This document shows, in pieces, positions 1 through 64,000 of a stretch of 64,000 bases of DNA. The first letter of the stretch is position 1; every line of letters begins with the position of its first letter. This stretch comes from Marsupella aquatica. Its lineage: Eukaryota; Plantae; Marchantiophyta. A model generated the notes under the pieces. It had not been told where the DNA came from. It made no database searches and saw nothing but the letters and a program-made list of their open reading frames with translations. The position numbers and the translations under genes were made by a program. Where the stretch lies: the NCBI GenBank assembly GCA_973895155.1, contig OZ316893.1, positions 23,830,015 through 23,894,014 on the forward strand. Reading direction: 5' to 3'.

Positions 1-2699
1 CCGTTGCTCTACGGTCGAGATGTTCTTATATCACGCCGCTTGTACAAGAGGACTCGATAGTGCGCTGATGATGAGTTTTGGGTGATTATCCTGTTGGACG
101 CCTTTCTGTGTTCAAAATTCTTTTGAACCTTGGGAGCAGCTTTCGTTGTACCGTAGGCCCTATCAGGTTCCCTCACAAAGGAAATTATTGTTTAAATTTC
201 AGTCGGAGACAAGATTTTCGCTTGGAAAAACATTTGCATAGTTCAGGAGTTTTATAAGTTTTTTATGTAAAACATTGATTTGTCACTGTCTAAATTGCTA
301 TCTAAGGCAAAGCATTAAATCTAGTGAAATTATTTATGGCATACGCAAACTTGATTGTTCGTATAATAAGATTTAGCACTGCCGATGAATAAGGATACAG
401 AAAATTTAACAACCAGAGACGCCATGAGGTATAGACTGCAAATTTCCTATTCAGGAGAACTTTACAAGACTTTGGCTGCACCTGCGAGGTTTTTCACCAA
501 AGTAAACTAAAGGGCCATTCAAGCAGTGCTGAATCCAGTTTAAAGCATCAGCTGATATTTCTGGTCCCCAAAGAAATGCTGCCAGAAAGAGCCTTAAAAT
601 CCAGCAGCTTACAATAAAATCCCAACAGGTAAATCTGGGATCTTTGAAAAATTGCAAAGTGATAGTTTGAACACCCTTTCTCCCTCCTGGATATGACCCC
701 CCACTCCCCCCCCCGCCCTTCTCTTGTGGGTTACCCTACAGAAGTGCATGCTCCGGAGTTGATCATCTATCCTTTGTTGGATGGGTCGCCTTATGTTTCA
801 AGGCAGAAAAAAGTGCAAAGTGATCCGATCATCAATGTGAATCCAATGAATGATCGCCGGCAAAACATAACTCCCCAAAAACTAGCATGAGATACTGGCA
901 ATGTCTCACAGAGATGGAAATGGTAGGAAGGGGAGTTGTTGAGTGACAGGGAAAACAACCAGGTAAATTGAAATGTCCCATGCAAGAATTAACCAAGTGT
1001 GAGGTTGGAATTAACCTGGCAAGCAAAATGTCCAATGGAAAAAGCTCTACCTGGCTTTTCAATTTGTAGCTCACTAGGGTTTTAGTTATGTTGGTTTGTT
1101 TGGAACTCGGCTTGCTAGCTCTTGGGCTTTCCTTTGTTTACTTCTTGATTGATTTTTTTGCGTTTGTGATCCTTTCTCCTGGTCTGGCACCTTTTACTCT
1201 TTGCAAGTGTTCTATATGGAGGGTCTACCTTATGTGGTATCCTCAGCCAAAGAATCTAGTTGACTTTTCCTAGTGTGAGATACGATGCACTTTTTGTTTA
1301 TGATTAGCAAGATAAAAAGTATATATTATATATTTCTGTCCTATGCGACCTTCCCCAATTGCATCCTATGGCAAACAAATATATCAAGGGGAGGGGGCCC
1401 TATGTCCTAAGAGACCTCCCCTGTTTGTATCCTGTCTCTTTTATCTGAGTTTGAAGGCCAAACATCTACAGCACAATGGGGAGGGGGTATTGCAAAAGAA
1501 CATTCTACCAAAAGTGACTATGCTGAAAAACTTCACTTATGTTATTACACGAGAAATTATCTTGATGGACCCCCAAACCAACCCCATCAGTTTTTGGGTA
1601 CGTTGATTTAAGATCTATCAACAGTCTGGATCACTCATGGGGTCCATCAAGTAAATCTTTCTATTATTATGACAAAATAAACAACAATTTACCATCAAAG
1701 AATAAGAAGATCCTTTTGCATCTTTTGAATATAAGCCGAGTACACAGACAGATAAGATTACCCAGCCAAAGTATATAGACGGCCGACCTTTTGTAGTGCA
1801 AGACAAGATGCACTTTTTGCTATAACTGGCAAGATAACAAGGAGGGGGTTGTTCTACGGGACCTTCCCCGTTTGTGTCCTAAGGCAGAAAAAGATAACCA
1901 GCGGGAGGGGGGCACTGTCCTGTGGGGCCTCCCGTGTTTGTATCCTGTCTCTTTTATTTGATTGAAATCTCATTTTGTAGGCAAAAAACTGTTGGAAACA
2001 TTCTTTTACGAGAAAACAAACAATAATTTATTATTAAAGAATATGCGTTTTGCATCTTTGTAGGCGTGACCATTGGGCGACTTTTGTTATTGGCAGTTGG
2101 GAAATGAGTAATTTTGAAATGAGTGTTATGGTTGCACAGAGTATTTTACAGAGGAACTTGTGTTTTAATAAATTAAAAGGCTATGTTTGTTTGTGTTATT
2201 GGCAGGTTTGTGTTGCATTTAAGATGGGGAAGATACAAGAATTAGTTTTCAAGCAAAGCTATAAATTCCAAAACATAGTTGACATTTTTTTTATGCTGCT
2301 ATATGGTGAATACACTTTTCAGATTTTTTCTTATTCATATTTTCAGTCATATATTTTAATTTCAATGTGCCTTCTCTAGGTGTATCATTTGTTGTATCAT
2401 TTGTGTCATATAGATTAGGAATGAATTTTGGGACCCCTTTTAATTTTGCTATTTTAGAGGATTTTAAGTTCATTTTGACATCCCTCTTCAATTTTTAATC
2501 TTTGCTATTCTAAGCATTTACTCTACCACTAATTTTGAACTTCTACCAGTTGCGGTTGCAGAGAAGAAATTTTATTTGTTCTCATGAACTAGAGAAATGA
2601 ATAGAAGTGTGGATAACTAGTGTCTTAAATTCAATATTTTGTGATTTAATCCCCCTGAGGATCCTCAATTTGTTTTTACAGTTTTCTTCTCCTTTTGCC

Positions 2700-4400
2700 A
2701 GTGTATTGTAGTTGGCCGTTTGCCTCCTCCCGTCTCTTGGCTCTTAAGTGTTTCTCATTTATTGGCCATGGATAAGTCTTCACCAGGTGTTCGGTCAATA
2801 GCTATTGGACAAGTATTTCTTTATCTTGTGTCTCACACACTTTCATCACGTACAGTATTGCTCTACACTATCGGATCACCTCTCTCCACATCAGTTTACA
2901 ATGGGCGTTCTTGGCGGTTGTGACGCAGTTATTGCGGGTATTCGCACTAGCTTGGACCTCCACCCTGATTGGGTTGTCCTCCAGGTTGATGTCTCTAACG
3001 CTTTCAATACGGTTTCTCAGACAGCATTTTTTTGTGCTTTGAGGGCAGCGGATCCAGACATCCAATCCCTTATCCCCTTTGTCTGTTGTTTTTATGGACT
3101 CAAGGCCCCACTCTTCTATAGTCATCACACCTCTACTAGAGTGATACCACTCTTTCTTCTGTAGAAGGTACACGTCAGGGTGACCCTTTGGGTGGGCCTC
3201 TTTTTGCCATTGCCCATTTTACAACTTTACAGGAAGCCGTCGTGACCCACCCCCAGTGTATCTTCCCCTCCCTTTTAGATGACACCCACATCATTGGTCC
3301 TCCCGCAGCGGTTACTTCTGCCCTCGCCACTCTTTCCACCCATTTGATGGGCCTTGGTTTACGGGTTCAGCCTGTGAAGAGTTGTGCATGGAGTCCAGTT
3401 GGGTTACTCTCTGATCTTGCGCTTCCCCCAGGGTTCTTACGTCCAACCGATGGTCTTTGGGTCCTTGGCTCCCCAGTCAGTACCACCTCATTTTGCTCAT
3501 CTTTCATCGTTGACGCTCTACAGGCTGCCTTGGCCCCTACTCCTATGCTCCCTAAGTTAGCAGATTCTCAGGCAGCATTTGGGATGTGGTTGAGGTGCAT
3601 CCACCCTCATGCGTCTTATTTGGCTAGGACGCATCCCCCTACCGAGGATCTTTGTCTCCACCTTTGAGCGTTTGATGTCTCGATTCATGAGACTTTGGCC
3701 TCTCTTTTAGGGCCAAGTACGTTGCTCTCATCTCAATGGCTTCATCGATAGCTCATTCTTACTATTTCTCAGGGTGGGTTTGGGCTTACTTCCATTGAGC
3801 GCCTTGCACTTTTGGCCTTTTTGGGCGGCCGCCTTCTCATTTTTGGCCGATTGTTTCCTTATTGAGGATCAACCTTTTTTACTCTCGTTTTTACTTTCAT
3901 CTCTCATGGAGGTAGAGGGAGGGTTCCCTCCCATTTCAGGTTCATTTGCGCTCGGCGTAGTCATCATTACCAGATCCTGTTTGCGCTGTGTTACCTTCAT
4001 TTTTGGAGTTTTTATCCTTGGACCCCGTTTGTCTTCAGGCAGATCTTGTTGGGCATATGCATGCTTTCACCCTCTCCTGACCAGCATTCTCTCTGAGGCA
4101 CCTAACACGAACCGAGCTCGGATTCTTTCTTCAGGAGGGAATGGAGGATGGCTTCAGGCCAATCCAGTCATTCCTCATCTACGGATGTCTTCAGCGGAGT
4201 TCTTGACAGCCATGTGTCTTGGTATGGGGCTGCCCCACCCACTTCTTGCAGGTTTACCTCCTTCTTGCACTTGTGGGAAGCCTTCTGATGCCACAAGTTT
4301 CCATCTTCTTTGGTGCAGTTTGGGAGGTGAAACCATTATTGTTCACAACGTTGTGAAAGATATGACTGCTCAGGTTCTCTTGGGCTCTTTGGTTTTAGTG
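2700..4400 (+). pseudogene. Decayed non-LTR retrotransposon (RLE/CRE-like): reverse transcriptase plus zinc knuckle, truncated at both ends
   Basis: RT motifs spread over broken frames: GVRSIAIG, QFTMGVLGG, LQVDVSNAFN, GTRQGDPLGGPLF, LLDDTHIIGP, GLGL; then CTCG...HLLWC..GG....HN (zinc knuckle plus RHN-like motif). Stops and frameshifts present; endonuclease domain missing. Confidence 0.8.
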
Positions 4401-4544
4401 GCAATGTAGTTAAAAGTTGTATTTGGTTAACAATGGAATAATTTTGTAACTCAACAATCATGTATGCTAATTGCTGAGTAAACATGCACTTGTCAAACAT
4501 GCAACAAACACAATTAAAGTCACTATAACATATTTGACACTTTT

Positions 4545-5005
4545 GCGAAGGTATTTTTGTCGACGCTCTTGTATTTCTGATGGGCGGCGCTTGGCATAAT
4601 TTGCGCATCAACCCACATCGCAATTTGTGATTCTATCCCTATCGCAAAGATAATACTTGAAGCGCATTATATCGCTAATATGTTGCGAAGTAAATGATTT
4701 TGCAAGTTTTACCAAAACGCGCCGAATGGAAAGGCGCCTTCTGAAGACGCCGAAATCGCTCGCCGACTCCAAAACTAACTGATGTAAATATTTGCGAAGA
4801 AGGTTGGATTGAAATGGTTTTGCGATAGTATTTGTTTGACAAGTTTAAGAATGTCGGAGGATGGAAGATTTGCGAAACGGTGAGAATATGAAATTTGTGA
4901 TTGATTTTGCATCACAAGGTTGAAAATAGTATAGTATGGAAATATTGAGAAACGAGAAGCTTCATAGAAATTGCGAGTCCGGTGAGATTTATGAGCTTCG
5001 CAAAT
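4545..5005. repeat. CACTA left subterminal TTGCGAA-type repeats
   Basis: Many TTGCGAA/TTGCGA/TCGCAA motifs in both orientations, mirrored at 50720-50990. Confidence 0.8.
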
Positions 5006-5482
5006 TGTTCACAAACTAAAAATTAAGATTATTGTGAGGTGAGACAATGAAGAGGGTGGATGGTCCAATATATGGATGGGGCAGGAGGGAAGAGGAAGTA
5101 AGGATGGAGGGAGGTACAATGAAGGATGGAAAGGGAGGGAGTACAATGGAAGAGGAAGGAGGGAGGAGAAAGAGGAAGGGAGGAGGAGGGACAGACGTAC
5201 CACAGAGGAGGGAAACACAAGGGTGACAATGAAAATTATGGAATAAGTAGGAAATAAAGTTATATTGAGCAACAGAGGTTAGATAGAAAGTTGCATGTAA
5301 AATTCACAAGTGATCACAATAAAACAATACGATACATATGTCATGAGTATGACTCATTCAAAAGTGAATGGCAAATATAAATTATATAGACAATACTTTT
5401 TTTTATATCACCAAACATGAACAAATCAAATATAACATGAACAAATGTCTAGGCTGGATCCAAGTGCATATAAATATGTCTC

Positions 5483-8400
5483 TCACACTTGGTCCTCATC
5501 GGCCTCAAGGTCATCTAGGTCTGATACAATAACATCTGGCTTCTCAGAAACAATGGAACAAGAACGTGGCACATAGGTGATGACAATTGACCACTCGGTG
5601 TCTAAGGGGTATGGAATGTAGAAACATTGCTCCAAGTGTGACGGGAAAGCAAATGGTTCTGATGTTTGCCAATGAGATGCTTGAACACTAGTGGCACTTG
5701 TCTTCAACCGTGTAAACTCACTCTCATCTTGAAGTACAGTGCAATTTTGACCAACAAGGTTCACTTTGAACCACTTGCACTTGAAGACATATTCCTCAAA
5801 CTTTGAATGGTTGTCATATGATACCACCAAGATCTCCTCTATCTTCCCATAGTGTGGCACAACATCTCTAACAATGTTCCTGTCATGGCGGTTGCTTCTA
5901 GAGTCTTGAGAAAATTCCCCTTGAACTCCACAATCAAAAGTACGACCCCTCTTCTCATCAAGGGAAGAAACCCTGAAATTAACAAAACCCACAAATTTTT
6001 ATTACACAAAAGATACCATTAATGTAATAATCATCAAAATATGACACCCATCCCTAAATAGCCAAAACCCACATGGCCTATGGCATAAATATAGAAGCCA
6101 ACATTACAGTTATGGATGTCATTAATGATAATAGAAAGTTTTTAAACAATAGAAATAACTAATCAAAATAAGGTCTACATGAATTAATAGAGGAAGAAAG
6201 GTTAGGTACTAGTGGACCTGAAGTGTCTCCCTTGTGTCCACATAGCCGTCTTGGATGTCACTACTCTCAAAGGGCCATGAACAATGGTCCGAACGTCATC
6301 TGTGATGGTAGGAAAGTGGGACACATCTCCTCCTTGTGTCACCATGTCATCCAACTCAAGCAACTTTTGCTTCATATACTCATGCATCTTAGGAAAAATT
6401 CTTGCTCTTTGACTTGTTCTCTTGGCATTCTCATAAAACTCTCTCCATTTCTCCATGATATTACTATTACTCAACATAAATATTGTCAACTGTGACCACT
6501 TTGTTGATGTCAACATGCGTGTTTTTGTGGCACCTGTTAAACGGTCCTCCTCCTCTTCTCTTTCCTCCATCCAAGTATGTGGACAAGTAGGATCAATGGT
6601 GGCCAAGACGTCACTACAATAAAACATACTCTCTGCTGCCAAGTATCATGTAGCTATGCTTCCCTCCACCCGTGCACGGTTACGTACATAAGCCTTCAAC
6701 ACCGCCATGTAATGCTCAAGCCAATACATCCATCTACAATGCACTGGACCAGCAATGGCAACCTCCCGCACAAGATGCACAAATAAATGAACCTGACAAT
6801 CAAAGAAGGAAGGAGGAAGGGCTTTCTCCAACTTGCATACCACCTCAGCTGCCAATACCTCCATCCCAAGGATCTCTTCTACATATATCTCCTTTGAGCA
6901 TATCCATCTCAACAAACGACCCAATGACCAGATGACATCTTGCACTTCTTCACTCCCTATACCTATAATTGCCACTAGCAATATATGCTGCAATAGGCGA
7001 TGATAGTCTGTGTCTTCAGATATCGTGGCCACTTGTGATTGTCCTCCATCCCAAAAGCTTTTCGAAGGTTGGCACCATAGCCTATAGGAAACCGCATCTC
7101 TCCTATACGGTTCCGAAATTCATGTCTTTGGCCAACACTCAACACCCAAGGAGCAGAAGGACGATTCTCCACACCTGTGATAGGATTAGTTGTCACCCAA
7201 ACATCTGGATGTATTTCCATCTCCTCGCATGCCTCCCTAAAATTAGTGTTTTTCTCCCCATAAAAATGCTTTATCAAAGCCTTCCCCACATTTCCCTCTA
7301 TGTGCATGGGGTCTAAGAGATGGCGGATCTTCAACTCAGACCAATAGGGCAAAGTGGCTAGTATACTCCACCTGGTCAAACCTGTCCTATCAAAGGTGAA
7401 GGAATCATTTGGGTCTGCCGCCCTATCAGCTAGTGACTTCCAATGTGCAAAACTTGTTGCATCAGGAATTTCACGCTCATCACCAAATGGCATGTCAAAG
7501 GAGGAGAATAGAAGTGGGTCAAACCTCATCTCATGCCCCATGGGAAGAAACTTTGTATGCCCAATATAAACAATCTTTCTAATCCATGAACAATATGTGG
7601 CCATGTCCTCTAAGCTTGGGCCACAAGTACAGCAAGCTTTGTACCCCTGAGTTTGCAATCCAGAGACAAAACCAAACCCTGCTTACACAGAAGAAATCAA
7701 ACCATGCAAACTTTATGTTAGGGTTGTCACATGATCGAGAAACAACAATAGGAACTACACATTATCGAAGGGTTGCAAATGGCATGGAAGTCATCTTACC
7801 AGGATAGTCATGCATTGTCCAACAAATGATCCCTCTCAATTGAAAGACACGTGGAAAACCTCCTGTAATTTTCCTGCCATCATATGCCCACACTCCATCC
7901 CATAATTTTTGAAGTTCTCCAACCAATAGTGCCAAGTAAGTGTCAAAGTTCTTCACCTTTTTTGGACCTGGGATAATCAAAGACAATAAAAGGAACCCCT
8001 TCTTCATGGATAGCCATGGTGGGAGGTTATAATTCATGACAACCACAGGCCAAACTGATGTAGGTTGCCCCTTTCCTCCAAGTGAATGAGGGCTAACTCC
8101 ATCAGATGCCAATCCTAGCCTCACATGGCGAGGATCATGTGCAAAGTCTGGCCATGTTGCCTCAATATGTTTGTGAGCAGGGGAGTCAACTGGCAATCGC
8201 ATGACACCAGACTCTGATCGATGAGTCTTATGCCATACCATCAACTCTGCCAAGTCAGAACATCGATACATGTGCAACAACCAAGGAATGATGGGAAATT
8301 AACCAACGAACAGCCTTCATTGGCACCTTCTTTGTTAGCATGTTGGGGTCATAGCGAGGCTCATCACATGTTGTACATTGTGTCATGTTTGCATTGGCCC

Positions 8401-10309
8401 CATGAAATAACATGCAATCATTCACACATGCATGAACAATATGATATTCCATGCCAATAGATGAGAGAACACTCTTTGCCTCCTTCCAAGTTGCTGGCAA
8501 CACATTCTCAGTGGGTAACATAAGGTCATGGCAAAGTGCAAACTTATCAGATAACAAGGCATTGCTTGCCTTGTGTTTGGCCTGTAGGTTCATCAACCCC
8601 AAGATGGCTGAAAGACAACTCAAACAAGCCCCCTCATAGATAGGTGTTCGGGCATGTTCCTTTGCTTCTTCCCATTGGTGTTGTCCCTCAGGGGTATGTC
8701 TTGGGCGTGGATCATTGGGGGGCACCTGCCCTTCATTGGGAAGGTCATCACCAGGGTTGTCGGCACCAAACCAATCAACCATATGTCATCCATGGCTCTA
8801 TCTTGGTCATCAGTTACTTGTTCATCCGTCCGAGGTACCTCTTCGATCATCAAGGTTACTGCTTCCACTTGCACTTGATGAGGAGTGTGACTCTGATCCA
8901 TGTCCTTCTTCTGGCATACCCATTTCTCGATATGTTGCTCTCAATCTCCGTGGTAACATATTTGGAGAGGGTCGCACATTCTAAAAACAAAGCAAACAAT
9001 TGAAAGTTATATTGCAAAGAGAACACACACAAAAATGGGCTAGGGGTGTGCAAAAATGAAATAATATTGGTTGTGGTGCAAATACAAAACATGGCCAAAG
9101 GCCATATGTAGTGTCATTTGATATGCAACATACCACCTATGACCCTTAACTTAACCCTAATCCCACTCATAGTGAGTAAATAACTCATCCCCTGAGTTAA
9201 TGGTCCTCGTCGCTACAACTAGGCAATGGTCATGATGATATGTCTGGCCATAAGGTGCTGGTGGAGGACCCTCAATGAAAACCCACTCATAATTTTGTCT
9301 ACGCTTAGGGCGAGTCCCCACGGTACTGTTTATAAACCAACAATATTCCCAGTCCGTATGGGGTCCCCATCTATGACACGCTGCTCACTATACCTTCTAG
9401 TGTTTCCATCAAAAGTATCCATGTCCAATGCATAAGTCTTCCACTCAGGGTGTTGTGCAAGGATCATGTTCCAATGTCTTCTCTTGTAGATGGGTCCACC
9501 ATAAGGAAACAAAGTAGGCCCCTCTCGGCTGCGTCCACCTCTACCACTCTCGGTGTCCACAATGATGTCCTCCCAGGAAAAAACTCCATAGCCATGTCTA
9601 TCCCCAAGTGTGGAAGGTTTGATAACCCAACGTCTACCCCAAACCTCTACCTCCTCACCGTAGGAAAGCTATTGTGGCAAACCAAGAGTCTCAAGATCCC
9701 AGTCCTTGATGATAGGGACACATCTGCCAGTGAACTCACAATCACCCCACCTACCCGTAACCACTGCCTTTGTACAAATCAGTATCCCCTCGGGCCCGCC
9801 TCTTGGAACGCTTTCTCCCTCTTGGGACAATAGCCGCAACCCCAACTTCCCTAGGACTGGTGGGCCTTGCCGCTAGACCCAAGGCTTGTGAGAATGCATT
9901 GCCTATAGCATCTACAACACCTTGTGATGGGACATAGGGTGCTTGTGCCGCAGGTCTAGGCCTATTGGATACCTATTCCACCGAAACCAAAACAAACAAA
10001 AGTAGGTGTGAAATTAAAAACCTTCAACCATTGAGTAATGGGAATAGGGTAGGAAAACTAAGGCATAACACTTACCATATGAGATGAAGAAGCCCCTGCC
10101 GTATGACATCCACAACGCCCATATCTCTCAATATGTTGGGCACATATGTAAGATTTTTGGGAAACCTGACCCACACATCTGGAACATTCACAAAGTTGAC
10201 GGGGTGGACCGCGAGGAGGAGGTGCGGTCGTGTGATGTTGAGGTGGAGGTGGTTTATCTTCATCAGAGGAGGACGAGTCTGTGGTGGAGATTTCAGAAGA
10301 TGAAGACAT
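5483..10309 (-). pseudogene. CACTA Tnp2/TnpD transposase (Transposase_21, DUF4218- and DUF4216-like), multi-exon, disrupted
   Basis: CECSRC...H N-terminal motif (10058-10309); HACVNDCMLF..CTTC (8255-8782); DSPAHKH...RHVRLGLASDG...NYNLPPW...IIPGPK...WTMHDYPG (7762-8280); LPYW...HLLDPMHIEGNV (6975-7658); FFDCQVHLFVHL...GPVHCRWMY..E (6646-7032); YGKIEEI...FKCKWF...EPFAFPSHLEQCFY (5483-5992). Frameshifts present. Confidence 0.92.
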
Positions 10310-12425
10310 ATCCCCTTTAACAAGATATAATTAAAATGGGCATGTTATGACCAAAACATACCACAAAATGATATAAATCAAAGTTCCCAAATAATGATGA
10401 CAAGAAACCCAAACCAAAATGACCATAGCAATAAAAAAGGTACCTTTATGAGACCCAGGCTCAGGAGTGCCAATAGGTCTTGTGGCTCTAAGATAATTAA
10501 TGAACCCAATCTGAAAGTATGAGGGAAAAGTTGCAAGCATTCCATGTATATGTAAGCACAATAATCTGGACCAAACAAGAACAAAAAAACCCTATATACA
10601 TGTCCCCTTTATACATAATGGCAACCAAAAGTGTTAAGTACATGAAATGAACACTTGAGCCAGTCATGCAATGTTTACCTTTCAGATGCCCGGGCTCTCA
10701 CAATGCATATGCATTAGTATCAAATCATCAAAAAGTGCCGCACCCTGCAAGCTATCATATATTCCCCTCCTTTGTTAGCAAAACCCATGCCAATCCCTTT
10801 TTGATTCATAAACCCAATGAACCTCTCTTAAACCCAAAAGGCTGCAATATAAATCTCATGAAACCTTGCTTTGTCTTATCCAAACCTTCAACCCCAAACC
10901 GCATCCTACCTATTAAACCTAAATCTGACTTACACATAAACCCAAACCTTTCTTCAACCCTAGAGACCTTTCTATTTAAAAACCCCAAACCCTAAAACCC
11001 TAAACCAAAACCTTACTTATTTCTTGTAAACCAAATCCCACACCTTTATTATTTCTTCTAAACTAATGTAAACCCAAACCTTAGCCTAAACCAACACCAT
11101 ACATATTAACCCCCTGGGCCCCCACTCCTTTCTAATACGGGGAGGACGTGAGAACCGTTCAAGGGTCATTTTTATCCCTTCGGCGGTAATTTTTATAATT
11201 CGCTTACAATTCCGCAACCTCCGCATATATACCGAAACCACTTTGTAATTTTGTAAGACCCCTTGAAATGACATCCTTCTTACTTTTGCGGAAGGGTAAA
11301 TCAATAGGTAGCAACACACGACATCATATTATTGGTACACGTGTCAAATTATAATTGGTACACGAGTATTATCCTTACAGTATCCATATCTCCTTCATAA
11401 ATTAAAATGTTAATACTGGCTATGCTAAGCTAGAAAAGTTTTGAAGGGAGGATTGGGGGCGATCCCAGGGGCGATGGGGGATGGACCGGGTGTGTGGAGT
11501 GGTGGGGGTTTTGGCGGGGAATTTAAGAAAACACATCTGGGATGACTAAAACCATTGGATTAGAGGGAGAGCAAATCGAAGCCATTGAATCGGCGATCCA
11601 TGGCCTCGCCTGCGTTATGAACCCTAAGGTTTAGGGTTTAGTCATGAGACCGTCACCGCCCGGGATCAGCCCCCCCTCGTACCCCTGCTCCTCATTCTTC
11701 CTTTGCGCTCGGTCTCACCTTGCCTCGCGCTCGTTCTCGCCTCGCGCTCCCGCTTGCCTTGTGCTTGCTCCTGGCTCATCCGCCATTGCTGCTCGGCCGC
11801 CATCGCTGCTCGGCCGCCATCATCGATCCTCTGCCATCGCTGCTCCTTGTCCGCCATTGTTGCTCCTCGTTCGCCATTGCTGCTTTGGCCTTGTCCACCA
11901 TTGTCGATCCGCATCCGGCATTGTTGGCCCTCGTTTGCCTGTTCTTGCTCTTGCCCAGCATCGCTAAGTGCTCGCTTTGAAGGTCCTTAGTTTGGAAGGT
12001 CTTCCCCGACATTGCGATTGTCAAGGTCGTCTCAATCTCACCTACTCAAATGCTATGCTATGTGAACCTTCCACATTTTTGGCATGCATTGTTATCTCCC
12101 CGGTTATGTCTTCAATGTTCTTTGTGTTGCCTCAATGTTCCTGGGATTTGGCTGTGACTGTGCCAACTTGCGGATTTGCACGCCATTGCATTGTGATTTG
12201 TAGGATTTACGTGCATTTGACTGCCAATGCATTTGGCTGGATTTCAATGGATTGTTCTAAGTCATTGTGACTATCCTTAAGATCTTGATGCAATCGACAT
12301 GAGTGACATTTCATTGGATTTGCAAACGCTGCCAGCTTGAGTGCTTCATTGTGGAGATGTTTTGCTTGCAGATCATTTTTGAGAAACCCAGTGATCGAAG
12401 GAGATAGTGAAAGCTTCAGTGTTGC

Positions 12426-13573
12426 GTGTTGACTCTTCTGGGAGTGGACAGAAGAGGGATGGCAGTATTCCGAGCAGGAATCCATGCTGAAAAATTTATG
12501 TTTGTCTCTCAAGTGTACTCCAAACTGAAAGAGAGACTCAACATCAAAGGGCCAGTTCCCTGTTATTTGGCAGAAGATGAGACCACTGTCAAAAAAACAG
12601 TAAGGTACTTTCTCAGGCCCTCATGCATGATGTTAGTCATGTCATGGTGTTGGATCCTAGTTTCACCTTTATCTCTGTTTCAACTATTATGTAGGCTCCA
12701 TCTGGAAACCAAGATCTCAGTTTTGGTTTCTTGCAGGTGGCTGCCAAAACATGACACCATGATTGGATTTTGCGGCACCCAAACAGAGCATGTATGCCTT
12801 GTTGGGTGGGAGATAGAAGTGGGCGAAGGAGAACTTGGCTTCCACATCATCGTTGATGCTTTTGACAACAATGTGGTAGGGCAGATGGCTCGTTGTATAG
12901 TAGTCAATCCCCTTGCAGAGGGGTTCCCACGGTTGCTTATACTAGCTACAGGTACATGTAATAGATTTAAAGCTCCTTGGGTTAGAGAGCAGTGGGATAT
13001 CCTGGAGTCATTGTGGAACACTCATTGTCTGGAGAGCGTGGGGCCTTTACTCGGCCATGCAAGTGACGGTGATGCACGTAGGAGGAAGTTAATGTTGGAG
13101 GACTATACTGGTTGTCGGAAGGCAGGGCCAAGATTTAGCCTTGGGTGGGAAGGCTGGCAATTGAGCCACTCTATGACAGGTGATGGGCCATTGACCCACG
13201 CTGTTGGGCTACATGACCAAGACTATATCCACAATGGGAAGAAGTTAGTGTTCAACCCATTGGATTCTTCAGCTCATATATTGAAACTGGGGACTCAAGT
13301 GACCAACCTGAGTCATCTGAGACTTCTGTTAGGTTTATATGACCATGACCTTCATGGGCTGAACCATGATGATGTAACACAAATTGATAGGCAGAATTGG
13401 GCTAGTGCACAAAGGATTTGTAGTCGTAAGGCGGGTTCTACGCTGAGGATGTTGCGTCTGCGGAAGGATGCAAGGGTGGAGCTCGCACTTGGAACTGAGG
13501 TGTTTGTTCGTATGTGTGGAGATTATCTGGATATATTCATGAACCCTCGGCTCACTCTACGGGAGAGGGTTGT
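12426..13573 (+). pseudogene. P-element/THAP9-like transposase, cut by the Gypsy A insertion
   Basis: LAEDET (first D), GHASDGDARRR (second D), QDYIHNGKKL.NPL (DxxH motif), DRQNWASAQRICS (resembles P GTP-binding D-K/R-x-N motif); probable in-frame intron 12605-12736; ORF runs into the LTR at 13574. Confidence 0.68.
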
Positions 13574-16500
13574 TGTGATGCCTAGACAGGAATCACTCGG
13601 CCAGTTAAGTGGGTAAAGCAGGAAGGCACCCTAGAAACACCTTAGTATAGGGACAAAACAAGGAAAATATAAACAATTAGGGGCAACCATGGAACCCGGG
13701 CCGAGGCCGGAGGTAAGGACGTTGGGGGTGAAAACTTGATTAGGGTTAGGGCGCGTTAAGCGTCGGCGGCTAGGAAGGATCAACGGGAGGAAGGACCGGA
13801 AGAGGAGAGGGGTAAGGAGCGCTTGTAGGAGATGGTGGCTCATTTGCGAGCACGAACTAGGCAGACGACTACGGGAGGCCAACTACTGTCAACTGCTTAG
13901 GCAAGCACTCGGGGAGAGAGTAGATACCGACGAGCGACCTAAGGAGGGTATGAGCAACGTCAATCAAGCGGCATATTTCAGGGGATGCCTGTTCGAACGG
14001 GCAACTGAGTACATCAAGACTTACGAGGACGAGGAATCAGAAAGGGCAGCTCGAGAACGGCAAGAGCTCGCTCGATTGTGGGAGCTGCAGAAGACGGCTT
14101 TCTTAGGAGGCAAACTCATCAAGGACGAGTTCTTGTGGACTCCTACTTCCAATCAGCTCGACGATCTTTTGTTTTGCAAAGACAGCGTCGTCGGCATCCA
14201 AGAGGCCATCAAGAACTGCAACGACATACACTGGGAATTGAAGGGTAGCACGGAAAGGTGGACCCTGGCAACGGTGCTAGGAGAAACCTCCACGGCAGCA
14301 GAGATGAAGAGGAAGGGAGCCGTCAACGATGAAGCCACCCCGGCAAAAAGAACGAGGTCGGCGGCACCAAAGAAGCCAGCCGAGCAGCAGAGCAGGAGGC
14401 AGGGAGAAGCCGAAGAGGAGGAGGTTGATCCCATCAAGGCCATTCCAACCAGGGATGACACCTGGAAGGGCTGGGTGGCAACCCTACCGGTGGAGGTGCA
14501 ACTACATTTTGCACGGGAGGAGGATGCATGCTTTACGGCCATGCAGACCAAGAAGTACCAAGGCTTCATGGCCGGATCCGGCTTAGAGGCCTTTGTAAGA
14601 TTACCATGGCTGAAGCCGGAGGTACCGGAGTCAGACCTATTAGAATTCGTGGGGTCATGGGAACCCGAGACCAATTGCACGAGGATATATGGGAAGGATT
14701 TCTATCTTACTCCCAAAGTGATTGCCGAAGTGTTTGGCTTGCCGATAGGCAATAAGACCAAAGTTGATACCAGGAAGACCTTGCCTGACAAGGAGTTTCG
14801 GTCGTTCCCCGGGCCATCAACGAAGAATGGCTTCTTCCGGAACACCTGCACCAACCCGCACATAGGAGAGATGATCGACTTCTTGAGGATGACCATGCAT
14901 TGTAACTTGCCGAGGGCAGAGATCGGCAAGGCACAGGTCTATCTGGCAGAGAGGCCAGACCCAAGCCGGGACTACAACGGGTACCTCCTCAACCAATTGA
15001 AGAAGATCTTAAAGGAGGAGCAGCAGGGTAATCGGCATGGGGAGCGTGTCGCGGCTTGGCTATCACATGCCGCTGTTGTGCCGGTATGCCAGAGGTCAGA
15101 CTTTTGCCCCAGTACTTCCCCTGCAGGTAAGGGCACCCGAGGAAGCTCCAGCACCGAGGCCGGTAGCAGAGAAGCCTCAACCACCTGTTAGCCCTACGAT
15201 CGAGCAGGTGTTTAGGCCAAGGAAGGAGGACTTGCCGATGCAGCAACCAGGCATGCAGAGTCTGCTGAAACTACTGGAGAAAGAAAAGAGATCGGCATCG
15301 GCAACGACAACGGCAATGGCAACAATGCAGGACACTACTCCAGAGGTAGGCCTACACCGGCTCACAAGAGAAAACCCCTTTGCTGGAGACAAGGAGAGAA
15401 TCAGGCCGGAATCCAAGCCAGGTGTTCGAATCATGTATGTGGGAGTCTCAAGCTCTGAATCTGAGGCAGAATTGCCTGAAGCTCCTACCGACGAAGAGGA
15501 GAGGGAGAAGCCGGACGTCCAAGAAGTAGAGGAGGCAGTGGAGGACTTCAGCCATGATAACTCCGGCTATGGGTCGGACCATCATGTTCCAGGAGTAAGG
15601 ACCTATGGCCGGTTTGTCCCCACACTTCCAAGGGTAGTACGAGGGGACCCCAACCAACAGAGTAGCCCTGAGTCTCCCCCACCAGATGTTGCTCCCCCGA
15701 GCTTTGACGGCATAAAATAGACGGCGCAGGAATTTCAGGAGCAAATCAGGCAGGAAGAGAAGGCAGCCCTGGCCAGGGAAAAGGATTTGCCAGGAGGAGA
15801 TTGGCCGGAGGACATCAGGCGGCTAGCCGAAAAAGGAAGCAAACCTCTAGCCACGATTGAAGAGATCCGCAAGACGGCTTGGGAGCAGAGGCCGCGATGG
15901 GCGATGCCGATCACTTCTACTTACTCCACCTACGCTAAGAATAGAGCCATGGAGTATGGTGAGATGTGTGGGGAACTTGCGCTCGGCATCTTTGGAGAGG
16001 AGTTGGAGGTAGGACCCTTTTTCCATAGGGAGCAGTTGGAGAAGCACCAATTAGAAGAAGCGGTGGCTTTAGAGAGAAGCAAGAAGGACGAGGTCATTCG
16101 GCGGCTTAGGAGGATGGAAGCCGAGATTGAAGATCTAACGGCGGCCAAGAAAGCCCAAGATGAACTGCAGATTAAACGGCATGAGCTGAACATCATGCAG
16201 GGGCAGTTGGACACCGCGCAGGCTGATAATCAGAATATCAAGGATAAACTGACTCAGACGCAGGGAGAGTTGGCCAATACGATCAAAGAGAGGGAGAAGT
16301 GGAAGCGAGAGCTGAGGAATGCAGAGGAGGCCCACATAACAGCCAACAGCCAGGCCATGGCGGAGACCCAAAGAAAGGAATGGGCGTTGAAGGGGGAGCT
16401 CGAGAAAATCCGCGGAGCCCTTGAGCAGAAGGAGGCCGAGTTAGGAAAATCCTATCAAGGGATTATGGCGCTGCAGCAGGAGCTTGCGTCCCTGACGGCC

Positions 16501-17841
16501 AGCTTCAAGGCCGACCTAAGGGAGAAGGACGAGATGCTCGATCAGACTTACGCCAAGATGAACCATATGGAGTCTGTCATCATTGCAGAGCTCGACAAGG
16601 AGCTAAGAGCAACCCGGGAGGAGAGGGCTACCTTGAAGAAAGAATGGGAGGAAGCCCAGAAGGAACTAGAGGAGGCGCGCAAGGACCTGGATGAGACCCA
16701 GGAGGAGTTGGAGGAAATCACGAGGAAGATGGAGAACCTCCAGCGGCGGGCCGACAACCAAACAGAGCGGCTGAAGAAACAAGCCGCAGTATTTAGGTGC
16801 TTGTCTTCATCAGGCCCAACTCCAATTGGGGCAACCAAGTTACCAGGAGTGGTACTGGCCGAAGAAAAAGCCGCGCCACCTGCACCAGTGCCGGAAGTAA
16901 GTGGGAAGGGGAAGGGACCAGCTGCCGAACCAGAAAAGAAGAAGCGGAAACCTTCAGGGTCAAGGAGTAATCCGACTCCACAGGCCGTGGTGACCAAGGA
17001 GGTAGACCCAGCACCAACCTTCGGCATGAACACGGCAATAGATCCCGCTATCATCAAAGGTGGGGATGGTGCGGCCCAAGCAGAACTACTCAGTAATGAG
17101 GCCGGTATCCCAGATCCGCCTCTTGAGCAGGCCGGGGAGACCGTAGCCGAGGCTGAGGCCGTAGCCGATAATGATTCCCGAGCCGATGCCGACGCCGATG
17201 GTGGACCCAGTCAGGCCGATGGAGAGTTGACTCAATCAAGGGCAGGTAATCTGTCAGAAAACAAACCTACGGCAGTGGCTGAGGAGGAAGCGTTGGGGGC
17301 GTCCATTGAGGATCCACCACCGGTGTCGTGACGGTGCAAGGGCGCCGTTCCTTTTAGGAAGGGCGGATGTGGAGGGAGGAGGCGTGAGTGGGCAGGGCGG
17401 GCGCTGATCTCCAAGTTTAGGATTAGGATCAGGACCAGGAGGCGGCCCTGACACTTAGCTTAGTGGGATTGCGGTTCCACTGGTAGGAGCAACACTTGTG
17501 CTCCTACCTTGCTGTACATAGGTAGATCCGGGCAAGTAGATTAGGCTTACGCTGCAAAGAATTAGGCGGATCCACTACCAGGATAAGTACCTGGGCAGTG
17601 GGGAGCTTAGGGCCTCTTCTTTAGCAAGTTTTTAGTTTGCACCAGCCGGGCTGGGATCAAGTAGTAAGAGAAGCTCTCGGTTAGTCATACAGTGACCCTT
17701 GTGTATATTCATGTTTCCTCATGCCTAAGAGCTGAATAGAGTTGGCCTCACGGCTTAGTTCGTAGAGCTTGTGTATGAGATGTACTGTTTGTATGGCAAG
17801 TGCATGGTATGACTCAGTCAGAAGGAGTCATTTTGCTATTT
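13574..17841 (+). mobile_element. Gypsy A 5' LTR, truncated by the Sola-like insertion
   Basis: Begins TGTGATGCCTAG like the copies at 41371 and 46042; colinear with the solo LTR up to GAGTCATTTTGCTATTT (17841). Confidence 0.92.
13689..17331 (+). pseudogene. LTR-encoded ~1210-aa protein (plant-mobile-domain/transposon-protein-like region, acidic linker, long coiled coil), copy 1
   Basis: ORFs 13950-15191, 15037-15720 and 15787-17331 join once TGA (13737), one extra G (~15028) and TAG (15718) are corrected; each lesion is absent from another LTR copy. Contains SGLEAFVRLPW...EFVGSW...LTPKVIAEVFGLP and E/K/Q heptads. Confidence 0.8.
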
Positions 17842-18890
17842 AACACGATTTCGGACCGAACAAGAACTATTTCCTCTAAACGAGAAGTGTATTTTTATTT
17901 TCCGCCGAATCTCGCGAAATCGGCAGTTTTTTTCATCAAAAACGCGTTTTTGGGGAAATAATGTAATTCGTATCGGAGTTCGGATTGAAACAACAAATTT
18001 AATAATGATCAAAACCAATGAAATTCATGCTAACAAATATTCATATTATCAAGGAACAATTAGATCCGAAAAACTTTCTCCTCGACCTCATATTCACGCT
18101 CTCCGAAGATATATGAAAGGTCTTATCTATAAATCCATATCCATGTTTCGAGCCAAGTGCGATAACTGTATCGGACTCCGGATTTGAGCCACGAAAACTC
18201 CGACCCAATCTCAGGTTTCTCAGTTTTTGGATATTTACCAAAAATATTTTACATCACAGTCGATAAGAATTACTGCACGGTTCGTCAAATTTACCTTGCA
18301 GTTACCCTTGCAATTGACCAGTTACCTCCGCAAGTGACCATAGTCAACATGCCATTCTTTCAACAGCAATGCGCAGTCCGATAAAATTATCGCGAAAACT
18401 ACGGGCGACAAAAATACTAGTCGACAATACTAAGATCCTTTGGTTCATCGGTTAAATTTCAAAATTCCTATCCATATGAAGAAAACTCTTCGCAATACCA
18501 ACATCAGATAAATTTATCGCTTCAATTTCAAAATTGCAACTTCCATATGAAGGAACCACTTTTGCAATACCAACATCAGATAAATTTATCGCTTCAATTT
18601 CAAAACTATATAATTTTGCCACGATGCACGTGTGAGAATGAAATTGGAAATCCAAGAAATATACCCTTTTCTGCTATTTTATCGTTTAGGGTGACAACCA
18701 ATCAAAAGTGGACACGTGGGCCAACCCCTCAACAGACACTATAAAAGGGCCATCGCCGATAAGTTTTTAGCGTCATTATCGAGAGTAGAGTTTTGGGAGT
18801 TGTGTTCTTGGAGCAACATTCTGTCCGTTGAGCCTTTTGTTTTCCCTGATTGTGGGAGGATTGCAAAGCCCCATAGTGTCTCGGATAGCC

Positions 18891-21800
18891 ATGTCTCAAT
18901 CAGACACAGATTCACCTTCCAGTTCAGTTGAATCCTCTCCTAATCTTGTCGCTCGCTGTTTGCCAAGTCGCATACTTAAAGCTCTACCTCTCTCACAGCA
19001 AATAGTGCCCGAAATCTCTGACTCAAATTCTGATGCAAGTTCTGGTCCTGAGCCCAGTGCTTACTATGTGTCGCCTAGTAAACCTGAGAAGCGTCGTCTC
19101 TTGAGTGTTCCATTGCCAAGAAATGAGAAACTTTCAATCCCAGGTTTAGGTCCGAGACGTCGCTTCAGGCCATCCATCCCGGGTTATGGAGAGGGTATCC
19201 GGCGACCGATACACGTATCGCAGTCGGCATTCAAGTCGCCACATTCAACACAAGTTCAACGACGGATCTTTCAGTCTCCGGGTGAGGATCGGGACATAGA
19301 AATACAAAGACCGATACGGCGATCGGTCTTTGCATTGCCTGGACTGGATGTGCGAGCAAGCAAGGGAATCGGACTGCGAAGTCCAGACTCGGCCCTTTCT
19401 CGAATGGTCCGTGGGAATCGTGGTGAACAAGTGCTCAATTTTCCAGCAGCTCGCGGAGTCGTTGGGACTGCACGTGCGAATCCAGAATCTCCAAGTTCTC
19501 AAGGGCGGACTGTCATTGGTTCCAGGCTCCAAGTATCGAGGAGCGGTCTTAGTGGCGTTCGGGTTATGTATAGAGAGCCACGGAGTCCAATTGTGTTTTC
19601 AGATGAGTCGAGTGCATCGGAGGACGAAGATGAGGAAGGAGATAGAGAATCCGATATAATAGCACAAGTTGTGTCTGAATGTTTAGAAGGAGCTGTCGAA
19701 GAGAATAGCTATAGTCGTCTATTCAGTGCCCCTCTAAATGCGTCAAGGAGATCTATAGAGGATGGTAGCTCAGCAGAGAGTGATGCATCTATTCGCGAGG
19801 CACCTGAAGGACCCAAAAATGCCAATGTTATGAACGGATTTCAGGTTGTAGAGAAGTCAAATGAGCCTAGTAAAAAAGATAGGGACCGAATTACTAGGAA
19901 AGACAATGTGATAAATGACAAATTGAATAGAAACAAAATGAGAGAAATTCATAAGTATTCGTGTTGTGATAATTACTGTCTGCGGAATTTGGGTCTGCTA
20001 GCCGTGACGAAACAACGCACTTATTACTATGGGCTATCCTACCCAGAGAAGAACGTCCTTCTAAGAGGATGTGTGAAGGGTGGGCATGCTGGTGCAAGTG
20101 GTTACTCAGTTAGCGGTAGATCCTTTTGTCGAAGTGGTTTTAAGAAATTATTTTCACTGAGAAATAATCGTCTCCAAAAAATCTCGCAGAACATGTTTTC
20201 TCGGATATAGATCGGTACAGTTTGTCGAGAAAAATCACCCGCACATCTTGGTCTCGTCCAATGGCTGGATGATTTTTTTTCCACAAATGTCGAGAGTCTC
20301 CCCAACAAGGATATCTTTCATTTACCTGACAATTGGACAAAAACAGAAGTTTTTGATGCCTTCCAGTCCGAAACTCTAATGCGCCAAGAACAAGGCATGA
20401 CATATTCGTGGTTTGTTCGCATTTGGAACAAGGAGTTTCCTCGCGTGCGCATCCCCAAAAGGAGCCGTTTCTCCACCTGCGCCCCGTGTACTGAATTCAA
20501 AGCACTCCGTGACAAGGCAACACTCGAAGCAGAAAAGAGTAAATTTCTAAACCTGTGTGTTACTCCCGATAATTTTATCGGGTTGAGTATTCATGTGCTT
20601 CTTCTTTGGCCATGTGAGTGAATATATCGTTTGAACAGTTTGAATATTGAACCTGATAAATTTATCGCTGTCACAGTTTTTCATTACGGTCTTGTGTTTG
20701 AATACTGAACCCGATAAATTTATCGTTGTCAGGGTTTATCATTACGGTCTTGTGTTTGAATATTGAACCCGATAAATTTATCGCTGTCAGGGTTCAACAT
20801 TGCGGTTATCATGTTTTGTCCTAAATTTTTTTATTGTTGTAGGAAAATTCTCAACATTGCTAAACGAGCATCGGAAGGCACAAGCAGTCGAGAGGGAGAA
20901 GTTAGCAAAGCACCGGAGCAAATGTTACAAGAGTCCGGAGAAATATTTGGGCATCTGTATTGATGGAATGGATCAAAAGAAGACAGAGTTACCTCATTTT
21001 ATTCGGTGTCTGAAGAATATGGATGAAAAGTATTTCATCCCCGTACACGTAGTGGGTTGTTTGATCTTCAACAAACAATTAAGTTCAAATGTTTTTTTGA
21101 ACTATCCAAATATTCACAATGATAGCAACCTGACCATCCACGTTATCCAGCATATTCTGAATACCTGGGAAGGTCTGCTCCCTCCAGTGCTTTACCTCCA
21201 GCTTGATAACACAGCTCGGGAAAACAAGAATAAATATCTTATGGCATATTTGAATATGTTGGTGGAGATAGGTGTTTTCCAGAAAATAAAGGTTGGTTTC
21301 CTATTGGTGGGGCACACCCATGATCAAATTGATCAAATGTTTAGCAAGTTTTCTTCAAAATTGAACAAGCGGAAAGCTTTCCGGTTGGACACTCTTTCAG
21401 CAATCATAGAGGAATCCTACAATCCTACGGCAAAGATATTTTTCGTCGACGAGGTTGCCGATTTCAAGAAATTTGTGTCAGACAAGGATCAAGCAAATGA
21501 CAAGGATATGGATGGTCAGGTTCTACGTACTCTCCATGGCATAAGTGCTCAAAAACAATTTCGGATTACTAGAGTACTCGAAGATGGAAGTGCTCGGTCC
21601 GTATTCCATGCCAAACATCTTTCAACGACAATCGATTGGGGGGAGACGGTGGATTTTGTTTGGTACATTCCATCATCTGGAATGTGGGTCGCACCACAAA
21701 TGGCATTGAAGTCGACCACGGGAGCGACAGGAGACAATGAAGAGCAAGAGAATGATGCTGAGGAACAAGATGAGCGGGCGGCTCAAAGTTATTTGTCAAC

Positions 21801-22452
21801 TCTTCAAAAATATCGAAGAGCAATTGAAGATGGATTCAATTACTTTGACGACGCAGATCGTCTATGGTGGGGTCGTTTTTTTGACAAACAAAAAGAAGTG
21901 ATTCAGCACCACCTGAAACCTGCACAATGGAGTTTTGATTGGAGTTGGCCCAAGGTAAACGTACAGAGAGAACTTCCGAGTAATCCTACGGAAGCAGCAA
22001 TGGAACCTAGCTTGGTTGATAAAGTAGCGGGTGTGAGGACAGTCATGTATTTCGGAAGTCGAAGAAAAGTCACGGAAATTGGAGACTTCAAGGATCTAGA
22101 GGTGAATACTAAATTTGCAATGATATGTGTAGCAGCCCATCAGGATCCCAAGGGAAGACCATTCTGGATGGCAAAAGTGACTGAGATTCTCACAAGAATT
22201 AACGACATCCCGGAGCGGATTAAAATCACTTGGTATGCAATGGATTCGGAGGAAGAGTCTGCAATTGAAGGCAGATATTATCCGGAGAAAGAGGCTTCGT
22301 CTAGCAAAGTACTGGAGGATGAATTGTCCCTATCAGAAACTACCGTTTATGCGTATAACTTTGCGTTATTGGCAAAGAGTACTCTCCCTATACAAACAAG
22401 ACGAATCATTCAAAATGCAATGGAGACTGTAGTCGTTGATAGTCGAAGCTAG
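18891..22452 (+). pseudogene. Sola-like DDD transposase (~1085 aa; exons 18891-20538 and 20843-22452; one premature TAG at 20208)
   Basis: CCDNYC, FCRSGF, CAPC..H motifs; candidate catalytic IDGMDQ, LYLQLDNTARENKN, FLLVGHTHDQIDQMFS. GT-AG intron 20539-20842 restores frame (EK-R-KF); the frame continues through the stop. Confidence 0.85.
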
Positions 22453-22780
22453 TTTCAGGTTTAAGTTATAATGGTTATCGTTCCCATGAATATGTACAGT
22501 GGTTATCATTCTGGGACTATGTACTCCGAAGCTATAAAGATATCTTTTTTTTTAAATAATTGCAATGACAAACCAGTTAGAGAATACAATGCTGTCCGAT
22601 AAGATTATCGACAACTCCATTCCCCCAGCAGGAACACCGCGACAGTCCGATATATGCAAAGTCCGATAAATTTATCGCATTAATAAATGTGACAAAGGTT
22701 CTTCCTCATGGAATACAGAAGTCGATAAATTTATCGACAACTTCATTGGTGATTGACATTATCCTAACGAGCACACGCAA

Positions 22781-23893
22781 CTAATCTAATAACATGTCGT
22801 TGAGATCATCCTCATTTGGTGTTCTGGGAGGCTCTTCCTCAGTTTCTTCTTGTTCCTCTTCGGTCTTCTTCACGACCTCAACTACGTAAGTCGATGTCCC
22901 GAGTACACCCAATTGGCCTGCAATTGGTGGTTGAATCTCATGACCTTCAACGCCGTGCCCTTCAATCTGGGATTCTTCATATAAATTCCAGTTTGACTCC
23001 AGAATCATGATCCGGGATTTTACAAAACCAATCTGCGCAGAACTCTTATCAACAGCACAACCCTGGCGAGAATTGAGGAGCGTAGCAGCTAATGTCGATC
23101 CGGTTCCACAACAAAGATCAATAACCCAATCCTCTTTCTCAGAGAAATGGGAAACAAACCAAGCCCCTAAACCAACAGGCTTCTGATATGGGTTCACAAC
23201 AAATCCCAATGGATCAACGGACTTCTTGGTTACACATGGAACCTTGATGATATTGACGCGAGACTCATCCGGTTGGAAATTGTACATGTTCATGTTCCGA
23301 ATGCCTTCCTCGCTATAGAAACCTATCGACCAGTTCTCAAAACCCCACGCCAATCGAGCTCCAGCGGGACGCTCATGAATGTTAGTCTTCTCCCAGATTC
23401 CAGCCTCGACCCCACAGTTGCATACACTCTCCAGTGCAGACATCACCATATGCGTTTGTTGTAGTGAATGGATCACAACAAACCTCCACTGCTTAGCGGT
23501 CGTCATCTTTGAGAAACTTGTCAACATGTCTAAAATGTCCTTTTCTGTGAAGGCCACTTCATCAAACTCCGAACCAGGAGCATTAAAACCATACGGAATA
23601 TCCACAACCGCAAGGGTGTAAGCCCTTGGCTGAACAAAAGAATCCAAAATTTGAACATCACCAACATGGAGATAGTAGGGAAAAGAATCCCTGTCTGCAT
23701 TTTTCCATGTTTGTTCAAACGCTTCTGCTGTGCCCTCGCCTAAGGACCTCAGCCGATTGTACTTATCGATTGCAGCAAGCACAAAATTCTTAAACACATA
23801 AGGGATTTCAGCTGAGGGAACAATAACCTCCCCCGCAGAATTATAAGTGACAGCCGGAACCACTTTGCTTTTCCTTTTTGAATTAATCTTCAG
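22781..23893 (-). CDS. Amino-methyltransferase exon (N6_N4_Mtase-like, beta motif order)
   Basis: Catalytic-type LAVVDIPY (~23591-23614), then IWEK, ENW, NPYQKP..L...V..FS...DWVIDLCCGTGSTLAA....R...AVD (SAM-binding motif after the catalytic motif). Confidence 0.9.
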   Translation of the reverse strand: MKINSKRKSKVVPAVTYNSAGEVIVPSAEIPYVFKNFVLAAIDKYNRLRSLGEGTAEAFEQTWKNADRDSFPYYLHVGDVQILDSFVQPRAYTLAVVDIPYGFNAPGSEFDEVAFTEKDILDMLTSFSKMTTAKQWRFVVIHSLQQTHMVMSALESVCNCGVEAGIWEKTNIHERPAGARLAWGFENWSIGFYSEEGIRNMNMYNFQPDESRVNIIKVPCVTKKSVDPLGFVVNPYQKPVGLGAWFVSHFSEKEDWVIDLCCGTGSTLAATLLNSRQGCAVDKSSAQIGFVKSRIMILESNWNLYEESQIEGHGVEGHEIQPPIAGQLGVLGTSTYVVEVVKKTEEEQEETEEEPPRTPNEDDLNDMLLD

Positions 23894-25547
23894 CTGTAAG
23901 AATGTCAGACACATCTACAGTTAGAATAGCGTGAGATGAATGCTAAGGCCGATAAAAATCTCGCGATGGAGCACGCTAGCCAATAAATGGAATCGCTTAG
24001 AAACCAACAAAGGAATGCTAAAGCCGATAAAAATCTCGCGATAGAGCATGCTGTGAGAGGAAGGCTTACCGCGTCACTCAATTTCTCCGCCCATATGCCA
24101 AGGACCGAGACATCTGTTTCGTTGGGAAACATTTCTCTGCATGTTGCCCGATCGGGCTGACCAGATATCTGCAAAAATAGTTTCTTCACCTTGGCAAGCT
24201 TTTTCAACTTCTCACCTTCCTTGTGCATTTGATCCAAAGTGATCACCTTCTCGATAACCCTATTCAAGAGACGCTTGACATGCTCCTTATTTGACAGTCC
24301 TTGGAGACCTCGAAATGAATTTAAGTTGAGGTCACCAGCAAATTTATTCATTTTAATCTCCCTTACCGTCAAAGGTTTCACCTTTCCCTTTGCGTTCGTC
24401 GTTGCCACAATTTTTTTGGGTTGTCCTAAGACAATACCTTTCTCCCACATCTGGAAAATCTGCTCCTGAAGATCCCAAATTTCACCTGTTCGGAAAGCAA
24501 TTTGGAAAGCCGGATCATGTTTGGCCATGGAGTCACGAACTCCTGGCGTGTACTCCATCATGCATTCTTGACAACATGCTTCGCGGACATCTTTAGTCAA
24601 GCCCACACCCATTTCAAGGAAAATATTGTGACAAGCGCAAACTTGGTCAATTTTAGTCATGTTCTTCCGATACTCCTGGTCATAGTTATGCTGGAAGCCT
24701 AACTATCGGAGCTCGGATCTCGTAAGCCCAGCGTAAACCCAAGCTTCCAGCTCACCATATATTTGCTTCCCGTACATTTTAAACAACTCGGACTTTGCCC
24801 GAGCACCATGATTCCCTCCAATAATTCTATACTTCCATACCCTTGACTTCAGGATGTCCCAATCTGCGGTTGTGGGACAATCCTTCGGATCCACACACAG
24901 CACGAACGAGGCACTGAAGTTGGTGGGGTTTTTCATGAGAAGTATCTTGATATTTTCCACATGCAATCTATCCACTGGTCTAATCAAAGTTGTCAAATCC
25001 CCCTCCTCATCAAATATGAGATTGTCGACATGCAGAAGCACAGTTGTCCTTTGCACCCTTCGTTGCATCAGAAGACTGAGCTCTGCCTTGATCGCGTCCG
25101 TCTCATACATCGAAAGAGCCGTCTCCTCCTCCTGATCAGCCTACAAAAGCGTTGCAAATTCAATTAAGGAAAGAAACTGCGAGATTTTTATCGGAGTTCG
25201 CATTTGTTCAACATAACTCCACAATCCGCAATTCAGGAAATAAACAGCGAGATTTTTATCGGATTTCGTGTTTGTTAAACAGTACAACGACGTAGTACTT
25301 ACCAATGGCGCCGTAGGAACCACGACTGGAACTGATGGAATTGACGGAGCTCTATCTACTTCTGCAGCCACCGTCTCAGTCCAGCCAGTCCTCTTCCTCT
25401 TTGTGCTAAGTCCAGAACCAGATGGCCCGGATCCCTCGGATCCTTTACTTTCGCTTGGTTTAACGGATGGTCCTCGATGGTTGCCCCGACCTCTCCCACT
25501 ACCGCCAGTTTCCTGGCTCTTCTTCCCACCGTCAGAGGTTCCCGCGG

Positions 25548-27075
25548 TGTCTGGGGGAAAAATGTGGTTCTTGAGGAAGCACCGGGCCTATGGCAGCTAG
25601 TGTTAAGAGAGAACTTAAGTTAAGATCATGATTACTATTCTAGACTGGGTAGCAGACACCACAAGGAACGGTTCCGTGGATGAAAGCACAATATCATAAC
25701 CCTTTTCTCCATACCTACGGACTATTGCCTCCTTGGCAGCTACCTTGGGTCGAGTTACAAAACGAATATCTCCCAACGAGAAAGAAACGAGAGGCTCATC
25801 GGAGGGAGGTTTGTTGAGATCCATCTCAATACAAGATAAAAATTGTGCAAGCCCAATCCTGCCCGTAAACTACATAAGGGTATACAATTGGCTCTATTGA
25901 ATTTAATACCGCAGTTGCAAATGCTTCTTCAAAGTGAAAAGTCATATGCTGGCGCATTATCTCTTTTTAGAGTACATGAATTCTAATAAGGAAAGGATTA
26001 GGGAGTGGAAGAATAGGTACTGGTCTGGGCATTATCGTACTATCAAATATTCCATCCAACTAATTTTCATTCTAATGACAAGAGATAGAATCATTCAACA
26101 AAAAGATCATTCATTTCAAACAAATATCATGCATTGAGTTAACTCTAAGTATATACATGCAGATGTTTATCTTAATAGGTTGATCTTCTTTTGAATGAAA
26201 ATACTATCTGAAGGTCCAACTCATACAAAATACCTCTGGCCGAGCCGAAGCTCTAAGCAAGAATGCATGAGTGGGTCTACTTCATAAGGATTTCACCCAA
26301 AAGAGAGCATATGATGTCAAGGCATTGTTGAACACTTTTCAACTCTTTAGAACTTAATAACCATCTCCTATCAAATGACAACACTTTCTGAAGGTCCAAC
26401 TCATACAAAATATCCCTGGCCGAGCCGAAGCTCTAAGCAAGAGTGCATGAGTGGGTCTACTTCATAAGGGTTATATTCATAGAAGAGATCATCAAGTCCA
26501 ATGGATTTTTAAGACTTCACAACTTAGTTGATGAAAAATGGGGAGTGAGGGGAGAGAGCCCCTCTCCTCTTTATTTATAGTGCTCACACCTCAAGCACAC
26601 GGATCAAGCATGGCACACGGATGGAAGCCATGTGTCACACATCCAAGGCAAGTAAGTGTGCTAGTACTGTAGTTACGTGAGCGGAGCAACTGTAGACAGT
26701 ACACTGTAGCATGCACACTGTAGATTGTACACTATAGCATGCATACTGTAGATCGTACACTGTAACATGCACACTGTAGATCGTACACTGTAGCATGCAC
26801 ACTGTAGATCGTACACTGTAGCATGTACATTGTAGCATGCACACTGTAGATCGTACACTATAGCATGCACACTGTAGGTCTTGCACTGTAGCATGCATAC
26901 TGTAGATCGAACGATATAGCATGCATACTGTAGATCGTGTACTATAGCATGCACACTGTAGGTTGTGCACTGTAGCATGCACACTATAGACTGCATATGC
27001 GAGAATTTAAACTACTATCCTATACTACTAAGCTATACTTAGGAGGAACTTACTAAACAAAGAATCCCCACGACA
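25548..27075 (-). repeat. Gypsy B 3' LTR
   Basis: Near-identical to 33104-34631. Confidence 0.95.
26690..26995. repeat. 14/28-bp minisatellite inside LTR B (also at ~34246-34551)
   Basis: Tandem CACTGTAGCATGCA / CACTGTAGATCGTA units. Confidence 0.9.
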
Positions 27076-27247
27076 TATCACCCCTACTAAACCTGTGCAG
27101 CCTCCGGTCTGCACCACACTTTAATAGTCACCCCTACTAATTTTGTGCATCTTGTAGTCTGCACCACACTTAATAGTCACCTCTACTAATCTTGTGCATC
27201 TTGTAGTCTGCACCGCACTTAATAGTCACCCCTACTAATCTCTTACT

Positions 27248-30200
27248 TTACTCAATGAATATTTCTTCCTCTTGCTTTTCAGGTTCTTCATCTTCTTCTT
27301 CTTCCTCCTCTTCTTCCTCTTCTTGGTCTGAATTGATGGGATCTTCCTCTAAAAAACGTGTTCGCCTTTTGAATATTTTCACTCTTTTTCTTGCATAAGG
27401 CACACGATGAATTGCTCCATCCAATTCACGGAGAGTGTAAGTGGAATTTGGGTGAGTAGTAACTACTACAAATGGGCCCCTCCAACGTTGTGCAAATTTC
27501 TTGATCGAGGAGTGATCTTGTCCGAGTCCGCCTTCAGAAACTAAGACCCAATCCTCTTCTTGGATTGTCTTGGGTCTCAATCGATGGGTCTTGTCAAAGC
27601 GGGATTTGTTAGCCATTCTCTTTTGCTTCAATTGTTTAATGGCGCCTTGGATCTTTGTAGGAGTGTGATCAAACTGCTCTATGCGACGAAGAATCAAATC
27701 GTCTTGAGATACACCATCCTCCCACTCTATTGCCCTCCAACTATTAATGTCTTCTTCTATTGGCATGAGTGGAAGTTGACCATTGATCAACTCTGAAGGT
27801 GCATATCCTATTATCGATGTGCAAGTTGTTCTGTGTGCCATGAGTGCTAGGGGAAGGAAATTTGGCCAAAGTGAGGTTCTTCCCTTGCATGCCTTAATCA
27901 AGGCATTCACAATTGGTTGGTGTCCCCTCTCACTCTTGCCATTACCTTCAGGATTGTAAGCAGTTGTCAATTTGAGATTCACCCTAAACTTCCTGAAAAA
28001 TGCAACCGCTTCCTCTGCATTGAGCTCCCCTCTGTCTGCCCTCATGCGATCAAAGCATCCATACCTTGCAATGATGTCCTCCAATACAAATCTGCATATT
28101 GCCTCGGTCTTATTTGTTGTCAAGGCTCTACCTTCAATGTAAGAGGAGAGGTCCTCAATAGCCAAGACAAGGTACTTGGCTCCTCTTACTCCTCTCGGTA
28201 TGTGTACCACATCTACAGCCCATTGGTAGTGTAGGGAAAGAGGGTACATGGGTTTTAGTCCATCTCTATGCTTCACCTTCGAGTAGAGTTGACACACTTT
28301 GCAAGTTTCCACATACTTGCTTACATCTACATACATTCCTGACCACCAATATAGTCTTCGAATCCTTTCATAAGTAGCTTCTCGCCCCTTATGTCCTGCC
28401 ATGTCGGAATCATGTAAGTCATGTAAAATTTTGTGTTTCTCTTCATCTCTACCAATGACCCTTAGAAGTATGTGCCCCTTCTTCTTTGGATGCTTCCAAA
28501 GGGATCCACCTCTTACCATGAATTGGTAAGACTTCTTCCGAATTTTGTTGAAGTCTTGCTTACTCCATGTTGAATCTTTCTGCAACGTGGCAAGGTAACG
28601 TCCTATCTGTAACAATTCCCCAGAATAAGCTTCCTCTTCAAACCTCAATTCCCCTTCATCTTCTCCATATGTACTATGAAGGCACATTCCTTGGTCCTCC
28701 TTGTCCCTATAACGAGCTCGGGAAAGCATATCAGCTACTGGATTATCTCTCCCAGCAATGTGCTTTAACTCAGGATTAAACATTCTGATGAATGCTATCC
28801 ATCGAAGCATTGCAATATCTGGAGTATCACAATTGGCTATCATTCCCAACAAGGGTAGGCAATTTGTCTCCAGTATTACATTTGCTCCTATCAAATAGTC
28901 TCTTTCTTGGCGAAGTGCTACCTTCGCACCCCACAACTCTCGTTTTACTTGAGGATAATGCCTGTCTTTCTGTAAATATTTTTGCCCCAAACCGTGCGGC
29001 AAACCTTTGTCCTTCCTCATCTTGCCCAACTGCCCATCCAGATGCATGAGGACTTGAGTCAATGGTCACAATTATTGGGTCAATACCATTGTACTTCAGA
29101 GGTCGTAATACCGGTGAGCTAGTCAAAGCTTCTTTCAATTGTTGCATAGCCTTTGTATGGCCTGCACTCCATACAAACCTCACATTCTTCCTTAGAAGAT
29201 CATAGAGAGGTTCTGCAATGTGAGCAAAATGTGGTATCCATATTCTGTAGAAGATGCAAGCCCCAAGAAATCTCCTTACCTCTGAGGTAGTTCTGCAGTT
29301 CTCCATATCCTTGATGGCATCCACTTTTGCTTCACATGGTCTTCTTCCATAAGGGCCACAAACTTGCCCTACTACCATGATCTCTTGTAACCCGAAAGCT
29401 GACTTCTCTCCAGATAGAGTTACTCCTACTTCCTTGAGTCTTTGTAGAATAGCTCCCACATCTTGTAAGTGCTCCCACACAAACTGTCTCAGACCATCTC
29501 CTCTAAGTGTTTGATCCCTCTCCTTGTACAAACACCCTTTTATGGGGATGTCATCAAGAAAAGGTCTAGTCTTCTCTGGAACAAACGGTTGCAAAATCCT
29601 ATTCATGGCATTTTACAAATGGGCCACTGAGTTAGTTGCACCTTGAGGAAGGGTGCACATTCTCAACAACCCTAGTGGCGTTCTCATAGCAGTAATGTCT
29701 CTGCTATCTTGGGCAAGCTGAAACTGATCATACCTTGAGTATAAGTCGCCAATGGAGTAGATTGCTCTCCCAGCAAACTCCTCAGCAAACTCATCCACCA
29801 CAGGTCCTGTGCCCACATTCCTTATGGTGACCTTGTTTGGTGGCTGCATGTCTTGAATGAACCTTAGCTTCCCATTCTTCTTTCTCACCGTGAACCACCG
29901 ATTTGAGTACGGAGCGTTTGATCTCTCAAGGATTTTGGCATCTAACTTCTCCTTGAGTAACTCCACCAATTTAGGCATCAGTGCTCGTGGCACAGGAATT
30001 GGCTTAAGGTCCCAAGGAACATGTGGAACAGTGAAGATTACCATTGGTGTGATCTCCCTTGGATCAGCACATCCAATCTCTCCAATGGAAAAGGAAAAGG
30101 CCTTTTCATGTTTGATGATCATCTCCTTGAAGGCTCTTCTCTCTTCCTCTAGTAAACCCTTATCACCAATCTTTAATTTGAGCAACGTCTCCTCAGTGAA

Positions 30201-32991
30201 TTTATGCCCAATCTTAGTACGATCTCTAAGACTTGGCTCCTCCTTTGCTTGCCTCAATATTTCCTTAGCCTCAGATGGCAAGGGAACTGCTGCAGGTCGC
30301 ACCTTCTTGTCCACTGTTTTGTACTTTGTGTGTACTTCTGCAAAGCGCTCAATGTAACCATACACATCCCTTTCCACCTCCACTTCTCCATTTTCTTCCT
30401 CAATGTCTCCAATAATCTCTCGAAGAGAGGGTGATAATCCCCTTTCCTCTAGTACTCCTTCTATTCTCTCTTCAACCTTCAACACTCCTAATGTGAACAA
30501 ATCTTTTTCTTTCTTTTCCAACATCTTCTGAGCTCGCCTCTTCACACCACCTTTATGAAAATAGCTCACTTCACTAGTCCTACTCACACCAACAAAAGAG
30601 GAATGAACCTCCATAGACGAGACTAAAGGCTTGGCGTCCTGCCTGCTCGTTTCTCTTAGCGGGACGCCTAGTCGAAACCCTTCATACTCTGATCGGACCT
30701 GTACTCCTCCACTGTTCTTAATTCCCGACGATCTCTTGTACTACCTGGCCGAAGTGTGGGAAATTGAATCTTCTTCAAGTCATCCTTGCTCTTCACTTTT
30801 GCCATGTGAGTACCATCGTCAAGTACCATGGTCTCTACTCGTAATTCCGTGATGAAAGAAACACCAAGAATAAGAGGATATGGAAGTTTTTCAAATACAA
30901 AGATATTGATAGCTTCTACCACATTCCCAAGTTTGATCATGACATGCTCCCCACAAGGGATTTGCCCTTGTGCCCACTGAATTGACATTCCATTTGATGT
31001 CACAATCAATCTTTCAATGCCCTTTTTGGTATGTCTCTTTAGACATTAGATTCAACTCAGATCCTGAGTCTAGGAGTGCCCAAATTCCTCCTTCAGCACC
31101 AAGCAATTGCACCTCAATCTCCGGGCAAGCTCTTGCCCAATACGGTTGGATTGTTTCCCGCAAATCCACCTCATGTAGGGCTACATTGCCATGAATACCT
31201 GAAGTTGCTTCATGGTGACTCATGGTAGCACAAAATACATTTCCCTCCAATTCTTCTTCTTCTTCTTCATCTTCTAGATCATCTTCATAGTCATAGCTAA
31301 GAATCTTGGCAGTTAGTGCATGAGGTCCCTCCTTGTAAACCCTTTTTCTTCTTGCCCTATCCAAGATCTTGCCTTGTAAGTCTAAACGAAGACTTCCAAA
31401 AAGTTCTCCATTAGTGAACCCCCTAGCCTCTTGCTGCCAAAATTTCTCGGCAATCACTTCTGGATCAACAGTTTGCTCCACCTCTCTAGTAAGCAAATAG
31501 CCTGGGCTCTTCTTAGCACCTTTCTTTGGGGTGTCAGTATCCATTGAGCTTCCATGGGAGATTTCTTCTTGACTCTTGCTTGTGGACGCTTCAGGCTCCT
31601 CAAATCGTACTCCTTTCTCTTTGGCTTGACGTGTGAAGCGAGGTCCTACTTCGGGTCTCTGTTGTTTTTCTCTCCTTTGGGTTTCTTCCATAGAAGTGCC
31701 TTCATACCTCCTCTTATCTTCCACAGCGGCATTCCATGCTGCTCCTACTTCCGCAGTGATAGAGTTGATCAACACAGGCACATCCCAACCGGATTTTCTC
31801 CTGATACTTTCTGCAAGTCTCTTCCTCTCAATAATATCAAGATGCTCTATGGAAGGCAGATCCTTCTTAACTTGAAGACTGAAGACAGAAGGATCACCAT
31901 ACATCGCTGCAGCACTAGAAACTTTCTCTCTCATTCTCTGTTCCACAATCTGCTTCATTCCTCCTCGGTTCACATTCATTGGTATTGGCTCTCCAGAATC
32001 AACAAATGCAATCTTCCCTTCCACAAACTTGACATGTCGAAGTCACAATGCTTCTGTCAGTTCTCCACAATCCCTTCTGTGATGCTCCTTGCTATCACAC
32101 CACAAACAATTCCAGTTTTTATTCAAGGCTGCTAGTGATGTTCCACCAGGGTTTTTGTTCTCCAAGGCTTGAATTGAAAGAGCAAGCTTTGCTATCATGT
32201 CTGTCAATGATGCTATGTCGCCCCCTTCTGTGATGCTGCTTTTGACTTCTTTTTCTCCTCCATCAGTAGTGCTTTCTTCTCTGACTTTTCTCAAGTCTAG
32301 AATGGGAGCTTCCGCTTCTTGATCGACCTCCCTTCTCCTCCTTTGCTTTGTCACCTTGTGGATTGCAGCTTCTGCTTGTTCCCAAGTGACTTCATCCGCA
32401 TCTGGAGCAATAACATCTAGAGCATTGTCCAACTCTACCCTCAAAGGTATATCAGCTGCACGGATCAAAAGACCCCCTCTTATGAGACTGATTATTGTTA
32501 GATCCTTTGAAGATAGCTGATGGTAGCGCCTATTGAATTCCCTCAATAATTCTTGAGGTCCCAATTTCTTGTTTTTCTCTTGTACCCAACCAAGGAACGT
32601 GGCTGCAGTAACTCGATCTGGATCTTCAAATCGAAACTCCTCTCGATCTCACCCTCATTTCAAATGTTTTCCAATCCTCTTTGGCTCCTTCCGCAATCTT
32701 GGTGATGATGTCTTTTAATTCTGATTCCACCAATGATGCAAATTCATGAATGGCAACCTTCTCACTGATGTTGTGGATGGCTACCTCTGTCCAATACTCT
32801 TTCAAGTACCGGGTTGCTCTTCTCCCATCGAACTGCCCAAACTTTGCTAACAAGGCTTGTAAGCACTTGGTCATACGACTTGCTTCCTCCTTCTTCTGGT
32901 TCTCAGGTGCCTCTCTTCGTGCTTTGGCCTCCATCAAACTCATAAACATCTCAGTCATCTCTTCCATAGTTCCTCCTACCATTGTGAACAA
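27248..32991 (-). pseudogene. Gypsy B gag-pol (frameshifted, stops)
   Basis: Gag knuckle CLWCDSKEHHRRDC; protease ALLDSGSELN; RT YSNRWFTVRKK..LRF, LPQGATNS, PFLDDIPIKG; RNase H TIDSS, DNPVADMLSR; integrase H-H-C-C, RADRGE, YNPEGNGKSER, WRGPF. Confidence 0.93.
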
Positions 32992-33103
32992 CTTCTCCTT
33001 TGCTTCTATTTTCTATCAAGCTTCTTCTCTCATCAATATCCTTTTATCTTTGACACTAGCCTCAAGATAATCCCCGAGATAATCCCCAGTATGGTCGCCA
33101 ACA

Positions 33104-34631
33104 TGTCTGGGGGAAAAATGTGGTTCTTGAGGAAGCACCGGGCCTATGGCTGCTAGTGTCAAGAGAGAACTTAAGTTAAGATCATGATTACTATTCTAGA
33201 CTGGGTAGCAGATACCACAAGGAACGGTTCCGTGGATGAAAGCACAACATCATAACCCTTTTCTCCATACCTACGGACTATTGCCTCCTTGGCAGCTACC
33301 TTGGGTCGAGTTACAAAACGAATATCTCCCAACGAGAAAGAAACGGGAGGCTCATCGGAGGGAGGTTTGTTGAGATCCATCTCAATACAAGATAAAAATT
33401 GTGCAAGCCCAATCCTGCCCGTAAACTACATAAGGGTATACAATTGGCTCTATTAAATTTAATACCGCAGTTGCAAATGCTTCTCCAAAGTGAAAAGTCA
33501 TATGCTGGCGCATTATCTCTTTTTGGAGTACATGAATTCTAATAAGGAAAGGATTAGGGAGTGGAAGAATAGGTACTGGTCTGGGCATTATCGTACTATC
33601 AAATATTCCATCCAACTAATTTTCATTCTAATGACAAGAGATAGAATCATTCAACGAAAAGATCATTCATTTCAAACAAATATCATGCATTGAGTTAACT
33701 CTAAGTATATACATGCAGATGTTTATCTTAATAGGTTGATCTTCTTTTGAATGAAAATACTATCTGAAGGTCCAACTCATACAAAATACCTATGGCCGAG
33801 CCGAAGCTCTAAGCAAGAGTGCATGAGTGGATCTACTTCATAAGGATTTCACCCAAAAGGGAGCATATGATGTCAAGGCATTGTTGAACACTTTCCAACT
33901 CTTTAGAACTTAATAACCATCTCCTATCAAATGACAACACTTTCTGAAGGTCCAACTCATACAAAATATCCCTGGCCGAGCCGAAGCTCTAAGCAAGAGT
34001 GCATGAGTGGGTCTACTTCATAAGGGTTATATTCATAGAAGAGATCATCAAGTCCAATGGATTTTTAAGACTTCACAACTTAGTTGATGAAAAATGGGGA
34101 GTGAGGGGAGAGAGCCCCTCTCCTCTTTATTTATAGTGCTCACACCTCAAGCACACGGATCAAGCATGGCACACGGATGGAAGCCATGTGTCACACATCC
34201 AAGGCAAGTAAGTGTGCTAGTACTGTAGTTACGTGAGCGGAGTAACTATAGACAGTACACTGTAGCATGCACACTGTAGATCGTACACTATAGCATGCAT
34301 ACTGTAGATCGTACACTGTAACATGCACACTATAGATCGTACACTGTAGCATGCACACTGTAGATCGTACACTGTAGCATGTACACTGTAGCATGCACAC
34401 TGTAGATCGTACACTGTAGCATGCACACTGTAGGTCTTGCACTGTAGCATGCATACTATAGATTGAACGATATAGCATGCATACTGTAGACCGTGTACTA
34501 TAGCATGCACACTGTAGATTGTGCACTGTAGCATGCACACTATAGACTGCATATGCGAGAATTTAAACTACTATCCTATACTACTAAGCTATACTTAGGA
34601 GGAACTTACTAAACAAAGAATCCCCACGACA
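33104..34631 (-). repeat. Gypsy B 5' LTR
   Basis: Near-identical to 25548-27075; PBS adjacent. Confidence 0.95.
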
Positions 34632-35579
34632 GCGGCATCTCCCCTGCCGCTACCTCTCCCTTTCCCTTTTCCACTTCCCGAAACCCGACCAGAAGTTGTA
34701 GGTTCGTCCACGTCAATATGTGTAGAGGATTGCAATGGTTCTTTCTGCCTCGATATTTTATCAGCATTAGAACCACCGCTTCCACTTGAACCTGGTTTCT
34801 TGAAAACAATTTTGCGGACAGGTTTGAACTCTTCACCCACAAGTCTCTTGTACTCTGCATTCACCCTTGGAAGCATGATGGCATCACAATCTTGCACATA
34901 CTGGCCGATCCAAGCCGAACCCATAACAATCATCTCTCTTGCTGCCCGAACATCGGCAACAAGGGGATCTTCTGGATAACTGTCCATCGATTTCTCATCA
35001 AAGTTATCGAGAGTAACAATGAGAGATGTGAAACCCTTGCGCCCACACATTGTCAAGAAACTAAGGCCCTCTGTCAACACTTTTCCCTCCCCGTGGCCAA
35101 CCATGAACTCGACGACGGCAATAGCAATGACAGGGCCATACGAAACATTAACCTTCGCCGATTTTTGCAACTGGACCCAAAGGATTGGGGTAACACAATC
35201 TTCAAAACCCGTGGACTGTAATCTGGCGTCACGGAAGTACCATGACTTCTTGATACACTTGATCTCTTCACAAATGTCTTCACTTGTCCAAATTGCATTG
35301 GTGAGGCTTGTCATGAGACTTTCTGCCTCAGCAGATCCACTCTTTCCACTAGCAGCCATGGAAAAGTCTGCAAATAAACAAATTCCAATGCAAAGAGCGA
35401 TAAAATTATCGCTGCCAATCTCACAGCACATGTGGACACGATATCTCATCACACAAGGACAAAGAGACCGATAAAATTATCGCAAAAGTGAGCCTTCTTT
35501 AAATTGACGGCCGAGTGTACAGGTCGAAGAATCAGCTATGGAACCCTAAATCCAAAACCTTAACCCCTAAACCTAAACC

Positions 35580-36293
35580 CTAATCATAGTTGAACCTCGC
35601 CAGAGCAAAGCATTCGATCCGCTTCTTGGGCCATTGGGGAATATGAGTGACGCGATGATCATAAGCCCACAGCCAATGGAAATCAACTTCACCAGTCTCA
35701 GGATTCACTACTGCTACTGAATACCGGCGTGACGGAATGTCACAACAAGCATTTGTGCAGCATGGACAGATCTCACCATTGGCAAGGACGTTCGTCCACA
35801 GGCAACTTACATAGATCAAGTTAAAGAGCCCACAGACCGGCTGGGGGGGGAGTTGACGAATCTTGTATGAATATAGTTTCCCACCAGTGTCAATAAAAAA
35901 CTCGGTGGCAAGAGGATTGTCCAGCTCGTCAATCACATCCTGAATCTCATCGAATGCTCTACGTCTATTTTCGGCATAGAATTCTGGCTCATAAGCAGGA
36001 TTGCCCTTCACAACATGACAGTAGTGGAGTATAAAACATCTTACTGCACTGGTGTTCAGAAAGAGTAGGATAACTCTTCTAGAAAATCCAACATATCTAT
36101 CCCACCGAATATAAATTTCTCCCCCTACCTGATCTACGTAGAAGTGAAATGCGTTATGGTAAAACGGTTTTACTACCAGCCTGCATATCTTTAAAATTAG
36201 TGACTCATCCAGCCTCCTTAGCTGGTCCAGCATGGCTCCATTCCCCCATTCTGGAGGATCCGGGAAGGGTACAAAAATGCGTCGCTCGAGCAT
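35580..36293 (-). CDS. Cargo ORF (237 aa) with a weak F-box-like N-terminus and Cys-rich C-terminus
   Basis: Uninterrupted ATG-start ORF; LDQLRRLDESLILKICRLV resembles an F-box; C-terminal ICPCCTNACC. Confidence 0.5.
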   Translation of the reverse strand: MLERRIFVPFPDPPEWGNGAMLDQLRRLDESLILKICRLVVKPFYHNAFHFYVDQVGGEIYIRWDRYVGFSRRVILLFLNTSAVRCFILHYCHVVKGNPAYEPEFYAENRRRAFDEIQDVIDELDNPLATEFFIDTGGKLYSYKIRQLPPQPVCGLFNLIYVSCLWTNVLANGEICPCCTNACCDIPSRRYSVAVVNPETGEVDFHWLWAYDHRVTHIPQWPKKRIECFALARFNYD

Positions 36294-36581
36294 GGCCTGA
36301 TCACCGAATAGAAATCAGGAATAAATTTTGGAGAATATACTAATTACAATTCTACAAGTTTCATCCAACTTACAGTACCTTGTATAACGGGCTGTGAAGC
36401 CAATCTTGTCAGCTAATCGTCCGAAGAGGCGCAAAAAAATACACTCTGGACCACACAACCCGAAGTCAGGGGAGGCAGAGTCAATTATATTCAAAGTATT
36501 TCTTTACAAGCACCCAAAATCGACTAGAGGAATGAGGAGTGCGATAAATTTATCGGATGTTCGCTGCAATGCCTCATCCAC

Positions 36582-37061
36582 TCAGACTCGTCCATGCCAT
36601 GCAAGAATTGTCCGCTTCCCGCTTTCTCCAAGATTCACCCAAACTCTAAGAAACGCATCTAATCGGTCATACGAGAAGCACCCAAGCATATCTATGGGAG
36701 GGAGGAAATGAGTTTCCTCTCGGAAGACCCTAGCAATATGTAGGTTTGAGAGAAGGACGGCATTAGGAATGCTTGCGAGCATTTTGTTTATGTCATTGAT
36801 CTCACGGACTACATATTTCAATAGCGCCCAAAATCGTGTACCAACAACAAGATGGTTCCATTTCTTCGAGGTGGCTCCAAGACAAATGATTGTTCTCATT
36901 CGAGTCAGTCGTTCTTCTGGTAGAAGTTTTAGGTCAAGGCCAAGGTGTTCATCTTGTGTGCAAGACAAGGCTAGGAGGGGCCAAATGTGAGATTCAACGA
37001 GTTCATCGGGAAGTCCATTCAACAAACTTCCGCCATGAGCCCACCAAACCCAATCCTTCAC
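36582..37061 (-). CDS. F-box-like cargo ORF, probably 5'-truncated
   Basis: LLNGLPDELVESHIWPLL ... LGATSKKWNHLV....W matches the F-box pattern LPDEL....I...L ... S+.W..lv. Confidence 0.6.
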   Translation of the reverse strand: MKDWVWWAHGGSLLNGLPDELVESHIWPLLALSCTQDEHLGLDLKLLPEERLTRMRTIICLGATSKKWNHLVVGTRFWALLKYVVREINDINKMLASIPNAVLLSNLHIARVFREETHFLPPIDMLGCFSYDRLDAFLRVWVNLGESGKRTILAWHGRV

Positions 37062-37064
37062 AAG

Positions 37065-40000
37065 ATAGCGACTTCAATCGAGATCATCCTAAGTTGTTCT
37101 ACCCCTCTGTTACGGCTAGTGTTAAGGAACAACTGAGAGAATTAGAAACCCTGGAGAATACCGAAGCCATTGCCAAGGATGTGAAACGAGCAAAAGCATT
37201 GTTTGCTTCGGAGGACCCAACAGCTGTGGAGACTAGCGTGGCAAAACTGGCCGAATCCAAGACGGAGATACCACCAGAGGAGAAGCCGATTGTTCCCTAT
37301 GACCTGGCTAAGGATGTACTAGAATCTAGAGTCTCGGCAACAGTAGGTCAACTATTGAAAAATAGCCCGTACTTCTGGAAGCAATTAAGGAAGGCTATTC
37401 TCGGCAAGCCAAGATTACCCAAGGTAGCGACCAGATCCGATGTACTAATGATAGAAGAAGATCAAGGAGCCCCAGCTTTACCATTAATGATTCAAGGAGA
37501 AATATTACTACGGGTACCCATTGATGGAGGATCCGGGGTATGTATCATGATTGATTCAACAGCAAAAGGATGGGGTCTCACACCGGAGAGGACTGGAAGA
37601 GTGTTGAACATGGCCAATGGGTATCAGGTCATTCCCACGGGAGTGTTAACCGGCATCAAGACAAAGATAGGAGGTATCTTCTTTAGCATTAACTATGTAG
37701 TAATGAAGCCGGTAAACCCTATGTCGTTTCGGCTATTAATTGGCAGGCCATGGCTGTACCTAGCCGAGGTAATAGAAGATTGGGGTAAAAAGCAGTTCAC
37801 TTTCGGGAACCCCTCTATCACGGTATCCTGGGACACTAAGGATGACTATAGGAAAAGCATAAGGGAAGCAGATGGGTACGACAGTGGTCTGGAGTCAACC
37901 GATGAAGTACGTTGGCTAGAATGCCTCACTGACCTAACCGAAGAAAGTGTCTTTGGACCAGAGGTACCCCCCAACGGATTATGGCAAGAACCAATGGAAG
38001 GTGATTTGGAAGAAGAAGACGAAGAGATCGAGGACTGCTTTACAATAGAATCAACCTTTTTAGCTGCAATTCCGGAGGAAGTAAAGGATGTAGACCAATT
38101 GGATGAAACGGCTAAGTGGGGAGCAGTAGCAGGGACAGTGGATTTTCTGCAGGCGTTGTGGCAGAGCCGACAGGGTCCACAACGCCATCGATCATCGGCA
38201 AGGAATTAAATACCAAGGGATCGGCATACAAGCCGATTACAAGGGCAAAACAAATTGAGGCCCTATTAGAAGCCGAGAGAGCACAGCGGCCTGACCCTCA
38301 GGAGGAAGAGGTGGATGAGATGCACAGACAGAATCCAGAGCCGAGGCAGGAAGGAAAACCTACTACCAATTCAAAACCGAATAGGTCGGCAAGGGGACAA
38401 TCTGTGGGCACCAAGGGAGAAACTGATTCGGCTAGTACAGCCGAGATTCCAGTTTATGGAGGTATGAGACTGGAGAGACTGGAAGTCGAACTGGACCCGA
38501 ATTTGAAGAAGTAGATTAATATGATCCAAGCACGGCAATATCAGAAGCTTGACTTAGGAGAGGGAAGAGAACTGAACTTAGGGAGAAACCTAGCACCTGA
38601 GCTCGAGAAAGAGATCAGTGACTTATTGATTGAATTTCAGGATGTGTTTGCATGGAGTCACCAAGATCTAAAGGGAGTAGATCCAACACTAGGGGAACAT
38701 CGAATTGATCTCATGTTAGGAGCCAAATCATTTCGACAACCAATTCGAAGGATGAACCCGAAGTATTCCCTGCTGGTCAAAACGGAAATCGACAAACTAG
38801 TGGAAGCTGGATTCATCACTCCAGTCCTGCATTCAGACTGGGTGTCTCCAATTGTGATAGTTCCCAAGAAAGCTGGACCCGATGGTAAACCCAAGATCCG
38901 GGTTTGTCAGGATTACAGGAAGCTGAATGAAGCAACATTAAAAGACCATTTTCCTTTACTGTTTACTGATATGGTACTAGACATGGTAGCCAGTCATGAA
39001 CTATATTCATTCATGGATGGGTACTCTGGTTATAACCAAATCAGGATTCGGTAGGAAGACCAAATAAAGACGGCCTTCATCACGGAATGGGGGATCTATG
39101 TCTTCAATCGTATGCCGTTTGGACTCTGCAACGCACCAGCTATGTTCCAACGATTGATGGTAAACATTTTTCATGATTACTTGAGAAAGTTCATGGAAAT
39201 CTTCATTGATGACTTTGCAGTATTCGAGAAGGCATCGAAACATGCTAAATACCTCAGGAAAACCTTCATGAGATGCAGAGAGGTGGGTCTCAAGTTACAC
39301 CCAGATAAATGTTTCTTTGCAGTAACCGAGGGGGTGCTACTAGGTCACAAGGTATCAAGGAAGGGCATTGAGATTGACAAAGGTAAGCTAGCAGTATGGC
39401 TAGATATCATGCAACCTAAGAACATAAAGGATGTAAGATCCTTCTTGGGATGCATTGGTTACTATCGCCGGTTCATCAAGGATTTTGCCAAGCTAGCTTT
39501 ACCATTAACCAACATGCTCAAGGCAGGAGCAGACTTCGAACCCACACCCGAATGAGTCACAGCGGTGGTAGAATTGAAGCAGATGTTGGTAGAGGCCCCA
39601 GTCATGATAGCACCGGACTGGAACAAAGATTTTCATGTTTTTGTCGATGTCTCGGGCTTCTGTATCGGCTCAGTACTAAGTCAGTTGGATGAGAAAGGAA
39701 GGGACCATCCCATATACTTTGCAAGCCGTCAGCTTGCCGATGCCGAACGGAACTACTCCACCACAGAGAGAGAAGCATTAGGAGTCATTTATTCTTGTAA
39801 AAAGTTTAGGCATTATTTACTAGGGTACAAGGTAATCTTTCATACCGATCATGAAATTTTGAAGTACCTAGTCAATAAGCCGGACCTTACAGGCAGAGTA
39901 GCAAGATGGATTTTGCTATTACAGGAGTTTGACTATGAGCTGAGGATCAAGCCGGGAAAGTTACACGCCAATGCCGACTTCTTTTCAAGGATCACAGGTG

Positions 40001-41382
40001 AACCTGCCACGGATTGCATCGACGATCGATTCCCCGACGAGGAGCTATTCGTTGTGGAAATAGCTGATACATGGTACCCTGAGATTTTACATTTTCTCAG
40101 CACTTCCAGATTACAGCCAAGATTAAGCCGAGAACAAGCCGCTGTCTTTGTGCGGAAGGTCAGACAGTATCAGTGCATTAAAGGCATACTGCACAAGCAT
40201 GGAATCAACAGCACGATTCAAAGGTGTTTGGAAAAGGGGGAGGTAAAACAAGTCCTACGGGCCATGCATGGAGAGGAGGCCGGAGGACATTTTGCCCCAG
40301 TAACCACGTCTAAGAAGATATTAAATGCCGGTTACTGGTGGCCCACCTTGCACAAGGATGTCTATCAGTTTATCCAACAATGCGATCCTTGTCAGCGAGC
40401 GGGAGGACCAAGGGCATCCACCAGACATCCACTGCACCCTATTCTACCTCTGGCACCATTCGAGAAGTGGGGTATTGATTACATCGGACCTCTTAAACCA
40501 CTGACCTACCCCCGACGAAACAAGTATATAATCCTGGCTACGGATTATGCAACTAAATGGGTAGAGGCCAGACCGACCACGAAGGATGATGCAATTACTA
40601 TGGCTAGATTCATGTATGAGCAGATCTTCACCAGGTATGGAGCACCCCTAGAATTAGTTAGTGATAGAGGAACCCATTTTTTGAATGATATAATTAGTCG
40701 TTTAAATGAGCAGTATTTAGTTAGACATAGGCCTACTACTCCCTACCATCCAAAGGCAAATGGGTTGACAGAACGAGCAAACGGAATTATAGGAAAGATA
40801 TTGAACAAGACAGTAGCTCAGAACAAACTTGATTGGGATGATAAATTGTTTGCTGCTGTTTTTGCTTACAATCTAGCCTATAAATCCACTACCGGTCATA
40901 CACCCTTCTTCTTAACCTTTGGACAAGAAGCCCTGGTACCCATGCAACTTGAGATACCGACATTTCAAGTTACAATTGAGGAAAGAGCCTCAACGGAGGA
41001 GAGCCTAAAGGAGCGAGAATATAGGTTAGAAGCTTTAGAGGAGGCGAGAATGATTTCAGCCGAGAGAGTAGAATATAGACAGAATATCATGAAGCAATAG
41101 TATGATAAAAAGTTGAAAGTAGTTAGTATTCACACCGGTGATCTTGTGTTACTTTATGACAGTAGGTATAATAGGTTTCCAGGGAAGCTTTACACTTGCA
41201 GGTTAGGACCCTTTAGAGTAACCATGATGTTCTCCAATGGCTCCGTACAATTGGCCAACATTACGGGAGAGGTATATCCAGTTCGCATCCATTATGACCG
41301 CCTCAAGAAATACTATATGGACGAAGATGAAGTTGTTCGTGAGGACGCTTCACAATTAAGTGGGGAGCTATGTGATGCCTAG
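37065..41382 (+). pseudogene. Gypsy A gag C-terminus and pol (non-chromovirus, Athila-like)
   Basis: Protease VPIDGGSGV, LLIGRPWL; RT DWVSPIVIVPKK, DYRKLN, FMDGYSGYNQI, MPFGLCNAP, FIDD; RNase H VDVS, NYSTTERE; integrase GGHF..CDPCQR, WGIDYIGP, SDRGTHF, YHPKANGLTE, GPF. In-frame stops; PPT AAGTGGGGAG before 41371; no chromodomain. Confidence 0.93.
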
Positions 41383-42033
41383 ACAGGAATCACTCGGCTA
41401 GTTAAGTGGGTAAAGCAGGAAGGCACCCTAGAAACACCTTAGTATAGGGACAAAACAAGGAAAATATAAACAATTAGGGGCGACCATGGAACCCGGGCCG
41501 AGGCCAGAGGTAAGGACGCTGGGGGTGAAAACTCGATTAGGGTTAGGGCGCGTTAAGCGTCGACGGCTAGGAAGGATCAACGGGAGGAAGGACCGGAAGA
41601 GGAGAGGGGTAAGGAGCGCTTGCAGGAGATGGTGGCTCATTTGCGAGCATGAACTAGGCAGACGACTACGGGAGGCCAACTACTGTCAGTTGCTTAGGCA
41701 AGCACTCGGGGAGAGAGTAGATACCGACGAGCGACCTAAGGAGGGTATGAGCAACGTCAATCAAGCGGCACATTTCTGGGGATGCCTGTTCGAACGGGCA
41801 ACTGAGTACATCAAGACTTACGAGGACGAGGAATCAGAAAGGGCAGCTCGAGAACGGCAGGAGCTCGCTCGATTGTGGGAGCTGCAGAAGACGGCTTTCT
41901 TAGGAGGCAAACTCATCAAGGATGAGTTCTTGTGGACTCCTACTTCCAATCAGCTCGACGATCTTCTATTTTGCAAAGACAGCGTCGTCGGCATCCGAGA
42001 GGCCATCAAGAACTGCAACGATATACACTGGGA
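41371..42033 (+). repeat. Gypsy A 3' LTR, truncated
   Basis: Matches 13574 onward up to CACTGGGA, then diverges abruptly. Confidence 0.9.
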
Positions 42034-43714
42034 GTTTTATAGTGGATCCTCTCTATCCAACTATTTTTAAGTTGCCTCCAGATGATGTGACTGCCCTCGA
42101 CAATTTTGTAAAGAACAACATAGAATGATGACCTGTATTTGGGGCAGGTACACTCCATGCCTTATATATGTTTATCATTCATCAGTAAGTTACACACCGG
42201 GGTTACACATTCTCCAGAGGAGCGAAGGTAGCAAGATTTGAAAACATCCTAAGCGTATTCTGATGTTATGTAATCTATAAACCTTGTAGATCTGGTTGTA
42301 ATCAATATAATACTCATTCATGGTGTTGGTCCATTTGTGGATCAGGTGTATTGGAGACTTCGAGATGACTAAGGTGGGGACAACAGTGATGAAGAAATGC
42401 TCTAGACTGAGCAGGAGGAGAAGCAGACCTGGTACTGGAGGTTTGAAAACTGCAGCAGCTGTTGTGGTTTATTCCAGAGTTCCAAAGTCAAGGAAGGCAC
42501 AGGGGAAAGGCAGCCCTGATTACAGCAAAGAAGAGTGGAGCAACAAGGAGATAGCTAAAGAGAGTTTTGGAGGTTGTGGTTTAGGAATCATAGATGTTGT
42601 GATTCCTGAAGTAGAGGCAGGTGTGGAGGGGCTATGGAATGTGATCTCTATTCGAAAATCATATGATTTGCCTACAATTGTCCCTTCCCATTTTTACAAT
42701 CATATTTTTTGGCAAGCAGAATGGCCTGTACACATAAGGGACTATTCACTTATGAAGCAGACCAGCATTGGAAGGCATGACAGTGGATAGGAGTCTTAGG
42801 TTTGTATTGTCTTAGGTTAGCTGCGGGGTTAGCTAATTCAATATCATTCTTTAGATTTATAAAGACTTACCATTTTCATCTCCTTTATAGAGCGGTTATA
42901 TACATACATGATCAGTGGTAACTTGGTCTTCAAAAAAACTCTCCATTTACATACTCGATTACATATATAAAGATTGCAGCATTCCCGGCAGCATTAAGCA
43001 TTATCACGCAATACAAATTGTAATATATGAAGGATAATTATTATTGCCCAAAACTCCCTTTTGTAATACACTGAAGATACTTTAATAAGAGGAAATTTTT
43101 GGTTTTTTATAAAAAACAAGGATAATCTCTATAGGAGAAAAATTAATAAGAAGGGGTACCTGTGTAGGGGAGGCTCACAGGTATGATTGTATAATATACA
43201 AGGAGTGAGGGCCTAGGGATTAACCCATTAACCTGAAATCTGCCTAACCCTTCAAACCCGCCTTCAAGTATTATCTAACACCCAAAACATGGCCAAAAAG
43301 CATTCCAAATATGAGTATAGAGGGGTCCACTTTACCTTTGAAAAAAACCCTTTCAAATGAAACCAACATTCCCCCCACGACGAGTTGCCAATGTCTTGCG
43401 AAGCCACTGCCTTCGCAAATACCATCACAAATTAGCATTGAGTTTTGCAAAGCATATGCTTTCGCACGACCTTCAGAAAAATAGAGCCCGAGAGCATTTC
43501 TACGAGAGAGCGAAGGTGTTGTGAAACCTTTCCCGTCGTAATGGTTTTGCAAAATTGCGAAACGAGAAGGATCGCAAATTGCGAAACGGGTTGCTTCGCA
43601 AGTCTTTCCCGCTTGTACTTTAGCACTCGGCCGTGGTGTACTCAGCGGCATTTGACAAATTTCAAGCGTAGGGAGGGAGAAGGGAGCTCTCGCGCGCTCG
43701 GGGGTGGCTTAGCT

Positions 43715-45700
43715 ATGGATTCCAGTGGAGCAAATGGAGGTGATGGGGCAGGGGTGAGTGACAATGGCAATGGGAATGAAGGCAATGGGGAGCAGGAGAG
43801 GAATTGATGGACCAATTTGATGGTTGAGCACCTCAATGCAGCACAATTGAGCCGCTTAGATTTGACTACACCAGTAGGGATTGCTTCTTTGAGTGCAATC
43901 CTAGGGCAAGCCTTGCAAACGGGAGTAGCTTCAGGGAACATTGCAAGGGAGGAGGAGCAAAGGGAGAAGAAGCGTAAGAAGGAGGAGAGGGCCAAGGCAG
44001 GAGTAGTCTCACCTACTGCCCTAGAAAAGAAGAGGAGGAGAGAGGAACGAGATGAGATAAGAGCACAGCGGGAGGAGCAGCGAAAGAAGGAGGAAGAGAG
44101 GAAGAAGCTGCCTATGATTGCCTTGATCGAAGGCATTCCTACTGAACTGGCCTACACCGGGGCAAAGAGCACTATCAGACTTATGGTGCGCTCCAATTTT
44201 GCACGAGGAGTTGAGTGGGGGAAACTCAGCAAGGCAGACCAGAGGAAAGTAATGAGTCAAATCAAAGATTCATTTCGAAATGGAGCAGAGATTGATGAAC
44301 AGTGGCTTACAGATAGAATTTCCAATTCAATGTCTCAAGCACGGTACCATGATAGGAAGAAGGTAAGGGCCTACCTGGCAAACTTGGAGGAGTAGAGAAA
44401 CGTGAGGAGGCCACTGCAATTCACTGAGGACGTGTGGAATGCCTTTTACAAAGTGGAGGTGCAGATGAGAGCTGCCAGGAACCTTCTCTTCTGGAAGGAG
44501 ATGGAAGCCAAGGCACAGAAGGCCGGGAAGTCCGACCGAGAGCTCAAGGCAATGGCTGAGAAGGTATCTCACATGCAACACATTGTGGATGAAGTGGGGG
44601 CACCACCCCAAAAATTCATCCTTGCAACTGAGCGAGTCAGCAAACGGCCCAAGACCACGCACAAGATGGGCCAAGGTGGACTTCTCGGCCTCAAAGCACA
44701 CTTTGTGAGTGGGCCCTCTCCTCCCCTACTTCTGTTTCCTTGCTTTCAATTGTTATCCAAACCTGCAATGCCCCCCTGCATACCTCTTCTTTCTTTCTTA
44801 CGGCCTGCCTTGTACTTTAGGTCCCCCTGACACATTGCGTGCCTTAGAGATTTCTCGGAATTTTTTTAAAAAGAGTTTGCGAAGCTTTTGCGATGGGGGT
44901 TGCTTCGCAAATGTTTCGCAAAGTCTATAATGGCATTTTTTAAAGTTATAGATGCGAAGCTATTGCAAACTAACCCGCTTCGCAAACTACTTTGCAAACA
45001 GCCAATTTATTTGAATTTGCGAAGCGGGGAGTTTTGCAAGTGTGTATTATGTTTAAAAAATACCGCTAAGGGTTATTGAGCCGAGTTTTGTGTTAGGGAG
45101 CACCCTATTAGCACCTCCATGCATTTTTCTTGGGTTTATGGCATATTAACCCCGATATATTTTGGTTTTGGAATATTTGGTTGTGGTAGTATAAGAGGTA
45201 CCGCAGGAAGATAACAGTAAAAGAGATGGAGATAGGAGTTGCGCATGGAGCCAAACATCTCTTTGACTTGGTTGACGCAGAGTTGGTGACTATAAGTGCA
45301 TGTATCCCCTTCAGTTTTTCCCACCCAATCCACTTATCTTTTCATTCCGTAAACCTAAACCAATTTGGCATTGTGCTGTGCAAACAGGATGATGAGGATG
45401 CCAGTGATACCAGCAGCACCGATGAGAACAATGAGGGGACCACGACAAAGGGGCCCAAGGTAGGAGGGAGTAGTGGATCTAGACCAGTAGGAGGAGTTTC
45501 CCAACAGGAGGGGGAGGAAGAGGATGAGGACGAGGACGAGGAGGAACCACATGCATGTGGAGGAGCAGCCAGCACCACCTCCTGTGCCACGTCCGGATCG
45601 TTGCAAGAGGGACAAGAAGAAGAGGCCGGCGACAAGGAGTAGGAGGACCCCATTCTAGAGCTTGGTGGTGTAGTGCCCATGGGATGCCCATTTACTTAGT
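43715..45700 (+). pseudogene. CACTA second gene (TnpA/Transposase_24-like), spliced, with stops
   Basis: MDSSG... through W.KLS...RPLQFTEDVWNAF...THKMGQGG; donor GTGAGT ~44705, acceptor ~45388; acidic last exon; lies inside the CACTA termini. Confidence 0.6.
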
Positions 45701-46041
45701 GTAGTATATAGTTTTGATATGGGTAGTCTTATAGGGACTTAGCTTGTCATATGACACCCATCTAGGGTTTAGGGTTTAGGAAACCCTAATTTCTGTGTAC
45801 CTATCAATTTTCTATAAAGCAATTTTGATTCAGACCTCATTCTCCGTGTTGGACAACAAGACCCCAACCATAATTCAAAACTCTAAATCTAAACCCTAGC
45901 CTCAAGACAGCTTGCGAAACCTATGCGAACAACCCAAATCGCATATTTACCATACTGAAGGTATTGCAAACATTATGCGAACCACATAAGTTCACACAAA
46001 TGCGAAGCAATCTTCATGGCATAACTACCATTCATTTAATA

Positions 46042-49000
46042 TGTGATGCCTAGCCAGGAATCACTCGGCCAGTTAAGTGGGTAAAGCAGGAATGCACCCT
46101 AGAAACACCTTAGTATAGGGACAAAACAAGGAAAATATAAACAATTAGGGGTGACTATGGAACCCGGGCCGAGGCCGGAGGTAAGGACGCTGGGGGTGAA
46201 AACTCGATTAGGGTTAGGGCGCGCTAAGCGTCGGCGGCTAGGAAGGATCAACGGAAGGAAGGACCGAAAGAGGAGAGGGGTAAGGACTGCTCGCGAGGAA
46301 TAGTGGCTCATTTGCAAGAACGAACTGGGCAGACGACTACGGGAGGCCAAATGCTATCAGCTGCTTAGACAAGCACTCGGGGTGGGAACAGATACCAACG
46401 ATCGACTCAAGGAGGGTATGAGCAACGTCAATCAAGCGGCACATTTCTGGGGATGCCTGTTCGAACGGGCAACTGAGTACATCAAGACTTACGAGGACGA
46501 AGAATCAGAAAGGGCAGCTCGAGAACGACAGGAGCTCACTCGATTGTGGGAGCTGCAGAAGACGGCTTTCTTAGGAGGGGAACTCATCAAGGCCGAGTTC
46601 TTGTGGACTCCTACTTCCAATCAGCTTGACGATCTTCTGTTTTGCGAAGACAGAATCATCGGCATTCGAGAGGCCATCAAGAACTGCAATGACATACACT
46701 GGGAATTGAAGGGTAGCACGGAGGGGTGGACAAAGGCAACCGTGCTAGGAGAAACCTCCACGGCAGCCGAAATGAAGAGGAAGGGAGCCGTCAATGATGA
46801 AGCCACCCCGGCAAAAACAACGAGGTCGGCGGCACCAAAGAGGCCAGCCGAGCAGCAGATCAGGAGGCAAGGAGAAGCCGAAGAGGAGGAGGTCGATCCC
46901 ATCAATGCCATTCCAACCAGGGATGACACCTGGAAAGGCTGGGCGGCAACCCTACCAGTGGAGGTGCAACTACATTTTGCACGGGAGGAGGATGCATGCT
47001 TTACGGCCATGCAGACCAAGAAGTACCAAGGCTTCATGGCCGGATCCGGCTTAGAGGCCTTTGTAAGATTACCATGGCTGAAGCCGGAGGTGCCGGAATT
47101 CAGACCTATTAGAATTCGTGGGGTCATGGGAACCCGAGACCAATTGCACGAGGATATATGGGAAGGATTTCTATCTTACTCCCAAGGTGATTGCCGAAGT
47201 GTTTGGCTTGCCGATAGGCAATAAGACCAAGGTTGATACCAGGAAGATCTTGCCTGACAAAGAGTTTCGATCGTTCCCCGGGCCATCAACGAATAATGGC
47301 TTCTTCCGGAACACCTGCACCAACCCGCACATAGGAGAGATGATAGACTTCTTGCAGGTAACCATGCATTGTAACTTGCCGAGGGCAGAGATCGGCAAGG
47401 CACAGGTCTATCTGGCAGAGAGGCCAGACCCAAGCCGGGACTACAACGGGTACCTCCTCAACCAATTGAAGAAAATCTTAAAGGAGGAGCAGCAGGTAAT
47501 CGGCATGGGGAGCGTGTCGCGGCTTGGCTATCACATGCCGTTGTTGTGCCGGTATGCCAGAGGTCAGACGTTTGCCCCAGTACTTCCCCTGCAGGTAAGG
47601 GCACCCGAGGAAGCTCCAGCACAGAGGCCGGTAGCAGAGAAGCCTCAACCACCTGTTAGCCCTACGATTGAGCAGGTGTTTAGGCCAAGGAAGGAAGACT
47701 TGCCAATGCAGCAACCAAGCATGCAGAATCTGCTGAAAATGCTGGAGAAGGAAAAGACGGCACCGGCACCGGCACCGGCACCAATACAGGACACTGCCCC
47801 AGAGGTCAACCTAAGCAGACTTAGAAGGGAAAACTCCTTTACCGAAAACAAGGAGAGAATCAGGCCAAAATCCAAGCTGGGTGTTCGAATGTACGTGGGA
47901 GTCTTAAGCTCTGAATTTGAGGCAGAATTGCCTGAAGCTCCTACCGACGAGGAGGAGAGGGAGAAGCCGGAAGTCCAAGAAGTAGAGGAGGCAGTGGAGG
48001 ACTTCAGCCATGATAACTCCGGCTATGGGTCGGACCATCACGTTCCAGGAGTAAGGACCTGTGGCCGGTTTATCCCCACACTTCCAAGGGTAGTACAAGG
48101 GGACCCCAACCAGCAGAGTAGCCCTGAGTCTCCCCCACCAGATGTTGCTCCCCCGAGCTTTGACGGCATAAAACAGACGGCGCAGGAATTTTAGGAGCGA
48201 ATCAGGCAGGAGGAGGCAGCCCTAGCTAGGGAAAAGGATTTGCCAGGAGGAGATTGGCCGGAGGACATCAGGCGGCTAGCCGAAAAAGGAAGCAAACCTC
48301 TAGCCACGATTGAAGAGATCCGCAAGACGGCTTGGGAACAGAGGCCATGATGGACCATGCCGATCACTTCTACTTACTCCACCTACGCTAAGAATAGAGC
48401 CATGGAGTATGGTGAGATAAGTGGGGAACTTGCGCTCGGCATCTTTGGGGAGGAGTTGGAGGTAGGACCCTTTTTCCATAGGGAGCAGTTGGAGAAGCAC
48501 CAATTAGAAGAAGCGGTGGCTTTAGAGAGAAGCAAGAAGGATGAGGTCATCCGACGGCTTAGGAGGATGGAAGCCGAGATTGAAGATCTAAGGGCGGCCA
48601 AGAAAGCCCAAGATGAACTATGGATTAAGCGACATGAGCTGAACATCATGCAGGGGCAGTTGGACACCGCGCAGGCTGATAATCAGATTATCAAGGATAA
48701 ACTGACTCAGACCCAGGGAGAATTGGCCGACGCAATCAAGGACAGGGAGAAATGGAAGAAGGAGCTGACAGACGCAGAGGAGGCCCATATAGCAGTCAAC
48801 AACCGGGTCACGGCGGAGACTCAGAGAAGGGAGAGGGCGCTGAAGGGAGAGCTCGAGGTCATCCACAGAGCCCTTGAGCAGAAGGAGGCCGAGTTAGGGA
48901 AATCCTATCAAGGGATTATTGCGCTACAGCAGGAGCTTGCGTCCCTGACGGCCAGCTTCAGGGCCGACCTATGGGAGAAGGACGCCCAGCTCGACCAGAC

Positions 49001-50716
49001 TTATGCCAAGATGAATAACATGGAGTCTGAGGTCATAGCGGAGCTCGACAAGGAGCTAAGAGCAACCCAGGAGGAGAGGGCTACCACCAAGAAGGAATTG
49101 GAGGAAGCCCACAGGGAATTGGAGGAAGCCAAAAACGAGCTGGAGGAGGCACGTAAGGACCTGGATGAGACCCAGGAGGAGTTGGAGGAAATCACGAGGA
49201 AGATGGAGAACCTACAGCGGCAGGCCGACAACCAAACAGAGCGGCTGAAGAAACAAGCCGCAGTATTTAAATGCTTAGCTGCATCAGGTCCATCTCCCGT
49301 TGGGGCAAACCAGTTACCCGGGGTGGTAATTGCCGAAGGACCAGCCGTGACACATGGCCCGGTGCCGGACGTTGGCGGCAAGGGGAAGGAACCGGCTATG
49401 GAGATAGTGAAGAAGAAGAAGCGGAAACCTTCGAGGTCCGGAGGTTATTTGACCCCTCAAGCCGTACTCAAACTGGTACCAACCTCCGGCATGAACACGG
49501 CAATAGATCTCGCTATCACCAAAGGTGGGGATGGCGCGGCCCAAGCCGAACTACTCAGTAATGAGGCCGGTATCCCAGATCCGCCTCTTGAGCAGGCCGG
49601 GGAGGCCGTAGCTGAGGCTGAGGCCGTAGCCGTGAATGATTTCCGAGCCGAGGCCGAAGCCGAGGGTGGGCCCAGTCAGGCCGATGGAGAGTTAACTCAG
49701 TCAAGGATAGGTAATCTGTCAAGGAACGAACCAACGGCAGTGGCTGAGGAGGAAGCGTTGGGGGCGTCCATTGAGGATCCACCACCGGTCTCGTGATGGT
49801 GCAAGGGCGCCGTTCCTTTTAGGAAGGGCGGACGTGGAGGTAGGAGGCGTGAGTGGGCAGGGCGGGCGCTGATCTCTAAGTTTAGGATTAGGATCAGGAC
49901 CAGGAGGCGGCCCTGACACTTAGCTTAGTGGGATTGCGGTTCCACTGGTAGGAGCAACACTTGTGCTCCTGCCTTGCTGTACATAGGTAGATCCGGGCAG
50001 ATAGATTACTGTTAGGTAGATTAGGCTTACGCTGCAAAGAATTAGGTGGATCCACTACCAGGATAAATACCTGGGCAGCGGGGAGCTCAGGGCCTCTTCT
50101 TTAGCAAGTTTTTAGTTTGCACCAGCCCGGCTGGGATCAAGTAGTAAGAGAAGCTCTCGGTTAGTCATACCGTGACCTTGTGTATATTCATGTTTCCTCA
50201 TGCCTAAGAGCTGAATAGAGTTGGCCTCATGGGTTAGTTCGTAGAGCTTGTGTATGAGATGTACTGTTTGTATGGCAAGTGCATGGTATGACTCAGTCAG
50301 AATGAGTCATTTTGCTATTTGTGTGTCGCATTAACTTGTGTGAAGAGTGCCCACATCAACCAACAGAAGGAAGGAAAGTAAGCAAGGGAGTGAGAGTTGG
50401 ATGTGTCGAGCTGAGAGAGGTCTTAGCGGCTTAACCAAGCCTATTGGGGATCATTCCGGCGGCGGAATCCAAACATACCTAACCAGAAGGAGAGGAAGAC
50501 AAGGGAAGGCCTAGATTAGGCCGGCTACGTATCTCATGACCCGATGAAGGATCTGTCCAGTATATGTGTGTAAAAGGCTAATAGTAATAGTAGAAGGAGG
50601 TTAGGAGCGTCCCATGCCGCTAAGCCGTGGAAACGGCCTCGCCAAGCGCGAAACCTGCGGGAATCGGCTTGCGCTGGGGGGTTTCTTGGGTTTAGGGAGC
50701 CATGGGACGCACCACA
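46042..50716 (+). mobile_element. Complete solo LTR of Gypsy A (4675 bp)
   Basis: TGTG...CACA ends; 5-bp TSD TAATA (46037-46041 and 50717-50721); colinear with 13574-17841. Confidence 0.95.
46157..49796 (+). pseudogene. LTR-encoded long coiled-coil protein, solo-LTR copy
   Basis: ORFs 46382-47224, 47118-48194 and 48357-49796; its lesions (+1 near 47099, TAG 48192, TGA 48348) differ from those in copy 1. Confidence 0.8.
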
Positions 50717-52107
50717 TAATATCGCAAAAATATTACCAAACTCGTGGAATCGCAAATATGGAACTGATCGATTATTATCGCAAGCCTATCGCAACGCCCA
50801 CGGAGTCGCTTAAATGTGAGTCCTTTGCGATTCTATTCGTGTTGCAAGTTGCAAAGGCATTGCGAAGGTCTTGCAAAAGACCGGATGCGAACCTTTGGGC
50901 TTCGCAATTTGCGATGCGCGATACTTCGCAAAGTCGAGTTTTGTTTAAATTCAATTTCCTTTGTTGTTTGTGATGCTTTCAAGTTTGCAAAAGGTGTAGG
51001 TAGTCTTGTAGTGAGTAGTTGACATAGGAGATATGTGGTTCACCTCACCAAAGGTTACATCCACAAACACACACCAGAGAACTTTACTGAACTGTCTCTA
51101 ACCTTGTCGGCCATATCGAGTCTCCATAGACAACGCTCTTCCTATCTCCCAACTGTTGGGAATAAATCTAGACCAAAGAGGACAATGTCAACACATGTGA
51201 ATAACATCCATAGACTCCAACACTCAAGGTACGTGGTTCACCCAGTCTAAGCTACATCCAGGGCTGTGAGAGAAATTCATTAATAAGCACAATTACACCC
51301 ACTCCATAGCCAACATACTATATAAAGTTCCTCCTCTCACCCTCACACTCTCCCTCCAAGAGAATGACCCTTCAAATGTGAGCACAACTTTGTGTTCCCC
51401 TTGGATATACCCCCTCTCATGGTCTATGGGAACTTGGAATTCATCAAGTATTATCCTAGTCCACTGAAGCCTAGCTGGTACTATATATGAAAGTAAATAG
51501 GTTATAGGTACTAGAGGCATAACCTAACACCAACTGGTTTTGTGACAATAGGCCTAAGTGCCACTCACTAACCAAGTATTTCTAGTGAATATAACACATG
51601 AAGCGTAACCAAGCACTTGACTATGAAAGTTACTGCTGTTACATAGTAACTCTAGATCTAAGAGTAAATGCCAACACTAAGCATGAATGTCTGCAAACTG
51701 TTTTGACCAGGATTTTGGGTGCTAGAAACTTTTGATATGTTTAGATATTTCTGGTTAACAATGGTAACGCTTTTGTATCGTGTATGCTGACCATGAATGA
51801 CTTGACCATCTCTTTCACACTTACAAACCTCCTTACTTGTAGCCCATCTTGGATATAAACTAACACACACTATGCAAAGTAAGATTCTGCAAAAACCATC
51901 TGGAAAACCAACAGCCAGCTATAACCTTTTGATATGTTTAGATATTTCTGGTTAACAATGGTAAGGCTTTTGTAGCATATATGAGTGGAACAACAACATC
52001 AACCCAATCCCTGTGAAAAGGAAATTAGAAACTAGAGACCTTGTCTCAATGGGTCAAAGTGAGCCACCTCAAAGTGGCAGTTTAGCCCATTAGAGGGATG
52101 TATACTA

Positions 52108-52957
52108 CTGTCTTCCCCTAAACACAACGCCCAGGCGCTGTGTTCATATATGGGATTTTTAGGGTCCTAAAAGAAAATTGTTGTTTTTTTCAAACACAAA
52201 GTCGTATTAACACAATGCCCGGGCGTTGTGTTCAAAGGTGGTGTTGTGTTTGAATAGTTAGCATTGTGTTCAAAATTGCACCCCATGTTTGAGAGATTTG
52301 AAGTTGGCATTGTGTTCAAATAGTTGGCGCGGTGTTGGAATAGTTGGTGTTGTGTTTGAAAATTGCACCCTGTGTTTGAGAGAGACCCTATTTTGTGTTT
52401 CCCGCTACATTCATCCTAAATTGCCCACAGTTTTTGGAGCGTCTGTAGCAATAGTCGCAACAATTTCTGGAGGAAAAGCTCAGACACACGTACTTGACTG
52501 AAAGGGCACTCTACAACTTTATCTCCTTGTGAAACTTCTTACAATGAATGTGCACATGCACAAAGTTAGAAATCAGATCAATAATGAATCTGTAAACTCA
52601 TACCACTTATCTCCTACAAATAGGTTCATTAAATTTGCGACAGGCTTTCCTTTCAGTAACAGGATAGAGATCATCTTGGCTCTCTTCCCTTTTGTAATTT
52701 CAGTTTCTGAATTACCTATACATTCCCAAACACTTTCTTTAACACATCAGTTAGACTGTATATGAATTTTATTTGTGCTTACACCATAAATTAATCTCCT
52801 AGCCTTATACACAACGCATAAACTCAAACACAACGTCATTTTTTGATCACAACGCCACAAGTGGAAAAATCCAAAACCTTGTGAGAAAATTTGAACACAA
52901 TGCCTAGGGCGCTATATTCAAATATAGCGCCTGGGCGTTGTGTTGGGCGGAAGATGG
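52108..52957. mobile_element. Non-autonomous TIR element (Tc1/mariner-type MITE)
   Basis: ~40-bp imperfect TIRs CTGTCTTCCCCTAAACACAACGCCCAGGCGCT / AGCGCCTGGGCGTTGTGTTGGGCGGAAGATGG; TA on both flanks; internal TTGTGTT repeats. Confidence 0.75.
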
Positions 52958-55900
52958 TAGTCTAGTTTTCTTTGGTTTGAATTCTTGGTTTGAATTCTTG
53001 ACCTAGTTGGACATTTCTGGATATGTGATGCACTGCCGAAACATTTAAAAAAAAATGTTGACAGGATGTCTTCCCCTTGTTTGTTGGCTCAAGGACTCTT
53101 TTCGTGTAAAGCAATCATGGACCTCCAAGAAACTTTGAGTATTAATGAGAGTCTTTCAACAATGACAGTAAATTCAGAGTGAGGAGACCCAATTTAAAGA
53201 TGATACTCAATTAGGGCTTCTCAAACCTGTCAGTCACACAGGTTTTCCCAGAAGCAAAGTGGCAGACTCATACTTTTGGACAAAGGATCCTTTTGCGACC
53301 ATTCAGCTTTGAGACACCCTATTGAACTCATACTGTCCATCCTGGTTTGGTGGTGTTATCATTGTTGAGTAACATAACTTATTTCAAGACAAAACAAGTT
53401 AGTTCCCAACCTGTCCCGGAAAAGCCTTTATCTAGGCAGATAAATAAGTAAGAACACTAAAAGTGTCATATTCCATCTTGTTTGAGTAAACCTTTCATGG
53501 AGATCCCCATAAGCGCAACCCTTTAGAGTACATCCCTGTCCCACTTGCTTTTTCCCTTTCCCTGCTTCTCTCTTTTTATCTTTCTCGGTTCTCGAGGTTC
53601 CATCTGACTCTTCTCTAGTAGTTGGTGTTTGTCCTCTTGGGCCTCTTTTGCTTTCCCTTCATTGTACTTTGTTTGGCCCTTTTTTTGAAAAAGAATTCAG
53701 CGTTTTGATTCATGTCTTCAGGGACATAGTTACATTTTAAAGTCAACTATGAACATTGCACATAAAGTTGTGAACTACTGCAACACTGGCAACCAAACCA
53801 CAGATGCCAGTATAAAAAAGGCTTGCCTTTTCAACACTGCACATAAAGTTGTGAACTATCTACATTACTCTCCCATGAGCTTTCAGAAAAGTTTTGCCAC
53901 TGTTTCTTAACAGTCATGTGAAGCACATGGCAACCCAACCACAGATGCCAGCATAAAAAGAGCTTGCCTATAACATTCCCTAGGTGAACAGTAGACCTAC
54001 CCTGTAGGCAATCCCTCTCACTTCTCATCGCAGGACCCTTCTGCCCTAAAAACTTTTTCTGTGTAACTTTTACAAATTGGAATAATTATTTGAGGCCATT
54101 TTTGTAAACATAGTTCTTGGTTCTTTTAGGAGATCAACTTTTTAGTTTTAGATTGCCCATAAGGTGAAAAATGAGATGACACTAATAGTGGAAAAATCCT
54201 GAAAAAAAACTCATGCTCTTTGTTACACACTATTGTAATCTATATGTACTTTATACTGGAACTTGTGGTTTCATGTTTCTTTCTTAGCAAATGTGATTAC
54301 CCATGACAACCTCAGATGCACTTACAAAAATGATTTTTTTTTGGAAAGAATTCAAATGGGACACCTTGCAATAGCCAGGGTTTGCACTTATGGAGTGTGC
54401 ATTTAGGAAGAGCCAACCGTACATCTCTGTCAATGGTGCCTAACAGCATCCCACTAAGGGCTGGCATGTCCCATTTGATCCGCTTGAGACTTTTTATTGG
54501 CTTGCACTGGTGGTTGGCATCATAAAATGTTTTGCAGGCTGATCCGTCCAAACTTTTCATGACCGGAATATGTAGCCTTTTTTCAAGTCTATATTGTCCT
54601 AGTTGCCAATGCTGTCAAACCACATATCTATGTTGTTGCTTGCATCACATGTTTACACCTCAGATTTTCTAGATCATTCCCTTGTTTATGCTAAACATCC
54701 ACAATCTGGAGTGTGGTCAAACACACGTATTACAACACACCAATGTTGTGATGCAGGCCGCTTATAGACAATACCAATAATTTTCCCTTTGGCAACATCA
54801 GGCCGCAAAATGGGTGCCAATGCTCTAAAAGGGTGTCAAGTGGTACGATCAGCGGTGATAAAACTGTTGTTAAAATGTACAAACGTGTCATACTCTCACT
54901 GGTTTGCGACCCTGGAGTTCCCTAAGTCTGGCACTACGGTACACCAAAACAGGTGAATGATCTTGAAACAACTGCCATGAAGTCTGCCCTACAGGACTCC
55001 TCTGTAACGGCATGACCAATTAGGACTTCTGGTCCAGACCGGTCTCCATCCCCATGTGCCCGACCTACATAGTACCAAAGTGGGGTGTGACACCATTCTA
55101 GATGTTGTTGTAGTATATAGTGCTAGTTTAGTATGTACATTTTGTATGTGTGCTATTGGAGCCCATAGGGTTCCATTAGGTTTGTGTGAGAGGGTAGTTC
55201 TCTCTTGTGAGGCATTGAAAGGTTATCTTTCAATTTTGAGTCTTGGAGAGGGGAGCTTGTGTGGTGGCTATGGTGGCTGAGAGCTCTCTCTATGTAGCAT
55301 GGATTCCTTGAGTGCAAGGTACGTGCGTTGGCTCGACATATGTGTGTGATTGGATCGGATGGGATTGAGTGCGTATTGTTGGCGTCGATCGTTGTTCCGA
55401 TTGTTGAGAAGATTACATTGAAAGATCAGATTAGAAATCTGTTGTACGGACTGTGCGAACAACAGTTTGATTGATTGAGTTGTCGACGATTTGTGGTAGC
55501 TTGGATTGTGTGTTGTTATTGAACAGATCGTTGGTATCTTGATCTGTAGCGATGTTGAGTTGTTGTCCGATTGGCCTACTTCCCGATCTATATACAGATC
55601 TGTGATTGGTGACAGGTTTTGAGTTTGGACATTACCGTGGGCTGGCTATTGAAGGAAATCAGTTCAAAACGTTGAGGCTATCATGTTGATCGTTCGCTTT
55701 AGTCGATCTACACTAAAGGTTGGATCGCGATCTGTGAAAGGCAAGTTCACAAAGCTCTGATTGGGTCTGCTGTTTTTATGAAGGAAATTGCTCCTTCCAA
55801 TTTCAGATGTTGCCAGATCTGACAGTAGGTTGTTGATCTACGAAACCCAGTTGGAGATGTTTGACTATGTTCCTGCATTGATCTGCTATTTTCAGGAAGA

Positions 55901-55972
55901 AACATTCAAAAATGTTGTTGGATTCGTAGCGGCGCCGATGACGCAGGTGCGGAAGTGAACTATCAACGATCG

Positions 55973-56190
55973 TGAATCATCGGCACTTCTGAAGCTGCAT
56001 TTTTTGTGAAGGGATTGAGGGCCGATGTTACCAAATTGTGTATGTTGTCGGATGGCATTTTTGTGAAGGAAATCGTTGCCTTTGAGTGAATCGTCGGTGC
56101 TTCTGAAGCTGCGTTTTTTGTGAAGGGATTGAGGGCCGATGTTGCCAAATTGTGTATGCTATTGGACGGCATTTTTGTGAAGGAAATTGC
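55973..56190. repeat. ~113-bp tandem duplication
   Basis: GTGAATC.TCGG..CTTCTGAAGCTGC...GAAGGAAAT occurs twice. Confidence 0.8.
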
Positions 56191-59100
56191 TGCTTTCAAG
56201 TGGCAAATGTTGCCATTTCTGAGCCCGGCGACTTCTATTTTGTGCACACACACGAGGTCACACATTCCAGACTATTCCGAGTCACGAGCGCAAGGCCAAG
56301 CACGAGGTCACCCATCCTAGGGCTACTCCGGGCCGCGAGCGCTTAACTGGTAGATTCTTATCACACCTTGTGTACACACAAGCTTTCACAACTTGTTGTT
56401 TAGATTCAAGCGCCAGGGGGCTTTATACACTTCCCAGTTTGTATAGAGGCCTATTCTAGGCCAAATCAGAGGCTAATTTAGGGTTTTTGATACTTCTGAG
56501 TCCATCTAGATTCATAGATTGAACCAATTTTGCCTTGATTCTCATGTACAACATTGGAGTGCCATTGTGAAGCCTATTATGAAGGCTCTTCCTTGAACCT
56601 TATGAACATTGTCATATTGATTTGCATTTGCTTTTGTACGGAGAGTTGAATGGTATCCATTCTTGTTTCTGGATCCTCTTCACACATGCTTCCTTTTTAT
56701 GCGCCATGTTAGTTTGGTGTGGGCGCTTGATTCCATAGGAATGATCCAAGTTTGCAACCAGACGTTCTAGTTGTGTTACATATTTCTCTCCTGGTGATGT
56801 TGGAGTGATGCCAACACACCATGGTGAGTGCTTGTGGTGCTGACTCTGGTGCAGTTTAGGGGTATAGACATTTAGTGTTCTAAATTTTCGTATTTATAGT
56901 AGGGGTATAGACATTTAGTGTTCTAAATTTATATAAAGTATCTTGTAAACTCTTTTTTCACCTTACCTTTTTAGTTGATTAGGCAATATTTCACCTGGGC
57001 ACAGACCCATTCGCTGGTATCCTTTAAATTTAGGGAGATGCAACTGTCAACACTCAGTCAAATGAGCTAAATTTTGTTCTTAGCATATTCTTCTTCACAC
57101 AGGCCTTGACCAGACTCACCTACATGACCACAATAAGATGAACAATATGGTTTTGATAATATGATGTACAATAATATAATATAGGTTTTAACAATACTAT
57201 TTACAGTTACAATAAATTATGGGGACCATTTTGGTCTTACCCTACCTTGGGCTTTGATCTCACCAATCACGTACTCATGCATTCATACCTTTTTCTGGGA
57301 TATCTACTTTAATGGTTATGTAAGGGTAGTGTTTTTGCATTATCATTATACTCTCTTTCACAAGTTTTTATTATAGATCCATATTCAGGAATTTCATTTT
57401 TGCAAAAATGTCATATTATGTGCGACAAAGTCTATGGTCTCTAGTAATTCTAAGCGAACTTTCAATTTTTTGTAAAAGAATTTTAGGGTCTCTTAAATCC
57501 AATTATATATCTAAGAACCATCTCACTAAGTTTTTGTCATTATTAGCAAAATGTTGCCATTATTTTTGGCTTCAATTAGCCAGTTTCTCCCCTAGCAAGA
57601 CCCAATAAGCCCAGTCTAAATGTTATCCTTAAATCCAGGGAAATCTACAGGGCAACAACTAATCAATGAAAATCACATAAAGAAGATTCTCTTTCACACA
57701 AGTTGAATTGGTCACCCATGTAGGATAAGAAATAAGTCACATGCTATTGTTTGGTTGAAGCAACTTTTTGGCAAGTTTGACACCTTCTTCATTATTTATG
57801 TACAACTCTATCAGTCCAACACAAAGTCACAGTCCAACTCTGGATTTTCATCACATGCAGATCTCAGTTGTCGCCTGTTTGAGAGTTGGTATGAAATATG
57901 AACCACACTGTTCTTCCCATCCTATGCGGTTGGGAAAGCTGCCTTTCAGGGGTGTTCCTGGGTTTCATGGGACAATCCGTGCCTGCCAGAGGGGTATCAT
58001 CTGGCGGAGGTTACAGTTGTACTCGCGGCAGTGCCCCATTGGGTACGGTTACTTTAGGTAGTACTTACTCGGGTACGGCTGGTCCTCTTCCGGTACCCTC
58101 ACGATTGTTCGTCTCCTTTACAGTCATTGCCACGTAGTACACCGTACTGTCATTTCGATGTAACTGGTCACCCTCCCGATGGTTCATCTGATGGTTTCCT
58201 TTACAGTCACTACCAGGGACTGTCACCAACATCCAAGAGCCTAATAAACATTTCAAACGACCTCTGCCTCGTGAGTAACGTGTGTTGTCACTCCACCATG
58301 CTGTCGTAGATGAACTTAGAGAGCCGTATGCATATGATCTAGTCTGGGCTGGTTAGGGCCAGTCCATCAATCTAATAAAACACATTGGAAACTTCGGATT
58401 AGGGCTCATGGCCAAGAGTGAAACCTTTAGACCATGACTCTGGGTGCTCCTTTGGGGACACAGTTAAGCCCAGGGTGTATTTGGAAATGGGCACAATGAC
58501 GGAACTGGACATGGGAGAGAGGGGGCGGGGGGGGGGGGGGGGGGGCGCGGGCGCGGGGGGAATAAAATACGAAAAAGTACTGGAACTTGCATCCCACAAT
58601 TGGGTAGTCTAGATTCTTACAACCAGATTCTTGACAAAAATACTTCACTGGGAAGGTCAGAATACAACATGAGCAAGGGTGAAGGAGTTTGCACTCTAGC
58701 CAAGGAGACTGAAAGGAGAGAACATCTCCTAGTCTTCTTGCGGTCAAAGTACTCTTTGGTCACAGGCCAGGGGTCACAGGTCTAATTAGCTTTGGCCCGT
58801 CTTTTTGGGAAGATTGGAGCCTTGATCAGAGCCCCATGTAGTTATCCTCGTAATGCATGTATGCACAATGCACATAGAGAACGTGGGCTATAATTAAGTT
58901 TGGTGCTCTTAGACATAGTGCTCTTAGACATGGTGGATTTGTTTAGGCTTCCAATTAACTTATACCTGGTGTACTTAAATTTGAGAGACTACAAGTAACC
59001 TTGAAATCAACTTATATTGGGTGCACTTAGCCATGGTGTACTGTAATTAACCTTGGAATTAACATTTACATGGTGCATGTTGATGCAATGACCTACAATT

Positions 59101-59924
59101 AGCCTTGGGACAACTTATAGTACATGGTGCAGTTAGACAAGGATGGACATCCTTATTGTTAATTGTTTTGAGAAACCAGGGTACAACATACCATGTATGA
59201 CCTAAGATATGTTTGGTTCACCCATTTTAGGGTGTGTCCATGACCAAATTAAAGAAAAATTCACTATATATTAACACCATACATTGGCCATAGCTTTAGC
59301 AAGTCACAAGCTGGGTTCCATGACACAATACGCTTGGAATCTCTCTCCATTCTCCAACTCTTGACCATTCATATCTAGTGTGAGCACAATGAAATGTTCC
59401 TCCAAGGTGCAGGCCTTCTCCACTAGTCTAACCTCAGCAACACTTAACCATGCAACACTTAACCATGCAATGCTCAGACATTTAACTTATTTAACCACTT
59501 GCTAGAGTTAAGTACAAGATATTAACCCTTGCTACTCTCAACATGTTGTAGTGGATGGGGCACTTGTAAAAGAATCCGGCCTACATCCTAAATCTCCCCT
59601 GCCCACTCCCCCCGGCCCATTCCCCTAATGACATCCAACAACTGTCCTATTTTTTTAGCACCAAACATATTTTGCCTTTTGGTAGAGTCCATTTGATAAA
59701 AAAGTGGTTGGAAAATTGAACCTCAATATCTTACTAACAAATCCCAACTAGACCCACATACTGGTTCCATTTGAGATCATCCCATTATGCAACAAACTGA
59801 GAGAATTAATATTAAGGTTATCATAGAAGCCCAAGAAATCCGTAAGGTCACTTTTGTATGGATTAGACATTAGTAGCCTCAACTACCCGTTCACACTGAA
59901 CATGAATAGCGGAGAGGACAATGA

Positions 59925-60602
59925 AAATATTATCAAAATATATTTTCTATTCATATTCTTTGAAGGTTAATGAAATGAAAAAAAGAACCCATCATTTTAA
60001 TAGTCATATATAATATACCATCCCTCTTTGTATGCACATATGTTGTGGTGAAACCATAGTATCCATTTTTTAATGTAAATATTTAAAAATTATCATAAAA
60101 AATTGCATGTACCAGTTGACATACATCATAGTCAATTTTTCCCATACACATCAATTTGTCCATACACATGATAGCCATTCCATGCACATGATAACCATGG
60201 TATTTGGGTCTAGAATCTTCATTCTAGAGTAGGCTCTTAAAAATAGACTTCAGTTGACAGATTGATAATAAGATACTAGCCATATTACCTGTTTTTTTAA
60301 CATGAAAATCAAAGAATATAACAAAAATGTTATCAAAATATATATTTTATTCATATTCTTTGAAAGTTAATAAAATAATAAAACATCATCATTTTAATAA
60401 TCAATATATAATATATCATTTTCCTTTGTCTGCACACATATTTGTGGTGGGGCCATAATGCCCATTTTTTGAATCTAAATACTTAAAAATTACAAAACTT
60501 ATCAAGACAAGTAAAAAGACATACTAATATTTGTGGTGTGGCCATAATGCCCATTTTTTGAATCTAAATACTTAAAAATTATAAAACTTATCAAGACAAG
60601 TA
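59925..60602. repeat. AT-rich degenerate duplications (~400-bp and ~89-bp periods)
   Basis: TTATCAAAATATAT...GCACA.AT.TTGTGGTG at ~59930 and ~60330; ATATTTGTGGTG...ATCAAGACAAGTA at ~60438 and ~60527. Confidence 0.7.
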
Positions 60603-61138
60603 CAGTAGGAAGACGTACGAAAAGCCTGCAAATCCGAAAGTAACTCAGTTTCCTTTTGCCAAAAACAAATTAAATAAAAAAATTATTAAAATAAAATTGC
60701 ATATATTGATATATATCACAGTGATAAGTTTTTTCATGCACATCGAGTTATGATCTACAGTAGATACTTCACTCTAGACCTAGACTTAAAAGTAAAGTAG
60801 ATTTCAGTTCGGGCTTTTATAGTAAGATTGGTTGATTGCCAATCACGAGTACAGATTGACAAAGCTTGAATAATTGAAACCATCAATCCAAATACTGGAA
60901 TTCATTCCTCCGTAAAACACTAAAGGCGTCATGACAGTGATGACACCATTCGTGGGCCTCTTTTCGTTCAGTTAGGGGGGCTTTACAAGACCGCGGGGGC
61001 CGTTCACTCCCTCCTCTTCCAAAGCAAAGCCGGGGGCCACTTAATGAACTAAAATTAGTAAACCGGGGCAAACACACTACCAGGCTGCAGCGAACGGCGC
61101 CCAGCCTCATGTAAAGTGAACAACGCCCACTTTGAGAG

Positions 61139-61687
61139 ATGGGACACAGAAAAGACAGAAACAAGGGCCAGCTGTCTGATAACTCCCAAATTGACGGGGA
61201 GGAAATATGTGATTGCGCGGGAGAAGATCGTCAAGCTCAGTCTTTCTTTCAATCAATGGTGGATCTTCAAGCGTTGGAGAGAAGAGAGCTTGATGAGCAA
61301 CAGGTCCTTCTGTTTATGGACCCATACAGAGAGATCTACCGTGGCCAAAAACTAGAAAAATCAAACTTCAGCTGTGAAATTTTGTTCAACTGGGAAGACG
61401 CTGATACGGACGCACATAGCAACATTGAATCATGGAACCTAGAGAAATTTCGTCAAGTGAGAGCCATGATTTGTACAAAGAAATTGAGGCAGAAGAAACG
61501 TTCGACGAAGAAGACCAATGCACTGTTGAATATGCTCGTGAACAGGTCAGAAGCTTTTCTTGTTCCTGTCCCTGCCAAGTTTGATTGTGGAATTTCGTTT
61601 TTGCATTTCAGATTGCAAAATTGTCCTCTTATCAATTATTTGATTACACGATGCAGCCTGACAGGAGGAGAACAAAAATTCTGGTAA
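61139..61687 (+). CDS. Hypothetical ORF directly upstream of, and overlapping, the Harbinger transposase
   Basis: 182-aa ATG-start ORF with basic tract KKLRQKKRSTKK; no recognisable domain. Confidence 0.3.
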   Translation: MGHRKDRNKGQLSDNSQIDGEEICDCAGEDRQAQSFFQSMVDLQALERRELDEQQVLLFMDPYREIYRGQKLEKSNFSCEILFNWEDADTDAHSNIESWNLEKFRQVRAMICTKKLRQKKRSTKKTNALLNMLVNRSEAFLVPVPAKFDCGISFLHFRLQNCPLINYLITRCSLTGGEQKFW

Positions 61688-63078
61688 TAATTTGCCTCAA
61701 TCTGGTGTTGCAAGTCATTGTGGCTAAAGTCATACAATCACAGCAAGCTGCTTTGGTTACAGCAACAAACACAATGCATCTATTTAATTGCCTCATTGGG
61801 GACCGACGGCTTTTGCGATTGCATCCTAGATCCATTTGGAGGTTGGACCGTGAATCTCCATTTGTGGATAGAACATTGTTGGCTTCTCATACTGAAAAAG
61901 AGTCCACAAGAAGGTTACGTATCAAGCCTTCCACATTTTTTTACCTCTGTTCTCTAGTTGCCCCAGACATGCAGAAGTCAAAAAAAGGTGGAGCTATTCC
62001 ATTGGAAAAGAGGGTTGCTTTATCATTGAACAGACTAGGTACAGGTAACTACTTGCTTGGTTGTGCTGACCTGTTTGGAATGAGCGAAAGCTTGGCCTGT
62101 ATTGTTGTGAGACAATTCTGTCAAGCCGTTTTGAAATACATTCGTCCACTTGTGGTTCCGAAATGGACTTCAAAATCTCTGAAAAATTTAGCAGCCCAGT
62201 TTGAAGCTAAGCATGGGTTGCCTTTTATTATGGGAGCCATAGATGGCTCTCATATTCCCATCATTGCCCCTGAGGGGGATCCGGCACCTTTCTATAACAG
62301 AAAGGGATTTTATTCTGTCCTCTTGCAAGGCATTGTGGACACGGAAACAACATTTTGGGATTGGGACTTTGGATGGGCGGGTTCTCTACATGACTACACC
62401 TTATTTGTAAACTCAGTGATGGGAAGGAAAACTATTAGGGGAGATTTCCGTCCATATAAACTCATAGGTGATGCTGCATATCCCATCCGAACTTGTATGC
62501 ATATTCCTTTTAAAGGAACAAAAGAACAACTTGAGCCTTTCAAAGCACATTGGAATTTCATCCAGAGTTCTACCAGAATGTGTGTAGAACGGGCATTTGG
62601 AATTTTGAAAGGCAGGTGGCGGATTCTCTTGAGACGCATAGAAATGAAGATTGATCATGTTGCTGACGTGGTCGGAGCATGTATATGTCTGCATAACTTA
62701 TGTATTATGCACAAGGATTTCGGAGATGAGCAGCTCGTAGCAAATGCAAAATTGTGGCTGAAGGAGCAATGCCTTGCAAGTTTTGGGGATTTAAGACAAG
62801 CTGGGACTATGAAAATGTATGATTATGCACAGGTTGAGGTGAATCGAGCTACAATTGATATGGAAGAGTTCATACGTACAGTTGGATTACCAGACGACAA
62901 TGACAATGCTGTGATTGAACTTGCCAATGAAAACTCTGTTCAAGCTTTGAAGAGAGGGGTCACAATGCATGTGGAGCTGGCCAAGACATTGTTTCACCGA
63001 CACTTGCGTGAACAGGTTGAATTACCCGAAGGTGTCTTTGATGATGACACAGACTCTCCGAGCGATGCTGATGAATGA
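61651..63078 (+). CDS. PIF/Harbinger transposase (DDE_Tnp_4 / HARBI1-like)
   Basis: Uninterrupted ORF with IPLEKRVAL.L.RLGTG HTH region, GAIDGSHIPI, YNRKGFYS, GSLHD, LIGDAAYP, RMCVERAFGILKGRWRIL, CICLHNLC. Confidence 0.93.
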   Translation: MQPDRRRTKILVIICLNLVLQVIVAKVIQSQQAALVTATNTMHLFNCLIGDRRLLRLHPRSIWRLDRESPFVDRTLLASHTEKESTRRLRIKPSTFFYLCSLVAPDMQKSKKGGAIPLEKRVALSLNRLGTGNYLLGCADLFGMSESLACIVVRQFCQAVLKYIRPLVVPKWTSKSLKNLAAQFEAKHGLPFIMGAIDGSHIPIIAPEGDPAPFYNRKGFYSVLLQGIVDTETTFWDWDFGWAGSLHDYTLFVNSVMGRKTIRGDFRPYKLIGDAAYPIRTCMHIPFKGTKEQLEPFKAHWNFIQSSTRMCVERAFGILKGRWRILLRRIEMKIDHVADVVGACICLHNLCIMHKDFGDEQLVANAKLWLKEQCLASFGDLRQAGTMKMYDYAQVEVNRATIDMEEFIRTVGLPDDNDNAVIELANENSVQALKRGVTMHVELAKTLFHRHLREQVELPEGVFDDDTDSPSDADE

Positions 63079-64000
63079 TTCTAGTAATTTTTAAAATTCT
63101 GTTAGGTCAATTCCCTACGTCCATTGAAGCCATTGTTGTTAGGTCTAGCATTCTGTGAACTGGAAATTTTCGTCCACATAAATGCTGACTTTTTCTATTA
63201 CTCAATCTGTGCAATCGTCTTCTTTCAGAAATTGTGCAAGGAACTCAAATCTCAGTCGAAATGCACAGCATGAATCACAGAAAGCTGAAATTGAAAAGGT
63301 CTTGAAAGGCTCCCATTCTCAAAGTCGAAATTGAGAAGACAAAATGCAGTCCTGATGAGCTCCAATTCTTAAAGTTGAAATTGACAAAAGCAATCTATTC
63401 TCAAAGTCGAAGTTGGAATTGAAATCAATTTCTGGGCTATGGATTGATTTTGCCTATGCTTTGCTATTGCAATTTAAGTAGACAATTTTGCTTGAATGAA
63501 TTTCGCTGATAGTTATACATGTGGAAAGCAAAACGCAGTTCTGAAAATCACCAGTTCAGCAAGTCGAAATTGACAGGGAAAAATCCATTCAAACATGAAA
63601 TTGAAGTTCATATACAGTTCAGAACAGAAATGAGTAAATTCTCACCCGTTCTGTACACATTGTGCAATTCTAGAACAAAAAAGAATGATTAAACTACCAA
63701 AAAGTGAGAGCTTCCAGGAGTCGACCTTTTTTATATTGAATGCCCAATTTCAAGGAACTCACTTGTCCGTAGAATGAAACCTATTAAGCAATTCAAGAGG
63801 ATAGTACAACTCAGTGGGCCGTTTATAGTATTTAAAATATTCTAGGGGGACACCATCATAGCTCACTTCTATAACAGAAGGTTGAGGGACAAAGCATCGC
63901 CTAGGCGCCCACTCATCTGCAACCACATTTACAGTTTGTCAATGAGCCTTGAAATTTCGGATTTGAGCTCTTTGAGAACACCAGTGGTCTCACGAATGTC

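Follow-up and report, generated by a model that had tools for sequence, protein, structure and literature searches.

A ParB–methyltransferase accessory gene and dispersed CGA-N8-TCG palindromes in a Sola-like transposon family of non-flowering plants

The window, i.e., the whole 64,000-nucleotide stretch of Marsupella aquatica DNA analysed, harbours a broken and decayed Sola-like DNA transposon, in which the transposase gene converges with a gene for a fused ParB–amino-methyltransferase and palindromic sites are dispersed through the non-coding DNA. The accessory protein may serve to mark its own element: it would bind the element's CGA-N8-TCG palindromes through its ParB-type module and methylate the element's DNA, and this methylation would help to resist host 5mC silencing. 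Judged from sequence comparison, the chances that it is such a self-targeting, anti-silencing accessory protein of the transposon family appear evenly balanced.

Structure and decay of the element

Once the Gypsy B retrotransposon is taken out, a unit of 10.1 kb remains (Table 1), which confirms the predicted ~10-kb unit with a transposase gene and a convergent three-exon gene. Gypsy B proper (25548–34631) has LTRs of 98.4 % identity and is bracketed by two GCGG copies, and the empty-site junction at 34632 is present in contigs of runs X1, X3 and X4; it is a later insertion, outside the element proper. The transposase (1085 aa) carries a DGMD / LDN / GHT-D-ID triad and matches DUF7869, which we take to be Sola; no PDB sequence match was obtained for it.

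A left terminus at 17842, starting with AACAC, is probable: homology to Gypsy A ends at 17841, where Gypsy A contigs read into other letters. The left end thus begins with AAC, as do published termini of plant (AACAC/AACAT; PMC12973397) and brown-algal (AACCG; PMC12477816) Sola elements; four intact plant elements of 9.9–11.2 kb are given in Table S2 of PMC12973397. The right boundary lies at ~37033 (not at 37060, where the element had been thought to end), since contigs of the element pass into different sequence at this point and those of Gypsy A join at 37032. The right terminus has therefore been lost to a deletion, and neither a TIR pair nor a TSD is readable. Only the left flank survives, the left end has no reverse-complement match anywhere in the window, and none of the element copies seen has both termini intact. 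With one nonsense codon per gene (in-frame TAG at codon 440 of the transposase and at codon 469, 24700–24702, of the methylase gene) and the right end deleted, the window copy was rejected as an active element.

ORF X and ORF F are unlike each other and yielded neither a family in Pfam (E ≤ 0.1), NCBIfam or PHROGs nor a meaningful PDB match, leaving their earlier label as F-box cargo unsupported. Rfam gave no match.

Table 1 Features of the element (no strand is given for non-coding regions outside genes)
Feature	Position	Strand	Description
Left non-coding arm	17842–18890		Five palindromic sites: 18160, 18379, 18506, 18578, 18757
Sola-like DDE transposase gene	18891–22452 (exons 18891–20538, 20843–22452)	+	DUF7869, E 1.9e-49
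Transposase intron	Between exons 18891–20538 and 20843–22452	+	Four palindromes: 20567, 20654, 20712, 20770
Spacer between convergent genes	22453–22780		Three palindromes: 22597, 22664, 22723
ParB-methylase gene	35359–34636 + 25547–25303 / 25140–24070 / 23893–22781	−	Three exons, 1050 aa
Exon 3	22781–23893	−	Beta-class amino-methyltransferase (DIPY ... YQKP ... DLCCGTG) and acidic tail
Intron 2	23894–24069	−	Two palindromes: 23950, 24025
Exon 2	24070–25140	−	Predicted ParB/sulfiredoxin-fold domain (LIRP ... IIGGNH ... QHN), then ParB-type helical DNA-binding region
Intron 1	25141–25302	−	Two palindromes: 25180, 25248
Exon 1, 3' part	25303–25547	−	G/S/K-rich linker; frame runs unbroken over the Gypsy B site
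Gypsy B LTR retrotransposon	25548–34635, including one copy of the 4-bp duplication	−	LTRs 25548–27075, 33104–34631
Exon 1, 5' part	34636–35359	−	Start codon at 35359; ~190-aa domain without known family
Region upstream of methylase gene	35360–35582		Two palindromes: 35398, 35469
ORF X	35583–36290	−	~236 aa; near-identical contigs at a depth like that of the methylase gene
Perfect palindrome between ORF X and ORF F	36542–36555		
ORF F	36585–37033	−	5' end cut by deletion at 37033; F-box-looking start by eye only

The ParB module

All motifs predicted for the accessory protein were located (IIGGNH at 429, DIPY at 778, YQKP at 916, DLCCGTG at 939). Both introns of its gene are of the GT-AG type and in phase 0, and the donor position of intron 2 is common to the window copy and the related loci L001, L004 and L005. 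The domain encoded by the 5' part of exon 1 is 30–31 % identical to its counterparts in L001 and L004, without a family in Pfam, NCBIfam or PHROGs; its best Atlas score (0.83) is a lead at most.

Exon 2 is predicted to adopt the ParB/sulfiredoxin fold, based on an AlphaFold model (pLDDT 85) of the L001 exon, which shares 47 % identity with it. In agreement with the ParB assignment of the original prediction, Noc and ParB lead the Foldseek matches of this relative (E 1.3e-5 for Noc to 7e-4), and VIA aligned it with PadC (Z 10.3, rmsd 2.9, 99 residues aligned), pNOB8 ParB (Z 8.7 over 216 residues) and KorB (Z 8.4 over 174). A helix-turn-helix DNA-binding domain following the ParB N-domain has moderate model support: DNA-binding domains of KorB, SopB and ParB align with the helical half of L001, the HTH_ParB match on L001 (E 8e-4) is below the curated cut-off, and the helical half alone obtains low VIA scores (Z 4.0–5.3). 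Palindrome binders (Noc, ParB, KorB) lead both fold searches, and the helix-turn-helix would probably, as a dimer, read the palindrome; homodimer prediction for the ParB half, run without alignment, gave no answer (score 0.00).

In ParB CTPase clamps, CTP is bound by the arginine patch G-x-R-R-x-R-A. The present family has G-G-N-H-[G/S/T/C]-x-x-A at this position, and conserves instead an upstream arginine (29 of 31 rows), G112 (32 of 32), H114 (31 of 32) and H154-N155. Since the second arginine of G-x-R-R is replaced by G/S/T/C, CTP-gated sliding is doubtful. That the nucleotide pocket would allow spreading from sites every 1–2 kb, such that the mark covers the element, is conceivable at less than even likelihood.

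Palindromic sites

The 10.1-kb unit contains 20 sites with at most three mismatches to CGATAAATTTATCG (17 had been counted before), compared to one in the other 53.9 kb of the window and to a mean of 0.37 (maximum 2) in 30 dinucleotide shuffles. Their location is non-coding in 19 cases (P 7e-11). When the spacing of CGA-Nk-TCG is varied, the unit peaks at k = 8 with 17 sites (other k, 0–5), and so do all five related loci (22, 6, 8, 12 and 5 sites; other k, 0–6), 48 of these 53 sites being non-coding. No such peak is found elsewhere in the window (5 CGA-N8-TCG sites in 53.9 kb) or in 12 loci with unrelated methylases. The CGA-N8-TCG core is common to the window copy and all five relatives, whereas the inner 8 bp vary by family. 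These element-specific sites fit self-targeting, as originally proposed.

It appears unlikely that the palindromes are instead binding sites of the transposase, with the ParB-methylase being recruited by protein contact or acting elsewhere. Plant transposases have been described as sequence-specific activators of cognate copies (10.64898/2026.08.24.746577), and 5 of the 19 non-coding sites are grouped in the left 1 kb. The sites also co-vary equally with the transposase; since transposase and ParB share one history, however, co-variation cannot tell which of them reads the sites. Binding by the transposase is countered by the other 14 sites, which are found at a distance from the end, within introns and spacers (6 of them within the methylase gene or directly upstream of it), by the left-end sequence itself, which is without a palindromic site, and by the fixed 14-bp two-fold site, which suits a ParB-type dimer. 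Moreover, the ParB gene PAG3 has adjoining inverted-repeat arrays on an element of another transposase superfamily (10.1101/2025.02.11.637652).

The methyltransferase module and its predicted mark

As predicted, the C-terminal domain has the motifs of a beta-class amino-methyltransferase, with motif IV preceding motif I (permuted order), QKP and a SAM-binding motif I, and it matches PF01555 (E 8e-5 on window exon 3, as low as 7.6e-18 in relatives); at pLDDT 36, the single-sequence fold of this exon gave no usable model. Among solved structures, the family profile best matches DpnA (E 1e-15), M.MboIIA (9e-13) and CcrM (2e-10), while N4 enzymes score weaker (E 6e-5 vs 1e-15 for DpnA). By sequence, the family comes closest to bacterial 6mA enzymes, both those of restriction-modification systems and those of the orphan type. 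Motif IV of the family reads D-x-P-Y with variable x (I/V/A/F/L), the first proline usually being substituted. The window protein has DIPY rather than the SPPY of N4 writers; DPPY occurs in several distant members, and SPPY, among the motifs listed, only in one distant relative (P0165). A tie to the known 4mC writers is thus not sustained: their motif IV is SPPY/TSPPY, and solved 6mA enzymes score far better. The predicted mark is probably 6mA rather than 4mC, and the enzyme is likely active in intact copies.

Relatives, selection and CpG content

Related sequences come from Chara, Riccia, Diphasiastrum, Adiantum and Ginkgo, and a HMMER search retrieved 269 representatives at E ≤ 0.001, including longer fused relatives that a word search did not find. 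In three of five related loci (L001–L003) the 3' end of a convergent transposase gene adjoins the methylase gene; the sequences of L004 and L005 stop 360 and 305 bp beyond the methylase stop codon. The ParB exon and own palindromes are present in all five. Identities run in step, with 59 % between window and L002 for methylase and transposase alike, and 74 % (methylase) and 72 % (transposase) between L002 and L003, showing that the ParB-methylase is inherited jointly with the transposase. The predicted mobile, intron-bearing module of ParB and amino-methyltransferase gains support from this shared history. All methylase, ParB-exon and transposase pairs have pN of 0.06–0.35 against pS of 0.52–0.88 (window exon-1 rows left out), which demonstrates strong purifying selection on both genes.

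In a quick, midpoint-rooted tree of 104 rows with a methylase match of at least 170 residues (N4CMT and MpDN4MT1 left out), named members cluster by host lineage. Long residence therefore fits at least as well as the suggestion that the element spreads such enzymes among plants. No close relative was found in viral contigs or prokaryotic genomes. A distant-clade profile yielded generic methylases at one genome locus and 11 viral loci, without a match to the ParB or the helical profile, and phage records gave weak methylase-domain matches only, none covering 80 % of the query.

CpG observed/expected ratios in coding DNA are 0.77 (0.69–0.84) for the window element and 0.78 for L001–L005, compared to 0.36 (Gypsy B), 0.27 (CACTA), 0.52 (Harbinger), 0.60 and 0.62 (Gypsy A) in the only regions compared, five neighbouring transposon regions without a host-gene baseline. 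Of the G/C-to-A/T differences from read contigs, 14 of 33 are in CG and 9 of 33 in CHG context, versus 35 % expected, in this best-supported subset of more than 1200; they show that the window copy was itself methylated. Given this decay, any protection was incomplete or has been lost. As a measure of lowered 5mC the CpG data are indirect, and they speak in both directions. Whether the benefit to the element consists in anti-silencing is, in our estimate, about evenly poised.

Dam methylation times or licenses the transposition of Tn5 and Tn10. A comparable role of the mark, or a function as the protecting partner in a selfish cut-or-protect system, in either case with no effect on host 5mC, is improbable. 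The closeness to bacterial 6mA enzymes, the nucleases and kinases among ParB/Srx folds and the CG/CHG decay of the window copy would agree with it, but no nuclease partner was identified, CpG retention across six sequences is not predicted by it, and the sites are spread through the interior. Even less can be said for a catalytically dead methylase domain, with the protein acting as a SAM-binding scaffold or, in the manner of VANC, by binding alone. The non-canonical motif IV would allow it, and DIRS1-borne N6A-methylase domains are believed to be inactive (PMC4738411); on the other hand, D, P and Y of motif IV, QKP and motif I are kept family-wide, distant members have DPPY or SPPY, and purifying selection is strong. 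Finally, a passenger gene, captured once and of no benefit to the element, would be in line with the damage in most copies seen (the window copy, L004 with a stop, L003 with a break), but is already largely refuted and very improbable in view of the 269 representatives, the conservation of the protein, which parallels that of the transposase and persists where synonymous sites are saturated, and the same pairing in a brown alga (PMC12477816).

Comparison with known systems

The architecture, of which the original prediction knew no earlier description, is already known from the Ectocarpus element Sola1-1_Ec32, whose accessory gene (ParB-like plus N4/N6 methyltransferase, 1104 aa) lies on the strand opposite to the transposase and for whose product a self-binding, self-modifying role has been proposed (PMC12477816). 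The window element belongs to the same class, with a single ~1100-aa gene of this composition (1050 aa) opposite a Sola-like transposase and a probable AAC- terminus; the likeness is one of architecture, and the brown-algal element is larger (21.5 kb) with a 282-bp TIR. The passages that describe it name no palindrome or binding site (PMC12477816).

In the red alga Bostrychia, Plavaka elements (PAG2/PAG3) carry a PF01555 methylase and a ParB-like protein, and inverted repeats beside the ParB gene were proposed as parS-like self-targets (10.1101/2025.02.11.637652). These elements differ in superfamily (EnSpm/Plavaka), in having separate genes (ParB-2OG oxygenase and methylase-SET) and in their tandem repeat array, those of the window element being dispersed through introns. 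The same paper gives VANDAL as the sole known case of a transposon that binds and modifies its own DNA. As in VANDAL/VANC, where they occupy intron, intergenic and terminal regions, family-specific short motifs are found in non-coding DNA of the window element; VANDAL, however, belongs to the Mutator superfamily, its motifs are 8–9 bp and non-palindromic, and anti-silencing is demonstrated for VANC but inferred for the window family (PMC5735166). Similarity of VANC to ParB or amino-methylases was neither found nor expected.

Bacterial ParB, Noc and KorB clamps share with the window family the ParB/Srx N-domain followed by a helical DNA-binding region and dispersed two-fold sites. The family differs in GGNH[G/S/T/C] replacing the arginine patch, the fused methylase, the introns and a low identity (7–21 %); neither ParA nor a C-terminal dimer domain was identified in it. 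N4CMT (PMC8885841) and MpDN4MT1 (10.1101/2021.02.12.428880) are likewise beta-class, prokaryotic-type PF01555 enzymes in eukaryotes, but are domesticated host genes with SPPY/TSPPY instead of D-x-P-Y, described without a ParB fusion. Chlorophyte-type Dam also fuses a eukaryotic amino-methylase to a ParB-type module, but is of the unpermuted Group-2 with the HTH only, whereas the window family combines a beta-class enzyme with a whole ParB N-domain (PMC4738411).

What is new is the range in land plants, a conserved site that is now defined, and the signal in CpG content. In its furthest form, which we consider unlikely, widespread Sola transposons of non-flowering plants would run a parS/ParB-style system on chromatin: a clamp would load at CGA-N8-TCG sites every 1–2 kb, spread and write 6mA (or 4mC) beside CG, the mark would block host 5mC and keep the element active, and co-evolution of the helix-turn-helix with the inner 8 bp would give each family a private address. 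In the published passages on ParB-fused self-marking (PMC12477816; 10.1101/2025.02.11.637652), the idea is based on how domains were annotated in one brown and one red alga. The present finding takes the ParB-methylase transposon class into land-plant lineages and supplies a 14-bp site (conserved core, family-variable spacer), a domain predicted to read it and hosts whose genomes are public, by which the idea becomes testable. If true, self-marking would mean that these transposons counteract silencing by means of an enzyme; it would also be a source of plant 6mA/4mC confined to transposons, and would provide a methyl writer that is both compact and site-addressed.

Organization and boundaries of the element

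Gypsy A is interrupted by a decayed Sola-like DNA transposon with a convergently arranged accessory gene, which encodes a ParB–amino-methyltransferase fusion. The transposase gene and the accessory gene contain one TAG each. The match of a second Gypsy A copy in the window ends at 17841 and is followed by other sequence, and Gypsy A contigs from public runs likewise diverge past this position. Since contigs of the element continue with other letters at 37033 and Gypsy A contigs join at 37032, the right end was lost by deletion. A junction free of Gypsy B is present in contigs from three of four runs, and the unit is 10.1 kb long without this insertion. The original prediction of one unit of about 10 kb at 17842–37060 thus holds once Gypsy B is removed, but its right limit moves to 37033. 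The left end starts with AACAC, as does a published Sola terminus of a moss or fern element (PMC12973397, in which the TIR columns of two rows look swapped); that of Ectocarpus starts with AACCG (PMC12477816). This resemblance is suggestive only. Contigs from runs X2 and X3 lack a stretch of 1237 bases within the transposase gene, which suggests internal-deletion derivatives of the element.

Features of the element and its surroundings (window coordinates)
Feature	Position	Strand	Details
CACTA remnant	5486–8785		Transposase_21
Gypsy A long segments	13574–17841; 46042–50320		91 % identical; coiled-coil ORFs
Third copy of Gypsy A segment start	41371–42036		666 bp
Sola-like element	17842–37033		interrupts Gypsy A
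Transposase gene		plus	two exons, 1085 aa; DUF7869, E 1.9e-49
Segment skipped in contigs of X2, X3	19288–20526		within transposase gene
Accessory gene		minus	three exons, 1050 aa; two phase-0 GT-AG introns
Gypsy B	25548–34631		nested in element; LTR identity 98.4 %; 4-bp duplication
14-bp tandem array	26689–26995; 34245–34551		inside Gypsy B LTRs
AAACCCTA-type telomere-like run	35540–35583		between ORF X and methylase gene start; absent from loci L001, L004
ORF X, ORF F		minus	two additional ORFs of the unit
MITE-like inverted-repeat element	52101–52964
Harbinger transposase	61136–63075		DDE_Tnp_4

Inheritance with the transposase and host range

A metagenome scan yielded five loci (L001–L005) with relatives of the ParB-methylase. 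In three of them, a transposase gene converges on the methylase gene and is represented by its 3' end, and the remaining two break off no more than 360 bp from the methylase stop codon; the ParB exon is present in all five, the first exon in two. Methylase and transposase identities run in step (59 %/59 % for window and L002, 74 %/72 % for L002 and L003), and in pairs of both proteins synonymous sites are near or at saturation with pN of 0.06–0.35. Thus, the accessory gene travels with the transposase, in line with the proposed mobile module. Near-identical contigs of run X2 have similar depths over the transposase (829), ParB exon (866), exon 1 (750–908) and ORF X (899–933), with 1291 over ORF F; since depth does not equal copy number, no listed contig spans both genes and the source of the window may itself be among the runs, this similarity supports co-travel weakly.

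HMMER retrieved 269 representatives (E ≤ 0.001), the nearest relatives of the window protein being metagenome proteins. Species names are carried by 11 of the 30 proteins looked up, i.e., from Chara braunii (3), Ginkgo biloba (1), Adiantum nelumboides (4), Riccia sorocarpa (2) and Diphasiastrum complanatum (1); known here as proteins alone, these cluster by host in a quick tree. Among proteins that did not contribute to the profiles, three from Adiantum and one from Riccia match the ParB, helical and methylase profiles alike. The Diphasiastrum protein matches the methylase profile only. Flowering plants are represented by none of the 11, a sample too small to claim absence. One Chara protein (P0058, CBR_g41648) comprises two ParB-helical-methylase units in 1825 predicted aa, reflecting either a tandem pair or a merged gene model.

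Methylase domain

Judged from its sequence, exon 3 encodes a beta-class amino-methyltransferase, with motif IV (DIPY) followed by QKP and motif I. PF01555 matches this exon with an E of 8e-5, under the curated cut-off, and relatives down to 7.6e-18. DpnA (1e-15), M.MboIIA and CcrM rank first in the family profile search, while N4-cytosine enzymes score far lower with the same methylase profile (6e-5, 0.013). Nearly all motif IV sequences listed for the family read D-x-P-Y, in contrast to the SPPY/TSPPY reported for N4CMT and MpDN4MT1 (PMC8885841; 10.1101/2021.02.12.428880). Because of these two differences, 6mA is the favoured predicted product; of the 4mC or 6mA writer originally proposed, the amino-methyltransferase motifs stand, and a link to MpDN4MT1 and N4CMT finds no support. 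A distant member with ParB, helical and methylase parts (P0165, 858 aa) has SPPY as motif IV and is possibly a 4mC writer within the family.

ParB half and N-terminal region

A Pfam search with window exon 2 gave no match. The structure of the stop-free L001 exon (47 % identical to window exon 2), predicted from a 38-row alignment, reached a pLDDT of 85. With this model, Foldseek placed Noc and ParB on top (E 1.3e-5 to 7e-4), and a wide structural aligner retrieved PadC (Z 10.3), pNOB8 ParB (8.7 over 216 residues) and KorB (8.4), followed by SerK and sulfiredoxin. The fold search thus bears out the suspected ParB/sulfiredoxin-like domain. DNA-binding domains of KorB, ParB and SopB align to the helical half of L001 (Z 4.0–5.3), which also matches HTH_ParB (E 8e-4). 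The ParB domain has a conserved nucleotide pocket with G-G-N-H-[G/S/T/C] where an arginine patch is expected. ParB pockets of the CTPase type carry this arginine patch, and the present pocket would accordingly differ from that type.

The first 190 residues of the accessory protein are conserved (30–31 % identity to L001 and L004); Pfam, NCBIfam and PHROGs gave no family match and the ESM Atlas no assignment. For the ParB exon of L001 (L001:1894–2976, counterpart of window 24070–25140), the best Atlas matches were clusters of fungal DUF3723 proteins, with a score of 0.95 and 175 of 256 features; 78 % of the cluster members carry PF12520. DUF3723 is described as a conserved Starship cargo gene (10.1101/2021.12.13.472469), and a literature search for DUF3723 together with ParB found no paper. 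Starship elements may harbour a ParB-fold protein with a comparable role.

Palindromic sites

The unit contains 20 sites within three mismatches of CGATAAATTTATCG, 19 of them non-coding, versus 0.37 in shuffles and one in the other 53.9 kb, confirming the element-specific palindromes first noticed. Palindromes of L001–L005 differ from those of the window, yet CGA-N8-TCG is common to all. Spacing 8 between CGA and TCG occurs 17 times in the window unit and 22, 6, 8, 12 and 5 times in the loci (other spacings, 0–6), and 48 of 53 sites in the five loci are non-coding (P 1e-20); no spacing-8 peak was found in 12 loci with unrelated methylases. The window and L001 have CGAT half-sites, L003–L005 have CGAG, and L002 has a mixture. 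At residue 213 (L001 numbering), which lies in the predicted recognition helix, the window and L001 have P and L003–L005 have H; this correlation is confounded by descent, amounts to one evolutionary event and is only a lead.

CpG retention

CpG o/e in coding DNA is 0.77 (0.69–0.84) in the element and 0.78 in L001–L005, compared with 0.27–0.62 in five neighbouring transposon regions, which serve as reference in place of a host baseline. At codon position 3-1, element sequences reach 0.70–0.78 versus 0.21 and 0.52 in the two Gypsy elements. Age alone fails to explain this retention, because Gypsy B is younger than the element insertion. Pointing against resistance to 5mC, 23 of 33 listed differences between window copy and read contigs (the best-supported subset) lie in CG/CHG context (35 % expected; P 6e-5). 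Together, these patterns suggest that the lineage multiplied with little CG methylation and that the window copy seems to have been methylated at some time after insertion.

Proposed function and relation to known systems

The likeliest mechanism is that a ParB-type dimer recognises the element's own palindromes with its helix-turn-helix, which would bring the methylase to its own element. Site clusters recur every 1–2 kb, and the protein possibly spreads outward from them. If the enzyme methylated the invariant A or C of CGA, the mark would sit beside or within a CG, in a position to hinder host CG methylation. All steps beyond the anatomy are what we infer. Alternatively, the palindromes may be bound by the transposase, or the protein may serve transposition control or a selfish protect system; further rivals are a dead methylase and an accessory gene that is a passenger. 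VANC provides a tested precedent of motif-guided anti-silencing (PMC5735166).

The original prediction regarded the architecture as undescribed. However, Sola1-1_Ec32 of Ectocarpus already has, like the window element, a ParB-like and N4/N6 methylase gene opposite the transposase (1104 versus 1050 aa), and its authors, who cite Iyer 2011 and the Bostrychia paper, put forward a class of accessory proteins that bind and modify their own element (PMC12477816). Bostrychia PAG2 and PAG3 are described with inverted-repeat arrays (10.1101/2025.02.11.637652), and further ParB-linked eukaryotic methylases are catalogued (PMC4738411). All four active plant Sola clusters (4006–4009; 9.9–11.2 kb), from mosses and a fern (PMC12973397 Table S2), are big enough for accessory genes. 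A literature search covering few subscription journals and supplements in part returned no report of a land-plant member or a CGA-N8-TCG site. The window element is real, inherited and unusual, and belongs to a class already sketched in algae, to which it adds a defined site, a candidate reader and land-plant hosts.
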